A stretch of DNA of 56,014 bases from a virus (Duplodnaviria; Caudoviricetes), in the IMG/VR virus record IMGVR_UViG_3300049046_000063, positions 1 to 56,014 of that record; one strand, given 5' to 3'. The position numbers and the translations under genes are program-made. The notes beneath the pieces are model-generated. The model did no database searches. It was given only the letters and a program-made list of their open reading frames with translations, and had not been told where the DNA came from. How positions within the stretch are numbered: position 1 is the stretch's first letter; the number at the start of each line of letters is the position of its first letter. This document shows, one piece after another, positions 1 through 56,014 of this stretch.

Positions 1-126
1 GGCTGGCAAGTGCGCAAACACTTGTCGGCCCGCTCCGAAGTGGAGCGCATCCTAACACCGAAGAGACAGAGGGAAACCGACAAAGAGGCGTCAACACAGA
101 ATTAAGCCACTATCTCTTCGTTCCCT
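1..126. repeat. Direct terminal repeat, left copy (probable assembly overlap of a circular genome)
   Basis: 1-126 is identical to 55887-56012; the last two bases of the window (AC) differ from 127-128 (TA). Confidence 0.9.
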
Positions 127-209
127 TAGTCGACTTTTGAGCCATCCCGGAGATCTCCTTTCTCATAAGATGCCGCGCAGTGTAGCACTGGAAAGGCGCC
201 TTGAGATGA

Positions 210-416
210 CTAAATCCATTGCTTACCTGGAACCATTGATTCATCCCAACCAGTCTGAGGATCTGAAACTAATCGATAGAGATTCATTTCATCCAGTCTG
301 ACGCGCACCTCGTTTCCGCTACCTACTCCTTTGAGATAGACGAACTCACCGTCGACTCTTACTATCTTGTAGCGATAGGGAATCTCCCAGACTTGATTTG
401 GCCGTGTTTCTGGCAT
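210..416 (-). CDS. Hypothetical phage protein
   Basis: 68-aa ORF, co-oriented with neighbouring small leftward genes. Confidence 0.55.
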   Translation of the reverse strand: MPETRPNQVWEIPYRYKIVRVDGEFVYLKGVGSGNEVRVRLDEMNLYRLVSDPQTGWDESMVPGKQWI

Positions 417-439
417 CGGTTTTCTCGCTGGGTGTGTTC

Positions 440-697
440 TTAGCTGAAGTGGCCTTTGAATCGATCTTCAAACTGGCGTCGGAGCTTATCCATATCGACG
501 TTGATCCGGAGGCGCTCTGATGGTGCGCTCGTCACTTCTTGCGTGTCTGCGTCGCGCCCCTTCGCTCTCTGCGCTGCGATCTCAGCCTGATCCCATGAGT
601 GACCATTGCCGCAGATAGAAAGCTTCTTCCCGGCGCTGTAGCGATGCGTTGATTCTGGTCTACCGCAGTCTGGTTTTGGACAGTTATTCTCTTCCAC
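440..697 (-). CDS. Hypothetical protein, possible Zn-binding
   Basis: CPKPDC and CGNGH motifs; GAGGTAGGAG RBS upstream. Confidence 0.55.
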   Translation of the reverse strand: MEENNCPKPDCGRPESTHRYSAGKKLSICGNGHSWDQAEIAAQRAKGRDADTQEVTSAPSERLRINVDMDKLRRQFEDRFKGHFS

Positions 698-704
698 GAT
701 TCTC

Positions 705-890
705 CTACCTCTTCATCTCATGTGGCGGTGTACGCCAGATCGTAAACGACTTGATTAAACTCAGCGCTACTACACGCGAAGCAAACACAACGTCCTTCGA
801 TCTGTGTTCGATAAACTTATCAACGAATACTGAGCCATCCTTTAAGACGACTCTGATTCGCTTCCCTCTTGGTGCGTGAGTGTGAGGCAT
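705..890 (-). CDS. Small hypothetical protein, weakly Sm/LSm-like
   Basis: GKRIRVVLKDG motif; start placed at MPHTH. Confidence 0.4.
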   Translation of the reverse strand: MPHTHAPRGKRIRVVLKDGSVFVDKFIEHRSKDVVFASRVVALSLIKSFTIWRTPPHEMKR

Positions 891-980
891 CGTCAACATG
901 CTCTTGAGCACACAAGGACCACGGTCGCAAAAACAACCGCAAGAGCCACTGCAACCTCGGTTAAAGTTGGACCACCGGTT

Positions 981-1469
981 TCAAACTGATTCATCGAATT
1001 CGCCTGCTAAGAGTTGCCGCACTATCGCTTCAACTTCCTTGGAGTAGTCTCGCAACTCGCGCCACTCCCAGCCGCTATCCTTTCGAGCGCAGCCCGCGTG
1101 TTCCATCAACTGAGCTACCGCCTCGTCAATTTCTTGGTCTGACAGGTGACGTTGACGCTCGCGCGCAAGCCGCTCCTTCAATTGTTCGATCTCTTCGCCC
1201 AGTTCACATACAGCGCAGTCCGGCCCGTCATTGTGTCCGATGCTTTCATGCTCACAATTTGGGAAATCTTTATGGCACGGGCACGCACACACCTTTGGAG
1301 AGTCAGATCCCGTTTTGCAGTCGACCGCGCATTCTGCGGCGTCCATATATCGGCAAGGATAAAAACGCGTACAGCGCCACGGCCGCTCCTCAGTAAGCAG
1401 CCTGTCGGCCGGGATGGTGTCAGATAGCTCAGGCATGGTCCACCAATAGCTTTCGTACTTGAGGTTCAA
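981..1469 (-). CDS. Cys-rich hypothetical phage protein
   Basis: Several CxC/CxxC motifs followed by a coiled-coil; start uncertain. Confidence 0.5.
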   Translation of the reverse strand: MNLKYESYWWTMPELSDTIPADRLLTEERPWRCTRFYPCRYMDAAECAVDCKTGSDSPKVCACPCHKDFPNCEHESIGHNDGPDCAVCELGEEIEQLKERLARERQRHLSDQEIDEAVAQLMEHAGCARKDSGWEWRELRDYSKEVEAIVRQLLAGEFDESV

Positions 1470-1656
1470 GATTGTCGGGCACGTCGATCACCCAATGGCG
1501 CGGATCGGAAAAGTCAACCTTAGCGCCGTAGTCTGCTGTTGCCTTCGAGGCGGCGCAGAACAGCGCAGTTAAAAAGTCTTGGCGCTCCTGCTGCGTTGCC
1601 GCCATCTGCTTCTCGGGATCAATGTCGATCTGAATCCTCACGCTGTTTTCTCCCAC
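1429..1656 (-). CDS. Hypothetical protein
   Basis: 75-aa ORF tightly packed in the operon. Confidence 0.5.
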   Translation of the reverse strand: MGENSVRIQIDIDPEKQMAATQQERQDFLTALFCAASKATADYGAKVDFSDPRHWVIDVPDNLEPQVRKLLVDHA

Positions 1657-1662
1657 GGTGGT

Positions 1663-2031
1663 CTAACACTGGCCGCCCGGCCCGGTCGCTTTGTGCGCTT
1701 CCTTTTCGGTCTGTTCCCACGCTTTCAGATCAACCTTGTCGGTCACGTCGTACATCTGACCATCGACCCACACGAATGCGCTTTTGCACTTAACGCAGAT
1801 CGCGACCGCAACGTCTTCCACGCCCATGCGCTTGTCTGAGTTTGGCTTCATCCACGGCACCATGATTTTCATGTAGCCCGCGTGCCTAAAGTGTTGGTGT
1901 CCGTCCTTTGGGCACTTCCAAAGAAATAGATCTTCAGGCAACTTTGGCGTTACTTTCTCAACGAAGCCCTCTGCCTCGGGATGGACCAATGCGGGCTTGT
2001 CGCTCATGGATTCTCCTTTATGCTTGCTCAT
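1663..2031 (-). CDS. Hypothetical Zn-ribbon-like protein
   Basis: CPKDGH and CVKC motifs; ATGA overlap with rusA. Confidence 0.55.
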   Translation of the reverse strand: MSKHKGESMSDKPALVHPEAEGFVEKVTPKLPEDLFLWKCPKDGHQHFRHAGYMKIMVPWMKPNSDKRMGVEDVAVAICVKCKSAFVWVDGQMYDVTDKVDLKAWEQTEKEAHKATGPGGQC

Positions 2032-2552
2032 GCTGTCTTTTCCTTTCTATCATCAACTCTCGTTTCGAATAACAACACTTCACTTTCAACCATCTGTTTA
2101 ATCTCAACTTCTAACCTTGCTGGTTCGCCCCAGTGTTTGAATAAATGCTCTTCAACGATCTGTGAATCATCTGGATAGACGACGTCGATCAGGGCATCTT
2201 CGGCGGCTCGCGCCAATTTCAAAACGTCTGGCCTGGTATCCGGCGCTAACGACTCTCTCCCGGCCTTCGTTAACCCGAGTTTGCCAAGATGGTTCTTTGG
2301 ACGTGGCCGATAGAATCGGAATGTTGCGATCAATGGTCCTTCAAGTAATGGTCCACGAAACACTTCCTTTGCCGCTTTCGCTACGGTCTTTTTCCAGCCC
2401 TTGCCCTTTGGGTTGTCATCAACAGTCGAGACAACGATCCCGCCACCCTCACGTCGATAGGGTTCCTTTGTCTTTGGGTGGAGCGGCACAAAGGACTGCT
2501 TGCTGCCAGCAGTTTGCGGTGAGCCGTAGACTGTGAAGGTGATCGTGGTCAT
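2028..2552 (-). CDS. rusA: RusA-family Holliday junction resolvase
   Basis: F.V.G.P..AGSK N-terminus, RPDVLKLARAAEDAL and DDSQIVE motifs. Confidence 0.85.
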   Translation of the reverse strand: MTTITFTVYGSPQTAGSKQSFVPLHPKTKEPYRREGGGIVVSTVDDNPKGKGWKKTVAKAAKEVFRGPLLEGPLIATFRFYRPRPKNHLGKLGLTKAGRESLAPDTRPDVLKLARAAEDALIDVVYPDDSQIVEEHLFKHWGEPARLEVEIKQMVESEVLLFETRVDDRKEKTA

Positions 2553-3283
2553 CACAATTCGTTCAGGTTCAAGTGCCACGCGATCAGAAAGTTGACGCGC
2601 TTCTGTGTGTAGCCTTCTTTCTTGCCGAGTATCTGACCGATGATCAATGGATCTGCCTTGCGCTCTGCCGGGCAGATGCCAATCTGATCGAACACCTGCA
2701 AGGCCATCGCGGCGGCGGTTGCGCTCATCACTTCCGGCCGCGCCGCGCGGATCGGAAACTCGACCGCGGCAAACTGATCTGGATCGGCATAGCGCACGAG
2801 CGATTTCTTGTCGCCTTCGCCGCGCTCGAAAGTGCCGCGATCGACCTTTGGGATAGGTGAAGCATACTCACCGTAGCCGACTGGTAAGATGTCGGGCGCT
2901 TCAAGGTTCGGTGCGGGATTTCCCCATGTGGATTCAGTTCGCCCGCCCGTTGGGTAGTCCCGAAGCACGCGAATCGCGAACAGGTCAACCGGGAATTCCG
3001 GAACAATGGTATAACCAGCTTCCACGGCCGCCAGCACCTTCGCGTAAAACTCCTGTCGTGCGACTTCCTTGTTTCGCTGACGTGTTAACGCGCTCACGCT
3101 CCAGTTATTTGTCTTGGCCTCTTGAATCGACGCGTTCAGCGCGGTTATTTCCGGATCGAACGAATCGATCTTCTGTCTCAGCCATGTTGCCAGATCCGCT
3201 TGCGCGGCTTTCATCTCAACCGGATCACGCGCTACCAAGTGAATCGATGATTTCGGTTGTTGAACCACTAATGCTTCGTCCAT
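2552..3283 (-). CDS. Hypothetical phage protein with N-terminal coiled-coil
   Basis: Long ORF with GGGAGG RBS before MDEAL. Confidence 0.65.
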   Translation of the reverse strand: MDEALVVQQPKSSIHLVARDPVEMKAAQADLATWLRQKIDSFDPEITALNASIQEAKTNNWSVSALTRQRNKEVARQEFYAKVLAAVEAGYTIVPEFPVDLFAIRVLRDYPTGGRTESTWGNPAPNLEAPDILPVGYGEYASPIPKVDRGTFERGEGDKKSLVRYADPDQFAAVEFPIRAARPEVMSATAAAMALQVFDQIGICPAERKADPLIIGQILGKKEGYTQKRVNFLIAWHLNLNEL

Positions 3284-3332
3284 GTTTTCCTCCCTTTCAG
3301 CGGGCACAAAAGATCCCGCAGTCACACTATAG

Positions 3333-3806
3333 TCACCAGCGCCAAGTAGATTTCATGGCACCTGGCGAAGACCTCGAGGTATCAAAAACGTCGCTTAAGA
3401 ATTTGATTGATTTATCCGGCGGGCCAAACGGATGATCATGCCGCTCTGCTAAAGCGGCCGCTTGCGCAAGTCGGCGCCGACTGAACCGATCAGCGTCATT
3501 GCCTCTGACGTCGACTGAGTTGAATGCCCCGACAACGGCTCCGGGCTTTCTTATTTGGAGGCCAATGAACTCGACCAAGTAAGGCGCGGGATAGAACCAC
3601 TCGCCATGCAGCCTGTAGGCAAGGAACTTCTCGTGAGTAATCGCCTCGTCCATTTGATCCTCGACGGGCCAACTACCAAGCCATCGAACCGGGAACGGGC
3701 CTCCGCAATAATGCTTAATACGATCTTCGGGGTTCAGCGAGTAGCCAATTTTGACAGGATTAAAGTAGTCAGGAATCAACATCTGAACTGCATACAGGTG
3801 CGGCAT
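3333..3806 (-). CDS. T5orf172/GIY-YIG-like domain protein
   Basis: LYAV...VKIGYS.NPE.R...LHGEWF; it is the real 3' part of the 684-aa antisense ORF; GGAG RBS. Confidence 0.75.
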   Translation of the reverse strand: MPHLYAVQMLIPDYFNPVKIGYSLNPEDRIKHYCGGPFPVRWLGSWPVEDQMDEAITHEKFLAYRLHGEWFYPAPYLVEFIGLQIRKPGAVVGAFNSVDVRGNDADRFSRRRLAQAAALAERHDHPFGPPDKSIKFLSDVFDTSRSSPGAMKSTWRW

Positions 3807-3837
3807 AGAAGTCTCCGATCTCGAGAATTCCGCGTCA

Positions 3838-4102
3838 AATCTGGATGCTGAATCTGGCAGTAAGAACGTGAGACTTTCAGGAAGTGCTTGTTTTTGGCAT
3901 GAGCCGAGCAGGACTCGAACCTGCGACCCACTGGTTAAAAGCACTTGACGCGCTTTTGTGACACCGTCAGACAGCGCGTGACAGATTACCGATTCAGCCC
4001 AATTTTCCGCGGATAAAACACGCCTCATTATAGCAGCCGTTGTGACATCACGGGACATTGATATACCATCCTGATTCTCACAAATCTGGCAGTTGAATCT
4101 GG
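3838..4102. mobile_element. attP: attP region with putative arm-type and Xis-type sites
   Basis: AATCTGG pairs spaced 13 bp apart on both sides of the core (3838/3851 and 4083/4096); GACA-containing hexamers phased at 10 bp (3958/3968/3978 and 4042/4052). Confidence 0.7.
3900..3941 (-). tRNA. 3' half of tRNA-Lys(UUU), the attP core (not a full tRNA gene)
   Basis: Minus strand reads CTTTTAA (anticodon loop) CCAGTGGGTC GCAGG TTCGAGT CCTGC (T-arm) TCGGCTCA; no 5' half present. Confidence 0.85.
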
Positions 4103-4106
4103 ATGT

Positions 4107-5228
4107 ATGCCCCGAGCTCGCACTGGAAGTTTTTGGTATGACCGCAACGGCGATCTGTATGCGCGCGTAACCTGGACCGACTCTAAGGGGAAGGTGCGCG
4201 AGAAACGCAGGAAGTCGATCAGCGGCACGAAGCGCGAGGCGCGCGAGCACATAAAGGAAATTCTCGAAGAGATCGAAGAGCAGGGCGATCAGGCAATCGA
4301 CGCCGCCGGTCTCACCTTCAAACAACTGGTCGACCACTACAAAAACAACTACGCGATCGAGGCTGAATACGATCGCAAGGGAATTAAGACTGCAGGAATG
4401 CGTTCGTGGAAAGATGCGCGCCGAAAGGCTGAGGCCTTGCTTGATTACTTTGGCCCAAAGAAGCGCGTTCGAGATTTTACCTATGGCGACCTCTCGCGAT
4501 TCAAAGCCGCGCGCATTAGAACTCCAAAGCGAACCGGCGGCGCGCGTCAGATCGCCAGCGTTCATCGGGAGCTCGAAATCCTCAGACGAATGTTTCGCAT
4601 TGCTGTTCAAAGCAGATGGTTGCGGCTCAGCCCGTTCAATGAAGGAGATCCACTGATTGAGCAGGCCGAAGAGCACCAGCGCGAGCGCATCGCGACGAAG
4701 GAAGAAGAAAGCGCCTTGCTCGCAGCCTGCGACGAAGACGAACGCCGCAAGCACCTCAGGCCGTTTTTGATCCTGGCCTTCGATACCGGCTTTCGACCGA
4801 TTGAAATGAAGTCGCTCACGGTCAAAGATGTCGACTTTGAAGATAACTGTATTTGGGCCGTGTCCTACAAAGGCAAGCGCATGAAACGCCGGCCGTTCGA
4901 CATGACCGCGCGCCTGCGAACGGAAATGCAAAAACTCTGCGCGGGGAAAAGACCCGGCCAACTGGTATTTGGATTCAAGTCCGTGAAGCGATCCTTTGCG
5001 ACCGCCAAACGCGTTGCGGCAGAGAGAGGCATTGACATGAAAGGCTTTCGCCTGTACGACGCGCGCCACACGGCGACTACGCGACTGGTGCGCCGGGGAA
5101 TGAGTCTCGAAGAAACTGGAAAGCTGATGGGCCATTCTCAACCTAAAACCACCTGGCGTTACATGCACGTCGACAAGTCGCGTCGGCGCCGCGCGGCTGA
5201 ATTGCTCGAGCAGGAAGATGAAGATTAA
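4107..5228 (+). CDS. int: Tyrosine integrase
   Basis: DTGFR (R), K, YDARH (H/Y-x-x-R), LMGH and TWRY catalytic residues; adjacent to a tRNA-derived att core. Confidence 0.95.
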   Translation: MPRARTGSFWYDRNGDLYARVTWTDSKGKVREKRRKSISGTKREAREHIKEILEEIEEQGDQAIDAAGLTFKQLVDHYKNNYAIEAEYDRKGIKTAGMRSWKDARRKAEALLDYFGPKKRVRDFTYGDLSRFKAARIRTPKRTGGARQIASVHRELEILRRMFRIAVQSRWLRLSPFNEGDPLIEQAEEHQRERIATKEEESALLAACDEDERRKHLRPFLILAFDTGFRPIEMKSLTVKDVDFEDNCIWAVSYKGKRMKRRPFDMTARLRTEMQKLCAGKRPGQLVFGFKSVKRSFATAKRVAAERGIDMKGFRLYDARHTATTRLVRRGMSLEETGKLMGHSQPKTTWRYMHVDKSRRRRAAELLEQEDED

Positions 5229-5428
5229 GCCGCTTTCTTTCGGGCGTTTTTTTCGCCGCGCTTGTCGTATTCGTCTATATGCCGCTGGAGATAGAAGATC
5301 CTGCCGCTCGGCGTTTTGATGAAGTTGATGTATCGCCTCTCTCGCCAGCGTTTCGAGGTTCGGCGCGTGATGCCATACATCTCGCAAAACTGTTCGTCTG
5401 TGTATCTCTTTTCAAGTTGTTCACTCAT
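5225..5428 (-). CDS. xis: Excisionase (MerR-type HTH)
   Basis: YT..QFCEMYGITRRT.KRWR...KTPSGRIFY; convergent with int. Confidence 0.8.
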   Translation of the reverse strand: MSEQLEKRYTDEQFCEMYGITRRTSKRWRERRYINFIKTPSGRIFYLQRHIDEYDKRGEKNARKKAA

Positions 5429-5712
5429 ACTGCCCACCATTTCTGATCGTCATTCCCTGTCTGCGTAACTCTTACATGGCCTAACGTCACAAGCTCCGGC
5501 AAACGTCTCGCGAGTTGGTATCTGTCGAGCGTGCCAAGTTTCGCTAGTTCCTTCGAGCTGCGACCGGGAAACTGTTTCACCAACTCCAAGGCAATAAGTC
5601 TCTGCCCTTTCAGTGCTCCACTTCGACGCATCTGATCCTCTGCACGTTTGGAAGACAGAGGATCTGTTCGACGGGAGCGCGGGACTTCGAAGTTGAAAGA
5701 GGGTTGGATCAT
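5425..5712 (-). CDS. Winged-helix DNA-binding protein
   Basis: SRRTDP.SS..A and ELA....DRYQLARRLPEL motifs typical of a phage wHTH family. Confidence 0.7.
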   Translation of the reverse strand: MIQPSFNFEVPRSRRTDPLSSKRAEDQMRRSGALKGQRLIALELVKQFPGRSSKELAKLGTLDRYQLARRLPELVTLGHVRVTQTGNDDQKWWAV

Positions 5713-6149
5713 GCGATCAGCTTTTGATCTTCTTTGATTCGCGCTATCGGGTGCTGATGCCGGATCTCCGAGACTTGGATCAGCTTCGCGGTCATCGCGT
5801 CGCGATCAACGTCTTCGGCCTTCTTGCGCAGGCGTTTCGCCTTCTTCTTTAGCGCCGACACGCGCTCGCCATCTGGCAGCGCGGAGTTGACCACATCGTC
5901 CAGATGCGTCGCGCCGTGAACGAACTCGCCAGCGTAACCGCCGAATGAAACTTGTAATTGCATTGCTGGCTTGTCTGGCCCGGCGTATACCTTCTGTGCT
6001 TCTACCTCTATAGTTAGGCGGGCGGAATAAACCGCCCGTGGAAGCATCTCTGCCACCAGTGCAGTCAGGTCAAAGACTTCACCGCTGTCTGGGTCTTCCG
6101 GCCCGTAGTCGAGCATAACCAATACACGTTGGACTTTTCGTTTGCTCAT
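5709..6149 (-). CDS. Hypothetical protein
   Basis: 146-aa ORF with ATGA overlap. Confidence 0.6.
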   Translation of the reverse strand: MSKRKVQRVLVMLDYGPEDPDSGEVFDLTALVAEMLPRAVYSARLTIEVEAQKVYAGPDKPAMQLQVSFGGYAGEFVHGATHLDDVVNSALPDGERVSALKKKAKRLRKKAEDVDRDAMTAKLIQVSEIRHQHPIARIKEDQKLIA

Positions 6150-6599
6150 ACTGCTGCTACCGCCTCTCTGTGTTTACGCGTGCACGCCGAAGGACTTGAT
6201 TGGTTGGTGGAACGGCGTGACGACCGCAATAGTAGAAGAACGAAATGCCATTCGTATTTCCCGTATTCCACTCAACCGTCTTGCAGAATTCGGCCTGTGC
6301 GCGACAGTCGACCGATCCGCAAACGATTCTCTTTGAATCGCACTTTTTTAGCTTTCGAAGCGTTCCGTTGCCGTCGCGCTGGTTGCCACTGACGTTCAGC
6401 CCTGAAGGACGCGGCACGTAGTTGCGACACGCCCCGCATGCGCAGGCGCCAACAACTATAGGCTGCTCATTGAAGGCATGCGCCCATTTTGGACAGTGGC
6501 AGTTGTCACAACGCGATCTCCATCCCGCAGTGTTGGCGAGTGCTTCATAGAACGCACCGGGCGTGGTCTGATAACTTGCTTTGCTGTCGACGTGTACGC

Positions 6600-7712
6600 T
6601 CATACCTCTGCTGCTACCGCCCTTGCTTTCGGGTATTCGTTCCACTCACGACCGTCGAGTAATCGGCCTGCTGCTTTCTTGCCGACCGACTTGAACCGCA
6701 CCGCCACTTGTTCAGGATCAACCTCGTAATCATTGCTGCAACAGTCGGGCAATATGCGTTCGCCTTCCTGATCGTAAACAGCCGTTCCGTTGATGACCTC
6801 GTCACCGTCGCGAACAATACCGACGGGCTCAAGTTGACCCCACTGTTTGAAGAAAAACGGCACATCGGCCGCAACACATTGATCGCGGAGAGATCTGGCC
6901 CAGTCTGGATGTATCGGTCGCGCCTTTGGTCCGGATTCGCCGCCGCACACAACCCAATCAATCGAGCCTTCCATCGTCGGCACGGATTCCAGATCAATCA
7001 GCCCTAACAATGGTTCCGCACTAATCCAACGAACAGCAGCGAGCGTCTCCATTAGTAGCGGGATTCTTTCGTCTGCGGTCTTTTGATCTTCTACTGAGAC
7101 ACCAAGCCAGACATTCGGAAGCGTGAACGTTGAGGCGGGCCACCATCGCATACCCCCAATCCAGTCGAAGGTAGGCCATGCGCATCCTGGCGGCGGTGTG
7201 GTTCCCAGCGTTTCGAGGTATTCAGCGAACATCTGCCCGCGCGGTGACGGGTGCGCTTTGCGTTGTTCCTTCGGACCGCGCACTAACTGCGGCTCCCGTG
7301 GTTCGCCCTCCGTGTTGGCCCATCTCTTAAACCAGTCGAGCATCCTCGCTGGCCGTTTCGTAAGAATCTGAAACGTATGCTGTGGGCACTGTCGCATCAC
7401 GTCGAAAACGCGGAGAATCGCGCCATCAGAAAGCGACTCGTGAAACAAATCCGACATTGAGTTCACGAAGATCATTGCTGGCTTGCGCCAGCGCAGGGGA
7501 TCGTTAACGTGTTCCTCAATCAGTCGGACTTTGCCTGTCCAATGCGCCCCCGAATCGTTTCGATAGGCCAGCCCTTCGTATGGCATCCCCGGCCCTGAGA
7601 AACGAGCGGCTGCGGTTTCGGCATAGCAGTGCTCACAGCCGCGACTGACACGACTACATCCGCGAATTGGATTCCAAACCTTGTCACACCACTCGATCTT
7701 CGTATCGCCCAT
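6600..7712 (-). CDS. Phage Gp37/Gp68 (DUF5131) family protein
   Basis: TKIEW.D.VWNP.RGC..VS.GC.HCYA, IFVNSMSDLFH, WVV.GGESG, FFFKQWG. Confidence 0.92.
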   Translation of the reverse strand: MGDTKIEWCDKVWNPIRGCSRVSRGCEHCYAETAAARFSGPGMPYEGLAYRNDSGAHWTGKVRLIEEHVNDPLRWRKPAMIFVNSMSDLFHESLSDGAILRVFDVMRQCPQHTFQILTKRPARMLDWFKRWANTEGEPREPQLVRGPKEQRKAHPSPRGQMFAEYLETLGTTPPPGCAWPTFDWIGGMRWWPASTFTLPNVWLGVSVEDQKTADERIPLLMETLAAVRWISAEPLLGLIDLESVPTMEGSIDWVVCGGESGPKARPIHPDWARSLRDQCVAADVPFFFKQWGQLEPVGIVRDGDEVINGTAVYDQEGERILPDCCSNDYEVDPEQVAVRFKSVGKKAAGRLLDGREWNEYPKARAVAAEV

Positions 7713-8130
7713 ATCGCCTCACGTTCATGTTGTGGCCGGTGATGAATACTCGCGCACGACCGCTTCGGTCATACTTCGGAAAGGAATGCCCGCAGCCGCA
7801 GCCGCACGGGATTACAGGATTAGGATCGCCCTTCCTGCGCCGGTCTCGCGCGGTTGGATGGTGCAGCCTCATATGCGCCGAGCGGTTCGGGAGAGGCTCT
7901 ATATTTGACGGCGAGTTATTGTTCTTAATCTCATCCTCGTGGTGGGCTATTTCTTCTGACGTAAGGTAGCGGCCCATCTTTTCAGCGGCTACCAAACGAT
8001 GCTCGTATGCGTAGCCGCGCACGTCGGCCATCGGGTGATCTTTACCTACGCGGATGAGTACGTAACCGTCCTGTGTGACGGTTCGCCCGCCCTTCCAATT
8101 CCCGTTTGCTGGTCCTGTTGCTTTGCCCAT
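7684..8130 (-). CDS. HNH endonuclease
   Basis: YAYEHRLV...GR.L...E..HH.DE.K.NN...N plus a C-terminal CGCGCG. Confidence 0.85.
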   Translation of the reverse strand: MGKATGPANGNWKGGRTVTQDGYVLIRVGKDHPMADVRGYAYEHRLVAAEKMGRYLTSEEIAHHEDEIKNNNSPSNIEPLPNRSAHMRLHHPTARDRRRKGDPNPVIPCGCGCGHSFPKYDRSGRARVFITGHNMNVRRYGRYEDRVV

Positions 8131-8134
8131 GATT

Positions 8135-8776
8135 TTAATTCCCCGCTCTATGCGCTCGTGAACGACTGCCCTTCTGTTTGGCGTGGTCCGTGATAGAAGG
8201 AAGATCAGGCTTTGGTGCTTCAGGCGCTACGGGCTCAACTGCTTTGCCGTTCCCGGCCTTAACAACCTTTACTTCCCGCTCAGCTTTTGGTTTGCCATTC
8301 TCTTCGAATAGTGGGAGGTCTTTGGTTGCTTTCAGAACGCGTTCAATTTCATCGTTCCATGCTCCGTAGTGCGCAAGGTTCGCATTGAAGAGTCTCGCAT
8401 CGTATTCCATGATCGACGGTCTGCCGGTTTCATCGTCATAGATAAGTCGACACAGTTGAGAATCGATCAAGGCTTCGCGGATGTCGGCCTTCAGGTTCAT
8501 CCACGGCATTCGATAGACCTTCAAGACAACTACGGGCATTGGTCCATCATCATCAGTACGGGCCTCACCGGAAATCAAAAACGCTGCATCGCTGCTCAAT
8601 ACTTTAATTTCGGCGAATACCTGGTGGCCTTTGCTCTTTTTGGAAACTGACGATCCTTTATCGTCTTTCTTGTCCAGCATTAGATAGTGAATTCTTTTCG
8701 AGTAAAGATCCGGGTGATGTCGCTTGATTACTCCCTCTGCTACTTTTGCGACTTCAGAACTTATTTCGTATTGCAT
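8135..8776 (-). CDS. Putative phage metallopeptidase-like protein, HExxH degenerate
   Basis: Similar layout to 28454-29065, but EALIDSQLCR replaces ALVEHELYH. Confidence 0.6.
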   Translation of the reverse strand: MQYEISSEVAKVAEGVIKRHHPDLYSKRIHYLMLDKKDDKGSSVSKKSKGHQVFAEIKVLSSDAAFLISGEARTDDDGPMPVVVLKVYRMPWMNLKADIREALIDSQLCRLIYDDETGRPSIMEYDARLFNANLAHYGAWNDEIERVLKATKDLPLFEENGKPKAEREVKVVKAGNGKAVEPVAPEAPKPDLPSITDHAKQKGSRSRAHRAGN

Positions 8777-8794
8777 GGTCCATCCTTTCGTTTG

Positions 8795-10189
8795 TTAGGC
8801 TGTGGCGAATAACAATCCCTGTTTCGTAACTGCTTCAATTCTTCGCTGGGCTAACTGGCAATACTCCGCGCTCAATTCGATTCCTATAAACTTCAACCCT
8901 TCCAGCATTGCTGCTTTGCCAGTGCTTCCCGATCCGCAGAATGGATCTAGAACGATGCCGCCCGGCGGCGTAACCAGTCGGCAGAGATACCGCATTAGAT
9001 CAACCGGCTTCACTGTTGGATGATGATTCTTGCGAAGACCTAAACCGCGATTGCGAGGATTATCGCCGCCTGGGTTTCCCTCTTTGCGGCTGTCGTCTTG
9101 CTGGCGTGATGTGAGACTTTCCAGCCCTTCCTCGCGATCTTCTTGACTTGCCTTCGCCGCGTAGAAGAACCGTGCTGCAGATCCCGAATCCAAACGGGCC
9201 ATCGCATCGCGGGCCGCTTTCATATCGCCAAAGACGCCTTTGGATAATCGATCTTTGCCGTGCCCGTTTAGATCGCCTTGCTGCCCCGGCGCATCAGGGA
9301 ACGCAGCCAGCACTTCATCTGATCCGTCCGTGATGACGTTCGCGGGCCAGCGCCCTAATTCGTTTTGCTCTGTGCGCTGTTCGGTCCAGCCGCCCTCGTA
9401 AACATCTTCTGGCCGCTGCTCGCATGCGCCGCGCCAGTTGCCATTTCCCTTCGCGCCGTCGACGCGGCATCCGTCGATATTCAATCCACCCGTTCCGTGC
9501 TGTAAGACGTTTTCAGCAACGGTTCCGATCAGTGGTTTGCGCGCCAACACAATTGGCTCGTGTGCGGGTTTTAATGCTGTGCCCCAGCCGTTCCATTGCT
9601 TCGCTGCTTCCGTCGCTGGAGCGCTTAGCAGACGATCATCCTGAGAACGAACGAACGTTCCGATTGGCGGTGCCAACCTGTCTTCACTGCTGCGCTGGAT
9701 GTGACCGCCAGCGTATTCACGGATGCCCGTTACTTCACGATTCGCGCCCGCTGCTGCATCAATCGCCTTGCTCACGTCCAGCGATTTAGGAAATCCCGAT
9801 CCGTAAAGCCATTGAATCTGATCGCGGATCTCAAACCCTGCTTCTTCAATCGCACAAGCTAAGCGGTGGTAAGTACGGGAGCCTCCGAATGCGAGCAAGT
9901 GACCGCCGGGCTTCAGAACGCGCAAAACCTCAGCCCACGTTTCCGGCATAAACGGAACGCCTGATCCGTCCCACGCCTTCCCCATAAATCCTGTAGTGAT
10001 GCGGGCGCGACCTTGCGGCGTATTCAGATTCACGGATGCCTCTCCGGTGCCGCCGCGCTTGTTCGCGGTCAGTTCATAGGGCGGATCGCACACAACAGAA
10101 TCAACCGAACAGTCGGACAGGTCTCGAAGCACGATCCGGCAATCGCCCTCGTACAAGCTAAATCGATCTGACTCGTAATACGGTTTCAC
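8795..10189 (-). CDS. DNA methyltransferase (N4-C/N6-A, beta class)
   Basis: DPPY motif, HPTVKP, VLDPFCGSGSTG. Confidence 0.95.
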   Translation of the reverse strand: MKPYYESDRFSLYEGDCRIVLRDLSDCSVDSVVCDPPYELTANKRGGTGEASVNLNTPQGRARITTGFMGKAWDGSGVPFMPETWAEVLRVLKPGGHLLAFGGSRTYHRLACAIEEAGFEIRDQIQWLYGSGFPKSLDVSKAIDAAAGANREVTGIREYAGGHIQRSSEDRLAPPIGTFVRSQDDRLLSAPATEAAKQWNGWGTALKPAHEPIVLARKPLIGTVAENVLQHGTGGLNIDGCRVDGAKGNGNWRGACEQRPEDVYEGGWTEQRTEQNELGRWPANVITDGSDEVLAAFPDAPGQQGDLNGHGKDRLSKGVFGDMKAARDAMARLDSGSAARFFYAAKASQEDREEGLESLTSRQQDDSRKEGNPGGDNPRNRGLGLRKNHHPTVKPVDLMRYLCRLVTPPGGIVLDPFCGSGSTGKAAMLEGLKFIGIELSAEYCQLAQRRIEAVTKQGLLFATA

Positions 10190-10704
10190 GCAACCCTCTC
10201 GTGTTTAATCAACAGGCCAAAACTACTGAGACTCAACACTGAATCTTTTCGCTTTGGCTGCTCTTGAACTTTTCGAATGAAGTAGTAACGATTATCTCCG
10301 TCAGACTTCGTTTCGATCTCGTTGGTCCACAGAAGCAGATGCGCGATTGCGTCGCAGATCGTGTCTTTGTCGAGCTTGGTTTCCTGTTGAATCTCGCGCT
10401 GCGTCCGCGCGCCGTTGTGGATCGCTTCCTTCACGCGTTCAACGGGAGACAGCCTGGATAAAGGTAGGACCAGTAGCTTTTCGTCGAACTGCGGATCTCG
10501 CAACTGCTCAAGTAGCTTCACCTGCTTAGCCTTCTGCACTTGTCGCCAGTTCTTCTTTCCTATCCTGCTCTGCGCAACTTTTTTGCGAATGTCCTCTTTG
10601 CAATAAAGATTTCGACCATCCTTGCGAGCTCGGCAGATACCGAATTCAGAGACAGGAAGATCGTTGTCGCAGATCGGACAGTGTTTTAAGTTAGGGGGGT
10701 TCAT
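10186..10704 (-). CDS. Zn-finger plus wHTH hypothetical protein
   Basis: CPIC...EF....DG...YCK N-terminus; HTH-like C-terminal half. Confidence 0.6.
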   Translation of the reverse strand: MNPPNLKHCPICDNDLPVSEFGICRARKDGRNLYCKEDIRKKVAQSRIGKKNWRQVQKAKQVKLLEQLRDPQFDEKLLVLPLSRLSPVERVKEAIHNGARTQREIQQETKLDKDTICDAIAHLLLWTNEIETKSDGDNRYYFIRKVQEQPKRKDSVLSLSSFGLLIKHERVA

Positions 10705-11486
10705 TAAAAGAATTCAATTCGATGGCAGTCCCAAAGCCTCGTCATTATCGAGTTGCCCCACACTTCATCTATGCGGCCCCAGTGCGAGCGCAGTTTTTCC
10801 GCGTCGAAGTTGCTTGTTATTACGAGCTGGTGACCAAACGATTTCGCGGCATCAAGAAGATTGAATAATTGCTCTGAAGCAAACTCACTCGGACGCGCCT
10901 TTTCGAATTCATCAAGAAAGATCAGCCAGGGCTTTCCCTGTTTTCTTAAATCAATCGCTCGTACTCGCGGCGTCCATGGATCGCCTTCTTTGATCGATAG
11001 TTCCAGGCGCCGGAATTCATCAAGTAGATCGCGCACACTTGAAGCTACGGCTGGACGTCGAGACGCGAGCGCGTGGCGGTAGATGGCCCAAGCAATATGA
11101 CTCTTTCCTGATCCGTTCCTGCCGGTGAATAGATAAGATTCATCTGGTTTATTTCTAACTAAATCGATGGCTGCCGCCTGCTTGTGATGGTGTGCGGAAC
11201 TCGGTTTCAACCTTCCAAGTCGCGGCATCCCGAACACCGGAGGAATTACAGATAGTTGGGCTTGAATGGTTTTCCTGCGAACGCACAGACAACGCTCCGA
11301 AGCTTTGGCGGCTTTAGCGTTTTCAAGACTTAACTCGCGGATGAATTCGCCCGTCTCCGCGTCGCGAAGCCTCATGCCGGTTCCGTAGCACCGCCAACAA
11401 TTAGCGGACGACCGATTTTGATTTGAATTCGTAAACTCCGGCGCCTGCTCTTGAGCCCGGCGGAGTATTTTGCTGATAGCTTCCAT
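10704..11486 (-). CDS. DnaC/IstB-like ATPase (helicase loader)
   Basis: Walker A GRNGSGKS, Walker B LIFLDE, ITSN, N-terminal Cys motifs. Confidence 0.9.
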   Translation of the reverse strand: MEAISKILRRAQEQAPEFTNSNQNRSSANCWRCYGTGMRLRDAETGEFIRELSLENAKAAKASERCLCVRRKTIQAQLSVIPPVFGMPRLGRLKPSSAHHHKQAAAIDLVRNKPDESYLFTGRNGSGKSHIAWAIYRHALASRRPAVASSVRDLLDEFRRLELSIKEGDPWTPRVRAIDLRKQGKPWLIFLDEFEKARPSEFASEQLFNLLDAAKSFGHQLVITSNFDAEKLRSHWGRIDEVWGNSIMTRLWDCHRIEFF

Positions 11487-12231
11487 TCCCGTTCCCCATT
11501 GGCGGATCTTCGTTGTTGAGCCAGTAGATGAGCCGATTTTGTGTTGCTTGCTTGCCCTTGCGGTGACAGTGGACCAACATCTTGTTGTAAACGTTCCGCA
11601 CGTTCAGGTGTTTGTAGGCCTCGTTGGACTGCATCTCGGCTATGAACTCATCGTCACAGACTCTCTTGCGCGGTTGGCGCGCGGTCACGCGCGCTTCACT
11701 GCTTTTCTGTGATTTGTGATCTGTGTTTTGTGTATTGTGGTTTGTAGATCTCTGATCTGTGATCTGTGCATGCAATTGCATTGCATTTGCATCTACATTT
11801 GCAGTGCTTTTGCTGTGCAATTGCACCTGCATTTGCAGATCGTTTGCTGCAATAATACGTTCACCTTCGACCTTCTCTTCTTCGGCTATGCCTTCTGAGT
11901 TGGTCACTTCGGATTTTCCGTATCGTGTGCGAGCTGCGGTTGATCGAACGGCTGAAATCTCCTTCGCTTTCGCGATCTCTTGATCGGCACGCTTCTGATG
12001 CCAGCCGTCTGATTGTTCGTTGAAAAACTGAGTGAGTACGTTTCTGACCGCGCCTTGCTCTTCCGGTGTGAACGCGCGACATATTCGGTAGAGGGCCAGG
12101 TCGTCGAGCGGGAGCGCCTTTCGCTTGGCGTAGTAGTAATCCAATAGCCGGTTGTATGCTCCGTTTTCCATGAGCGATAAATGCTGAGTGTCGCGGTCGT
12201 AGTCGTCCATGAAACGTGGATACCAGTGCAT
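11401..12231 (-). CDS. Replication initiator (DUF1376/YdaU-like)
   Basis: WYPR...DY..DT.HLS..E.GAY.RLLDYYY; internal repeats; upstream of the DnaC-like gene. Confidence 0.88.
   Translation of the reverse strand: MHWYPRFMDDYDRDTQHLSLMENGAYNRLLDYYYAKRKALPLDDLALYRICRAFTPEEQGAVRNVLTQFFNEQSDGWHQKRADQEIAKAKEISAVRSTAARTRYGKSEVTNSEGIAEEEKVEGERIIAANDLQMQVQLHSKSTANVDANAMQLHAQITDQRSTNHNTQNTDHKSQKSSEARVTARQPRKRVCDDEFIAEMQSNEAYKHLNVRNVYNKMLVHCHRKGKQATQNRLIYWLNNEDPPMGNGNGSYQQNTPPGSRAGAGVYEFKSKSVVR
11705..11852. repeat. Putative replication origin (iterons) inside the initiator gene
   Basis: Dense TTTGCA/TGCAATTGCA repeats at ~11766-11852 next to ~7-bp GATCTGT-type repeats at ~11705-11767, as in lambda O-type origins. 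Confidence 0.65.
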
Positions 12232-12510
12232 TTGACTTGTCGATTTAACCGCCGGAAGAGTTTTCTACGCCGCCTTGTTCTTTACCGCTCGCCCAAGATC
12301 TCTCGGACACTGCTGTCCTACCCTGTACTTATTGCCGAACGTTTCGCCGCAGTGCATACACACAAGAACATCGGCCGCATCTTGGCTCTTGTCGTTTGTG
12401 ATTAATCTGCCCGGACAGCGACGATTCATGGTTTTGTTAAAGGCGAGCCAGCCCCAGGAGGTCCAGCACTGGCCCGCCGGTGTCCGCGCTGCCTCGTCTG
12501 CGCAGACAAA

Positions 12511-13392
12511 TCAATCCTTGTATTCCGAAAGCGCGTCTTTTAGCTGGACCAACTCATCAAGATTGAGAGCATTAATATCTCGCCCGCCGGTCTGCTTCTC
12601 GATTTGGGCCTCCGTGAACATGTCTTTGATCGACCCGCGGAGCTTCTTCTTTTCCGCTTTTTCATCGATCACGGCAGGCTCTACCACCGCGCTCTGTGTT
12701 GATTCAGAGGAAGCGGCTTCAGTCTCAATAATCTCCGCTTCCACAACCGCAGGATGGTGTTGTAGTTGTGCGGCCATCCGCTCAGCCTTCGATTGCTGAC
12801 CGTTCGCTGGTCCAAGCGGAACGCCCTCAGTTTCCGCGATCCTCTCTGCTTCGTCAGGGTCGTAAATCCCAGCTAGGCCAAAAGCCACGCGTGCGCACTG
12901 AATTAACGCTTTATGTCGCAGCATCCGTGCAGGCCACTTGGTCCACGGCTCCGTGTTGCGCGCGCACTCACTCATGTATTCGGTGACTTTGGTAGGGTGA
13001 GCGCGATCTTTGCGATAGATGACCGCTGTCACACCGCGTAGCTCGCCAGCGTCGTTGAATTGGTCGTTGAACTCAATACCGTCTAAAGCCGTCTGCCGAT
13101 TGATAAGAGTGCTCCATCCGTCAATCGAGACAATCGGGACAATGCCACCGCCCTTCGCCGGGAACGCGTAGATCTCTTTAATGAACGGATTGAGATCGTA
13201 TTGCTTGGCAACCGCCAGGAACGCGGCAACCTGTTCGTTGCTGGGGTTTTGTTTGTCCGAAGGGAAAACCGTTTTAATAAGAGTACTCAGAAACTTTGTG
13301 GGCTCAAGGCCGTGACGGTTTGCCATGAAACCTATCAGCGATGTTCCCGCTACTACCGCAGGCTTTGTTTCCGCGGGTGCTGGTGTTGTCAT
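12511..13392 (-). CDS. bet: Bet/RecT-family ssDNA annealing protein
   Basis: LNPFIKEIYAFP..GGGIVPIVSIDGW and W...P.RMLRHKALIQCAR.AFG. Confidence 0.95.
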   Translation of the reverse strand: MTTPAPAETKPAVVAGTSLIGFMANRHGLEPTKFLSTLIKTVFPSDKQNPSNEQVAAFLAVAKQYDLNPFIKEIYAFPAKGGGIVPIVSIDGWSTLINRQTALDGIEFNDQFNDAGELRGVTAVIYRKDRAHPTKVTEYMSECARNTEPWTKWPARMLRHKALIQCARVAFGLAGIYDPDEAERIAETEGVPLGPANGQQSKAERMAAQLQHHPAVVEAEIIETEAASSESTQSAVVEPAVIDEKAEKKKLRGSIKDMFTEAQIEKQTGGRDINALNLDELVQLKDALSEYKD

Positions 13393-14258
13393 TTGCTACC
13401 TTTCATTTTGCGAAGGACTCGAAATTTCGTCGGCGCCACTGTGTAGCCGCTTCTGCTCTGCTCAAAATAAGTGAGACAGCCAGCGCCGTATCTCGCGCCT
13501 TCGGCGTCATCCATTGCGGCCAGAATCGCGGCCTGGGTATCTTCAACGCGCTTCTTTGCCTTCGACAGAGCCGCTGTGGCCTCAAACCACTCCATCACGA
13601 GACGGTCTGCAACCGTAACTGTCTTATTTGGCTCGCGCCGGACTCGCTTAACCACATCGAGCGAAGGGATAAACGTCTGTGGCGGCGTGTCGGTTAAGAC
13701 GTGCTCGCGCCAGAATTGATCTCCGATTGCTATCGCGCTTTCCATCAGCGCGTCGTTGCGCTTGATCTCGTAAACACGTATTTCAAAGTGACGAAACGCA
13801 GGCAGCAGCACTGGAATCCAAGCTACGCGGCATTCTTTTCCCGTCGCCTTCGTTACCACGTACATTTGTTCGTGAACCTGAATCAGAACGCGCTCGGGAA
13901 TCTCGTCGGTTCCGAGCGGTCCCCACTCTTCACCCAGGCCGCTCGTCTTAGCCTCGACAATTTCCGGCAAAGACCCGTCGATAAATCCATCCAGGTTTGA
14001 GCAAAAGTGCCCGTTTGTAAAAAACAGGTGCCGCTGAAGAGTTACGCCGCGCTTCTTCTCAAAGTGATCTAATACCGCTCCTTCGAAGGTTGTGCCGAAA
14101 TCCTGGACTGCCGACTCCTTTTCATCAACAACTACGCGTCCGGTCTTCTCGAGCCAGACGTCGCCGATTGTTCGCCATGAATCCATTCCCAACACAGAGG
14201 GAAGGTCGGACGATCCGAGGTATTTTTTGCGCAGTTGGCGCTGCTCGTTGGTGATCAT
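13389..14258 (-). CDS. YqaJ-like viral recombinase exonuclease
   Basis: R..YLGSSD...LG, NLDG, EAKT, Q...QM motifs; paired with bet. Confidence 0.92.
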   Translation of the reverse strand: MITNEQRQLRKKYLGSSDLPSVLGMDSWRTIGDVWLEKTGRVVVDEKESAVQDFGTTFEGAVLDHFEKKRGVTLQRHLFFTNGHFCSNLDGFIDGSLPEIVEAKTSGLGEEWGPLGTDEIPERVLIQVHEQMYVVTKATGKECRVAWIPVLLPAFRHFEIRVYEIKRNDALMESAIAIGDQFWREHVLTDTPPQTFIPSLDVVKRVRREPNKTVTVADRLVMEWFEATAALSKAKKRVEDTQAAILAAMDDAEGARYGAGCLTYFEQSRSGYTVAPTKFRVLRKMKGSK

Positions 14259-14421
14259 CTCAACGCCCTGTCCGCTTTCTCTTCAGCCACTTGCTCGCGT
14301 ATCAGATCGCCCAAATCCATGAACCGCCCACAGGATTCGCACAAGCACATCAGATCGTGCTCTTCGACTTCCTCACCTAAGCGGTCAAACTCTTCGAGCA
14401 TTAGAATTTCAATATCGGCGC

Positions 14422-14643
14422 TCACTTGACAGCCTCCGCAATCACGAACAAAGAGGCGAGCCCGACGATCAGCACGATCAGAACCAACACTGCATACAAA
14501 GCCTCTTGTCTTCGGAATGAACTACGCTGCCGTTGCTCATTGAGGGTGTCGCGCCCGCGCACGGCTGTGATCATCTGAGCGTGATTAGGCGGAAAGTATC
14601 TTGTCGAGAGTTTTGATGGCGTGCTATTCTGTTGCTGGTCCAT
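14422..14643 (-). CDS. Small protein with C-terminal transmembrane helix
   Basis: ALYAVLVLIVLIVGLASLFVIA. Confidence 0.55.
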   Translation of the reverse strand: MDQQQNSTPSKLSTRYFPPNHAQMITAVRGRDTLNEQRQRSSFRRQEALYAVLVLIVLIVGLASLFVIAEAVK

Positions 14644-14764
14644 AAAGCCACTCTGTTAGTTGATCCGGCGTTTCTCTTTCAGGGAGAGCGCCGGATTTAG
14701 TTTTTCAAAGGGAAGCGAGCCAGCCCCAAGCCCCAATTTTAGAGACCGGCCCGCTCCCACAAAC

Positions 14765-15205
14765 TCACCCGGCTTTTCTCAGCGAGACCGCCTCAATATG
14801 CGCCAGTCTTCGTTTGCTGTAAGCAATTGACTGCGCCAGCTCCATGCCCTTGCGAGCGGGCGGCGCATCTTGCAGCTCAGCCGATACGTAGTCGCTCTGC
14901 TCCTTTGCAACCTGAGCCGCGCTCGGAACAGGGAGTTTCCCTTGCGTTTCCCACTCATCCCAAAGGCTTTCAATGTAGGCTCGCAGCACCGGCCATTGGT
15001 CCGGACACGTTTCGATAACGTGGAATTGCTCCAAGAGCCCTTCGGCGGTCGCCAGCTTTCGCTCATCATTTGGATTGAGACGTCTTGATATGTCGCCATC
15101 ACTTACGCCCATGCCGTGAGCAATCAGCTTTTGTGCTCCACGAGGTATCACCAGCGAGAACAGCGACTTTACTTCGTACTGTGTAGGGGCCGGTTTCATG
15201 CTCAA
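14765..15205 (-). CDS. CII-like phage regulatory protein
   Basis: K.IA..MGVS...ISRRLNPND HTH motif; directly downstream of the Cro-position gene. Confidence 0.65.
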   Translation of the reverse strand: MSMKPAPTQYEVKSLFSLVIPRGAQKLIAHGMGVSDGDISRRLNPNDERKLATAEGLLEQFHVIETCPDQWPVLRAYIESLWDEWETQGKLPVPSAAQVAKEQSDYVSAELQDAPPARKGMELAQSIAYSKRRLAHIEAVSLRKAG

Positions 15206-15285
15206 AATTCCTTCGTTTCAATACTTGAGCCGATAGTTATCCCTCAGGTAACGTTCGTGATCGAACGCAACCTCTCTCCAACCGA

Positions 15286-15459
15286 TTAGGCTGCTTTTGC
15301 CAGTTCTGGATAACGCCTTGCCAGCTTTGAAAGCTTTTCCTCGATTGCCTTTCGGACAAACTCGGAAGCGGGCACTTCGAGAATTTCAGCGGCCCTTTCA
15401 AGCCGCTCCATTTGTTCGCTGCTGGCGCGTAGATGTAAGCGTGTGTCCTTTTTTCTCAT
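15286..15459 (-). CDS. Ribbon-helix-helix protein in the Cro position
   Basis: KDTRLHLRAS.EQMERLERAA..LEVP.SEFVRKAI matches the RHH pattern. Confidence 0.8.
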   Translation of the reverse strand: MRKKDTRLHLRASSEQMERLERAAEILEVPASEFVRKAIEEKLSKLARRYPELAKAA

Positions 15460-15475
15460 AACGTTTGCACGTTCA

Positions 15476-15578
15476 GTGTAAGTACAGCGGGAGTACATAT
15501 AGCACTGTGTACGTACACTGTCAACACCTATTTCCGAGAATTCATTGTTTTCTTCTGTGCGGTTGATGTAAGTACGAT
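15476..15578. promoter_or_regulatory. Divergent switch region: leftward promoter and TGTA(C/A)GTAC operators
   Basis: GTGTACGTACAC (15507-15518) lies between minus-strand TTGACA and TATATG, 17 bp apart; variants GTGTAAGTACAG (15476) and ATGTAAGTACGA (15567). Confidence 0.75.
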
Positions 15579-15581
15579 GTC

Positions 15582-15920
15582 ATGGCAACCGAAGAACGCG
15601 TAAATATCCGCATTTCTCCAGAAGTAAAGCTTGATGGCATTGCTTTGGGTGTAATGCACGGGTGGGATCTCAGTACGCTTCTGCGAACCCTCATTATTCA
15701 CGAAACGCAAAAAGAAACGAAGGAACGACCTGGCGTGTTTAAGGACGCTCGGAAGAAAGCGCTTGAAATTGTCGAGCGTGAAAAACAGAAGGCCGCTCAG
15801 CGCAACGGTAAGAAAAGACGGGTAGCAATAACCAATGTCAAGGCCAATGAAGATGATCGATCCTCTCGAATACAAGACAGTGCCGGTAGAAGGGCAAGTG
15901 GCGGCGGGCGCAAGCGTTGA
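15582..15920 (+). CDS. Ribbon-helix-helix protein in the CI repressor position
   Basis: RVNIRISPEVK...G..LSTLLRTLI RHH pattern; divergent from the Cro-like gene. Confidence 0.7.
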   Translation: MATEERVNIRISPEVKLDGIALGVMHGWDLSTLLRTLIIHETQKETKERPGVFKDARKKALEIVEREKQKAAQRNGKKRRVAITNVKANEDDRSSRIQDSAGRRASGGGRKR

Positions 15921-16257
15921 GTTTCTGCCAACGGTACGGACGCGCGAGGTTCGGCTGCCAAACTGGGCGGACGACTCTGATCGGTTCGTGCTTACTGAAG
16001 TGTGCGGAGACTCGCTCTGCGATGCCGGTATATTCAGCGGTGACTACGCCCTTATCCACCTCAACCCAAACGAAATCAAAGACGGTGATCTGATCGCGGC
16101 CTTCACGCCGGACGGGATGTTGATCAAGTTTTACTTCAACAACGATGATGGTCGTATCCGACTCGAGGGAGCAAACCCGAGCCGACCAGCACGCTACTAC
16201 GATCCCGAAGACATAAGCGTACAAGGAAAGGTGATCCGCACAGAGCGAGATCGCTGA
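15835..16257 (+). CDS. Stand-alone S24 (LexA/UmuD-like) peptidase
   Basis: VEGQVAAG (Ala-Gly cleavage site), V.GDSL (Ser), LIKF (Lys), L..AN, VQGKV; no DNA-binding domain; in-frame stop at 15829. Confidence 0.88.
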   Translation: MSRPMKMIDPLEYKTVPVEGQVAAGASVEFLPTVRTREVRLPNWADDSDRFVLTEVCGDSLCDAGIFSGDYALIHLNPNEIKDGDLIAAFTPDGMLIKFYFNNDDGRIRLEGANPSRPARYYDPEDISVQGKVIRTERDR

Positions 16258-16270
16258 AAGGCAAAACCTC

Positions 16271-16774
16271 ATGTTGAAAACAATCCTGCTCGCCGCCCTC
16301 ATTCTTGCCGTCTGCGCTCCCGCGGTTGCACAGAAATCGCCGCAGGCCGAGAAGTCGGCCAATGCGGTAAAATGGGCCTTTCCAAAAGCAGGACAGACAC
16401 CCTCAAGCATCAACGGCGAAGTCTATTACGAGTTGGCCGAAGGAATACTCGCCAAACGCACCACTCTTGGCGAAAGTAAAAACATTGAAGCTTCGGCGGT
16501 TTACTTCAGCCCAAAGGCGCTGGCAGTGTTCCGCCTGGTGCAGGTAACAGAACCCAAAGAAATCCCGAACTTAGACCGATTCCTGATAATGATGGCCGTC
16601 CATCTCTCCGTCGAAGATCCGCTTAACAAAGGCTTCCATAAATACATCGGCCCTAACATGATGTACGGTGAACTCTTTTACTTCTACCAATTGAAAAACG
16701 GGCAGTTCATAGCGGCGCGCATCGCTGACGATCAAAGCCACGTCCTTATCCTGCCCGGCCCAGCCACGAACTAG
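16271..16774 (+). CDS. Exported protein in the immunity operon (possible superinfection exclusion)
   Basis: Sec signal MLKTILLAALILAVCAPAVA; position after the repressor genes. Confidence 0.6.
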   Translation: MLKTILLAALILAVCAPAVAQKSPQAEKSANAVKWAFPKAGQTPSSINGEVYYELAEGILAKRTTLGESKNIEASAVYFSPKALAVFRLVQVTEPKEIPNLDRFLIMMAVHLSVEDPLNKGFHKYIGPNMMYGELFYFYQLKNGQFIAARIADDQSHVLILPGPATN

Positions 16775-16815
16775 CAGCTAACAATCCGCCCTAAAAACAA
16801 TTCGCACGATTATGC

Positions 16816-16850
16816 TTGACGTGTACGTACATTGAGCGTACAGTGTACTC
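16816..16850 (+). promoter_or_regulatory. Rightward early promoter with operator
   Basis: TTGACG-17bp-TACAGT with GTGTACGTACAT in the spacer, the same operator as at 15507. Confidence 0.78.
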
Positions 16851-16868
16851 GTTGTGGAGGCGAAGACA

Positions 16869-17012
16869 ATGCAAAGAGATTCACTAATGCTAACGCTGGT
16901 AGTCCTGGCAATGATTCTTGCTCTGGCTATTTCAGTAGGGCCGGCAGCAAAGAAACGATTGGGAGAGATGCTTACCGATCCACTCAAGGTTGAACAGATG
17001 GTGAAGGCGTAA
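16869..17012 (+). CDS. 47-aa membrane protein (not in ORF track)
   Basis: GGAGG RBS; MQRDSLMLTLVVLAMILALAISVGPAAKKRLGEMLTDPLKVEQMVKA. Confidence 0.65.
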   Translation: MQRDSLMLTLVVLAMILALAISVGPAAKKRLGEMLTDPLKVEQMVKA

Positions 17013-17028
17013 GGGAAGGGGAGACGCA

Positions 17029-17268
17029 ATGGCAAACAGAGAAACACGAACTGGTTACACAGCAGAAGAAGTGAAGACGATGGCTGACGCTAAAGGGTTG
17101 CCCTGCGAGCTTCGGAAGATTGGCCGCTATCGCTCACACGGCAAGCTGGTGCAGATGGAAGTTGTTTACCCGCGCTCCACGGTAGAGGCTTTGAGTTTGG
17201 ATCGCGAATGGTCACTTTACTACCCGCATCAGTATCCCTCCAAGGCGTTGAAGGGGGAATTGTCGTGA
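17029..17268 (+). CDS. Hypothetical early protein
   Basis: GGGGAG RBS; 79 aa. Confidence 0.6.
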   Translation: MANRETRTGYTAEEVKTMADAKGLPCELRKIGRYRSHGKLVQMEVVYPRSTVEALSLDREWSLYYPHQYPSKALKGELS

Positions 17269-18065
17269 ACGCGCCAACACATTGCATCTTTTGTCGCAGC
17301 CATAAATTGCGGATGTATCGCCTGCCGGATTCAAAAAGCCGTCATGTGTTTTGTGATGAATGCGGCGCTGCTGGCCCGTGGGGTGAATGTGATAACGAGG
17401 CGCGATCCCTCTACACCATGGCTAACGTCGGGCTCGTCAATAAAGTCGGAGACGGAGTCTTCGCTATCGCCGACGAACGCATACGCCAGATCACCGTTAA
17501 GGGTTACACACCACAGCATGATGACGAACACGATCTTGGCGAGTTAGGGCTAGCCGCCGCGCTCTACGCGTTGCCTTACGACGCGAAGCAGGGCAATGAT
17601 CCGCTGATCACTCAAGACGATTTCATCAATCTGCACATCGCGCTCGAAACAGGTTGTGGGTTTTACGTCGATCCTGAGCCTGACAAGTTGAAGCGACTTG
17701 CTAAGGCGGGTGCCCTGATCGCCGCAGAATTCGATAGGGTAAAACGCGCCGCTAACAACGCGATCGATTCCAGCGGCGACTGTGATTCGTGCGGCAAGTC
17801 CGTTCCTGAATCCGAAATCAAGGGCGCAATGACTAGCGCGGGAGTTGAGGGATTGTTCTGCCACGAATGCAGACACGGGAAGAATTGCGACTGCCCGCCG
17901 TCATCAGATCCCGGCACGATAGTCGAGTGCGACGTCTGCGACAACACGGAGACGCTTGGTGGCGAAATTTCAGAGCGCACGCTTGAAGATGCGGGGTGGT
18001 ATCTCGGCGACATTTCGATCCTTTGTCCGGACCACGCAGCAGCAGGATTTAATAGATTCGAATAA
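17265..18065 (+). CDS. Mosaic early protein with a Lar-like Zn-finger N-terminus
   Basis: CIFC...CDECGAAGP, then the common phage module ERIRQI..KGYT..HDD.H..GEL..AA..Y, then further CxxC pairs. Confidence 0.65.
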   Translation: MNAPTHCIFCRSHKLRMYRLPDSKSRHVFCDECGAAGPWGECDNEARSLYTMANVGLVNKVGDGVFAIADERIRQITVKGYTPQHDDEHDLGELGLAAALYALPYDAKQGNDPLITQDDFINLHIALETGCGFYVDPEPDKLKRLAKAGALIAAEFDRVKRAANNAIDSSGDCDSCGKSVPESEIKGAMTSAGVEGLFCHECRHGKNCDCPPSSDPGTIVECDVCDNTETLGGEISERTLEDAGWYLGDISILCPDHAAAGFNRFE

Positions 18066-18141
18066 GCAGGAGACGCAATGGCAAATACAACCTACCGGCA
18101 AGGCTGATCGTTCTTACGATCCAAAGGAACGGTTCTAGGCG

Positions 18142-19496
18142 ATGCTGACGACCCACCTAAAAACATTTGAGGCAGCAGCAGTCGGCCCTGTTCAGTTGAG
18201 GCGCGTCGCGTGGCAGAACCTCTGGAACTGGACGCAGGAAGAGAGCGGAACCACGCGGTTTCACCTGACAGACACTCGCGGACGATCTGGCAAAACGCTT
18301 TGCGGACGATCATTTCCAGTGGAGAAGGGTTATCCGGTTTCGCTACGCGTCTGTAAGCGATGCGCAACTAAGGCAGCGGCGGGCGGTTATTCCCGTGAAC
18401 AGATGTATCGACTTGCGAGCGTTGCCTAGACGAGAATTCGAGAAAGTACCGGAGAAAGATTTCGGCAATGACTACACGCAACACAGAAACAGACATAACC
18501 GTAAACGCCGCGCTAGTTGAATTGCGGGAGATGTTTCCGGGTAAAGCGATCATGGTTCGACGCGAAGATAGTTTCTATCCGTCCGATTGTCGAGACTCGG
18601 CAGAGACGAATTCAATGGTAGCGATCAAGATTGGCTATCTGAGGTCAGAACCAAAGTTTCGGAGCTTCAGATCGCTCGCTGACTGCATGGCCCAAGTCCG
18701 CAAGTGGAAGGAATCGCAATGACTAAAGACGAAATAAAAGATCTAAAAGACGTACTACGTGACGCCGCGTGGTCCATTGTTCGAGACTCCGCACTCTACA
18801 GGGATCAACTTCTCAGCAATGATGAATGCGACGGCAAAGCAGACTTCTTAGCAGACTACTTACACTCAACCGCCATTGTCTGGATCGTTGATCAGGAGTG
18901 CGCAGAGATAGCACGCAAAGAGGAAAGCGAGCGTGAGGCTCAGATGGAGGATGCAGCGTAATGGGAGTTCCTGATTTCAGGGCAATGCGCGAACAGTGCG
19001 AGCAGATTCGAGAAGAGAAGGCGCGAGTGTTCCCGCCGGGCATCATGGTCATCGTTGGGAGTGATCGCTTTCACGGCATCGGCTATGTGGTCAAAGACGA
19101 GTCATGTCCGATCGAGAAGTTGGCGGTGCGTGTCGAGAGTTTTAATGTGTGGTGGTATCCGACTGAGGACTGCCAGCCATACCACGGCAGAATGCCGAGT
19201 TGGATACGCTCACTTTTCCGCAGCTACAAAATGAAACGAATCGGCTGATTCTCTTGATCCCATAGAGAAGAAAGGGGAAGTAGATGGGATGGTGTAGCGC
19301 AACAGTAATCTTTGATCAAATCGCCAAGATCGTACTGAGCGATCAGCCGATTGATAAAAAGGCGGTACTGAAGACCGTCATTAAAGCCCTTGAGGACGGA
19401 GATTGGGATTGCCAGCAGGATAGTGATTATTGGGACGATCCTATTGTTCAAAGTGTCATGCGCGAACTTCATCCGCGCTGGTTTGAGGATCAATAA
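18142..19496 (+). CDS. Run of five small hypothetical early genes (18142-18429, 18468-18722, ~18719-18961, 18961-19248, 19284-19496)
   Basis: Co-oriented, abutting or overlapping ORFs of 70-95 aa. Confidence 0.55.
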
Positions 19497-19689
19497 ACGA
19501 TGGCAATTCTTAAATGGGCATCCTTTCACGAGATCTCAGTAGCGCTCACAGATGAAGAAATGAGCGAAGTAGAAATCGGTCTATCGGGATTCGAATCAAA
19601 GTACATGGTCTATTTTTCTACATTTTGAAGTAGCGATTAAAGATCTAAGAGCTGCGGCAGACTGGCTTGAAGGGGAGAAAGAAGCGTAG

Positions 19690-20137
19690 GTGCTGGAGAT
19701 CGTTCCAATGACCATCAAGGACGCGAAGCGGTATTTGAAAAAGCATCACCGCACGCATACGCCATGTCAGGGCGGACTGTTTGCGCTTGGCGTTGCTGAT
19801 GATGGCCGCGTGTGCGGCGTCGCGGTAGTTGGCCGGCCGATCTCGCGCATTCGCCAAGTAAATGAGCCGTTCACCGTCGAGTTGACTAGATGCGCAACTG
19901 ATGGAACGCGGAACGCGAATTCAAAACTCTATCGCGCCGCATGGCGCGCAGCTCGGCAGTTAAGGATGGCGCAAGATCTTCACGAAGACATTGCCAGAAG
20001 AGAGCGGCGATTCGTTACGCGGCGCGGGCTACAGGTGTTTGGGTATTGTGCCCGGCGGTAAGTGGCATCGTGAGTCTCGCCCGCGCGCAGATGATCACCC
20101 GACTGGTGACAAGGTTCTATGGGAACTAACGGCATGA
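19690..20137 (+). pseudogene. XF1762/Mom-like GNAT-fold protein, frameshifted near 19962
   Basis: HHR.H...GVAVVGRPISR...ELTRCATDG..NANSKLY.AAWRAA continues in another frame as GWRKIFTKTL.EESG.SLRGAGY...KVLWE. Confidence 0.75.
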
Positions 20138-20535
20138 ACTACCACAACTCCACTTTCAAAATCCGAGAAGACGCTAAGCCGCTTCGATCTAAAACAGCGA
20201 TGAAGCGCAGCAGGATCAAGAGATCTCTGCGTCCGACTTTGAAGAAGCGTCGCGAGTCCCCGGCAGAAACGAAGTTTAAGCGAGCGGTCAGAATCCGTGA
20301 TGATTACAGATGTCAGTTTCCAAGTTGCGACGTCCAGTCAAAACGCATTGATGTTCATCACATCGCAAAGCGCTCGCAGCGCCCTGACCTGAAATTTGAG
20401 GTAAGCAACGGCATCTGCCTCTGCCGCAAGCACCATTCATGGACAGATCATAATCACGATAAAGCGGTGAGCATGGGCCTATTATCAACTGATAGTTACG
20501 AACTGGCGAAGAAGCAAGGGCGCGAAGCAGCATGA
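20134..20535 (+). CDS. HNH endonuclease (NinG-like position)
   Basis: RD.Y.CQ..SC...DVHHI...NGICLC..HH. Confidence 0.8.
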   Translation: MNYHNSTFKIREDAKPLRSKTAMKRSRIKRSLRPTLKKRRESPAETKFKRAVRIRDDYRCQFPSCDVQSKRIDVHHIAKRSQRPDLKFEVSNGICLCRKHHSWTDHNHDKAVSMGLLSTDSYELAKKQGREAA

Positions 20536-20765
20536 AGAAAGCCGATTACATTCCGTGCTCGCATTGCGATGGCGAAGGATACGTTGAGTTGACTGGCGTT
20601 CACGCAGATACGCTGACGCTTCTGCGCAATCAACCGGCGCCATTGAACGGCGTCGAACTGGCAAAGCTCGCTAACTGTAATCCAACATCCGGTCTGGCAT
20701 AAGGTCACGGCGCAACCGGCGAAAGATCAAGATCCTGAACGCGCTGGTATCGAAGGAGATTAACC

Positions 20766-21155
20766 ATGACTCTCGCCCCTGCACAACTACCAGTTGGCAC
20801 GAAGATTCGATTTACGCAAACGATTGAGTGTGACGCGAACGAGGATCATCCTGCGTTTACTTATGCCGTGAAGGGCGGCCTCGGTGAGATTACCGGACAC
20901 GGTTGTCGTGAAGGTTACTGGGTGACGTGGGAACATTGGCCCACGCCGTTTGGTGCCAGCCGAGAGGAGTTTGAGCCAGTATGCGTGTACCATCTCGAAG
21001 CCAACGAACGCAACATGATCAGATACGTCCGCGCTGACCTTCCCCGCGCTACTTCCTGTTACTTTTTCACACACTCTGCTATTGTCCCTGTTGGTCCCCC
21101 GGCTTGGGAAGTGCGGCCTCTCAAGTCCGAATTCTTTTTAACAATAAAGCCTTGA
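20766..21155 (+). CDS. Hypothetical protein
   Basis: AAGGAG RBS; 129 aa. Confidence 0.55.
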   Translation: MTLAPAQLPVGTKIRFTQTIECDANEDHPAFTYAVKGGLGEITGHGCREGYWVTWEHWPTPFGASREEFEPVCVYHLEANERNMIRYVRADLPRATSCYFFTHSAIVPVGPPAWEVRPLKSEFFLTIKP

Positions 21156-21192
21156 TCACGCGAGAGGCGGCGCCTTTTGTGTTAACGACTGC

Positions 21193-21549
21193 TTGAACCC
21201 GACTGTCTGCATCGACTGCGGTGAATCCCACTCACGGACCATTCGCGGGCGGCCCTCAATTATGTGTGGGCCATGCGCTCGCCGATTTGCCCGCAAGCAG
21301 CAACAACTTCGTGTTATCAGGTTGGCTCGTGGTCTATGCGTGAGATGTGGCGCAAGACGCGATCGAACTCAACTGTGTAAGCGCTGCCGCAAGGGCTACA
21401 ACGAGCGTCGACGTAGTTGGCGAGCAAAACAAAAAGGTTCCATACAAACGAATTTATTACCGCGCAGACCGGAGTTAGTGTATTACTCCAGTCAATCGGG
21501 GCGGGGACTCACCCCTGCCAGGTATTTTGAAACCACGAGAAAAGGTTGA
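21193..21549 (+). CDS. Basic Cys-rich (multi-CxxC) protein, possible late regulator
   Basis: Four CxxC motifs; sits before the lysis genes; function inferred from position only. Confidence 0.45.
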   Translation: MNPTVCIDCGESHSRTIRGRPSIMCGPCARRFARKQQQLRVIRLARGLCVRCGARRDRTQLCKRCRKGYNERRRSWRAKQKGSIQTNLLPRRPELVYYSSQSGRGLTPARYFETTRKG

Positions 21550-21715
21550 AACAGACCATAGCACAGCCCTTCCTTGATGAACTTTCCCGCCACAAAAACT
21601 TCACTTCTCTCTTTTCGCCGTTGAGTAGTTGACGGAGAATTGTCGTTCGCAGTGCGTCTTTAGCCCCGACTCCAGTGTTGAAAACTTCGCTTTACTCCGT
21701 TCTGGAAAACCTTCG

Positions 21716-21964
21716 ATGAAACCTCAAACGCCGATTATTCCCGGTCACGAACTACCCGTTACGAACTTCGCTGAGAGTCAAGACGAATACCAGACCTTGC
21801 CAGCCTTTCGGCAGGACGACGGAACGGTATTAACGCGGTGGCGGCTCACATGGAAGGAGCGGCTGACGATCCTTTTACGCGGCGATCTTTATCTGTTCAC
21901 TCTCACTTTCAATCATCCGTTGCAGCCGATAAGTCTGCAGGTTGAGCGGCCCAAAGTCGCTTAA
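21716..21964 (+). CDS. Conserved phage hypothetical protein
   Basis: AE.Q.EY.TLPA...G..LTRW.LTWKER...PLQPI motif. Confidence 0.65.
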   Translation: MKPQTPIIPGHELPVTNFAESQDEYQTLPAFRQDDGTVLTRWRLTWKERLTILLRGDLYLFTLTFNHPLQPISLQVERPKVA

Positions 21965-21984
21965 ACCTCAAAACCTCATAGACC

Positions 21985-23004
21985 ATGAAACCTCTTGTAA
22001 ACGTAGATGAATTGCGAAGGCTGATGCCGCGCTTATCGCTGATGAAAGCGGTTGAATACGCACCGATGTTGTCTGCGTCGATGATCGAATTCAGCATCGT
22101 CAGCAAGAAGCGCCGCTGTGCTTACCTCTCACAGTTAGCGGTTGAATCCGAGCAACTCAACCACTGGACAGAGAACCTGAATTACTCCGCTCACCGCCTC
22201 ACCCAAGTCTGGCCGCATCGGTTTCCGTCAGTCGCCGCCGCCGCGCCGTACGCGATGAATGCCGAAGCCCTCGCTAATAAGGTGTACGGCGGGCGCATGG
22301 GTAATACGAAACAAGGCGACGGATGGAAGTATCGTGGGCGCTTCCCGATCCAGGCCACCGGCGGCGAGATGTACCGGAAGCTGGCCCGCGCGTTGAGGGT
22401 GCCCGGGCTGATTACGAATCCAGATTCATGTTTGGCGGATAAGCTGATCGGATTTCGAGCTTCAGCATGGATATTCGCGGTGGAAAAGGGCTGCAACCAA
22501 CTGGCAGACAAACTCCGGATGGATGGCAGCGCACATGATCGTTCAATCCTCACGGAAATCTGCGAGCGCATCAACGGCGGCCACACGGGATTATCAGAAC
22601 GCCTCAACTACTTCCGCATCGCAAAACAAGTGCTGCACAATGACGATGATTCAAACTCACCAATCGCCCCACCTACAGCACGACCCGCCGAATCAGTACA
22701 TGAACAAGAAGAATCAGAATCAGCGGCAAATAGCCAAGCAGACCCGGCAATAGTCTCAGCAGAACCCGGTCAAGATCTGCTTGGCGCCGCTGTGCATTCA
22801 GATAAAGCGAAGAAGGTTGGTTTGAGTCTCGGCGCGCGCGTTATGAAGCATTCGAGTGCCGGCGCCACATGGCTGTGGGCGTTGTACGAGGCCAACAAGA
22901 CCGGATTCATTGTTGTGGTCCTGGTCCTGATTGCTGGTGTTTTGTGGCTGGCCTATCACAACCGCAAGAAGCTCGCGCCGCATGTTTTGAAGCTGTTGAA
23001 ATAG
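21985..23004 (+). CDS. GH19-family endolysin with C-terminal hydrophobic segment
   Basis: LSQLAVES, ENLNYS, LANKVYGGRMGN...GDGWKYRGR..IQ.TG, RINGG..GL.ER. Confidence 0.9.
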   Translation: MKPLVNVDELRRLMPRLSLMKAVEYAPMLSASMIEFSIVSKKRRCAYLSQLAVESEQLNHWTENLNYSAHRLTQVWPHRFPSVAAAAPYAMNAEALANKVYGGRMGNTKQGDGWKYRGRFPIQATGGEMYRKLARALRVPGLITNPDSCLADKLIGFRASAWIFAVEKGCNQLADKLRMDGSAHDRSILTEICERINGGHTGLSERLNYFRIAKQVLHNDDDSNSPIAPPTARPAESVHEQEESESAANSQADPAIVSAEPGQDLLGAAVHSDKAKKVGLSLGARVMKHSSAGATWLWALYEANKTGFIVVVLVLIAGVLWLAYHNRKKLAPHVLKLLK

Positions 23005-23024
23005 GTTGAGGAAGAGGATTATTG

Positions 23025-23105
23025 ATGGATAGAGACGTGTTTGTTGGATTAACTTCAGTCGGCGCTTTGTGGCTCTTTCTTGTGCTGGTGGTTTTAACTC
23101 ATTGA
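23025..23105 (+). CDS. 26-aa hydrophobic peptide (not in ORF track)
   Basis: GAGG RBS; MDRDVFVGLTSVGALWLFLVLVVLTH. Confidence 0.5.
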   Translation: MDRDVFVGLTSVGALWLFLVLVVLTH

Positions 23106-23125
23106 TCGAAAGAAGAGGATTACTG

Positions 23126-23242
23126 ATGGACGGTTTTGAAGAGGCTATTAAGGCCGCAATAAGAGTCACGTTCGCAGTCGGTTTCGTGTCCGCATTGATC
23201 CTTGTTGCCTGCGGATTCATTCTCGCTCGGTTGCTGTTCTGA
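23126..23242 (+). CDS. 38-aa hydrophobic peptide (not in ORF track)
   Basis: GAGG RBS; MDGFEEAIKAAIRVTFAVGFVSALILVACGFILARLLF. Confidence 0.55.
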   Translation: MDGFEEAIKAAIRVTFAVGFVSALILVACGFILARLLF

Positions 23243-23330
23243 AAGTAAAAACAGGCCCACCGGCGCGTAGTGCTTTCCGGTAGACCTGCGTGACTGAAAA
23301 CTTAACCGTCAGCAAGCGCCGAGACGGTTG

Positions 23331-23639
23331 TTAGGCAGCACTAGCACCAGCAGCGGTTGTGCTGGCGGTTTTCTCCCAATGATCGAAATGACCTTCGTCA
23401 TTGAAATAGAGCGTGATGGGCGAGTGTCCATCCCAACCAGTGACCTTCTCACCGATGAACGAATCAAGCGGCATGTCTTCGTATCTCACTGTTGCCGTTG
23501 ATTGCGGAATGTCCTTTAGATTGCTGATCACCGATATCTGGGTGAGCTTGTCAGTGTCCTCATTGAACCTTCGCAGCAAACGATAGCCCTGCGTGATCTG
23601 GTCCACGGTGACGTTGACGGGAAGTAAATCAGGATTCAT
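23331..23639 (-). CDS. Counter-oriented hypothetical (moron-like) gene
   Basis: GAGG RBS; hairpin at ~23254-23288 between convergent genes. Confidence 0.6.
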   Translation of the reverse strand: MNPDLLPVNVTVDQITQGYRLLRRFNEDTDKLTQISVISNLKDIPQSTATVRYEDMPLDSFIGEKVTGWDGHSPITLYFNDEGHFDHWEKTASTTAAGASAA

Positions 23640-23983
23640 CGCAATACCTCATCTTTCAAAATGTGGCCCGTAGTGGGCAAATGTGGGGTGTAACTTTTCC
23701 ACACACTATAGACCAAGCCGGAATTCCCGCCAATAGAAAACTTATGATCGACACTTCCCGCCAGCTTGCGCCCGCACCGAAGCGCCTCGAAAGGCGATTC
23801 AACAAAGATCAGCACGCCAACGACATTAAGAAGCTTCACGAACGAGGCGCCGAGTTGTTGCCCGCCGATTACCTCGTTTGCCATCAGAGCGAATCGGATC
23901 GCGCTCACAAGATCCGGGCGCTCGCGAAGCAGAAGATCGCGATTCGCAACGCCAAAAGACTCACACGCTCACGGAGTTAACGC

Positions 23984-24646
23984 ATGTCCTTACAAGTCAT
24001 CCCGATCAACGATGCTGATATTCAGTGGGGTTTCACCGACACGATGCCCTCGTTTCACACGAAGCACGGCACGTATGGAAGCCGTGAACGGGTTGATCCG
24101 TTCCCCTGCTACGCTCACGATCTCGCGCTTGTCGAATGCGAACTGAAGCGCACGGCTGGCCTGTTTCCGTTGACGTTTCCGGTTTACCTCTACGTGTCGG
24201 CTTTTGAGTGCGAGGGTCGCACCAATGCTCACGCGAGTACAGGCCCCGACTACGACGCCAAGATGGTCGATGGTGAATATCCGATAGGCAACGGCGCCAT
24301 CGTGTTCTCAGGTAAGCGAATTCCGATCATGCCTTCGATGACTCGCTATCTCGTTTCCCACGAATACGGCCACCTGGTTGAAACCGCGCTCACGAAAGCA
24401 AAGCGACTGGACATCAACGAATACGCAAAAATGCGCGGCTGTGAACCTCGCAACACGGAGTTCTACGGCGGTCGGACGTGGCACAAAGCCTTTGGTGAAA
24501 TCTTCGCCAACGACTTCCGGATCATCGTTTGTGATCGCGAGCCGGAATTCTGGCCGCATCCTGCTGTTCACCCCCTTAAAGCTCGCAGGGTGATCAACTG
24601 GTGGCGCAAACAGCAGGCGAAACCGCTCACGAAACTATCACTATAG
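23984..24646 (+). CDS. HExxH zinc metallopeptidase-like protein
   Basis: YLVSHEYGHLV with downstream EIFANDF third ligand. Confidence 0.75.
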   Translation: MSLQVIPINDADIQWGFTDTMPSFHTKHGTYGSRERVDPFPCYAHDLALVECELKRTAGLFPLTFPVYLYVSAFECEGRTNAHASTGPDYDAKMVDGEYPIGNGAIVFSGKRIPIMPSMTRYLVSHEYGHLVETALTKAKRLDINEYAKMRGCEPRNTEFYGGRTWHKAFGEIFANDFRIIVCDREPEFWPHPAVHPLKARRVINWWRKQQAKPLTKLSL

Positions 24647-25080
24647 TATCTATAGATACCCTATCTATAGAGCACCTAACCTCATTGAGTTGTCCCGCCC
24701 TACAGTTGGAATCCTCACGACCAAAACGTAATCGTTTCTCTCAGAAGCACAGAAGCGAAGGTCAACGTCTGGCCGATGCGCTGCGCAGATACCGGAGACA
24801 CTACCCATCATTCAGCGAACAGCTCGACGAGTTGATAAGTCGGGTGACCGGTTTCGCCCAGAGAACGCGCCAGTCAGATCGGGAGAACGTTTTAACTGTT
24901 CTCAACGAATGGGGTGCGCTGACGATGCGGGAGTTAATCGAAGAAACCAATCTGAGCAGTTGGGATCTCCGGCAGGTGCTCGGTGAACTTATAACGTCCG
25001 GCAAAGTGGTTGAAACCAGACCGCCAGTTCCAAGGACGCCGCCGAATGCCTGGCCTTCGGTGTATCGGCTGAAGGGATAA
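24601..25080 (+). CDS. Protein with C-terminal winged-helix domain (start uncertain)
   Basis: LTMRELIEETNLSSWDLRQVLGELITSGKV...VYRL. Confidence 0.6.
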   Translation: MAQTAGETAHETITIVSIDTLSIEHLTSLSCPALQLESSRPKRNRFSQKHRSEGQRLADALRRYRRHYPSFSEQLDELISRVTGFAQRTRQSDRENVLTVLNEWGALTMRELIEETNLSSWDLRQVLGELITSGKVVETRPPVPRTPPNAWPSVYRLKG

Positions 25081-25126
25081 GTCACAAGCTGGCAGATTTG
25101 CTTCCGAAGAATCTCAAAGGGGCGAG

Positions 25127-25558
25127 ATGGCTATGAAACGAGTACTCGAGCTTGCTGAAAAACACCCAACGGCGGTTGCGGTCGTGCTGGGCGCGATCCT
25201 CATTGGCGCACTGCTTTGGATCTTCGTGCCGATGATCGGAACTTCAATAAACGAGTCTCGCATCAACGCGCTCGAAACCGAGAAACAGCAAGCCTTGAAA
25301 GAGCGCGACGAAGCCCGGGCCCGGGATCTCATCCTGCAAGGGAGGATCGAAGCCAAAGACGAACAGATCAATTCCTTGACCTCACAGATAGCCGAATCAA
25401 ACGAGAGAGTTATCAATGCTCACAATGAAACACAAGGCGCACGGTCCACGGTTAACAAAGTTCGCGCTGATAAGCCTCACTTCGATAGTGCTGATGATGC
25501 TGGCCGCATCCGTGAGCTACAGTCAGGTCTGCACGGACTGTATCCCGATTCCCCGTAG
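25127..25558 (+). CDS. i-spanin-like protein
   Basis: N-terminal TM followed by a long coiled-coil; overlaps the next gene. Confidence 0.65.
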   Translation: MAMKRVLELAEKHPTAVAVVLGAILIGALLWIFVPMIGTSINESRINALETEKQQALKERDEARARDLILQGRIEAKDEQINSLTSQIAESNERVINAHNETQGARSTVNKVRADKPHFDSADDAGRIRELQSGLHGLYPDSP

Positions 25559-25898
25559 CACCTTCGAGCTTTCGAAAAAAGCGGTCGACGAGGTTAAGGC
25601 CTCACGAGTTCTGATCGACAAGCAAGCTACGGAGATTGATCTGCTGCGCGAAAACGTTGCACTCAAAGATCAGGTCATCAAGCTACTGACTGAGAATGGT
25701 CAACTGAAAGACGAACGCGGCGCCGAAAAGGACAAACAGATCGCCGCCGAGAAATCTGCGCGGGAAGCCACGGAGAAACAACTGACAATCGAAACCAAAG
25801 AGAAAGAGAAGGCTCAACGCTCTGCAAAGTTCTGGCGAAAGATTGGAACGGCAGCAGGCGCGGCACTCGCGGCAGTCTTTCTGCCGAAGCTCTTGTAA
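25416..25898 (+). CDS. Spanin-like partner (signal peptide, coiled-coil, hydrophobic C-terminus)
   Basis: Rz/Rz1-like overlap; no clear lipobox. Confidence 0.55.
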   Translation: MLTMKHKAHGPRLTKFALISLTSIVLMMLAASVSYSQVCTDCIPIPRSTFELSKKAVDEVKASRVLIDKQATEIDLLRENVALKDQVIKLLTENGQLKDERGAEKDKQIAAEKSAREATEKQLTIETKEKEKAQRSAKFWRKIGTAAGAALAAVFLPKLL

Positions 25899-25910
25899 CC
25901 CCTCACAGCC

Positions 25911-26135
25911 ATGAATCCCTCACAGGTAACTACTCACATGTTCAACCCCTTCGATGGCGTCACTTTCGCCACAGGCACAGTTCTCATGTCGGCGCTCGGC
26001 ATCATCAACGGGAATTCCCCGGTCCTCGCAACCGCAGTTGGCGCAACTGTAACTGGCCTTTTTGTGTTACTCGCAAAGGTGCTTGAACTCTGGTGGAAAG
26101 ACAGGAAGGCCAATGGGCAGCAAAAAAATAGCTAA
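25911..26135 (+). CDS. Putative holin
   Basis: Two hydrophobic segments and a basic C-terminus; adjacent to the spanin-like genes. Confidence 0.6.
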   Translation: MNPSQVTTHMFNPFDGVTFATGTVLMSALGIINGNSPVLATAVGATVTGLFVLLAKVLELWWKDRKANGQQKNS

Positions 26136-26280
26136 GCGTCCCCCTTTCGCCGGTCAACCTAAGCACTCGCGCATTCGCGCGCGCTCAAGAACAACCGGTC
26201 AATTCGTCTCACTCGAATACGCCCAAAAGCACCGCTACGCCGTAAGAATCGAACGCTGGTAACAGCCTCACGGAGATTTA

Positions 26281-28224
26281 ATGCGAAACGTTTTACTGAT
26301 CCTCGCCATTGTCATTGGTGGACTATTCTTTTTCGCCTTGCGCCCTACGCAAGCGGACACTTCCAGCCTCGTAGTCTTTCCTTCGGCTGAAGTCGAATTC
26401 ATCATTGGCCCACAAGTTAAGAGCGGCACCAGTATGATCGCTGGAGCGGCGTGGTTTGATCAGAACGCGATTGATCGCGGTCTTTCTCTGTGCGTAGAGT
26501 TTCCCGACGAGGCACACACACCGGGCAATGTCCTGATCTCTGGAACGGTCTCAGTTACCAACGGCAGCAAGACTGTAAAGGGCGTCGGCACTCACTTCCT
26601 CACTGAGGTTAAAGACTACGCTATCATTTCGAACGGCCCAAAAGGCCGAATTATCAAGATCAAGGCATCGGTCCAGAGCGATACGGAGCTGACGTTAACC
26701 CTGCCCTGGGAGGGCGACACCGTAACGAGCCAGACAATTTCGTCTCCGAGCGGAACGGAAGTCGATGAGTACCAAGGCTACAAGGGTTATTACGACTTCG
26801 CTTTTACTCAGTACATCAATGCCTATCGAACGGGAGACAGCAGGTTCCTGCAGTGCGCGCGCAAAGCCGCTGATTCATGGTGGTCGCAACCGATCATCGA
26901 CTATGGCCGCAACCTGATCTCAAAAACCGGAGACGGACTGGCGCCGCGCTCGATTGCGCTGAATGGCTTGATACTCCGCGCGCTGGATGGCCGGCCGGAA
27001 ATGTGGCCATGGATCACCGATTACGTTAATTATCAATTTCACAACTGGGATGAAGTACCTAAAAGCTGGTCCGGACTCTATTTCGGTATCCGTGACGGCG
27101 GCTTCATGCTCCTTTACGCCGCGGAACTAGGCGCGGTGCATCCTGATCCGGCAGTAAGAGCCGACTTCAAGGCCCGAGCGCTCGACGTCGCTCAGAACTA
27201 CTACGCCCGACTCCAGCAAACAGACGGTTCCTATCGTTGGAACGTCGATGACTCGGCGCCGGGAACGCTCGACGGTTTCACGGGAATGGAGCAGCCCTTC
27301 ATGGTTGGCATCCTCAACGAAGGCATGATCGCGGTTCACCGACTCACCAATGATGAAAGAGTGAAGGCCGCAGTTCTCAAATCGGTTGAGCACGAGTATC
27401 TGAGAAGCTACAACGCAAACGGCTGGCGCTCTTCCTACTATTTCATTCATGGGCAATTCAACACTGGCTTTTCGTGTGAGAGCGGGTGCGGTAACGCCGC
27501 GAATCCGTTCCCGCCCGGCGACACCAGCCAGATCACTGAGGCTCGCCAGTTAAACCCGACCAGCATCCACCAGTTTGGCTACGCCTATGCTGTTACTCTC
27601 GACACGAAATACATAATGTGGGGCGATGAGATCTTCGACGCTACCTACTCAGGAAATGACGGATATCGCGGGCTCGCGTACTACCGCGGCAAGGAATATG
27701 ACGAGTCCTACAGATCGGGCGGCACATATCTGGCGAGACGCGGAAATGTGACGTCGCTGCCGACAGTCTCACCAACGCCAACACCGACACCAACGCCCTC
27801 GCCATCTCCGAGCCCTTCAGCAACTCCCACGGGAAGCACCTCTGCTGAGGGCACGAAGGCCGCAACGATTACGGATAACGCTGGCGCTATGTGGACGCTC
27901 GGATCAAACCACGAGACTCTTCGCGACAACGTTCACATCGGCAACGGCTACGGGTTGATTTACAAATGGCACGCCTCAACTGTCTACGTGCTGGGAACCA
28001 ATAATGCCTGGTATCGGTGGACAGGATCTTCATGGGCTGGATACGGAGAAACAGAACCAGGAATTTCGGTTTCTGACCCGACTCCGACGCCGACACCCAA
28101 CGCCACGCCTACGCCGTCTCCGAGCCCGACGCCGAGCCCAACACCAGTGCCTTCACCCACGCCAACACCAACGCCGCGTTGTGTGAAATGGAATCCCAAA
28201 GGCAAATGCTTGAAGTGGACTTAA
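26281..28224 (+). CDS. Large exported protein with a possible helical-barrel glycan-acting domain and Pro/Thr linkers
   Basis: N-terminal signal, aromatic-rich helical core (Q..DGSY.W, PFM.GIL.EG), two (PT/PS)n tracts. Confidence 0.6.
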   Translation: MRNVLLILAIVIGGLFFFALRPTQADTSSLVVFPSAEVEFIIGPQVKSGTSMIAGAAWFDQNAIDRGLSLCVEFPDEAHTPGNVLISGTVSVTNGSKTVKGVGTHFLTEVKDYAIISNGPKGRIIKIKASVQSDTELTLTLPWEGDTVTSQTISSPSGTEVDEYQGYKGYYDFAFTQYINAYRTGDSRFLQCARKAADSWWSQPIIDYGRNLISKTGDGLAPRSIALNGLILRALDGRPEMWPWITDYVNYQFHNWDEVPKSWSGLYFGIRDGGFMLLYAAELGAVHPDPAVRADFKARALDVAQNYYARLQQTDGSYRWNVDDSAPGTLDGFTGMEQPFMVGILNEGMIAVHRLTNDERVKAAVLKSVEHEYLRSYNANGWRSSYYFIHGQFNTGFSCESGCGNAANPFPPGDTSQITEARQLNPTSIHQFGYAYAVTLDTKYIMWGDEIFDATYSGNDGYRGLAYYRGKEYDESYRSGGTYLARRGNVTSLPTVSPTPTPTPTPSPSPSPSATPTGSTSAEGTKAATITDNAGAMWTLGSNHETLRDNVHIGNGYGLIYKWHASTVYVLGTNNAWYRWTGSSWAGYGETEPGISVSDPTPTPTPNATPTPSPSPTPSPTPVPSPTPTPTPRCVKWNPKGKCLKWT

Positions 28225-28453
28225 AACCAGAAGCTCCGGAAGTATCGGAGCTTGACCGCGTACTGATTGCTTTCGGCGCCATCGGCCACGGTCGCCTGTT
28301 CTGTACCTGTGGCTATTTGATTTGGTCGTGTCCGTGCACGAAGGATTGCAACTTCATCCCGCGCATGATTGAAACAGACCACATGCTCTGCGAGGAAGCA
28401 CGAAAGAAACTCGAAGCAGAGAAAGCCAAAAGAGAAGCGGCAGCAAAAGCAAA

Positions 28454-29065
28454 GTGATTCGACCTCAGCCCTCACACGAACTGCGCACGCCGGGATTCCA
28501 AATCGAGCCGTCAACCGAGCTTGGTGACTGGCTGATGAACAGTTTTGTACACGAAGACGGAGAGCTTTCGAACGAAGACCACGCGCACCTTCGAACGGCC
28601 AACATTGCGGCAATCTGGACGAACGTAGAATTTGAAGATGGATTGATGCCAGTGGCGGGAATGGCTGAGATCGTCAGAGTCAACGGTAAACCGTGGCCGC
28701 GCGCGGAACGAACCGATCATCTTTGCCTGCTACACGGAAACATCCCACAAGCTCGAATCTGGCTCTACGCACCGTATGTAGCGATTCTTGACGACGCTTC
28801 ATTCTGTGCCCTCGTGGAGCATGAGCTTTATCACCTTGCTCACAAACACGACAAGAACAACGAACCAATGTTCGATGACGAAGGCAGACCGGTCCTGACT
28901 ACTCGAGCGCATGACGTCTCGGAATTCATACCGGTTGTCGAGCGCTACGGAGTTGGCGCTGTTCATTCAAACGTCAAACGAATGGTGGAAGCAGCGAAGA
29001 AGAAACCGTTGCTCATGGGCGAATCGATTCGAGCGGCTTGTGGCACTTGTGCGGCCTCGGCCTGA
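28454..29065 (+). CDS. Putative phage metallopeptidase
   Basis: H.HL..A.I...W, ALVEHELYH, HDV.EF..VVERYG; typical position before terS. Confidence 0.85.
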   Translation: MIRPQPSHELRTPGFQIEPSTELGDWLMNSFVHEDGELSNEDHAHLRTANIAAIWTNVEFEDGLMPVAGMAEIVRVNGKPWPRAERTDHLCLLHGNIPQARIWLYAPYVAILDDASFCALVEHELYHLAHKHDKNNEPMFDDEGRPVLTTRAHDVSEFIPVVERYGVGAVHSNVKRMVEAAKKKPLLMGESIRAACGTCAASA

Positions 29066-29095
29066 AAAGTCGATTAATCAAAAGAATTCAAAGAG

Positions 29096-29413
29096 ATGGC
29101 GAAACGTGGAGGAAAACGAGCGGGAGCGGGTAGAAAGTCTCGAGTTATCGAGCAGAATCTGAATGCTCTGTTACAGGCCTGTGTACCCGGTTCGAAGCGT
29201 GAATCAATCATCCGGAAGTTGGCTGAAGACGCTGAACATCCATCGTTTCGGATCCGGAACGAAGCTCGAAAGGTTTTGCTTGCCTACATGTACGGCAAAC
29301 CGGTTGAGCGCCATGAAGTCGAGGCCAATGTCGACGTTAACATCCCCTCACCCGAAGAGTTGAAAAAGAAGTTTGCCGAGCGTCGCAAGTCCGTTGAGGC
29401 ACTGGATGATTGA
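29096..29413 (+). CDS. terS: Terminase small subunit
   Basis: RGGKRAGAGRK N-terminus, YGKPVE; overlaps terL. Confidence 0.7.
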   Translation: MAKRGGKRAGAGRKSRVIEQNLNALLQACVPGSKRESIIRKLAEDAEHPSFRIRNEARKVLLAYMYGKPVERHEVEANVDVNIPSPEELKKKFAERRKSVEALDD

Positions 29414-30852
29414 TGCGCGCCCTCACAGATCGAGCGCAACTCCTGACGGAGTATTTGAACCTTCCGAATGCAACCGGAGTCGACGATGCCCGCTGGGAGC
29501 GATTTCAGGTTGCGCACCTGAACGATGATTCGACGTTCAGGCTTGAAAACAAGAGTCGACAGATAGCGTGGTCATGGCTTATTGCAGCCGAAGCAATCGC
29601 GGAAGCAATTCTTGATGACCAATCTTCGATCTTCGTTTCGATCACGTTAGACGAGGCGAAAGAGAAGATTCGCTACGCAAGACAGGTCTTTGAAAACTTA
29701 GAGGGTATTCAACTCCCGAAGATTAAGACGGACAACCAGCTCGAGATCGAATTCGATAACGGGGCACGGTTGATCTCGCACTCTTCGAAGGCGCCGCGCG
29801 GCAAGGCGCGGTTCAACGTTTATTTGGATGAATTCGCGCACGTTCAGCGAGATCGACAAATCTACACCGGCACGCTGCCAATCATTTCGAAGGGTGGTCG
29901 ACTTCGGATCGGTTCGTCACCAATGGGCGCTTCCGGTGTGTTTTGGGAGATCGATACACAGTCGATGCGCGAGTATCCCGGTTACACCCGCAGGCGTACG
30001 CCGTGGTGGGAAGTCGAAGCGTTCTGTCTGAATGTAAAAGAAGCTCGGCACATGGCTCCGACAATGCTGACGTCAGAGCGCGTCGGGATGTTTGGCAATG
30101 ATCGGATCAAAGCGATCTACGCCAATATGCCGCTCGAAGACTTTCAGCAGGAGTACGAGGCTGAATACGTCGACGAAACTACTGCTTGGATCCCGTGGGC
30201 AGAAATCAAACAGAACCAAGACGCGGATTTACTTTGTGCTATGGGTCAGATGCGCGGCTCGGAGATGAGTCGAGTCAACGAAGCTATTGAGAAGCTGAAG
30301 CGCTGGTTAGCCGAAAAGAAAGTCGAAACGGTTTTCTCTGGTGGAATGGATATCGGTCGGACTCGAAACACTTCCGAGCTTTACCTGGTGGGCGAGACGA
30401 CAACACAGACCTACCCGCTGCGCTTGGCGCTGACAATGGACAACACGGAATTTGATGATCAGCAGTCAGTGGTCTCGAACGTAATGGCGAATCTGCCTGT
30501 CAAGAAGCTGCTGATTGACCAGACCGGCATTGGTCGAAACCTCGCAGAGAACGCTACTAAGAAGTTCGGTCAGAAGGTCGAAGGCGTTGATTTCACGAAC
30601 GCCACGAAAGCATTCTGGGCGGGGAACACAAAGATGGTGATGCAGCAGCAAAAAGCGCCAATCCCGGTGGATCGAGAGATGGCCTATCAGATTCACTCGA
30701 TCAAAAAGAATATAACCCCCTCTAAGAACGTGGTGTTTGACACTGATCGAAATGAAAAGCACCACGCCGACAAGTTTTGGGCGCTCGCGCTCGCTCACAG
30801 CGCCGCGTTGACTCCAAAGATGACCGTCACCTTTGGACGCTTCAGAATGTAG
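29410..30852 (+). CDS. terL: Terminase large subunit
   Basis: KSRQIAWS Walker A variant, VYLDEFA, FQQEY, GMDIGR, IDQTGIG, HADKFWALALA. Confidence 0.95.
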   Translation: MMRALTDRAQLLTEYLNLPNATGVDDARWERFQVAHLNDDSTFRLENKSRQIAWSWLIAAEAIAEAILDDQSSIFVSITLDEAKEKIRYARQVFENLEGIQLPKIKTDNQLEIEFDNGARLISHSSKAPRGKARFNVYLDEFAHVQRDRQIYTGTLPIISKGGRLRIGSSPMGASGVFWEIDTQSMREYPGYTRRRTPWWEVEAFCLNVKEARHMAPTMLTSERVGMFGNDRIKAIYANMPLEDFQQEYEAEYVDETTAWIPWAEIKQNQDADLLCAMGQMRGSEMSRVNEAIEKLKRWLAEKKVETVFSGGMDIGRTRNTSELYLVGETTTQTYPLRLALTMDNTEFDDQQSVVSNVMANLPVKKLLIDQTGIGRNLAENATKKFGQKVEGVDFTNATKAFWAGNTKMVMQQQKAPIPVDREMAYQIHSIKKNITPSKNVVFDTDRNEKHHADKFWALALAHSAALTPKMTVTFGRFRM

Positions 30853-30903
30853 TTTTATATCTTTTTTGATATACCGCAGACCTCACGAAAGAAACCTCAC
30901 GAG

Positions 30904-32370
30904 ATGTCAACAGAGAAACACGATACCCCCGACTTCACCAATGCCGCCCACGATTCCATGTGTCCAGGCTGGACGCTTTGGTCCGATGTACTTGGTGGAC
31001 AGGACACAATCAAAGCAAAGGGTGAAACATATCTCCCGAAGGAACCAGCCGAAGATGACGAAGACTATAAACGTCGACTCGCCCGGTCTATCTTTTTCGA
31101 AGATCCGCGTGATTGCACGATCAACCTCTCTGGCATCGTGTTCCGCAAGAAGCCAACGTTAGGTGAAGACGTTCCGGAATTTCTCAGGGAACTCTACGAA
31201 AACATCGACAACGCAGGTACTCACGGCGATGTGTTTCTGCAACGTCTGTTCGAGGATGGATTCTTTGGGCATGCGTTCATTGTCGTTGAGCAGCCGCCCC
31301 AAGATCCAAACGTGAGGACAGCCGCAGATGAGATTGCGGCCGGCAACCGTTCTTACTGGTGTCTGCGCCAGGCTAAAGACGCGGTGAACTTTCGCCCGCT
31401 CATCATGAGAGGCAAAACCCAGATCGGGCAGATCAGCTTCAAGGAATGCACTAAGGAGGCTGACGGACGATTTGGTGAGAAAGAAGTGGTCCGGTATCGA
31501 GTGTACTTGCTCGATGAACTTGGAAATGCACAGTGGGAAGTGTGGCGTGAAATCGAGAAGACGGACGCGCAGGGCAAAAAGGAAGTCGTGCTCGAGGACA
31601 GCGGCCCAATTCTAACGAAGCGCGGTCGACCGATGAAGCGACTGCCGATCGCGGTGCATTACGGTGAGCGTGAAGGATTCCTGGAATCCCGGCCGCCGTT
31701 AAAAGGCATTGCCGATATCAGCGTTTCGATCTACCAAAAGTATTCAGACCTATCGAACATTGAGCACTTTACCTGCGTCCCGGTGCTGGTGATCATCGGT
31801 GACGACGATCAAAAGAAAACGCTCGTGATGGGCGGCAACCGCGCCATCTTCCTGCCCTTAGGTGCTGACGCAAAGTTTCTCCAAGTCGACGGGAAATCAA
31901 TCGAGCACTTGGAAAGAGACCTCGACAACCTCAACAAACGACTCGTAGCAAAAGGTCTCGACTTCGTTAATGATGATCACTACGTCCCACCAACAGCTAC
32001 CGAAGTAATTCTTTCCTACACCGAACGCACGTCAAAGCTGGCGAAGATGGTCCGGAGTTTAATCGATTGCGCCGAAGAAGCTTTGGACATTACCGCCGAA
32101 ATGGAAGGCTTGGACGAAGGCGGATCGATTACGGTTGGCGTTGACGAAACGAGTTTGACGCTTTCGCCCGAGCAAATGCGCATCTTGTCGGATATGAACG
32201 AAAAGGGCCAGCTCAGCTTACAAACATTATGGTCGATTCTGGACCGCGCCGATCAATTACCTGACGACTTTGATCCGGTGAAAGAAGAGGCGCTGGTGAT
32301 CGCAGCAGCGGAGCGGCAAATGGAATTGAACGCGAAACAGTTTGACGCTGGAGTGGAGTCAACACCGTGA
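30904..32370 (+). CDS. Portal protein (DUF4055 type)
   Basis: GE.YLPK...E....Y..RL.R, ENID..G, PPL..IA; follows terL. Confidence 0.9.
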   Translation: MSTEKHDTPDFTNAAHDSMCPGWTLWSDVLGGQDTIKAKGETYLPKEPAEDDEDYKRRLARSIFFEDPRDCTINLSGIVFRKKPTLGEDVPEFLRELYENIDNAGTHGDVFLQRLFEDGFFGHAFIVVEQPPQDPNVRTAADEIAAGNRSYWCLRQAKDAVNFRPLIMRGKTQIGQISFKECTKEADGRFGEKEVVRYRVYLLDELGNAQWEVWREIEKTDAQGKKEVVLEDSGPILTKRGRPMKRLPIAVHYGEREGFLESRPPLKGIADISVSIYQKYSDLSNIEHFTCVPVLVIIGDDDQKKTLVMGGNRAIFLPLGADAKFLQVDGKSIEHLERDLDNLNKRLVAKGLDFVNDDHYVPPTATEVILSYTERTSKLAKMVRSLIDCAEEALDITAEMEGLDEGGSITVGVDETSLTLSPEQMRILSDMNEKGQLSLQTLWSILDRADQLPDDFDPVKEEALVIAAAERQMELNAKQFDAGVESTP

Positions 32371-33037
32371 TCGCCTTACTAATTTTCTTCGCTGTAATTG
32401 CAACCGGCGCAGTTACAATTAACCTTGGTCTGTTGGCCCTTGTGGTCTATCTCTGCCGGTCACGAAGGAAGGCTCTAAGCGCGGTTCAGACACTTAGCAA
32501 CGCGTATCAATCGCTACTCGTTGATCGGGCGTGTTGGATCGCAAGGGAAGAGGCAGCGAGACCGTTTTATGTGAACAAGGGCAGCGCGATTCATTGAAAT
32601 GACGATCTACGTGCTCACATTCAAAGCAACCGCAAGCCATGACGCAGAACGTCGCGCCGGGCTGAATCGATTTTTGAAAGCAGCATTGAGATCGTATGGG
32701 CTAAGATTAGTGGGAATGGAGAAGAGAGATGAACCCGCTCAAGCCACACTTGCCACACTTCGAGATCAACGTTCACCGAGTGCGACTCGTGAGAGACGAC
32801 TCGGCGCCAATAATGCCACATCTTTCAGTGATACTAACTGACGGTGAGAATAACTATGCGTGCGTGAACGTTCCCCTTTCTGAGTTCAAGAGGGCCAGCC
32901 AAGAAGAAGTATTGGCCTACATATTTCAATGTGCCGAGTCTCGTCTACGCGAGCAGCGCGGCGAGCAGTTAAAGCGCAAAATAAACGAACGTTTCAGCTC
33001 TGCCGCCGGCCGATCAATCTTCCGCAGCCTCTTTTAG
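32367..33037 (+). CDS. Two or three small hypothetical genes (32367-32597 with a TM helix, 32599-32841, 32729-33037)
   Basis: Co-oriented ORFs between the portal and minor head genes. Confidence 0.45.
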
Positions 33038-34033
33038 ATGTCTTCAATCCTCTCAGTAGCTCGTGACTTTCGCGCCGAAGTCTTACGCGGCGACAGAGAC
33101 ATGCTGCGTCAACTCTCACAAGCGTATTCACGGATTGATAAATCACTGACTCGTCAGCTTCGTGAGTTACAACGCGAGATCGAACAGGCGCAAAAAGAAG
33201 GCAAGACGGTTAACCGTGATTGGCTCAGGCGATCATTCCGGTATCAATCTCTCATTCGACAGGTAAAGGCCGAAGTCTCGGGATACTCTGCCGGCGTTTC
33301 ACAATTCATCGAAGCGAAGCAGCAGCAAGCATTTGACCTGGGCCAGCTTCACGCAACCTCGCTAATAACTGCGGCGATGCCTGAGATCACCTTTGCTCGC
33401 TTACCTACAGAAGCGATTAATGAACTTGTGGGAGTGATGCAGGATGGTACACCGCTTTCTAAGGTGCTCGACAGGCTGGGCGGTGAAGCAGCACGAGACA
33501 TTCGCGAGGCTCTGATCACTGGATTAGGTTCGGGCCACGGCGCCGCGAAAATAGGTCGATCAATTCGGCAGATAATAGATATACCTCGTTGGAACGCGCT
33601 TCGTTTGGCACGCACAGAAGTAATGCGAGCGTATCGCCAAAGCAGTCTGGAAACGTATGCCGCGAACGATGATGTTTTGGATGGATGGTACTGGCTGAGC
33701 GCGAAATCGACACGCACATGCGCGGCCTGCTGGGATCTGCACGGCACATTCTTCCCGCTTTCGAAGACCTTTTTCCCTGCCCATGTCGCATGCCGGTGCA
33801 CGTCCGTCCCCGCTGTCAAAGGATCGCATCCAGACATTCAAACTGGCTCAGTAGCGTTTGCGAATCTACCCGCTGACGAACAGCAAACAATACTCGGTCC
33901 ATCGCGTTATGAGATGTACGTGAGCGGAACTTCACTTGATGATTTCGTTATTCTAACGAGAGATAAAGACTGGGGTGGAGCGTATCAGGTGAGACCATTG
34001 TATCGGATGAAGGAGCGGAAGAAAGCGGCTTAG
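33038..34033 (+). CDS. Minor head protein (Mu F/SPP1 gp7 family)
   Basis: ARTE..RAY, RTC..C..LHG, P.H..CRC. Confidence 0.9.
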   Translation: MSSILSVARDFRAEVLRGDRDMLRQLSQAYSRIDKSLTRQLRELQREIEQAQKEGKTVNRDWLRRSFRYQSLIRQVKAEVSGYSAGVSQFIEAKQQQAFDLGQLHATSLITAAMPEITFARLPTEAINELVGVMQDGTPLSKVLDRLGGEAARDIREALITGLGSGHGAAKIGRSIRQIIDIPRWNALRLARTEVMRAYRQSSLETYAANDDVLDGWYWLSAKSTRTCAACWDLHGTFFPLSKTFFPAHVACRCTSVPAVKGSHPDIQTGSVAFANLPADEQQTILGPSRYEMYVSGTSLDDFVILTRDKDWGGAYQVRPLYRMKERKKAA

Positions 34034-34052
34034 ACCATTGCGCTTTCGTGGC

Positions 34053-34442
34053 TCACCGGTAGTCCGTGCCATAATCTAGCGCCACTAATCGACCCTCATA
34101 ATAGCCAAAGTTAAAGTAATAGTTATCAAACGGCATTCCCTGCCTGTTCCAAAACTGCCATTCGACCGGACACATGGCCATCGACGCCAGATCGCGGTAA
34201 GGTTCCAAGGGCGTCGCCGGTTCGCAGCGCGGCATGATCACGAGCAATCCGAACCGATCCGCAAACAGGACAGGGCATAGCCTAGAATGGCCCAGACATC
34301 CGAACCGCCGCTCCATTCGATTACAGTGGAAGCCGAGACGGAACAAAATCCAAGACCACGGAAAGAAACGAGGCACTTTGAAAGCATAACGCCGCGTCAG
34401 CAGTACGTTCCGTGTTGCCCCTCGTGTAAATCTCCAAGCCAT
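34053..34442 (-). CDS. Minimal protein-kinase-like fold protein
   Basis: GATRNV, YAFK, E, D-x4-N (DNYYFN) and LVALDYG motifs in kinase order. Confidence 0.65.
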   Translation of the reverse strand: MAWRFTRGATRNVLLTRRYAFKVPRFFPWSWILFRLGFHCNRMERRFGCLGHSRLCPVLFADRFGLLVIMPRCEPATPLEPYRDLASMAMCPVEWQFWNRQGMPFDNYYFNFGYYEGRLVALDYGTDYR

Positions 34443-34447
34443 CCCGA

Positions 34448-34849
34448 TCAGACCTCTTTGGAAGATGAAGAGTCACAGACGGGCTGCGTAATTGCAGAGT
34501 CTATGCGGTTGATGCAGCATTCAGCGATGCGTCCGCAACGCGGGCACGTGCCAACGTGAAATACATCGCAAACCTTATCAAGCGGGACCATTGCGCCGCA
34601 GTCGGCACACTGGAAAGAGTCATCTCCGCAGTAGGGACATTTCATAGTTTTCAGATCACCCGGGAAGGCTTCAGTAGGCACTATAAGTTCACCGTTACGA
34701 TCTGCGAGCGGGATAACCATTGGCCCAGCATGGCTCTCTATGAATAACTGAGCGGCCTTAATGCCCGCCGCAAAGCCTTCGTTGTATCCGTCGCGGCGTC
34801 CGCGCTGATATTCAACGACTTCAATTGTTGGGCGTTGGTGTTCGGTCAT
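34448..34849 (-). CDS. Hypothetical CxxC-rich protein
   Basis: CPYC, CADC, CPRC. Confidence 0.55.
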   Translation of the reverse strand: MTEHQRPTIEVVEYQRGRRDGYNEGFAAGIKAAQLFIESHAGPMVIPLADRNGELIVPTEAFPGDLKTMKCPYCGDDSFQCADCGAMVPLDKVCDVFHVGTCPRCGRIAECCINRIDSAITQPVCDSSSSKEV

Positions 34850-34852
34850 TGT

Positions 34853-35104
34853 TTAAGATGAAGCAGAGGAAAACGAATCGGGCAGAGCATCGGCGCGTTC
34901 AAGGAGTTGCTTCCACACTTCTGCCTGACTTTGCGCGGTGGCATGATCGTCCACAAAGACGAAGCGGTGCTTGACGTACGGCAACGGCCCGCTCATCTGT
35001 GGCAGCGTCTTGACCGCATTAACAGGCTCTCCGGCCAACTTACCCAACGCTGGGATCGCTGCTATTCCTGCGAGTGCTTTAGTAATGAATGATCGTCTGT
35101 TCAT
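34853..35104 (-). CDS. Small protein with twin-arginine (Tat)-like signal
   Basis: MNRRSFI followed by hydrophobic ALAGIAAIPAL. Confidence 0.6.
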   Translation of the reverse strand: MNRRSFITKALAGIAAIPALGKLAGEPVNAVKTLPQMSGPLPYVKHRFVFVDDHATAQSQAEVWKQLLERADALPDSFSSASS

Positions 35105-35198
35105 TTCTTGCCCATGTGGTGGAGTTTAACCATGATGCCGACAAGCATTATCATGATGGCGAAGAAAAACGCTGCCATTGCTGCTTTGTCCTGAGACG

Positions 35199-35771
35199 TC
35201 ACTCTCCAATAACCTCCGGCCAATCCATTGCTTCTACTTCCGCACTGATGCGGATGTCGTTCGCCATCTCGTATTGATCCGTCACGGTTACGCCGTGGGA
35301 CCGCAAGCGTTCGCCTGTGGCGCGGCAGATAACTATCCGACCGTCATGGCGAGCGATAATCGCAAGGCCATGCTCTGCACACCAATCATTGATTTGTGAA
35401 TGCTCCCAGCCCGCGAACGCGTTCGACAGATCGGCTGAGCATCGATCAGTTTCTCCGTGCAGTATGACGTCGCTCAGAATTTCAGCGCGATAGGCGGCGG
35501 GAAAATCCCACTTGCATTCTGGCGCTACGTATTCGTCAGGCATCTGTAACCTATCCCGTTAGAATTAAGTATCATCCCAACAACGGCAAGTTGGATCTTT
35601 CGAGCCACAATAGCGGCAATACTCCGCAAACAAGTCTGCGCGCTGGTCATCGGATAGACGCTCTAATGATGATCGGGCTGTTTGGAGGGCATCCACACAG
35701 TTGCAGGTCATTTCGCTGTCGCATCGCGCGCATCTCATCGCCTCGCATTCTACCTGAATCCAATAAATCAC
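35199..35771 (-). CDS. Two hypothetical genes (35199-35543, 35565-35771)
   Basis: Co-oriented with the counter-strand island. Confidence 0.5.
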
Positions 35772-35871
35772 AAGCTGGAAATTTCAATAGCTAAGAATTC
35801 AGTCTGACCGCGCAAGCCTCACCGTTGCGCCCTCATAGATTCCGATCCGATGCAAGGCAAAGGAGCATTGA

Positions 35872-36639
35872 ATGCCAGAGTTTGTAGTTGATTCGCTCGA
35901 TACGGTCGACGAGTCCATCCGAGGCGCTTACGTTGAAAAAGACGGCAAGTTCACCCTCGACGTTGATAAGTACGCGGAAGTCTCACCCAAGACTCAGGGT
36001 CTTAAAAAGAAAAATGCTGAGCTTCTAACGAAGAACAAAGCGGCCAGCGATGGCCTGAAAAAGTTTGAAAAGTTCGCGGAGTTTGACGAGTCCGACCTCG
36101 AAGAGTTGTTGGAGTTGCGCGCGAACAAAGACAAGCCGGGCAAAGATAATCCTGCTGACGATGAGCGACTTGCGCAGCTCGAGAAGCAGCACAAGAAAGC
36201 TCTCGACAAACTGACCGGCGAAAAGACGTCGACCGAAACGCGAGCCTCAGAGCTCGAAAAGGAACTGAAGCATTACAAATTGACAGTTCCGGTCCGCGAC
36301 GCAGCGGCTAAAGCCGGAGTCATCGCAGAAGACCTTGACCTGGTCATCCTCGACACGCAGAAACGATTTGCGTTGAACGATGAAAGCAAGATCGTGGTGC
36401 TCGATGAAGACGGCGATCCAACGGATATCACGCTGGCAAAGTTTTTTGAGCTCTACAAAGAGCAGCGACCAAAGTTTTACGCAGCCTCAGGCGCGGGCGG
36501 CAGCGGCGCTCCGGCTAACACCAGCAGCGGCACTGCTGGCAAGTCCATGAAGATGGCGGACTTTCATAATCTCGGTCGTGAACAGCAAAAGGCGTTTATG
36601 ACTGAGGTCAGCGCCGGTAAAGCCAAGCTCATCGATTAA
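35872..36639 (+). CDS. Head scaffolding protein
   Basis: Y.EKDGKF.LDV, coiled-coil, GGSGA C-terminal motif; precedes the capsid gene. Confidence 0.85.
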   Translation: MPEFVVDSLDTVDESIRGAYVEKDGKFTLDVDKYAEVSPKTQGLKKKNAELLTKNKAASDGLKKFEKFAEFDESDLEELLELRANKDKPGKDNPADDERLAQLEKQHKKALDKLTGEKTSTETRASELEKELKHYKLTVPVRDAAAKAGVIAEDLDLVILDTQKRFALNDESKIVVLDEDGDPTDITLAKFFELYKEQRPKFYAASGAGGSGAPANTSSGTAGKSMKMADFHNLGREQQKAFMTEVSAGKAKLID

Positions 36640-36740
36640 AGAACGCTTAGGGCGTTCGCACGAAATTCTCACTCTCACCTGATTAGGTCTGGTGATGAGA
36701 CGGCTCATCAACCCTTAACAATCAGGAGACATTTTCTCAC

Positions 36741-37910
36741 ATGGGTAATACCCTCACCGATCTATATCCGACAATTTACGAGTCCTTGGATGAAGTCTCG
36801 CGCGAGCGAGTCGGACTCATTTCAGCGGTCAGCCGCAATTCAAGTGCGGAGCGTGCCGCACTCAATGAGTCAATCAAGGTTCCCATCGTTCCTGCGACCA
36901 CTGCCGAAGCGGCCAACACTCCAGCAGTTACAGCGCCGGACACTGGCGATCAGACAATCGGCAACGTTGAGATTCTGATCTCGAAGTCCTACCACATCCC
37001 GGTGCGCTGGAATGGTGAAGAGACTAAGGGACTGAAAAACGCTGGCACCTTTGGAACGATCAACAAAGACCGTTTCAAACAAGCCTTTCGGCGTCTTGGT
37101 AACCTGATCGAAACCGACCTCGCCTCAGTTTACAAATACGCTTCACGCGGTTTTGGAATTCCAGGCACGACTCCCTTTGGCACTGCCGCAGTCCTAACCG
37201 GCTTCGCTGGTCCTTTGAGAATCCTCGAGGATAACGGCGCGCCTTCCACGGAACTGAAACTCGTTCTTTCCAATGCCGCAATGTACAACTTGCGCGGCGT
37301 TCACTCGGAACTATTCAAAGTGAATGAAGCAGGCACCGAAGAGCTTCTTCGCGACGGCAAGCTGGCCCGTTTGATGGGTTTCGATCTTCACCAGTCCGGC
37401 TTCGTTGCGAATCACACCAAAGGCACGACCACTGATGCTACGTTGACCTCGACGGACTACGCGGTTGGGTCAACCTCATTGACTCTTGCGAGCGCTGGCA
37501 CCGGAACGATTGTCGAAGGTGACATGGTGAACATTGCGGGTGAGAACAACGGGATTTATTACGGTGTTCGCACTGGTGACGCAGATGTTTCAAACGCTGG
37601 GACTGTTGTACTCAACGCGCCTGGCCTAACCATCGCGCAAACCACCAACACATCGGTTATTGCGCCAGCAGCCAGCTATTCAGCCAACCTCGCGTTCCAC
37701 AAAAACGCTGTTCAGCTTGTTACGCGCGCTCCGGCCATGCCTGAAGGTGGCGACGCAGCGGTGGAAGTCCAAATGGTCACCGATCCTGTGACTGGCATCA
37801 CTTACGAAATCGCACTCTACAAGCAGTTTCGTCAGAACGTGATTCACGTCTCCCTGGCGTGGGGCTGGAAAGCAATCAAGCAAGAGCACATCGCTGTTCT
37901 CTTTGGTTAA
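36741..37910 (+). CDS. Major capsid protein (P22 coat-like)
   Basis: NTLT.L.P.IY..LD.VSRE.VG.I, NLAFHK.A.QL.TRAP, TDP.TG. Confidence 0.92.
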   Translation: MGNTLTDLYPTIYESLDEVSRERVGLISAVSRNSSAERAALNESIKVPIVPATTAEAANTPAVTAPDTGDQTIGNVEILISKSYHIPVRWNGEETKGLKNAGTFGTINKDRFKQAFRRLGNLIETDLASVYKYASRGFGIPGTTPFGTAAVLTGFAGPLRILEDNGAPSTELKLVLSNAAMYNLRGVHSELFKVNEAGTEELLRDGKLARLMGFDLHQSGFVANHTKGTTTDATLTSTDYAVGSTSLTLASAGTGTIVEGDMVNIAGENNGIYYGVRTGDADVSNAGTVVLNAPGLTIAQTTNTSVIAPAASYSANLAFHKNAVQLVTRAPAMPEGGDAAVEVQMVTDPVTGITYEIALYKQFRQNVIHVSLAWGWKAIKQEHIAVLFG

Positions 37911-38005
37911 TGAATCGGGTGGTGCTTCGGTGGGGAACCGAAGCCGTAAGGTGGGCATACAACTCCCGCGCCGCCCTTTTCCCTACTAATCGCGAGAGGA
38001 CTCCC

Positions 38006-38230
38006 ATGAATTCAATTATCAAAATGTTTGGACCGGCTTTGAGTGGTCCAGCGCGCCTCGTTAATCGCGACGTCCCGGCTTGTGACGAGCTCGCCTACAA
38101 AGCAGCGGGCTACAAACGCGGTTCGATTCCTGAAGTGGCGGATCTCGTCGACACTCCCGCGGTATCTGAGGCCGCGGCTAACCCGGAGCAAAAACCAAAA
38201 CTTCGGAAAAAGAAAACCGAGGCCGTTTAA
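38006..38230 (+). CDS. Small head-associated hypothetical protein
   Basis: GAGG RBS; follows the capsid gene. Confidence 0.55.
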   Translation: MNSIIKMFGPALSGPARLVNRDVPACDELAYKAAGYKRGSIPEVADLVDTPAVSEAAANPEQKPKLRKKKTEAV

Positions 38231-39030
38231 TGCAGTTTGTAAACACAGAAGTGCCATCGTTCTCAGGTGGTGTTCGATCTGATGGCTCTCCCGCAATCGT
38301 TGAGACGATGGAACTCAAGGATCACGACGGGAACGTGCTGTTTACGTTTCGCAAAAATGCCGAGGGCGGGTTTTCGCTAGAGCCAACGGGCACGATCAGC
38401 GGCTCGCTTGAGATTGCCGACAGTTATTCGGAGGAGGGTCACAGCCATCAAAGTGTGGCTGCCGATCTCGAGATTTCCGCAACAGTCGGCAGCGACGTTG
38501 GCACCGATCCGAAATTCATCGCGCCAATCATGGGGAACCTGGTTGGCGAAAAACCGACAAACGACTCTAACTATCTCGCGGGAGTAATCGGCGCCAACTC
38601 ACTCGATTGTGGTGACAGCGACTATCCCACAGCGGCAGTCATGGGCGTTCTGTTCGATGGCGCTCAAGTCGACTCAATCGTACTTGCCGATCTCGATGGC
38701 GACGACGGTGGCGCGGCAACAAACGCGCGCGCGGCTTTCGGCGTCAAGGTCAATAACAACAATCCTTCGTCTGGCTGTGAGTTTGGTCTAAGCCTGAAGG
38801 ACGCAGGTAACGCCAACTACACCGGCGGCGGCAATGCCTTCGTGCCGAGCAAGGCCGACGTAGAGTTCAGCAACGGGCTCTATATCGTCGCGCTCGACAC
38901 GGCAATCACCGCGAACTCAACCACAACTGACGCTCCGGCCGGATCGCCCGGCATCACCTCTCATGCCACGGGCCGCGGAAAACTATTCATGTCTGACGGT
39001 AGTAAGTGGCAGTTCGCAGTCGTCGCGTAA
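38230..39030 (+). CDS. Putative head decoration/fibre protein
   Basis: Beta/Gly-rich 266 aa between capsid and adaptor genes; position-based call. Confidence 0.45.
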   Translation: MQFVNTEVPSFSGGVRSDGSPAIVETMELKDHDGNVLFTFRKNAEGGFSLEPTGTISGSLEIADSYSEEGHSHQSVAADLEISATVGSDVGTDPKFIAPIMGNLVGEKPTNDSNYLAGVIGANSLDCGDSDYPTAAVMGVLFDGAQVDSIVLADLDGDDGGAATNARAAFGVKVNNNNPSSGCEFGLSLKDAGNANYTGGGNAFVPSKADVEFSNGLYIVALDTAITANSTTTDAPAGSPGITSHATGRGKLFMSDGSKWQFAVVA

Positions 39031-39033
39031 TCA

Positions 39034-39525
39034 ATGGCCCTCACCGCCACCATCGGAGGATCCACCTCAAACTCTTACGTCACGCTTACCGAAGCGAATG
39101 ACTATTTTGCTGATCGACTGAATACAACTCAGTGGGATGCCGCAACCAGCGAAACGAAAGAGAAGGCGCTGATCACGGCGACTCGCCGAATCGATGAAGA
39201 GCAGTTCTTTGGGTACAAGGTTTCGACGACTCAGGCGCTCAAATGGCCGCGCTACAACGTCCGTGATGAAGACGGCTTCTTTTTCTTACCTTCCGATTCG
39301 ATTCCCGAACGAGTGAAGCAGGCGGTTTTCGTAACCGCACGAGAACTTTTAAGAGCTGATTTCCTGGATGAAAACTATCTTGACAACCTCCAGTCGATCT
39401 CAGCGGGAAACACGAAGATTGTGCAGTTCAGCCCCCGATCAGCAGGAAGATTGCCTGCCGACGCAATGCGTCTGCTACAGCGCTTTATGACCTCTGGCAA
39501 TGGTGCTCGATTGGTGCGCGCATGA
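39034..39525 (+). CDS. Head-tail adaptor (DnaT-like phage family)
   Basis: NSYVTL.EA..YF..R, KE.ALI.ATR.ID, QAL.WPR, IP..VK.A. Confidence 0.85.
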   Translation: MALTATIGGSTSNSYVTLTEANDYFADRLNTTQWDAATSETKEKALITATRRIDEEQFFGYKVSTTQALKWPRYNVRDEDGFFFLPSDSIPERVKQAVFVTARELLRADFLDENYLDNLQSISAGNTKIVQFSPRSAGRLPADAMRLLQRFMTSGNGARLVRA

Positions 39526-39896
39526 CCACGCCGATCGGCATAGCTTTGAGCCAACTCGCAGGTTTTGGCGACGTGATCTTTGAGAATGTCTATCCGGATG
39601 TTGGCAGAGTCGAAAGGCCGGAATTCAACCCCGCGCCTGAATACTTTCCCATTGCTGATTCGATTGGTTGCTCCTGGGCACCAGCGAGCAAAACAGGGAT
39701 GGAGTACATGCGGGCCGGACAGATCAATGCAGTCGTGGCTTACGAAATAACGATGTCAGGCTCAGTCGATATCAAGCCGCAAGACCGATTCATCGTCGAA
39801 GCTCGAGGGGAAGAGCCCGAACACACATTTGAAGTAAAGGCGATCTTGAGAAACGCAGGCTTGCCAATGACAGTTCTTTGCACACTGGAAGGATAG
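39522..39896 (+). CDS. Head closure protein
   Basis: Size, position and DI...DR...FEV motif. Confidence 0.65.
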   Translation: MTTPIGIALSQLAGFGDVIFENVYPDVGRVERPEFNPAPEYFPIADSIGCSWAPASKTGMEYMRAGQINAVVAYEITMSGSVDIKPQDRFIVEARGEEPEHTFEVKAILRNAGLPMTVLCTLEG

Positions 39897-40220
39897 ATGT
39901 CAGTTCAATCGAAAAATAATCTTCCGCGCATTCAGGTCAACGTTCAAAAGGCGTTGTCCCAATTGATCCGCAGGACTGCTTTTGCAATTGAGGCGCGGGC
40001 GAAACAGTTAGCGCCTGTTGATACCGGACTCCTGCGCAATTCAATACAGACAGAGATGAAGGGGCCATTGAAAGCGACCGTCGGCACCAATGTTGAATAC
40101 GCGGAGTATCAGGAATTTGGGACGCGACACCAAAAAGGAACGCCGTTCTTAACTCCCGCCTTTGATGAGGAAGTCTCGAAATTTACGAAGCAGGTGATTG
40201 ATTTGAAGATTGGCAATTGA
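39897..40220 (+). CDS. HK97 gp10-like neck protein
   Basis: APVDTG.LRNSI, YA.Y.EFGT, PFL.PA. Confidence 0.92.
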   Translation: MSVQSKNNLPRIQVNVQKALSQLIRRTAFAIEARAKQLAPVDTGLLRNSIQTEMKGPLKATVGTNVEYAEYQEFGTRHQKGTPFLTPAFDEEVSKFTKQVIDLKIGN

Positions 40221-40236
40221 AAGGTCTTTGAGATAG

Positions 40237-40656
40237 ATGGGCCACGAAGCAGCAGCCGCAAAACTCGCAGTCGAAGCAGTGTTGCCGGGCACCTTCTTTG
40301 AGTCGGCGCCACAAAACGCCGGAGTGCCGTTCAAGGTCTGCCGACAGCGCAGTCCGGGCACGGACTCACAGGTTATTGGCGGCGTCCGCGCCATGACCTC
40401 TCCGCTTGTCGATGTTGGTATCTGGGTCGAATGGAATCCTTACTCAGATGTAGCGCAAGCCGGCGCAAAGGAAATTGACGACGCTATGGAGTCGCTCAGC
40501 AGTTACCAGGTGACCGACGCGAACGGAGATGTTTGGGAAGTCAGTTCACGAAGCGAAGGCGGCGCTTGGATCAGAGAAGAAGTGGATCTTAAAGCCGGTG
40601 GCAAGAAGTTCTATTGGGTAGGCAGAAGCTATCGCCTCTCAATTTCAGCAGCGTAA
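40237..40656 (+). CDS. Tail terminator
   Basis: Size and position after the gp10-like gene. Confidence 0.6.
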   Translation: MGHEAAAAKLAVEAVLPGTFFESAPQNAGVPFKVCRQRSPGTDSQVIGGVRAMTSPLVDVGIWVEWNPYSDVAQAGAKEIDDAMESLSSYQVTDANGDVWEVSSRSEGGAWIREEVDLKAGGKKFYWVGRSYRLSISAA

Positions 40657-40671
40657 AGAAGGAGATAGAAA

Positions 40672-41073
40672 TTGGCTTACACACATACATGGGGACTCAC
40701 ATTCAGGTCTGGCGGGCAAAGCGTCTCGTCTACCACTGAGACCGTAACCGCATCGGGCGAGGCAAACATTTCTGAAACGATCCCACTGGACTCTGAGGAT
40801 TTCGTGATCAATATGGCGATCGATATTTCGGTGCTCAAGTCGATCTTCATGCTGGCGTCGAAAGATATGACGCTTTACACCAACGATGATCACGACGGCA
40901 CTCCGGCCCACACAATCGAATTGAAAGCCGGCCAAGCGCTCAGGTGGACCGTTAACAGTGCCGAGGCGAGCCCCTTCGCTGCCGATCCGGCGGACGTGAC
41001 TGATGTTCGTGTCACCAATGTTGGCGCGGCCGGTACGCTGCAAATCTGGACGCTGCAAGACGCTACTCCGTAA
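40672..41073 (+). CDS. Virion structural protein, unknown function
   Basis: AAGGAG RBS with TTG start; beta-rich. Confidence 0.55.
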   Translation: MAYTHTWGLTFRSGGQSVSSTTETVTASGEANISETIPLDSEDFVINMAIDISVLKSIFMLASKDMTLYTNDDHDGTPAHTIELKAGQALRWTVNSAEASPFAADPADVTDVRVTNVGAAGTLQIWTLQDATP

Positions 41074-41349
41074 TGAGACACGTTTGCCCGAAATGCGCTT
41101 TGTCCTATCGGCACGCACCCGGTCTTAACGAACACAAAAGGGTCGGCTGTCGCGTTGACTCCGCTAAGGGTGAGTCGCTCATAGCTGAAGACGTGGAAGA
41201 AGAACTCGAGCAACCATTCGGGACTCCGTCACCGGTCGAGACCGATGCGGCCTCACTAGAATTTTCAGGCTACGCGAACTCACCCGAACCTGAACCGCAA
41301 GAATAACTAACCGCCCGCCTCACGGGCACTCACAAAAGGAATCCTCACT

Positions 41350-42339
41350 ATGAGTCGCGCAGATGTAAATATTGTTAGTCAACTCGGAGTAGAAACCACT
41401 CCCGGTACTCAGGTTGCTGGAGACTTGCGGCTTCCCTCAGTCGATATTGAGATCTCTCCCGAGCACCAAAAGCAGTTCTACCGCGGCGCCGGATACAAGT
41501 TCAACACGATCGGCGTGATGAATAAAAGCTGGTCCGTAGGTTCCTTCAAAGGCCCGCTGAACTTCACTGAACTAGCAGTCATCCTGTCGAGCTATTCCAA
41601 CTATGCCGCGCCTTCGAACGTCGGCACCGGTGGCAAAGGCTGGACGTTTAGTCCGGGCATTGGTGGCACGGCTGACATATTCAAAACCTTTACGATTGAA
41701 CGCGGTGACTCTACCTCGGCAGCCGTGGCAACGAACGCCTTCTTTAATTCACTTGATATTGAGATTACTCGCGAGAGCGGAAACATTTCAGGTGAAGTGA
41801 TCGCAAAGGCTTTCGAAGTTGGGCAATCGCTGACTGCTTCGCCAACTACGCTGGCTAACACTCCGGTCGCGATGGGTGACATGTCGCTGTTTCTTGATGC
41901 GGCCTCCGCTGACTTGGGCGAAACGCAGTTGGCGAAGGTGTACCGAGTCTCGATCAAGCTGCCGAAGAAGTACGAGCTTGAATGGTGTCTTGATGCCACA
42001 GAAACAAGCTGGTCCGACACCGTAGAACAGGCCATGACGCCCAAGCTCACTTTCGAGGCGCAGTTCACCTCACAGATGGAAACCCTCTATTCCGCGCTGA
42101 AAGCGGACAACGTTGACAACTATTTCCTCAGAGCGCTGGCTGTCGGTAACAACATCGGCGCTGGCGCGGATTACACCTTCCAGGGCGACTTCGCGTTGCA
42201 GTTCACGGATGCGAAAGAACAGAGAAAAGGTAACGGCGATGTCTATGCCTACACGTTTGAATTCGAGATCATGGCCGATCCGACCTGGGGCAAGGCATGG
42301 GAGATTTACCTCGTTAACGCTCTTGCCGATTACGCTTAA
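41350..42339 (+). CDS. Tail tube (major tail) protein
   Basis: QLGVETTPGT N-terminus, TFTIERG; precedes chaperone and TMP. Confidence 0.85.
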   Translation: MSRADVNIVSQLGVETTPGTQVAGDLRLPSVDIEISPEHQKQFYRGAGYKFNTIGVMNKSWSVGSFKGPLNFTELAVILSSYSNYAAPSNVGTGGKGWTFSPGIGGTADIFKTFTIERGDSTSAAVATNAFFNSLDIEITRESGNISGEVIAKAFEVGQSLTASPTTLANTPVAMGDMSLFLDAASADLGETQLAKVYRVSIKLPKKYELEWCLDATETSWSDTVEQAMTPKLTFEAQFTSQMETLYSALKADNVDNYFLRALAVGNNIGAGADYTFQGDFALQFTDAKEQRKGNGDVYAYTFEFEIMADPTWGKAWEIYLVNALADYA

Positions 42340-42423
42340 TTCTCAACTTACCTGACTGACCAACTCCCGGCGGGCGATTCGAAAACAAATCGGACGCCCG
42401 CCAATTTACTAAAAGGAACCTCA

Positions 42424-43013
42424 ATGGCGATTAAGATTTCCTCACTCATGAAACCGCGGCGGGACGGCAAGGCCGAGTTCACTTACGTTGCCGACGATGG
42501 CGAAATCCGAACCGAAGAAATCCCGATCTCTTTCCTCAAACCAACTGAAGAGCTTTGGGATGAACTTGTCGCAATGGAAAAGAGCGTAGGCGCAGACGAA
42601 GAGGCGCAAAAGGGTTTGTTTGTGCGCCGCCTGGTCCGCGTTGAGATTCAGAGCACCGCAATCGTTGAAGATGACGGCCGACCTTACAACATCACGGATG
42701 ATGATCTACGTGCGCTTGACTACATGCAAGTGGCCCAACTTTGGGAGGGAGTTAAGACCCATTTTTTTCTCCGGACGCCAGCGTCGATGTCCGAGACGAA
42801 TACGAACTCTACCTCAGAACCGGCGTCGGCGGCTTAGGTTCCTGCCCCTGGTACGAACCATTTGTTGATCTCGGTCTGATGTTTCATCGGCCACCCGAAG
42901 AAATTTATGCAGGATGGGACAAGGTTTGGTTGGACCGGACGAGAGTGATTTTGCAAGGGCGGCAGCAAGCAGCAATTGATACCACTGAAAAGAAATCCTT
43001 AGATGGCGATTAA
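42424..43013 (+). CDS. Tail assembly chaperone G (42424-42837) with -1 frameshift extension GT (to 43013)
   Basis: Slippery T TTT TTT at ~42762-42768; the -1 frame stays open (SPDASVDVRDEYELYLR...SLDGD*) up to the TMP start. Confidence 0.8.
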
Positions 43014-45993
43014 AGCATTCGAACTGTTTGGCGATATTGAGTTACGCACTGCGAAGCTCAAGACAGGCATGCGCGAGGCCAACAAAGACTTCGACAGCCT
43101 CCGGACTAAAGCCAAGTCAACAGTCGACGGCGTCGAACGAGACCTCGGCCGCATGGCTAAGTTCAAAACCGGACTCAACCAGGGCTTCATGTCGTCTTTT
43201 GGCATTCAGGGCGGCGGCGGTTTTGGCTCACTGATTGGCAATGCAGCAGGAAATCTATTGCAGACCGGCGTTAAGGCTCTGACCGGAGTCGTCAAGGACG
43301 CCGCGCAGCAGGGGCTTGATTACGCCGACATGCTGCAAAGAACAAAGATCGGTTTCATCAATTTACTCGGTGATAAAGAAAAGGGCTTGTCTCACGTTCG
43401 CGAACTCGTGAAGTACGGCGTCGAGTCGTCTTTTGAAACTGCGGACGTGTTGAAATTCGCTAACAGCTTGGAAGCGCTAAAGGTGAAGACCTCGGAAGTG
43501 ATTCCGATGCTCGAGGGTTTGGGCGGTTGGGCGGCGGGCGCTGGCAACTTCGACAAAATGCAGAACGCCGTGATGGCGATCACGCAGATGCTTTCAAAGA
43601 ATAAAGTATCAGCGGAAGAGATGAATCAACAGCTCGCAGAAGTCACTCCGGATCCTTACGGCATGATGATGCGCGGCTATGAATCGGCCGGTTACAAGTT
43701 CAAGGACCGGGGTGAATTCCAGGCAAAGGCTGAAGGCGGTGAACTGAACGCGCAAGTCGCAGTGCGGTTGATGCTGGCGCAGGCGCGCAAGGAAAAAGGT
43801 TCGCTGCTTGAAGAGATCGTTGGTGGGACCATCCAAGGTCAAACAGCAATTCTCAACGACAAAAGGTCGATGCTTTACGCGCTGGGCATGATGGGTGTCG
43901 ATGATCTCGTCGCCGATCCAACTGAAGCGAGCGCGTATGCGGCAAAGAAGCGCAATATCGCAACCCTTTCAAATCTCTATGATCCACAAAAGAGCCCGCA
44001 AGCATTAAAGATTGCGCAGAACCTCGGAGCGGGCGCGTCAAACATCTTCAAGGTCGAAGACTTCCTTGAGTCGCAGACTTTCGCCGAAGACAACTTTGGC
44101 GACACGCTTCGATCAGCCGTGTCCGGAGACTGGAAAGGCGCCGAAGAGAGTTTTAAGAAGATGGCCACTACTCTCGGCGGCTACATTCCCCAAGGCTTGA
44201 AAGATGGTATTGCAGCCGGAGCTTCGGCAGTCAGCGATACAGCAACGTCGGTTATGGGTTCAAGTGTTTGGGATTCGCTTTCGGCGTTTTGGGAAACGAA
44301 TTCACCTTCGGAAAGAGCCAAGAGATTAGGAAGATGGATTCGCGAGGGCTTCGACCTCGGAATGAACAAGCAGCAGGCAGGCAACTACGCCAACATGAAG
44401 GCTCTGTCTGAGAAGGATCCGGAGTTTCTCCGGACGCTCGGAATTGAAGCCGGCAAACGCGGCGTGAATCCCGATGACATGCTCAACCTGATTGGCATTG
44501 AGTCGAGTTTCAACAAGTCCGTGATGAACAAGTGGGGTTACGGCGGGCTCTCGCAAGTCGGACGGAAAGAACGAGCATCCATCGGCTTTGAGAACATGAG
44601 CGATGCCGAGTTTCAGAAACTACTCGCAGAGAAAAGCGCGTCTTGGCAACTTTCCAATGTGACGTTTCCACTCCTTGATCAGAAGCTTCGCGAAAACCCA
44701 CATGTTCGTAGCGGCGGAATTACAGGCGCGGAACTTTACGCAATGTGGGGCTCAGGCCATGCGACTGGCGATCCGAACGCTGTGCACATGGCGAAGGGCG
44801 GCAAACGAGCGGCGGCCTATGCCAACAATCCTCTTTGGGACGTAAACAAAGATGGCGTCGTCCGTGAAGCTGAGTTTGGACAAGCAGCAATGGCATCGCT
44901 GGGCGCAGGCAGGGCTTTTTCGGTCAACGGGCAGGCGGCGGTATCGCAATCGAATCCGATGCCGGTCACTATCATTGACGCTGGCAATGGCGTTGACTTT
45001 CGTAGTGGACCTTCGTTTTACAACACCGCCGATCCGGAAATGACGCGTCGTGCGGATGCGGCGCGAGGTATGTACGCCTCACGTCGCGCAGCGCAATCAC
45101 AGAAATCCGGAACCATCAACGACTCCGTTCCTGTAAATGTCGACGTGTTAATTCAGAAAACAGAGCAGCCGCTAAAGACGTTCGCCATAGTGCTCAACGA
45201 AAACGCGCTGCAACTTAAAAAGCTGACTCCGCTTTTGGGTGATGCCGCAACCGCGGCAGCAGGTGTGGTCGATCCATTCAAAGCGATCGATCAGGAATTC
45301 GGCGGCGGCTTCGTCACAAAGAAGGGTGATAAGAAGAAGAAACGCGACAAGCTCTTCGGTGAGGCTTTGACTTGGGAAGGTGCGGCAGGCGATTTTCAAG
45401 GCGGCTTGCAGTCCGCACTGATGGACCCGTTCAAAAAAGAATCGTGGGGAAACTTTGGAATGGGTTTCCTGAAAGACATCCAAGGCCGGGCTGCACACGA
45501 TCTCAGCTCGTCGATCACACAACTCTTGTTTGGCGGCCGGAAAGATCCGAACGATCCTTCGAGCGGTCTGACTGGTGGACTGTTTGGATCGCTATTCGGT
45601 GGCTTCCTGGGCGGCAGCAAGAAGGGCTGGGGCGACTTCAAGTTGCCCTCGATCGGCGGCGTCGATGCTGGGAGTGGCGGCGGCGGCTTTGGTGGATTCT
45701 TCGCAAAGCTGTTCGGCTCAATCTTCGGCGGCTTTCGAGAATCAGGTGGTGGAATGTCAGCCGGACGGTTTTATGTCGCTGGCGAACGCGGGCCTGAGAT
45801 CGTCGCTGGTCCAGGACACGTCTACAACGCAAGTCAAACGCGGCAAATGATGTCAGGAGGCGGTGGTGGGCGTGAACAGCGGTTCATCTTCGTCGACAGT
45901 GAGCGCGAAGCTCAACGGCATCGCTCAGCGCGCGCCGACAACTTCATTATGCAGTGGCGTGCTAATCGCCACATCATCAGCCGGTTCACCTAA
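43003..45993 (+). CDS. Tape measure protein with embedded lysozyme/SLT-like domain
   Basis: AITQM.SK.KV.AEEM.QQL tape motif; LIGIESSFN...GLSQ lysozyme-like motif; VAGERGPEI C-terminus. Confidence 0.92.
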   Translation: MAIKAFELFGDIELRTAKLKTGMREANKDFDSLRTKAKSTVDGVERDLGRMAKFKTGLNQGFMSSFGIQGGGGFGSLIGNAAGNLLQTGVKALTGVVKDAAQQGLDYADMLQRTKIGFINLLGDKEKGLSHVRELVKYGVESSFETADVLKFANSLEALKVKTSEVIPMLEGLGGWAAGAGNFDKMQNAVMAITQMLSKNKVSAEEMNQQLAEVTPDPYGMMMRGYESAGYKFKDRGEFQAKAEGGELNAQVAVRLMLAQARKEKGSLLEEIVGGTIQGQTAILNDKRSMLYALGMMGVDDLVADPTEASAYAAKKRNIATLSNLYDPQKSPQALKIAQNLGAGASNIFKVEDFLESQTFAEDNFGDTLRSAVSGDWKGAEESFKKMATTLGGYIPQGLKDGIAAGASAVSDTATSVMGSSVWDSLSAFWETNSPSERAKRLGRWIREGFDLGMNKQQAGNYANMKALSEKDPEFLRTLGIEAGKRGVNPDDMLNLIGIESSFNKSVMNKWGYGGLSQVGRKERASIGFENMSDAEFQKLLAEKSASWQLSNVTFPLLDQKLRENPHVRSGGITGAELYAMWGSGHATGDPNAVHMAKGGKRAAAYANNPLWDVNKDGVVREAEFGQAAMASLGAGRAFSVNGQAAVSQSNPMPVTIIDAGNGVDFRSGPSFYNTADPEMTRRADAARGMYASRRAAQSQKSGTINDSVPVNVDVLIQKTEQPLKTFAIVLNENALQLKKLTPLLGDAATAAAGVVDPFKAIDQEFGGGFVTKKGDKKKKRDKLFGEALTWEGAAGDFQGGLQSALMDPFKKESWGNFGMGFLKDIQGRAAHDLSSSITQLLFGGRKDPNDPSSGLTGGLFGSLFGGFLGGSKKGWGDFKLPSIGGVDAGSGGGGFGGFFAKLFGSIFGGFRESGGGMSAGRFYVAGERGPEIVAGPGHVYNASQTRQMMSGGGGGREQRFIFVDSEREAQRHRSARADNFIMQWRANRHIISRFT

Positions 45994-45999
45994 AACCTC

Positions 46000-47241
46000 A
46001 TGCCTGTAGTTTTTCCTTTTCTTCACAACTGGGAACAAATGATCGGAGGCGGCTCTGTGCCGGTGGTAGAACGACTGGAGTTTCTCACCGACATCATGCC
46101 TGCGCATAAAGATTACGAGCAGCGCGTAGCCAACAGACCGTATGGTCCGCGGCGTATCTTCGAGTATCAAATTCCATTACCAGACGCGCGCTCGCGCCAG
46201 ATCTTTAACAACGTAACTTTTACTCCGAACCAGTCCTACTACGTGCCGGTCTGTTCGGATCTGACTTTAACCACTGGAACGGCGACGGACTCCGGAGTCG
46301 ATCTGGCCGCGCAATACAGAGACTTTGACACTGACGGGTTTGCGATGCTTTGGTCAAATCCCTGGACTTACGACTTTGTAACGATTGAGGGCACAACCTC
46401 AACCTCTATTTCTTACACAACGACGCTGGCAAACAGTTGGCCCGAGGGGTCAGTAATAGTGCCGATGCGGCGCGCGTATCTTGAGCAGAAAGTTCCCGGA
46501 CGGCACCACGCGTCGAACATCGAAACCGTGTCGTGTGAGTTTCACGTGCTTGCTGAAGAGTTATCTACTAACAGATACAAAACCTACTCGCGAAGCGCTC
46601 ACAAGGGTTTCTATCAGTTTGACTTTGCCAAAGCGTCCGTCAGCTGGGTAGATGAAAAGCCATACACGATCGAGTATCGCGGTGCCAACATTGATTTTGA
46701 ATCCGGGGTCTTTTCGCAGCGAAGTCAGGACACGGGACCATCGAAAACTATGCGTGTCCGCGTTCTCTTCGATACTCGAGCGGACATGGGCGAGTTCCTT
46801 GACTGGCTTCGACAAGTCAGAGGGCGGCAAAAACTCACCTGGGTTCCGTCCTACCAGTCTGACCTTGCTTATGTTTCCGGAACCGGATTCTCCATTAAGG
46901 TTCGGGATGATGGTTACTTGAATGTTTGGGAGGCGTCACCAACTCACCGAGAGATCAAAGCCTTCTATACCGCTATATCTGGTTTCGCCGCACAAACGAC
47001 GTCAGCCAAAGACGCAGACACTGACGGATCCAATGGCGTGGACTTAACGCTTTCCGCAACCGTCATCGGCGCAAGTATTGAGTTCATCTCGTTTCTTCAT
47101 CTCTGCCGCCTTAATTCCGACACCGTTGAACTGCAATGGCACTCGCGCGGCAGACTGCTCGAAGTAATGCTCGAGTTCAAAGAGGTTCAGCGTTCCGAAC
47201 GCCTCGATTCCGCTAATACGATCCTTGGACACCCGCTCTAA
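46000..47241 (+). CDS. Distal tail-type protein
   Basis: NW...V.ERLEFLTDI....EQR; RGR....WVPS; RL.SD.VEL. Confidence 0.75.
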   Translation: MPVVFPFLHNWEQMIGGGSVPVVERLEFLTDIMPAHKDYEQRVANRPYGPRRIFEYQIPLPDARSRQIFNNVTFTPNQSYYVPVCSDLTLTTGTATDSGVDLAAQYRDFDTDGFAMLWSNPWTYDFVTIEGTTSTSISYTTTLANSWPEGSVIVPMRRAYLEQKVPGRHHASNIETVSCEFHVLAEELSTNRYKTYSRSAHKGFYQFDFAKASVSWVDEKPYTIEYRGANIDFESGVFSQRSQDTGPSKTMRVRVLFDTRADMGEFLDWLRQVRGRQKLTWVPSYQSDLAYVSGTGFSIKVRDDGYLNVWEASPTHREIKAFYTAISGFAAQTTSAKDADTDGSNGVDLTLSATVIGASIEFISFLHLCRLNSDTVELQWHSRGRLLEVMLEFKEVQRSERLDSANTILGHPL

Positions 47242-47251
47242 GGACTGATCA

Positions 47252-48100
47252 ATGCCAACAACTTTCGAAAAACAAGAAGACACTGGCGGAAAGATAGAAC
47301 TGTTTCGCTTCGTGGTTACCAACGAAGCTGGGACAACTGAGTATACCTATGCTGGCGCAGGGGCAGGCCCGGAAACTGTTACTCGAACGATCAGCGGAGA
47401 CGATATCGACTTCATCCCGATCGAGGTCAGCAGTCCTGATCTTGAAACGGTGCGCGCAGGGCAGGAAGGCGAGATTGAATTTAATGTCGCTTTCGACAAC
47501 GCGATCGCGCAACTGAACATTGACCTACCCCACCCGGCGCCAATCGCGCTCACGATTTACCACACGCATTACGGTGACACGGGACACGATGTTGTCTGGA
47601 CCGGAGTTGTCACCGCGGTTGACCTGAAAGGTCTTATGGCGACCGTGCGATGTGAATCCCACTTGGCGCGGCTCCGTAAACGAGGCTTGCAATATGAATG
47701 CGGCAAGAACTGCCAGTACTCACCGTATAGCCCTCCCTGTCCGCTCACACGCGCCGCAAACGCGCAAACCTTAACAGTCACCGCAGGAGAAGGAACAAAC
47801 GAACTGACGGTCACCGGCTACTCAGGAGATCTAACCGGGGGCGAGATTAAGACGGCGAACGGCGACGGCCGCGACATTCAATTGCATTCCGGCGGCACGC
47901 TGACTTTGTACGCGCGCTTTCCAATTTCATCGCTCGAGGATGGCGAGTCTGTAACGGCATATCCGTCATGTGACCTCACCTTCACCGGCAACGCCAGGAG
48001 TTGCGACACGTTCCCGGAAACTGACGATGGACGCCTCTTCGGTGGTTATCCACACGTTCCGCCAGAAGGCAAAGATCCCCAAGAACACGGACTCTCATAA
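47252..48100 (+). CDS. Baseplate hub (BR0599/DUF2163 family)
   Basis: ELFRF, C.Y..Y...C, YP.CD.T...C..F...FGGYP.VP. Confidence 0.85.
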   Translation: MPTTFEKQEDTGGKIELFRFVVTNEAGTTEYTYAGAGAGPETVTRTISGDDIDFIPIEVSSPDLETVRAGQEGEIEFNVAFDNAIAQLNIDLPHPAPIALTIYHTHYGDTGHDVVWTGVVTAVDLKGLMATVRCESHLARLRKRGLQYECGKNCQYSPYSPPCPLTRAANAQTLTVTAGEGTNELTVTGYSGDLTGGEIKTANGDGRDIQLHSGGTLTLYARFPISSLEDGESVTAYPSCDLTFTGNARSCDTFPETDDGRLFGGYPHVPPEGKDPQEHGLS

Positions 48101-50758
48101 ATGTTTGATCCTGTCTCACTCGGGGTAAACCTCGGCATCTCCATTATCAGCGCCTCGATCACCGCCAGGGCGCACCGGCTGAAGTCTGTCTCGCAGTTTC
48201 AGAGACCGACAGCTTCAGAGTCGCGAAAGCTTCCGTACATCGCCGGCACAGTTCTACACAAGTCTGCAAATCTCGTTTGGTGGGGCGACTTCAAACGCTC
48301 ATCCGTCAATCTTGATCTCCCCGGTCCATCATGGGTTTGGGGGCCGGTTGCCTTGGCTCTGCAAAGTCTTCCCTTTGGCTATCGCTATTACATTGGAATG
48401 GCTTTCGCTCTTAGTCACGGCGGTGACGATGTAGGCGGTTTTGAATCCAGCTACTCGCTGCAGGAGATCCGGGTTGGAGGAAAAACTGTCTGGTCGGGCA
48501 CGGTTGGCAATTCCGGAGCTTTTACCGTCGAAGCGCCGGGCAAATTCGGTAATGAAGGCGGTGTGTACGCTACCGGAAGATTCGAGCGCGGCGCCGGATC
48601 CTCACAAGCCAGAAACACTTATCTTGATGGTCAAGTCACCAACACGCCAGCCTATCAGAACACCGCAATGGTGTACTGGCATGGTCCTTCGGTCGGTGCG
48701 GCAGCGTTAGGCAAAATTAAATACTCCGGCTACGTCAGCCGCAGTGCTTATATAAAACCCTTCGCGTTTCGTGTTAAGCGACTGCCGTGGGCTATTCAGC
48801 CGCTCGGCTACTTCCCCAACGTGGGGACTGATGACGCTAACCCAGCTCATGTTATTTGGGACCTGCTGACGTCGAACACCTACGGAGCCGGCATCCCGGC
48901 AGCGCAACTTGATTTTGGGTCTTTCAACACTACCGCTTTGCAGTTGCGAGATACTGACGGTATCGGCTGTTCATTCTTGTGGGACACGGATGACGAGGTT
49001 TTACAGATCGTGCAGGCGCTCGTTGACCTCGGCGATCTGGCCCTATACACAGATCCTTCAGACGGAAAGATTCACCTTGATCGGATTCGCGAATACACCG
49101 GCTCTGTCTCGGCTCTCACGCTCTTCGATGAAACGAATTCCACGGTCTTACGCTACGGCACCAGACCGCCGGATAAAGTCGCGAATGAAATAAAGATTAA
49201 GTACACGGATATTGCCGCCGGCTTTGTCGAACGATCAGCCGAATGGCGCTCGATCGCAATGAGGCGAGTCGGGGATAACCGCGAGCCTCTGACGATTCAG
49301 CACCTTGGCATATCGAATGCCGCAGTTGCGCAGAAGATAGCCAGCAGAGACGGACTTGCCTACGCCCTGCCGTTGAAAGAAATCATCCTGCGCACGAACC
49401 GCGACGGCTGGGACAAAGTACCAGGCGAACCAGTGAGATTTTCATGGGCTGACTACGGGGTCACCGATATGGTTTGCCGCGTTGCACATGTTGACCGTGG
49501 CAATGCGACTGATGGCATGTGCGAAGTCACGCTTGTCGAGGACAGGTTCCGCTACGGTCAGTCAGTCTTTGGTGAAGCGACTGTTTCATCGTTTGAAGAA
49601 ACGCGGCCGGACGTCCCGGTTGACTCTGGCGTCCAAAACGTTCTTGGCACGGTTACAACTCTGCCAGGCTCACCATCAACAGGCGATAGCTACATGCTCT
49701 CTGCTTCCAACGTTGACGCGCCAAACGGCCTTGCAACGTGGAATGGTACTGAGTGGGTCTATCGTGAAGAAGACGATCTTCAGAATACCGTTGTTTATGA
49801 CACCGATGCCGAAGAGTGGAGTCAGCATGACGGATCCGGGTGGACCTCTTTCAACCTCAACGTAATTCAAGAAGTACAAGACGAGGGAGTTGCGGTCACG
49901 GCGCGCAGCAAGATCAACTTTATCGGCACCTCAGTCACCGCGGCAGACGATGCGGGCAACGCGCGCACCAACGTCACTGTACAGGCTTACAACCGAGTCC
50001 AGGATGAGGGATCGGATGTCACTCAACGCGACAAGTTAAATTTCATCGGTTCCGCCGTCTCGGTTGCTGATGATGCGGGTAATGGACGGACCAACGTAAC
50101 CATCACCACCTCAACTCCGGACTTCGACTACAAAAACAGCGTCCGTGCGGCCTCTACGGCTGACGTGACTGTCAGTTCTGCACCAGTCGCGATAGATGGC
50201 GTTACGCTCGCGAGCACCGATCGCGTTCTTCTCAAAAACCAGTCAACCGGATCTCAAAACGGGATCTACGTTTTCAACGGCGCCGGCTCCGCGCTCACGC
50301 GCGCCACTGATGCTGATACCTCCGCGGAAGTAACTGCCGGGATGCTTGTTCCGGTTTCCGAAGGAACGACCAACGCCGATACGTTCTGGTTACTCACCAC
50401 TAACGATCCGATCACTCTTGGCACTACAGCGCTTGTGTTCGCACAGTTCGGAGCCTCCTCCGGCGTCAGCGACGGGGATAAGGGCGACATTGTTGTATCA
50501 GGTTCCGGCGCAACATGGACCATTGATACCGATGCGGTCACGTATTCAAAGATGCAAGATGTTAGTGCCGCGTCGCGAATACTCGGAAGAGGATCTGCCG
50601 GAGGTTCTGGAAACGTGCAGGAACTCACCGTCGGACCAGGCTTTTCAATTATCGGAACGGAAATCCGCGTCGATGGATCAGGCGGAGGCGGAACGACCAT
50701 CGTCCAAACGGCCCTTGGCTTAATCGAAATGATCCGCGGGACCAACTACCAACCTTAA
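48101..50758 (+). CDS. Tail tip/central fibre protein with C-terminal fibre modules
   Basis: PTA.E.R.LP...GTV, DANPAH...DLLT; duplicated VQDEG..VT.R.K.NFIG repeat; K.SVRAAST...DRVLLKNQ....QNGIY module. Confidence 0.88.
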   Translation: MFDPVSLGVNLGISIISASITARAHRLKSVSQFQRPTASESRKLPYIAGTVLHKSANLVWWGDFKRSSVNLDLPGPSWVWGPVALALQSLPFGYRYYIGMAFALSHGGDDVGGFESSYSLQEIRVGGKTVWSGTVGNSGAFTVEAPGKFGNEGGVYATGRFERGAGSSQARNTYLDGQVTNTPAYQNTAMVYWHGPSVGAAALGKIKYSGYVSRSAYIKPFAFRVKRLPWAIQPLGYFPNVGTDDANPAHVIWDLLTSNTYGAGIPAAQLDFGSFNTTALQLRDTDGIGCSFLWDTDDEVLQIVQALVDLGDLALYTDPSDGKIHLDRIREYTGSVSALTLFDETNSTVLRYGTRPPDKVANEIKIKYTDIAAGFVERSAEWRSIAMRRVGDNREPLTIQHLGISNAAVAQKIASRDGLAYALPLKEIILRTNRDGWDKVPGEPVRFSWADYGVTDMVCRVAHVDRGNATDGMCEVTLVEDRFRYGQSVFGEATVSSFEETRPDVPVDSGVQNVLGTVTTLPGSPSTGDSYMLSASNVDAPNGLATWNGTEWVYREEDDLQNTVVYDTDAEEWSQHDGSGWTSFNLNVIQEVQDEGVAVTARSKINFIGTSVTAADDAGNARTNVTVQAYNRVQDEGSDVTQRDKLNFIGSAVSVADDAGNGRTNVTITTSTPDFDYKNSVRAASTADVTVSSAPVAIDGVTLASTDRVLLKNQSTGSQNGIYVFNGAGSALTRATDADTSAEVTAGMLVPVSEGTTNADTFWLLTTNDPITLGTTALVFAQFGASSGVSDGDKGDIVVSGSGATWTIDTDAVTYSKMQDVSAASRILGRGSAGGSGNVQELTVGPGFSIIGTEIRVDGSGGGGTTIVQTALGLIEMIRGTNYQP

Positions 50759-50782
50759 AAAACAAGAAACTCGAGATAAGAG

Positions 50783-51235
50783 ATGCCAGCAAACACAGCC
50801 CCTATTTTTTCTGTTACCCCGAACGTTACGTCGGTCACGATCACTACTACCGCAGCAAGCGCTAAATCCAATGGCGCGGGCACGGTGGGCACCGACATGT
50901 TCAAAGCATTCACGGCAGGGGCGAACGGCAGTTTCGTACAACGACTGCGCTTTATGTCCGTGGCCTCAGCCGCCGCGGTTACCGGAGTCGCGACGGTGTT
51001 GCGCATTTTTCTGAGTACAGTTGGCTCAGGATCGACAACGGCGGCCGATACATTTCTTTTTGCTGAAGTATCAGTGCCTGCGATCTCATCCGGTCACTCG
51101 ACCAACGCGACTAACTTTTATGATGTTCCGCTCAACATTCCTATCCCCTCGGGAATGTTTATTCACGTCTCACAACACGCGGCACAAACAACAAACCAGA
51201 ACTGGATCGCGACCGTGTTCGGTGGGGATTACTAA
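50783..51235 (+). CDS. Tail-associated structural protein
   Basis: MPANTAPIF..TP N-terminus; position after the tail tip gene. Confidence 0.65.
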   Translation: MPANTAPIFSVTPNVTSVTITTTAASAKSNGAGTVGTDMFKAFTAGANGSFVQRLRFMSVASAAAVTGVATVLRIFLSTVGSGSTTAADTFLFAEVSVPAISSGHSTNATNFYDVPLNIPIPSGMFIHVSQHAAQTTNQNWIATVFGGDY

Positions 51236-51240
51236 AAAGC

Positions 51241-52167
51241 GTGCACCTTCCAACTCCGATCGACATGATGCACTTGCCTGCTTTGCAACGAGCAGACGTA
51301 CAAGTGTTCACGACCGACAATCGAAACCTCAACTGGCAGTCATGGGTTAAACCGCGCGGGATTACAATGTGCTTCATGTTTGTCGTTTCTGGCGGTGGTG
51401 GTGGTGGTGGTGGTTGTACCAGGGTAGCAGGAAACGCGGGCGGCGGCGGTGGTGGTGGTGCTGGAGGTGCATCTACTCGACTGCTGCTCCCTGCATATTT
51501 CCTTCCGGATGAGTTATACATTCAGATCGGCCTTGGCGGTCCGGGCGGCGCTCCCGGCGCTCTCGCGGGTAACGGGACAAACGGCGGCGACACGGCAATC
51601 TCACTCGGACGTAGTAATGCGTCACCTAATGTCATCCTCGCCACAAACAGCGGCACGGCGGCCGGGGGAACCGGAGGTAATACCGGCGCAGGCGGCGGCG
51701 GTGGCAGTGCGCCATCAGCGCCAAACGCCACAGCTCGAGCAACGTGGGGCTTTGTAGGCTCAGTAGCGGGAATCGCTGGCGGAAGTGGCGGCGCTCAGAC
51801 CGGAGCGATAGGCTCTGCTGTTTCTACTGTTTGGAATGCAACATTGATTAGTGGCGGTGCTGGCGGTGCTGGCTGTACGTCGAGCGACTTCGCCGGCGGT
51901 GCAATTACACTTCAGGGAACACCGGACTTTTCGGCAACATCATTGACCGGCGGTGCAGCAGGCGGTGGCGATGGCAGTGCGGGAATTCAACTCTGGCAGC
52001 CGTTACTTATGACTGGTGGCTCGGGTGGTGGATCAAACAACTCTGGAGTCGCTGGGAACGGCGGCAAGGGTGGTATCGGCTGTGGCGGCGGTGGCGGTGG
52101 CGCGGGAGCCACTGGCGGTCGCGGAGGCGATGGCGGCAACGGAATGGCCGTAATTATTAGCTGGTAA
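51241..52167 (+). CDS. Glycine-rich tail fibre-associated protein
   Basis: W.KP.G.......GGGGGGGG and terminal GG.GG.G...IISW. Confidence 0.75.
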   Translation: MHLPTPIDMMHLPALQRADVQVFTTDNRNLNWQSWVKPRGITMCFMFVVSGGGGGGGGCTRVAGNAGGGGGGGAGGASTRLLLPAYFLPDELYIQIGLGGPGGAPGALAGNGTNGGDTAISLGRSNASPNVILATNSGTAAGGTGGNTGAGGGGGSAPSAPNATARATWGFVGSVAGIAGGSGGAQTGAIGSAVSTVWNATLISGGAGGAGCTSSDFAGGAITLQGTPDFSATSLTGGAAGGGDGSAGIQLWQPLLMTGGSGGGSNNSGVAGNGGKGGIGCGGGGGGAGATGGRGGDGGNGMAVIISW

Positions 52168-52302
52168 TTAAAACTCGCGCCCACTCCCCCAAACCATGCG
52201 GCATGTCCCGGAGATAGGCTCAATGCAGATAAGCCATATAAAAAGGACAAGCTTCAACCCGCAGACTTGAAAAGTGGGCGCGGCGCGAGAGCGAGAGCGG
52301 CG

Positions 52303-52464
52303 CTAGCTTGCGTTAGTAGCGTTTAGCAGACGGGTAACGAGATTCGCCCCCCAAGTGCTCTGACTTCCATAAACAGCGATTGCCACAACTGCAATCAATC
52401 CGGCAATCATCGCGTACTCGAGGGTCTCCATGCCGCTCTCATCCTGTAAGAATTTCTTGATCAT
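52303..52464 (-). CDS. flp: Flp (type IVc/Tad) pilin 2 (not in ORF track)
   Basis: MIKKFLQDESG^METLEYAMIAGLIAVVAIAVYGSQSTWGANLVTRLLNATNAS has the G^xxxxEY prepilin motif. Confidence 0.9.
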   Translation of the reverse strand: MIKKFLQDESGMETLEYAMIAGLIAVVAIAVYGSQSTWGANLVTRLLNATNAS

Positions 52465-52516
52465 GATCCACTTTCTCTCTTTCTGAAATTGAGTTAAACC
52501 GAGTGGGAAGCGTTAG

Positions 52517-52532
52517 AGCAACGATCATGCCA
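52517..52532 (-). promoter_or_regulatory. Sigma54 -24/-12 promoter upstream of pilin 2
   Basis: TGGCATGATCGTTGCT matches TGGCAC-N5-TTGCW with correct GG-N10-GC spacing. Confidence 0.75.
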
Positions 52533-52618
52533 TGTGGAAATACCCAGGAAAATGCAGAGTCGCGCAAGCCCTGCTCAGGGATGGTGAGCGCCAGCGAGCA
52601 GTTGTTGTAATTCGCCGC

Positions 52619-52650
52619 AAAAAGGCGGTCAACCGAAGCTGACCGCCTTA
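52619..52650 (-). terminator. Intrinsic terminator after pilin 1
   Basis: AAGGCGGTCA...TGACCGCCTT stem with a T-run on the minus strand. Confidence 0.75.
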
Positions 52651-52679
52651 GCCCAAACGGACGCACAACGCCCAGGGAT

Positions 52680-52874
52680 TTATAACCCGGCCCCGCTTAT
52701 GTCCGCGCTCGCCGCGCTCACGAGCTTGTCCTTAATCGCTTGGCCCCAGCCGCTACCGTAAACCGCAACGGCCACGATCGCGACGATCCCCGCGATAATC
52801 GCGTACTCAATTGTCTCAATTCCCGACTCGTCTTTAAGGAAGACAGTGATTGGTCGTAGTATGTGTTTAGACAT
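52680..52874 (-). CDS. flp: Flp (type IVc/Tad) pilin 1
   Basis: FLKDESG^IETIEYAIIAGIVAIVAVAV; AGGAG RBS. Confidence 0.92.
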   Translation of the reverse strand: MSKHILRPITVFLKDESGIETIEYAIIAGIVAIVAVAVYGSGWGQAIKDKLVSAASADISGAGL

Positions 52875-52953
52875 CTTTCTTCTCCTATTCAGAAGTTGGT
52901 GTTTAGGCTCGGTAGGGTGTTGATAGCACCTTGGCGGGCCGCTTTATTGAACG

Positions 52954-53000
52954 ATGCCAATGGTATCAAACTATACCAATGGCGTCAAGCGTGTTATTAT
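52954..53000. promoter_or_regulatory. Divergent pilin 1 and XRE promoters with two operators
   Basis: Minus-strand TTGACG(52988-52983)-17bp-TACCAT; plus-strand extended -10 TGnTATTAT; quasi-palindromes ATGCCAATGGTAT (52954) and ATACCAATGGCGT (52973). Confidence 0.75.
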
Positions 53001-53006
53001 CGCCGC

Positions 53007-53192
53007 GTGGATGGAGACGAACTCAAAGCCTTTCGCGCCAAGGTTGAGATCACGCAGCAGGAATTAGCTGAAGCTCTTGGTGTTGACCGGAACACTATCG
53101 CTCGGTGGGAGCGTAACGAGCGGGCAATCCCGCCCTTTCTTCACTTGGCTCTTCAAACTCTCGAACGACAGAAGAAGTCCTCCAAAAAGTAA
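53007..53192 (+). CDS. XRE-family HTH regulator (probably leaderless GTG start)
   Basis: LK.FR....ITQQELAEALGVDRNTIARWER. Confidence 0.88.
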   Translation: MDGDELKAFRAKVEITQQELAEALGVDRNTIARWERNERAIPPFLHLALQTLERQKKSSKK

Positions 53193-53407
53193 AGACCGCC
53201 AGCCCCGACGCTGACGGTCTCAAAGGATTTCCACCCGGTAACGAAGGATTCACTTTTTCTTGCCTGTCGGCTTTGCTTTCGCCTTCGGCTTTGTAGTGGT
53301 CTTCGTTGACAGTGTCTGAATTCTGTGTGTATGCTGCGCCTAGTTATTTGAAGGCAGGGCGGGCATCGTTCCTTGCCAGTCATGAACAGATGGACCACGC
53401 ACCAACG

Positions 53408-53793
53408 GATGCGCATCGCAACGGCGAATGCGAACTAGATCAGACGATCCCGGCTCTAGGCAGTATAAGCCATCTCTAGGTAGCAATAGGCGTCTCCAGA
53501 TAACATCTAGACATTGTCTAGACAAGTTTTTTCTAGATTTTTCTAGAAAATCTTTACGCGCACAAGTGTATATCTGTATACACTTTAGCGTTCGCTACGC
53601 CGAACAGAGGCCGTTAGCATTGCTAACAATGTGCGCACGTTTTAGTTGACAAAGGTGTCCTTTAAGGATACTTAAGGTGCTTAAGGTTGCAACCAAACGC
53701 AATCAGATGCAACCAAATGCAACTTGGCGCAATCTATCGCAACTTGCGACAAGTTGTCGCAATCTGCGGCAACCTTGCTGCGAGTCGCAGCAA
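53408..53793. repeat. Non-coding array of diverse palindromes and phased direct repeats
   Basis: TCTAGA x4, AAGTGTATA-N4-TATACACTT, GTTAGCA-T-TGCTAAC, GTGCGCAC, TTAAGG x3, GCAA every 10 bp (8 of 9 units exact). Confidence 0.85.
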
Positions 53794-53817
53794 ATGGGTA
53801 GCAACAAGACTTTTGAC

Positions 53818-53851
53818 AAAAGAAAGGGGCCGGTCTTAAAGACCCGACCCC
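53818..53851 (-). terminator. Intrinsic terminator after the small peptide gene
   Basis: GGGGTCGGGTCTTTAAGACCGGCCCC followed by TTTCTTTT. Confidence 0.75.
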
Positions 53852-53873
53852 AGCATGATGTAGGGCCGAAGCC

Positions 53874-53954
53874 CTATATCGGAACCAACAGGATGGCGAT
53901 CACTCCGTCCGTAACGTAGATGATCATCACCCAGCCTCGTGGAACGTAACGCAT
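53874..53954 (-). CDS. 26-aa hydrophobic peptide, type I toxin-like (not in ORF track)
   Basis: AAGGAGGT RBS; MRYVPRGWVMIIYVTDGVIAILLVPI; structured leader. Confidence 0.65.
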   Translation of the reverse strand: MRYVPRGWVMIIYVTDGVIAILLVPI

Positions 53955-54134
53955 AGACGTTACCTCCTTTTCAAGATACGCCTCAAGTTGCTGGTAACAA
54001 CTTGGGGCGTTTCCCGTTTACATAGCAAACGGAAACCTTGTGGGGAGCGAAGACACCCCGTTGTGAGAACGCAGAGATACTAACACGCGCTAAAGAGCGT
54101 ATTGCAAGCGGAAACCGTTTTACAAAGAACTTTT

Positions 54135-54317
54135 TTATTTCGCTCGCGCTTTCTTTGATTGGCCTTTAACTCTCGCCCAGCGCGCCTTGACAGCGTTTCT
54201 AGCGCTCTCACTACGTTCTTCTGCGGTCATGCTGGCCGCTCTCGCAGGCCCGCCCTTCAAACCGCCTCTACGCCCTAAAGCCACAGCGGCAGGGTTCTTC
54301 TTTTGTATGTTCGGCAT
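54135..54317 (-). CDS. Small basic KNPAAVALGRRGGLKGG protein, probable regulator of the adjacent DDE gene
   Basis: KGG-like motif; divergent from the transposase; ATG lies 6 nt after a -10 box (leaderless). Confidence 0.75.
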   Translation of the reverse strand: MPNIQKKNPAAVALGRRGGLKGGPARAASMTAEERSESARNAVKARWARVKGQSKKARAK

Positions 54318-54323
54318 GCGCTG

Positions 54324-54399
54324 AATATACGTGACCGCTCACGAAAAGTCTACCGCTATTTGCTTGACGATACGTGAGCGGTCACGTATAATCGTGAGC
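54324..54399. promoter_or_regulatory. Back-to-back promoters, each with a CGTGA(G/C)CG(G/C)TCACG operator in its spacer
   Basis: Plus strand TTGACG(54364)-17-TATAAT(54387); minus strand TAGACT-17-TATATT; operators at 54330-54343 and 54373-54386. Confidence 0.82.
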
Positions 54400-54519
54400 A
54401 TTGAAAAGGCCCTACCAGCGCTAACTGATAAGGCCCCTTTGAAAACAAACGCGATTGCTCACGTCTGAGTCCAAGCAGCCTGATTTTGAGCCAATCGCCC
54501 ACGAAAGGCAAGGCTCAAA

Positions 54520-55470
54520 ATGACCTGTCACAACTGCAAGATTGCTGCCGCCAAGTTTGGCAAAGACCGCTACGGTAATCAGCGTTACAAGTGCAAGCAA
54601 TGTCGAAAGACGTTTCAGGAAATCAAAGACAAGATGCTGGGCACGATGTATCTGCCCGAAGCAAAGGCGCTCATGGTCCTACACATGCTTGTCGAGGGTA
54701 ATTCTATCCGCTCAATCGAGCGTCTGACTGGCGTCAACCGAAACACGATTATGAGTTTGTTGGTACTCGCCGGTGAGAAGTGCGAGCGCGTAATGGATAC
54801 CTATCTCCGCAAGGTTCACGTTCAAGACGTACAGGCAGATGAGATCTGGAACTTTGTCGGCATGAAAGAAAAGACGAAAGTGCGCAAGGGTTACGCCAGC
54901 GACTATCTAGGCGACGCATACACCTATGTCGCCTTCGAGCGAAACACTAAACTCGTAATTACTTGGCACCTTGGCCGACGCACAGCCGCTCATACCTTCG
55001 CATTTACTGAGAAGCTATTTAACGCCGTGGACGGAACGACTAATCGCTTTCAGATGACAACCGATGGTCTAGCAAGCTATCCCGACGCGATCAACTGCTC
55101 GCTAGGAATGCGAACGGACTACGCGACTTTGGTCAAAGTTTACGGCGCGCCCGAAGATGACGATCACAAATACTCGCCCAGCAAGATTAAGGAAATAATA
55201 CCAACGCCCTTTTGGGGCAATCCTAATCCTGAAAAAATCTGCACGTCGCACGTTGAAAGGCAGAACCTCAATATCAGAATGGCAATGCGTAGATTCACGC
55301 GGCTGACTAATGGCTTTTCTAAGAAGTGGGAAAATCTGAAAGCTGCGCTCGCGCTATACTTCGCGTACTACAATTTTTGCCGCATTCATTCGAGTATCCG
55401 TTGCACTCCGGCAATGGAAAGCGGAATCACAAAAAGTGTGTGGACGTTGAAAGACTTGCTCGCCGCATAA
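54520..55470 (+). CDS. IS1-family DDE transposase, single ORF
   Basis: Zn ribbon CHNC..QRY.CKQC, HTH EGNSIRSIERL, DE.W / TDG / VER.N triad, RRFTRLTNGFSK. Confidence 0.9.
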   Translation: MTCHNCKIAAAKFGKDRYGNQRYKCKQCRKTFQEIKDKMLGTMYLPEAKALMVLHMLVEGNSIRSIERLTGVNRNTIMSLLVLAGEKCERVMDTYLRKVHVQDVQADEIWNFVGMKEKTKVRKGYASDYLGDAYTYVAFERNTKLVITWHLGRRTAAHTFAFTEKLFNAVDGTTNRFQMTTDGLASYPDAINCSLGMRTDYATLVKVYGAPEDDDHKYSPSKIKEIIPTPFWGNPNPEKICTSHVERQNLNIRMAMRRFTRLTNGFSKKWENLKAALALYFAYYNFCRIHSSIRCTPAMESGITKSVWTLKDLLAA

Positions 55471-55475
55471 AACCA

Positions 55476-55498
55476 AAGGGCCGACGAATCGGCCCTTT
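55476..55498. terminator. Hairpin between convergent genes
   Basis: AAAGGGCCGA-CGAA-TCGGCCCTTT. Confidence 0.7.
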
Positions 55499-55529
55499 CG
55501 GTTATCTCACTTCCAGTAACTAAGCGCTA

Positions 55530-55841
55530 TCAAAACTTGATGCCAAACTTCTTTAGCGCCTCTTCCTCTTCAAGTGTAAGTTTGCCGCCGACTACCTTAT
55601 GGTACATGTCGTGACATACTCCGTGAAACTCCGTATACGGAAACAAAATCTCAACGGCAAGAGCAAGTGCCGCCATAGCTTCGTCAATCATACGTGGCTC
55701 AACTCCGATGTGGCTCGCCAAGATCGTCAAGTTGATCGCGAGTTGAAGTGCTTCGCTGGGATGGCCTTTGTATGCGTCAAAGGCAATTTCCCAGTCTTCA
55801 TTATCTAGTGGTGGATTTCCAATGTTAGGATGATTTGGCAT
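55530..55841 (-). CDS. Hypothetical helical protein
   Basis: GAAAGGA RBS before MPNHP; leader hairpin at 55886-55917. Confidence 0.65.
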   Translation of the reverse strand: MPNHPNIGNPPLDNEDWEIAFDAYKGHPSEALQLAINLTILASHIGVEPRMIDEAMAALALAVEILFPYTEFHGVCHDMYHKVVGGKLTLEEEEALKKFGIKF

Positions 55842-55886
55842 GGTCGATTCCTTTCTGCTTAACGGTAGTAGGATTCGGCTGTGTAG

Positions 55887-56012
55887 GGCTGGCAAGTGCG
55901 CAAACACTTGTCGGCCCGCTCCGAAGTGGAGCGCATCCTAACACCGAAGAGACAGAGGGAAACCGACAAAGAGGCGTCAACACAGAATTAAGCCACTATC
56001 TCTTCGTTCCCT
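55887..56012. repeat. Direct terminal repeat, right copy
   Basis: Identical to 1-126. Confidence 0.9.
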
Positions 56013-56014
56013 AC

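Follow-up and report, generated by a model that had tools for sequence, protein, structure and literature searches.

The best explanation of the primary immunity switch in this temperate soil phage is that its CI/LexA-type repressor consists of two subunits; the DNA-damage sensor, in phages normally part of the repressor chain, seems to form a separate subunit. The window, i.e. the whole stretch of 56,014 nucleotides that was analysed, is a phage record of 56 kb from soil that is ~65% complete. Its positions 15286-16850 are the divergent early-promoter region of the phage: the leftward operon holds recombination and replication genes, and the rightward operon leads into lysis and structural genes. 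A preliminary description had placed a lysis/lysogeny switch here, and divergent early promoters with two ribbon-helix-helix (RHH) genes and a separate S24 gene were indeed found. To our knowledge, all characterised RecA-sensing repressors of phages and the SOS system (CI, C2, LexA, SetR, PrtR and UmuDAb) carry HTH and S24 on one chain. In a small family of Acidobacteriota-linked soil phages and prophages, the two functions are located on separate, overlapping genes, with an RHH protein as the presumed reader. The features of the region are the following:

15286-15459, minus strand: RHH57, a 57-aa RHH protein, in a Cro-like position at the head of the leftward early operon
15477-15486, no strand: O-a, operator-like, TGTAAGTACA, one mismatch to the palindrome, just downstream of P_L
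15496-15524, minus strand: P_L, leftward early promoter, read by eye; -35 TTGACA (15524-15519), 17-nt spacer, -10 TATATG (15501-15496)
15508-15517, no strand: O-b, exact palindrome TGTACGTACA inside the P_L spacer
15545-15574, plus strand: putative maintenance promoter for ORF112-S24, deduced from conserved blocks; TTGTTT, 18 nt, TAAGTA
15567-15576, no strand: O-c, operator-like, TGTAAGTACG, 5 nt upstream of the ORF112 ATG
15582-15920, plus strand: ORF112, 112 aa, proposed DNA-binding subunit
15847-16257, plus strand (ORF opens at 15835): S24 protein, LexA-C-terminal-domain-like, 136 aa from the ATG at 15847, proposed RecA*-sensing subunit
15847-15920, plus strand: dual-coding overlap; frame 0 encodes the ORF112 tail, frame +1 the N-terminal arm of S24 including the cleavage-site strand
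15904-15909, plus strand: Ala24-Gly25 codons (numbered from 15835), predicted self-cleavage bond
16012-16014, plus strand: Ser60 codon (GDSL), catalytic serine, invariant in 12/12 sequences
16126-16128, plus strand: Lys98 codon, catalytic lysine, invariant in 12/12 sequences
16271-16774, plus strand: 167-aa protein with an N-terminal signal-peptide-like segment and no family match, an accessory gene (moron) in the immunity cassette
16816-16844, plus strand: P_R, rightward early promoter, found by the scanner; TTGACG, 17 nt, TACAGT
16822-16831, no strand: O-d, exact palindrome TGTACGTACA inside the P_R spacer

Five related loci were compared, namely the window, L001, L002, L003 and L005, of which L002 and L003 are near-identical to each other. 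The nearest cellular copy of the switch is a prophage in a 7.3-Mb MAG of the Acidobacteriota (Pyrinomonadaceae). Searches for further related loci with a single S24 protein as query (genome contigs and viral contigs) and with the S24 alignment (viral contigs) retrieved none.

Both divergent genes had been described as RHH genes, and this assignment holds for each of them on different grounds. The listed ORF of RHH57 extends to 15498, and the start conserved among its homologues is the ATG at 15459. On its own, RHH57 gives weak matches to RHH families of Pfam; within its family, three of four members match RHH_1 (best E 3.3e-6), and NikA-like, TacA1 and RHH_3 matches are found as well, while the family profile retrieved nothing meaningful from the PDB sequences. 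RHH57 is thereby predicted to be a strand-helix-helix member of the RHH superfamily (Arc/MetJ/CopG). ORF112 has no match in Pfam, PHROGs or NCBIfam, and the best match of its profile among PDB sequences, RelB, is non-significant (E 0.29). Its AlphaFold (AF2) model, with a pLDDT of ~95 over residues 11-70, comprises an extended segment (residues 1-12) and two helices (13-26 and 30-48). Using Foldseek, this model superposes on Arc, CopG, RelB and other RHH structures (TM by target 0.75-0.88, rmsd 0.7-1.8 Å) in short, well-superposed alignments that are not significant at E 0.5 or worse; Arc (1myl) is among the best matches, with an rmsd of 0.9 Å over 43 columns, and the nearest models in the ESM Atlas are RHH clusters. 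Judged by its model, ORF112 adopts an RHH fold of the same superfamily. When the two families are aligned to each other, hhalign yields a probability of 95.2% (E 2.6e-8), and an R-x-N/H-x-R pattern, read by eye, is located on the predicted DNA-reading strand of both proteins; by this profile alignment, RHH57 and ORF112 are divergently transcribed RHH paralogues. In ORF112, residues ~5-48 form the RHH domain, residues 50-79 a long third helix, and residues 80-112 a basic tail that is disordered and ends in GGGRKR.

The ORF of the S24 gene (15835-16257) is in the +1 frame relative to ORF112, is preceded by two in-frame stops just upstream (TAG at 15823 and TAA at 15829), and overlaps ORF112 by 86 nt when counted from the first ATG, in agreement with what had been described before. 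The ATG at 15853 is conserved in 5/5 loci and the one at 15847 in 4/5; a purine-rich, Shine-Dalgarno-like AAGG precedes the former in four of the five loci, at 7 nt in the window and at 8 nt in L001-L003. Because of this conserved ATG and AAGG, the functional overlap is taken to be 68-74 nt, and S24 is probably translated from its own start. The +1 overlap of this length recurs in all five loci. The frame change across it, which the preliminary description had left to be verified against reads, is no assembly indel: a contig from the independent run X4 spans 15566-16032 with no gaps and a single substitution, and the X6 contig (15623-15885) and the X3 contig (15867-16017) show no differences. 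The split is therefore real. It is equally found among homologues, as neither the 13 close relatives of S24 (all 90-154 aa, with PF00717 only) nor the 10 relatives of ORF112 (all 88-125 aa; 11 matches including itself among 1.84 billion representatives) contain a fused protein.

A programmed +1 frameshift, or else a sequencing indel that escaped detection, could in principle still join the two frames into one RHH-S24 repressor of ~225 aa, as the preliminary description had considered. Such a fusion would recreate the classical layout of a DNA-binding domain plus S24, and both the retention of the +1 overlap in the five loci and the unusual conservation of its synonymous sites are in line with it: among S24 codons that are invariant at the amino acid level, the third base is invariant in 6/11 inside the overlap versus 6/61 outside (4 sequences only). 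By this excess of synonymous conservation over four sequences, the ORF112 tail looks selected. We nevertheless regard a fusion as extremely improbable, since the independent contigs are free of gaps and five diverged loci agree, since no slippery sequence or codon pair for +1 re-pairing was seen by eye upstream of the Ala-Gly site, since the overlap lacks conserved RNA structure (consensus -6 kcal/mol, 0 covarying pairs, z = +1.35), and since S24 has a conserved start of its own and no fused relative of either protein was found in the databases searched. Moreover, the genes do not overlap at all in L011, a locus from another Acidobacteriota genome: a distant RHH gene (31% identity) ends with a TAA stop and is followed after 9 nt by a stand-alone S24 gene (28% identity), the product of which keeps QAG, GESM and K.

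The S24 protein matches Pfam PF00717 with an E-value of 1.2e-15, and its GQ[VL]AAG segment aligns to the cleavage-site strand of LexA (GRVAAG), with the A-G kept in 10/10 homologues covering the region. Just before this strand, the short N-terminal arm carries a conserved P-x-E-Y. The scissile bond is located on the same chain as the catalytic core, and a DNA-binding domain is absent from the S24 polypeptide; the Ala-Gly site and the Ser/Lys dyad are intact, as previously noted. The S24 domain is hence a conserved polypeptide in its own right, equipped with both a cleavage site and a catalytic dyad. As the canonical site is kept in every homologue that covers it, self-cleavage is favoured over cleavage in trans, in which S24 would be a RecA-activated protease cutting the ORF112 tail. 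The latter had been proposed on account of an SAG in that tail; AAG or ASG is found in the tail of some ORF112 relatives, and UmuD-type S24 proteins reportedly cleave intermolecularly, which speaks for it. However, the SAG of the window is missing from L001, L002, L003 and L005, and the A/G-rich motif is the +2-frame reading of the GQVAAGAS codons of the S24 gene and lacks the LexA-like strand context. The RHH protein of L011, where the genes are non-overlapping, has a Gly-rich basic tail without A-G, and it is not obvious that an RHH repressor would be inactivated by trimming a few residues from its C-terminus. The proposal is thus left unsupported, and cleavage of ORF112 by S24 is very improbable.

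Could S24 belong to the mutagenesis machinery rather than to the switch? UmuD is a stand-alone S24 protein whose scissile bond is located in a short N-terminal arm; it works with a Y-family polymerase (UmuC-type), which is usually encoded by the neighbouring gene. HumD of phage P1 is found without a phage-borne polymerase. The S24 protein resembles both in its size (~136-140 aa), in the short arm with the scissile bond and in the lack of a DNA-binding domain, and its fold is matched in Foldseek by UmuD' (1ay9, 8gmt) along with LexA and CI (E down to 7.7e-8). It differs from them in scoring far below the family cut-offs, in overlapping a repressor gene and in having ORF112 and a secreted protein as neighbours. 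Against the UmuD model NF007621 it reaches 20.3 bits (cut-off 110), and the HumD family (NF051876) gives no match; the LexA model TIGR00498 is matched with an E-value of 1.1e-14 and 54.5 bits, which is below the cut-off of 110.95 and covers model positions 77-198 only. All 16 of its matches among PDB sequences are LexA.

An S24 protein without a role in the switch would be an accessory protein, UmuD/HumD-like or RecA-modulating, that rides on the repressor transcript, either as a mutagenesis accessory or as a RecA-filament decoy. It is common for prophages to express accessory genes together with the repressor, from one mRNA, and the same operon holds another accessory gene, that of the 167-aa protein. 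The S24 protein of L011 scores as UmuD-like, matching UmuD (9.3e-26) better than LexA (1e-18); the pairings of RHH and S24 in the window-type loci and in L011 may be independent events, or UmuD-like in function. Such a decoy would be comparable in effect to Hex of phage 434, which is described as a second protein from an ORF partly overlapping cI on the maintenance transcript, and acts on RecA-dependent induction by damping RecA-mediated cleavage (PMC3564112). Unlike the protein studied here, Hex does not belong to the S24 proteins, and in 434 the S24 domain remains fused to the repressor. As ORF112 itself lacks an S24 domain, a RecA decoy would find nothing to protect in the present phage. 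The closer match to LexA than to UmuD, the uniform LexA matches in the PDB and the absence of a Y-family polymerase gene (PF00817) from the 56-kb record, which is ~65% complete, also count against an accessory role, as does the +1 overlap with the RHH gene that is kept in 5/5 loci while the accessory gene downstream varies. We consider such a role quite improbable.

The same palindrome, TGTACGTACA, had been noted in the spacers of both early promoters, and it is present there at 15508 (P_L) and 16822 (P_R). Together with the one-mismatch copy at 15477 this amounts to three matches where 0.52 are expected, a count reached in 0/100 shuffles. The exact 10-mer occurs in 5/5 loci, and the four sites keep their positions and spacing: exact copies of O-b are found at the same place in L001, L003 and L005, where an equivalent of O-a is located 31-36 bp away from O-b; O-c is 58-59 bp from O-b in these three loci and in the window (4/4); and an exact copy of O-d is found downstream of the S24 gene in L001, L002 and L005. 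The palindrome is predicted from this sequence conservation to be an operator. MetJ, Arc and other RHH dimers recognise a short symmetric site by placing a two-stranded sheet in its major groove, and by analogy to these structures a 10-bp palindrome would fit one RHH dimer. As to the promoters, P_L was missed by the promoter scanner because its -10 lacks the final T; its -35 TGTCAACAC block is invariant in 4/4 loci, and the layout of P_R is conserved in L001 and L002. The maintenance promoter has weak hexamers and is absent from the scanner output; since it ends 7 nt before the ATG, the ORF112-S24 mRNA may be leaderless.

The palindrome was also considered as a host SOS box and rejected: in the 7.3-Mb host MAG, the 10-mer occurs twice, both times at the prophage, and is absent upstream of both host lexA-like genes. 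A few LexA-box patterns are likewise absent upstream of these two genes. The PF00717 profile search of the MAG listed 3 matches and is not exhaustive, as it missed the prophage S24 copy on contig C128.

The elements of the switch could work together in the following manner: RHH dimers of ORF112 would read TGTACGTACA and its variants at P_L (O-a, O-b), at their own start (O-c) and at P_R (O-d). The overlapping gene would supply the S24 protein, which brings the Ala-Gly site and the Ser/Lys dyad and has no DNA-binding domain. The acidic S24 dimer would bind the basic C-terminal extension of ORF112, or the short N-terminal arm of S24 would hold ORF112; by joining RHH dimers into higher oligomers, S24 would enable cooperative binding of separated operators, and it may bridge the left and right operator sets, 0.8-1.3 kb apart, in analogy to the looping of lambda CI. 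RecA-ssDNA filaments would then induce self-cleavage of S24, whereupon the assembly would fall apart and both early operons would be derepressed, and RHH57 would act like Cro on the operators proposed for ORF112. A complex of ORF112 and S24 is hinted at by the overlapping, co-transcribed genes, by the disordered basic tail of ORF112 and by the opposite charges of the two proteins, with a pI of 10.6 for ORF112 (10.4-10.6 across loci) versus 4.6 for S24 (4.6-5.0). Because of gene linkage, overlap, opposite charge and analogy, a CI-like repressor in which an RHH subunit binds the DNA and a non-covalently attached S24 subunit senses RecA is given slightly less than an even chance; within it, we infer the identity of the operator-binding protein, the contact between ORF112 and S24, the dependence on RecA and the effect of cleavage. 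A more tentative proposal is that the S24 arm (P-x-E-Y) or the basic tail of the RHH protein tethers the RHH dimers, and that RecA-triggered self-cleavage cuts this tether; the event which in lambda parts two domains of a single chain would then part two proteins. Since self-cleavage would remove only ~20-24 residues of S24, the model requires that either this arm or a conformational change is important. Oligomerisation could also be provided by the long third helix of ORF112 itself, as in Mnt, and S24 would then be dispensable for cooperativity.

A different division of labour would be one in which ORF112 represses alone and S24 is an inactive sensor, a pro-antirepressor that RecA-stimulated removal of the arm converts into a form pulling ORF112 off the operators. 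Of the six more distant ORF112-like RHH genes that were found in other Acidobacteriota genomes, five lack an S24 gene in their ~3-kb loci; an RHH protein can therefore work alone, which counts against the two-subunit repressor and is expected of a repressor that needs no S24 to repress. The UmuD-like architecture of S24, i.e. a stand-alone protein of ~136 aa with the cleavage site in a short arm (cf. UmuD to UmuD'), the opposite charges and the linkage of the RHH and S24 genes would be compatible with a pro-antirepressor as well. On the other hand, overlapping genes usually point to constitutive complexes, and no example of an S24 protein that is activated as an antirepressor was found in the literature searched. 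We consider a pro-antirepressor unlikely.

The two-subunit repressor shares features with several known systems. In the immunity region of lambda, the repressor gene lies between two outward early promoters that share operators, and here the S24 gene occupies such a position; the S24 core with its Ser/Lys dyad after the cleavage-site strand GQVAAG is also as in CI and LexA. Unlike in CI and LexA, the S24 chain has no DNA-binding domain, a separate RHH protein stands in for the fused HTH, and the predicted cleavage would remove a short arm only. In the immI region of P22, the divergent RHH repressors Mnt and Arc control an antirepressor gene (ant) in a secondary immunity region. Both systems have two homologous RHH proteins encoded divergently from a region with operators, and in both the longer protein is extended at its C-terminus; in contrast to P22, the RHH pair here is coupled to an S24 gene and takes its place at the two early-operon promoters. 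No antirepressor gene was identified among the ORFs scanned, which are part of those of the record. Type II toxin-antitoxin systems typically have an antitoxin whose disordered C-terminal tail binds a partner encoded immediately downstream or by an overlapping gene. The disordered tail of ORF112, the overlapping downstream partner gene and the (non-significant) RelB match follow this layout; here the partner is an S24 autopeptidase and not a toxin, and release is proposed to occur by RecA-triggered self-cleavage and not by Lon degradation of the RHH protein. In type II systems such as RelBE, the downstream partner of the RHH antitoxin is described as a transcriptional co-repressor (PMC2812701). 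PMC13148647 deals with a fused HTH-S24 repressor.

A similar arrangement is that of F55 from the archaeal fusellovirus SSV1 (PMC9608457): this RHH protein recognises repeated short sites to repress early promoters and senses DNA damage through a non-covalent partner, the recombinase RadA, to which it reportedly binds directly. Both are RHH lysogeny regulators; in the phage, a LexA-like self-cleaving protein is proposed to be interposed between recombinase and repressor, and the two belong to different domains of life. In its arrangement, the switch would be a bacterial parallel to F55-RadA. No precedent for the pairing of an RHH repressor with an S24 protein encoded separately was found in the literature searched, the coverage of which leaves out most subscription journals. 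If ORF112 and S24 work together, the S24 domain would be a detachable damage-sensing subunit, a portable module that confers SOS control on an unrelated DNA-binding fold without gene fusion; two small proteins and a 10-bp operator would then form a defined system for derepression without a covalent link, and, where such genes are annotated as 'LexA' or 'UmuD', a class of immunity modules would be going unnoticed in little-studied phyla.

The gene of the 167-aa protein is absent from L001, L002 and L005, and no homology is detectable between its product and the 159-aa secreted protein encoded downstream in L011. No further S24 gene is present elsewhere in the 56-kb record. Another small gene, of the XRE-type HTH class, is located at 52863-53192; in view of this gene and of the incompleteness of the record, a further regulator is possible.

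The genes at positions 1-15,460 of the record (56,014 bases, classed as linear and ~65% complete) lie on the minus strand and include those for a RecE-like exonuclease, a RecT/Bet-like annealing protein, a primosomal protein, a DnaC-like loader, a methyltransferase and a RusA-like resolvase; from 15,582 to the end of the record the genes lie on the plus strand, with an endolysin, a terminase, a portal-like DUF4055 protein, a Mu F-like protein and tail proteins among their products. The cassette of ribbon-helix-helix (RHH) and S24 genes is therefore the exact point at which the two early operons diverge. It comprises the following elements:

15286-15459, minus strand: ORF for RHH57, a 57-aa RHH protein
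15524-15519 and 15501-15496, minus strand: leftward early promoter P_L, TTGACA and TATATG separated by 17 nt, read from the sequence
15582-15920, plus strand: ORF for ORF112, a divergent 112-aa RHH protein
15835-16257, plus strand: ORF for the S24 protein, 140 aa, in the +1 frame relative to ORF112 and preceded by in-frame TAG (15823) and TAA (15829)
16271-16774, plus strand: ORF for a 167-aa protein with a signal-peptide-like N-terminus
16816-16844, plus strand: rightward early promoter P_R, a promoter-like TTGACG-17-TACAGT found by promoter scan

These ORF calls coincide with the preliminary description, which had read two divergent RHH genes and a separate S24 ORF in the +1 frame with an in-frame stop just upstream. 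P_L is absent from the output of the promoter scanner because its -10 element lacks the final T.

The split into separate RHH and S24 genes is real, since independent assemblies, related loci, protein databases and a distant relative agree. In soil sequencing runs from different studies, a 467-nt contig (run X4) spans 15566-16032 with no gaps and one substitution relative to the window, and contigs from runs X6 (15623-15885) and X3 (15867-16017) are identical to it; an assembly indel in the overlap, initially considered as a possible refutation, is excluded. The same gene layout is found in three metagenome contigs (L001-L003) and a prophage-like region of a Pyrinomonadaceae MAG (L005), with S24 proteins of 63-74% identity. 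The upstream RHH ORF in these loci ends in ...G-R-K-R or ...N-K-R, its TGA falling within the Val-Glu codons of the S24 gene, and the S24 start lies 68-74 nt upstream of the RHH stop, in the +1 frame, in five of five loci, which represent four lineages, L002 and L003 being almost identical; the proposed split, overlapping arrangement is hence a conserved one. A search with the S24 protein returned 17 proteins, namely the window's own, 13 close relatives (90-154 aa, PF00717 only) and three distant full-length LexA proteins, and ORF112 matched 11 proteins among 1.84 billion representatives, all of 88-125 aa; a fused RHH-S24 form occurs in neither set of matches. Where an S24 relative has the sequence ASIEY, the stop codon shared with the RHH gene could not occupy the corresponding position.

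With a profile of the ORF112 family, seven of 401 Acidobacteriota genomes gave a match. At one distant locus (L011), an RHH protein with 31% identity to ORF112 over 51 residues is followed by TAA, 9 nt and a stand-alone S24 gene, whose product shares 28% identity over 69 residues and retains Q-A-G, G-E-S-M and a Lys; the pair is flanked upstream by a small divergent RHH gene and downstream by a gene for a secreted protein. The two genes can therefore occur side by side with no overlap. As the S24 protein of L011 looks more UmuD-like than LexA-like, the two RHH-S24 pairings may be of separate origin. ORF112-like proteins can also occur without S24: in five other Acidobacteriota genomes, no S24 gene was found in the ~3-kb locus of the ORF112-like RHH gene.

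A +1 frameshift producing an RHH-S24 fusion, as the overlap and the relative frame might suggest, is a weaker alternative. The S24 gene has its own start: an ATG at 15853 is kept in all five loci, in four of them with AAGG 7-8 nt before it, and an upstream ATG (15847) is lost in L003. By-eye reading revealed no codon pair permitting +1 re-pairing upstream of the Ala-Gly codons, and the overlap contains no conserved RNA structure (consensus -6 kcal/mol, 0 covarying pairs; single-sequence z = +1.35). Of the S24 codons that keep their amino acid across four sequences, those within the overlap also keep an unchanged third base in 6 of 11 cases, vs 6 of 61 outside it. This extra constraint can be read as dual coding, with the basic RHH tail itself under selection; in keeping with this, the non-overlapping RHH protein of L011 has a Gly-rich basic end as well and most family members carry K/R-rich C-terminal tails.

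RHH57 yields weak matches to six RHH families, with RHH_1 matched by three of the four members of its small family (best E 3.3e-6). ORF112 has no match in Pfam, PHROGs or NCBIfam. Its predicted structure consists of an extended segment (residues 1-12), helices at 13-26, 30-48 and 50-79 and a disordered tail (80-112), with a pLDDT of ~95 over residues 11-70, and superposes on Arc, CopG, RelB, NikA and antitoxin RHH domains with TM-scores by target of 0.75-0.88 and rmsd values of 0.7-1.8 Å over 41-48 columns; the Foldseek E-values are 0.5 or worse, which is not significant at such a small domain size, and an ESM Atlas comparison agrees with the RHH fold. Profile-profile comparison of the ORF112 and RHH57 families gave a probability of 95.2% (E 2.6e-8, 56 columns), and the divergent genes therefore encode paralogous RHH proteins, of which the longer one bears a C-terminal extension. 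Both share an R-x-N/H-x-R pattern on the predicted strand, a feature that would fit recognition of the same sites by the two proteins.

The S24 ORF encodes an S24 peptidase domain (PF00717, E 1.2e-15) that is closest, among named families, to LexA rather than to UmuD. The LexA model TIGR00498 matches at E 1.1e-14 with 54.5 bits, below its cut-off of 111, covering LexA positions 77-198 only, and the UmuD family scores 20.3 bits against a cut-off of 110; all 16 matches of the S24 family profile to PDB sequences at E <= 1e-5 are LexA. The AlphaFold model (mean pLDDT 79, core >= 84 from about residue 41, N-terminus flexible) resembles LexA, lambda CI and UmuD' structures in a structure search. All 12 family members keep Ser60 (in GDSL) and Lys98, and a strand V-x-G-Q-[VL]-A-A-G aligns with the cleavage-site strand of LexA, its Ala-Gly being kept in all ten homologues that cover the region. 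An accessory, UmuD- or Hex-like role of the S24 protein, unrelated to the switch, would be a weaker explanation; for Hex of phage 434, a published account (PMC3564112) describes an accessory ORF that overlaps the repressor and is carried on its transcript. Cleavage of ORF112 in trans by S24 is likewise among the weaker possibilities: the preliminary description had proposed an SAG motif in the ORF112 tail as the target, but homologues do not keep this motif, and the A/G-rich stretch of the tail results simply from reading the S24 cleavage-site codons in the other frame.

Exact copies of the palindrome TGTACGTACA lie at 15508, inside the P_L spacer (minus strand), and at 16822, at the start of the P_R spacer, as had been noticed at the outset, and a copy with one mismatch lies at 15477; these three matches in the window compare with 0.52 expected, and none of 100 shuffles reached three. 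All related loci carry exact copies as well: L001, L003 and L005 have one in the divergent region, and L001, L002 and L005 have one shortly after the S24 gene, where a GTACA half-site lies inside the -10 element after the palindrome in three loci. The order of the three divergent-region sites (15477, 15508 and 15567 in the window) is preserved in four of four loci, as are the intervals between them, 31-36 bp and 58-59 bp, and the -35 block of P_L is invariant. In the 7.3-Mb host MAG, TGTACGTACA is found only twice, both at the prophage (a reversed control pattern occurs three times), and it was not found upstream of the two LexA-like genes of this MAG; it is therefore a putative phage-specific operator. 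A host SOS box was considered as its identity and is ruled out by this distribution. These two host genes, present in addition to the stand-alone S24 gene of the prophage, encode full-length LexA-like proteins (open frames, 225 and 215 aa). In L011, the region ahead of the distant RHH gene (1395-1450) contains ~2.5 tandem copies of CATTTGTCAAGCA in place of the palindrome, a putative different operator for a related RHH protein.

A fourth variant, TGTAAGTACG at 15567, ends 5 nt before the ATG of ORF112 and coincides in part with a TA-n-n-TA element, weak but conserved, located 7 nt before the same ATG, with a TTG-type element 18 nt further upstream. No Shine-Dalgarno sequence precedes the ATG (15582) in the window, L001, L003 or L005. 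This suggests a leaderless, autoregulated maintenance transcript, comparable to that of cI from PRM in lambda.

Of the readings considered, the likeliest is that ORF112 and S24 would form a two-subunit repressor, in which ORF112 would be the DNA-binding subunit and S24 its RecA-responsive partner; everything from the binding step on is inferred. The acidic S24 protein (pI 4.6-5.0) would bind the basic ORF112 (pI 10.4-10.6; tail 11.6) and link RHH dimers, leading to cooperative occupation of sites 3-6 helical turns apart, and perhaps also, over a distance of 0.8-1.3 kb, bridge the left and right operator sets. The assembly would then fall apart upon self-cleavage at Ala24-Gly25, with RHH57 possibly in the role of Cro. 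The main rival uses the same parts with the sign reversed: cleavage would activate S24 as an antirepressor. The immunity region of lambda sits between left and right operator sets, and the cassette of ORF112, S24 and, here, a secreted accessory protein is placed alike. For the two-subunit repressor, the nearest documented functional parallel, in the literature searched, may be F55 of SSV1, an RHH lysogeny regulator that, according to PMC9608457, senses damage via non-covalent contact with RadA; a structural analogy may be drawn to RelBE, where the downstream partner of an RHH antitoxin acts as co-repressor (PMC2812701). The component parts are already known: RHH repressors (Arc/Mnt), S24 autopeptidases (LexA, CI, UmuD) and overlapping accessory ORFs (434 Hex). 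In the literature searched, no RHH reader at a primary switch was found paired with a separate, overlapping LexA-like gene bearing its own cleavage site, a combination that is kept throughout one phage lineage here and also has a second, diverged form.

Contigs from other soil runs match the cassette and then depart from the window: that of X3 is unlike it after 15321, those of X4 and X6 after 16996/16997, substitutions are numerous at 16868-16940 in one X4 contig, and further short contigs of X4 match only from 16877 and are unlike before. The immunity cassette has the appearance of a mosaic unit that related phages exchange. The 167-aa protein encoded between the S24 gene and P_R has no family match and is missing in L001, L002 and L005; a different, non-homologous secreted protein occupies its slot in L011, and the 167-aa protein may serve in lysogenic conversion or exclusion. 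Second in the leftward operon, a 146-aa gene (14765-15205, minus strand), kept in L003 and L005, encodes a helix-turn-helix-looking stretch (...RKRIAQHLGI...DLSRR... in L003) and has no meaningful Pfam match (two chance-level rows, E about 0.1) and no PHROG match; it is a candidate for an additional early regulator. The window ORFs scanned include no integrase. Near the right end of the record lie a small XRE-family HTH gene (52863-53192, plus strand; HTH_3 E 1.8e-10), possibly another regulator, and a 316-aa ORF (54520-55470, plus strand) with weak matches to IS1-type transposases, and PF18894, 'putative phage metallopeptidase', is represented by two genes, one per arm (8135-8776, minus strand; 28454-29065, plus strand).

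Follow-up and report, generated by a model that had tools for sequence, protein, structure and literature searches.

A gene-free, palindrome- and repeat-packed region in a soil phage as a possible accessory origin-like or initiator-titrating site

In a soil phage, an insertion of roughly 3 kb begins on its left (at about 53312) with some 520 bases of gene-free DNA (about 53312-53830) that are packed with palindromes and short repeats. (Coordinates refer to the window, the whole 56,014-nt stretch of DNA that was analysed.) The region is missing at the corresponding junction of two relatives, G001 and L242, and it contains a helically phased array of GCAA units that shares its core with a second phased array, inside the gene for the phage's own DUF1376 replication initiator. 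We tentatively take the region to be an accessory origin-like or initiator-titrating site. It would be a cis-acting DNA platform for several proteins, gained within a lineage-specific accessory insertion and laid out like an iteron-type replication origin or incompatibility locus.

Palindromes and repeat families

The region contains the following elements:

53408..53417, no strand: stand-alone palindrome GATGCGCATC
53435..53550, no strand: CTAG cluster, with seven CTAG (six TCTAGR and one ACTAGA) and palindromes at 53506-53522, 53514-53525 and 53529-53550
53517..53556: most AT-rich 40-mer of the 56-kb genome (77.5% A+T), a candidate unwinding element
53564..53638: four perfect stand-alone palindromes, at 53564-53585 (9-4-9), 53586-53597 (5-2-5), 53613-53627 (7-1-7) and 53631-53638 (GTGCGCAC)
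53647..53688: TTAAGG repeats, with copies at 53662, 53672 and 53681 and palindromes at 53651-53663, 53658-53668 and 53671-53685
53685..53805, plus strand: iteron-like GCAAY array, with nine units (eight GCAA and one ACAA) at an exact 10-bp period, 53689-53772

Palindrome centres (loop of at most 4) were counted in the 386 bp at 53408-53793 and compared with 1000 dinucleotide shuffles. For arms of at least 5, 6, 7 and 8 there are 18, 11, 7 and 5 centres, against shuffle means of 1.95, 0.46, 0.12 and 0.04, and at all four arm lengths the observed count was matched in none of the 1000 shuffles. Within the phage, of 1113 sliding windows just 3 attain the observed count at each arm length; those ranked highest all begin at ~53200 to ~53700, and the top three all overlap 53408-53793, which contains five of the eight palindromes in the phage with arms of at least 8. 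The density of palindromes to which an earlier note had drawn attention is therefore well beyond chance, and every motif listed there is present where it was placed.

The same note had called the palindromes unrelated. About five do stand alone (starting at 53408, 53564, 53586, 53613 and 53631), but most fall into three repeat families, TCTAGR, TTAAGG and GCAAY: TCTAGA repeats make up 53506-53550, TTAAGG 53658-53685 and GCAA/TTGC 53685-53793. Helical phasing, also proposed, is exact for GCAA (10 bp) and close for TTAAGG (spacings of 10 and 9 bp), but is not significant for CTAG (P = 0.19). Across the phage CTAG occurs 31 times, against about 217 expected from base composition, and 7 of the 31 are found at 53435-53543, with an eighth at 53340. 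Four of the five TCTAGA copies in the phage, and two of the three CTTAAG, lie in the region. TTAAGG has 12 copies in the phage, which gives 0.11 expected per 491 bp; by our reading, weak promoter-like hexamers in both directions (below the tool's threshold) overlap these repeats. A cluster of restriction sites was considered and rejected: there are 11 six-bp palindromes in 491 bp, which is unremarkable when other parts of the phage average 6.3 and reach 19.

That the region is non-coding is borne out by the absence of any Pfam family for the eight ORFs overlapping 53153-53919 (among 88 small ORFs scanned). A recoded gene can also be discarded, as reading TAG as Gln opens no credible frame in the region. 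Contigs from two other soil runs cover 53342-54467 with zero differences, so the region is not an assembly artefact. One further contig (X2; depth 2, side 34, "between: not known") joins 53682 to 53818 and would drop the GCAA array, but this joint is too weak for a variant call. The perfect, sharply bounded palindromes, together with one exact 10-bp array, amount to a design that argues for sites on double-stranded DNA.

Boundaries, neighbours and relatives

The surroundings of the region contain these features:

52863-53192: gene for an MqsA-like Xre HTH protein
53192..53221, minus strand: ancestral intrinsic terminator of the leftward operon, a 12-bp stem followed by a T run
53250..53311, minus strand: remnant of a small Lys-rich ORF, start codon lost
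53306..53335, plus strand: predicted sigma-70-like promoter (TTGACA, 18 nt, TATGCT; 10 of 12 consensus positions), reading rightwards into the region
53826..53850, minus strand: terminator hairpin of the adjoining small gene, with a U run after it when 54072-53810 is folded; right boundary of the region
53874..53954, minus strand: gene for a hydrophobic peptide of 26 aa; the Shine-Dalgarno site is strong, and the mRNA is highly structured (z = -5.5)

The terminator at 53192-53221 is kept in G001 and L242 and lies outside the inserted module. The Lys-rich remnant has an intact 27-aa ORF as its counterpart in G001; in the present phage it ends ...STKTTTKPKAKAKPTGKKK*, with no ATG, GTG or TTG after the preceding in-frame stop. 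In the alignment, homology stops after GTTGAC, and the remnant marks the left breakpoint of the insertion, at about 53311/53312. The start at a breakpoint and the absence from G001 and L242 fit an accessory element. Neither a second array nor a palindrome cluster was found anywhere in G001.

No homologue of the region was found. There were no blastn matches among GenBank phages or the 72,556 PLSDB plasmids, and a search of genome contigs yielded a single weak locus of no relevance. The 51 loci that encode distant relatives of the tail protein also contained none, and 51 loci with relatives of the 60-aa protein had only that gene and its promoter in common with the phage. The HTH protein has no relatives in IMG/VR, nor do the 103-aa and 85-aa proteins.

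The integrase gene (4107-5228, 79.8 bits) adjoins a tRNA 3'-end fragment at ~3895-3945, and a spurious 684-aa ORF on the other strand overlies it. The region is not attP, since the integrase and tRNA-derived core lie at 3.9-5.2 kb, and the presence of the integrase likewise speaks against the centromere of a plasmid prophage. Several other identities were rejected. There is no match resembling a Xer/dif site. For a protelomerase target, no Pfam protelomerase was found among the ORFs scanned, and the N15 tel region reaches a palindrome maximum of 3. The CII activator motif is TTGC-N6-TTGC, and six of its 11 matches in the genome fall in the region; however, no CII-like protein was detected with Pfam, and the single intergenic match outside the region, at 35616, has no fitting -10 element.

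Could the region simply serve its neighbours? It might be a control region of the adjoining accessory genes, made up of operators and promoters for local regulators such as the MqsA-like Xre protein, which would act on AAGG(T)/CCTT sites and set the expression of the toxin-like gene or of morons. The HTH protein does resemble the MqsA HTH domain (TIGR03830 E = 2.6e-10, below its cut-off; Pfam MqsA_antitoxin E = 8e-4), 53651-53694 contains CCTT-T-AAGG, three TTAAGG and GGTTGCAACC, and promoter-like elements face each other across the region. The target described for MqsA is AACCT-N3-AGGTT (PMC4894380), however, and the half-sites here are arranged unlike that palindrome. One contig (X3) joins 52523 to 53191 and has no HTH gene, yet runs on into the rightward DNA; since that contig lacks the gene and the ancestral terminator lies between the two, the HTH gene and the region are separate acquisitions. 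Moreover, about 520 bp with roughly 20 sites are far above what a small operon needs, and such a control function is quite improbable.

The earlier note had interpreted the region as a decoy with operators of many foreign DNA-binding proteins (TA and defence regulators, rival repressors), which it would titrate as the phage replicates. The extreme density of operator-sized perfect dyads, the occurrence of at least four half-site types in gene-free DNA, the lack of use of the dyads elsewhere in the phage and the location in an accessory insertion among morons are all compatible with this. DNA titration loci are established for a replicon's own proteins, as in P1 incA and E. coli datA. However, no palindrome has a counterpart, with 0-3 mismatches allowed, in 1.6 Mb of other loci, most of which are environmental phage contigs and which include the closest relative. 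The three longer palindromes of 53564-53638 do not recur in the phage either (at most 3 mismatches), and the 8-mer GTGCGCAC has one further copy there, at 12891. In addition to the negative blastn searches, a 22-mer covering one palindrome only has no exact match in IMG/VR or the JGI metagenomes. The three families absorb most of the palindromes, which leaves fewer distinct targets than proposed, and the sole motif with a counterpart, GCAA, points to the presumed origin iterons and the initiator of the phage itself, not to a foreign operator. As these searches, which covered phage and plasmid sequence and, for one palindrome, metagenomes, gave no counterpart outside the phage, a sponge for foreign regulators is unsupported, and we consider it very unlikely. 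An auxiliary origin, which the note had listed as an alternative, fits the evidence better; titration could still take place, but of the phage's own type of initiator.

The GCAA array and its counterpart in the initiator gene

The preferred reading, an accessory origin-like or initiator-titrating site, is built on the GCAA array. GCAA occurs at 53689, 53699, 53709, 53719, 53729, 53739, 53759 and 53769, with ACAA at 53749; two more GCAA, at 53790 and 53801, lie beyond the nine-unit run, and TTGC/GCAA palindromes are embedded in the array at 53685-53694, 53744-53762 and 53775-53793. When all 252 non-homopolymer 4-mers were scanned for chains of at least five sites at 10-12 bp spacing, only two chains were found across the 56 kb: GCAA at 53689-53739 (6 sites) and TTGC at 11776-11844 (7 sites). 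Their cores are reverse complements, that is, the same core on opposite strands. A TTGC chain of at least four sites arose in none of 100 shuffles.

11776..11847, plus strand: counterpart array and presumed origin, with seven TTGC at spacings of 11, 12, 11, 11, 12 and 11 bp

In coding-strand orientation the units of the counterpart are about TGCAAWTGCA. They lie within the gene of the DUF1376 replication initiator (11401-12231, minus strand), where it encodes the linker; a DnaC-like loader gene comes after the initiator gene. Lambdoid origins lie inside the initiator gene, and 11776-11847 is presumed to be the origin of this phage. The array is kept in G001, which has an initiator that is 87% identical and six GCAA at 40434-40490. 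Internal repeats (at least three, spaced 11 bp or multiples thereof) are present in five of the eight DUF1376 genes examined, namely those of this phage, G001, Vibrio phage L226, Rhizobium phage L228 (with units GCAAATGCA) and Moraxella phage L230. In the other three, 11-bp repeats are absent: L227 has other spacings, and L229 and L231 have no repeats. A limited literature search found no published work on DUF1376 origins.

It is conceivable that the GCAAY array, with its nine 10-bp units plus two, imitates the phased TGCAA iterons in the phage's own initiator gene, and we infer from the common core that the DUF1376 initiator, or a close homologue, may bind it. Direct repeats (at least three) about one helical turn apart (GCAA, 53689-53769) and an adjoining AT-rich segment (53517-53556), both expected of an iteron locus, are present. 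Beside the array lie unique palindromes, promoter-like elements and the 40-mer that is richest in A+T, an arrangement known from iteron origins. The 40-mer, 135 bp from the array, is the single maximum of A+T in the genome (the fraction of windows reaching it is 1.8e-5). On the other hand, the region lies 14 kb from the initiator gene and is not conserved with the replicon, being missing in G001 and L242. It is not the essential origin, because these two relatives replicate without it.

The resemblance between the arrays also has its limits. Origin units are TGCAA(A/T)TGCA, 11-12 bp apart, whereas those of the GCAA array follow one another at exactly 10 bp as YGCAAY and five bases that are not conserved, with no second TGCA, so that the flanks and period differ and the two have only a core of 4-5 nt in common. 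A local alignment of 53640-53830 with the origin array gives a score of 24, which is reached by 10 of 914 other genome windows and is therefore only in the top ~1%. The status of 11776-11847 as the origin is itself presumptive, and three of the eight DUF1376 genes have no 11-bp repeats. The region contains neither a DnaA box (at most one mismatch) nor an IHF consensus. Since G001 has no second array or palindrome cluster, there is no comparative support for a function, and an initiator-binding site leaves most of the finding without an explanation, namely the stand-alone palindromes and the CTAG and TTAAGG families.

The pattern as such is not confined to this phage. At least 117 stretches in IMG/VR match GCAA-N6 repeated six times, and the 80 that were examined as loci are mostly plain tandem repeats. 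Fifteen of the 80 come from a single phage lineage, in which a sigma-70 region-4-like gene has 6-13 TGCAAY units on its downstream side; among the 80 loci, no link between that lineage and the present phage was seen.

Comparison with known replication and titration loci

Iteron replicons such as P1 and F carry further iterons beyond the minimal origin, in the clusters incA and incC. Like them, the region is non-coding and dispensable, with about nine helically phased core copies, and titration or handcuffing might apply here by analogy. Unlike them, it has a 4-5-nt core only, where incA and incC consist of full iterons that adjoin rep on a plasmid or plasmid prophage, and its array is separated by 14 kb of the circular map from the initiator gene of an integrating phage and sits amid other repeats and palindromes. 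The satellite phage P4 has, besides its ori, the cluster crr, which is essential and conserved with the replicon; its short repeats, several kb from ori, bind the initiator and act on replication in cis. The GCAA array would be a comparable second cluster, with putative initiator binding and cis action, but the region is missing in two relatives.

The counterpart array at 11776-11847 resembles a lambda-type origin in that it lies within the initiator gene, where the linker is encoded. The region likewise has repeats, an AT-rich segment and palindromes in the typical order, but it lies outside genes, its palindromes are mutually different, and no host-factor boxes were found in it. E. coli datA and the anti-BstA element of BstA prophages are DNA elements that act by being bound, each with one known target protein. 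The region could in principle resemble them as short non-coding DNA that controls a DNA-binding protein by titration or in cis; unlike them, it has no assigned target protein.

Transcription and the possibility of an RNA element

Does the region act as RNA rather than DNA? Contigs from RNA libraries match 53707-54053 (X20) and 53849-54052 (X21) without differences, and the former runs 110 nt beyond the terminator of the small gene, into the GCAA array. The 26-aa peptide encoded by this gene resembles a type I toxin. The region could therefore give rise to non-coding transcripts, either tied to the toxin-like gene (an antisense or antitoxin RNA, or a long 3' extension) or, as a small RNA, started by the 53306 promoter with its 10 of 12 consensus positions. 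The adjoining mRNA is itself rich in hairpins, 53678-53860 (plus strand) folds with z = -4.8, and terminator-like hairpins with T runs are found at 53506-53532 and 53946-53963, both on the plus strand.

However, the exact 10-bp period and the perfect, sharply bounded palindromes (loops of 0-1 nt) are typical of sites on double-stranded DNA and not of RNA, and 53340-53535 (plus strand) folds like its shuffles (z = -0.66). Complementarity to the toxin mRNA leader is at the level of chance (equalled by 12 of 30 and 8 of 30 shuffles), and an Rfam E-value search of 52000-56014 gave one weak match, outside the region. The RNA contigs are strandless, RNA libraries can contain DNA, and the parts of the region that they leave uncovered are no evidence of silence. 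An RNA-level element is, on balance, unlikely, though it has to be taken seriously.

Resemblance to plasmid transfer and partition sites

The region might also be derived from a plasmid, as an oriT or a ParR/StbA-type centromere, active or remnant, that arrived with the insertion and its plasmid-stabilising type of toxin. Its architecture is like that of the R388 stbDRs and the gap between oriT and stbA in R46. The stbDRs are described as two sets of five 9-bp repeats with 2-nt spacers, around a promoter beside oriT (PMC3098194), and the R46 gap has the same kind of 11-bp arrays around TTGACA. In both cases about 400-500 bp of non-coding DNA contain at least 10 direct repeats, one per turn, around a promoter, as well as inverted repeats (PMC3098194), which is the layout seen here; by analogy, the region might also serve as a multi-protein platform. 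More generally, oriTs are described as rich in direct and inverted repeats (PMC4853378). Three words of the R388 nic-region oligonucleotide given in Table 1 of PMC4814116 (GCGCAC, AAAGGTG and TTTAAGGA) occur in the same order at 53633-53668, and a small toxin-like gene and an IS adjoin the region.

There is, however, no sequence similarity to R388 or R46. The R388 nic core is missing, and the R46 oriT gap scores 19 against 21.1 +/- 2.3 for shuffles (178 of 200 equal or better). The 72,556 plasmids provided no blastn match. No nic site of a known MOB class beside an inverted repeat was found: only three short words of the nic region recur, and R46 and the other plasmids gave no match. Palindromes are about five times denser here, with 11 (arms of at least 6) per 386 bp as opposed to 2 in the R46 gap. 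No stbA or coupling genes accompany the region, and no relaxase (43 + 88 ORFs against Pfam), ParA or ParB gene was found; a ParB_N match of 12.4 bits is noise. (A weak NikA/CopG-like RHH, below the Pfam cut-offs, is encoded at 15286-15498.) Its neighbours are the Xre HTH gene and the 26-aa ORF, with no cognate centromere-binding protein or NTPase, and a centromere is not needed because the phage integrates. Overall, a plasmid-derived site is improbable.

Implications

What might a second array do for the phage? Within the tentatively preferred reading, any effect of the region on replication, which we also infer, could take more than one form. The region may be a sink or handcuffing partner for the initiator, damping or blocking the replication of the phage itself or of superinfecting relatives with the same type of initiator, which is a rather unlikely outcome but one worth entertaining. 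A role as an auxiliary origin or replication enhancer is more doubtful. In a further, speculative and improbable version, a temperate phage would have acquired, as a moron, a non-coding pseudo-origin: a bank of initiator-type and operator-type sites, including a mimic of the origin iterons of its own family, that would sequester or handcuff the initiators, and perhaps regulators, of superinfecting relatives or co-resident elements, making it a DNA-only determinant of exclusion or incompatibility.

Binding of the DUF1376 initiator to the array, if it occurs, would make this accessory DNA of an integrating phage an iteron-style locus for control or incompatibility. To our knowledge, from a limited check of the literature, such loci have been described for plasmids and plasmid prophages, not for lambdoid-type phages. 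If true, this would imply a testable form of phage-phage competition, or of replication control, that operates via DNA sites alone, and it would also indicate where the widespread, unstudied DUF1376 initiators have their origin and which motif they recognise. If the sites instead bind unrelated proteins, the region would represent a compact natural set of high-affinity operators, whose binders could be fished out directly.

Palindromes and repeats of the stretch

Every motif listed in the earlier note is present at its coordinate in the stretch (core 53408–53793, 386 bp, within about 53312–53830), and the density of palindromes and repeats is confirmed and extreme. With loops of at most 4, the core has 18 palindrome centres whose arms reach 5 or more; in 11 of them the arms reach 6, in 7 they reach 7 and in 5 they reach 8. 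These values are far above the means for dinucleotide-shuffled DNA (1.95, 0.46, 0.12 and 0.04) and were reached by none of 1000 shuffles, a comparison of the kind that the note had proposed. Among sliding windows of the phage, 3 of 1113 match the counts, the top-ranked ones starting at about 53200–53700, and five of the phage's eight palindromes with arms of at least 8 fall within the stretch. By the same count (arms of at least 6), the oriT-stbA gap of plasmid R46 has 2 per 386 bp, with a plasmid-wide maximum of 4, and the 10 kb around the telomere site of phage N15 has a maximum of 3, against 11 here. Contigs of two other soil runs are identical to the window over 53342–54467, so the stretch is not an assembly artefact.

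The palindromes had been called unrelated. Five do stand alone, but most belong to three families:

53506–53550: TCTAGA-repeat palindromes
53651–53685: palindromes derived from TTAAGG/CCTT
53685–53793: palindromes derived from GCAA/TTGC
53408, 53564, 53586, 53613 and 53631: the stand-alone palindromes

Helical phasing holds for GCAA, whose copies between 53689 and 53769 are spaced exactly 10 bp apart (one unit is ACAA), but is not significant for the seven CTAG found within 112 bp (P = 0.19). This phage strongly avoids CTAG, which is depleted about 7-fold genome-wide (31 copies versus about 217 expected); outside the stretch, TCTAGA and CTTAAG occur once each, with about 12 of each expected for the whole window. 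The stretch has no credible gene, as had been proposed: no ORF in it has a Pfam family, and a recoded gene was rejected because no credible frame appears when TAG is read as Gln. No Rfam family matches it.

Could these sites be decoys? The earlier note had seen in them a multi-target sponge for foreign regulators. The palindromes have no counterpart elsewhere in the phage, in 1.6 Mb of loci (mostly environmental phage contigs, the relative G001 among them), or, by blastn, among GenBank phages and PLSDB plasmids, and the one 22-mer scanned, representing a single palindrome, is absent from IMG/VR and the JGI metagenomes. The proposal is thus unsupported, and we give it a low probability.

An accessory insertion

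Two relatives show the site before insertion: G001, a complete 70-kb phage syntenic with the window (about 70–85% identity; initiator 87% identical), and the metagenome contig L242. In both, a 27-aa Lys-rich ORF and a terminator come immediately after a small zinc-finger gene (homologous to window 440–697). Homology of the window to these relatives runs from the terminator at 53192–53221 to about 53311 and ends there; the window's Lys-rich ORF has no start, and about 3 kb of extra DNA lies between 53312 and the zinc-finger gene. Given the relatives' intact junction and this end of homology, the stretch is, by sequence comparison, the left end of an accessory insertion specific to this lineage, and the 'orphan' minus-strand terminator is, on the same grounds, ancestral. 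No palindrome cluster was found anywhere in the G001 genome, which never exceeds 3 centres (arms of at least 6) per 386 bp. The insertion contains, in order:

about 53312–53830: the stretch
53874–53954, minus strand: 26-aa hydrophobic ORF, its Shine-Dalgarno site AAGGAGGT held in a hairpin
54135–54317, minus strand: 60-aa gene that has a promoter and operators of its own
within 54324–54400: strong promoter (TTGACG, 17 nt, TATAAT) adjacent to the 60-aa gene, accompanied by a paired dyad, ACGTGACCGCTCACG / ACGTGAGCGGTCACGT
54520–55470, plus strand: IS1-family transposase with an N-terminal zinc ribbon
thereafter: two small ORFs

In another locus, L171, the homologue of the 60-aa gene has kept a similar arrangement of promoter and dyad (3900–4000). 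Depth in other soil runs rises 5–10-fold from 55427 onwards, indicating that the 103/125-aa gene beside the transposase is common in soil.

From its sequence, the 26-aa gene resembles a type I toxin gene and may be one that the phage carries as a moron. Its minus-strand mRNA (about 54070 to 53815) has strong secondary structure (z = −5.5). Two metatranscriptome runs contain contigs that cover the gene, identical to 53707–54053 and 53849–54052, respectively. The former extends 110 nt into the GCAAY array (53685–53805). An RNA-level role for the right end of the stretch is possible, although such contigs are strandless and DNA may be present in the libraries. Moreover, folding of the left half of the stretch does not surpass that of shuffled sequence (z = −0.66), pairing with the toxin leader is no better than chance, and the exact 10-bp period would be left unexplained.

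The phage genome and its integration module

The soil-derived record of 56,014 bases is labelled 'linear, 65% complete'. Bases 1–125 are nevertheless repeated exactly at 55887–56011, the two ends of the record differing only in the last 3 letters, so the record is in effect closed and the genome is probably a circle of about 55.9 kb. It is that of a temperate siphovirus-type phage:

1–15 kb, minus strand: replication and recombination genes (RusA, methyltransferase, DnaC-like loader, DUF1376 'primosomal' protein, RecT/RecE)
about 3895–3945, minus strand: tRNA 3'-end fragment adjoining the integrase
4107–5228, plus strand: tyrosine integrase (79.8 bits, six-frame family search)
15.8 kb: LexA/UmuD-like S24 protein
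up to the tail fibre end at 52167, plus strand: late genes
52303–52464 and 52680–52874, minus strand: two Flp/Fap pilin genes just past the tail genes (Pfam PF04964, above cut-off)

The integrase gene is masked by a spurious 684-aa ORF on the opposite, minus strand. The tRNA fragment is the likely attP core and could reveal the host; with integrase and core located there, attP was rejected for the stretch, as were dif and a restriction-site cluster. One contig of run X3 lacks 52524–53190, and with it the second pilin gene and an HTH gene. Just upstream of that pilin gene (52867–52941, minus strand) is a weak Rfam match to an R1162-like plasmid antisense RNA (32.8 bits versus a gathering score of 55; E = 0.0057), probably due to chance.

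An oriT or centromere was also considered. The architecture of the stretch is like that of the R388/R46 stbDR-oriT region (for R388, PMC3098194), and three short words from the nic-region oligonucleotide of R388 (PMC4814116) occur in the same order. However, the stretch lacks the R388 nic core and is not similar to the R46 oriT-stbA gap, blastn against PLSDB gave no plasmid match, and the phage has no relaxase, ParA or ParB gene.

Phased arrays and the replication initiator

All 252 non-homopolymer 4-mers were scanned genome-wide for chains of at least 5 sites spaced 10–12 bp apart. Only two chains were found, TTGC at 11776–11844 (7 sites) and GCAA at 53689–53739 (6 consecutive sites), and their cores are reverse complements. 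A TTGC chain of at least 4 arose in none of 100 shuffles. The TTGC array falls within the low-complexity part of the DUF1376 initiator gene (11401–12231, minus strand) that encodes a linker. The gene for the DnaC-like loader comes immediately downstream. The array has units of approximately TGCAA(A/T)TGCA on the coding strand. It is kept in G001 (6 GCAA at 40434–40490), which has no other such array. In the window, a second, GATC-containing repeat block occupies 11700–11770. Internal repeats (at least 3, at 11 bp or multiples) were found in five of the eight DUF1376 genes examined, just after the domain-coding part:

11700–11850: window
40400–40520: G001
23365–23575: Vibrio phage (L226)
1219–1252: Rhizobium phage (L228), units GCAAATGCA
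1279–1336: Moraxella phage (L230)

The gene of L227 has repeats at other spacings, and those of L229 and L231 have none. In lambda, the origin is embedded in the initiator gene O, and by analogy these 11-bp phased arrays probably act as origins within the DUF1376 genes.

The most AT-rich 40-mer of the genome (53517–53556) lies in the stretch, 135 bp from the GCAAY array, and only 10 of 914 genome windows (top ~1%) reach the local alignment score of 53640–53830 against the presumed origin array. Both would fit an origin-like reading. The two arrays nevertheless have only the core in common: in the stretch each unit consists of YGCAAY and five bases that are not conserved, recurs exactly every 10 bp and lacks the second TGCA of the presumed origin units. 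Neither a DnaA box nor an IHF consensus was found in the stretch. The CTAG family, the TTAAGG family and the stand-alone palindromes are matched neither at the presumed origin nor elsewhere in the phage.

In IMG/VR, one high-GC phage lineage has a degenerate 10-bp TGCAAY repeat present in 6–13 copies, the number differing from contig to contig. The array is flanked by a sigma-70 region-4-like gene on one side and an HNH endonuclease gene on the other (L070, L084, L087, L094, L101, L102, L107, L108, L110, L114, L118, L121, L122, L123 and L127).

What, then, might the stretch do? The most economical reading, offered tentatively, makes it an accessory DNA module that resembles an origin and binds proteins. 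The phased GCAAY array would mimic the origin iterons of the phage's own family, and the module would either titrate or handcuff the initiator or, alternatively, act as an auxiliary origin.
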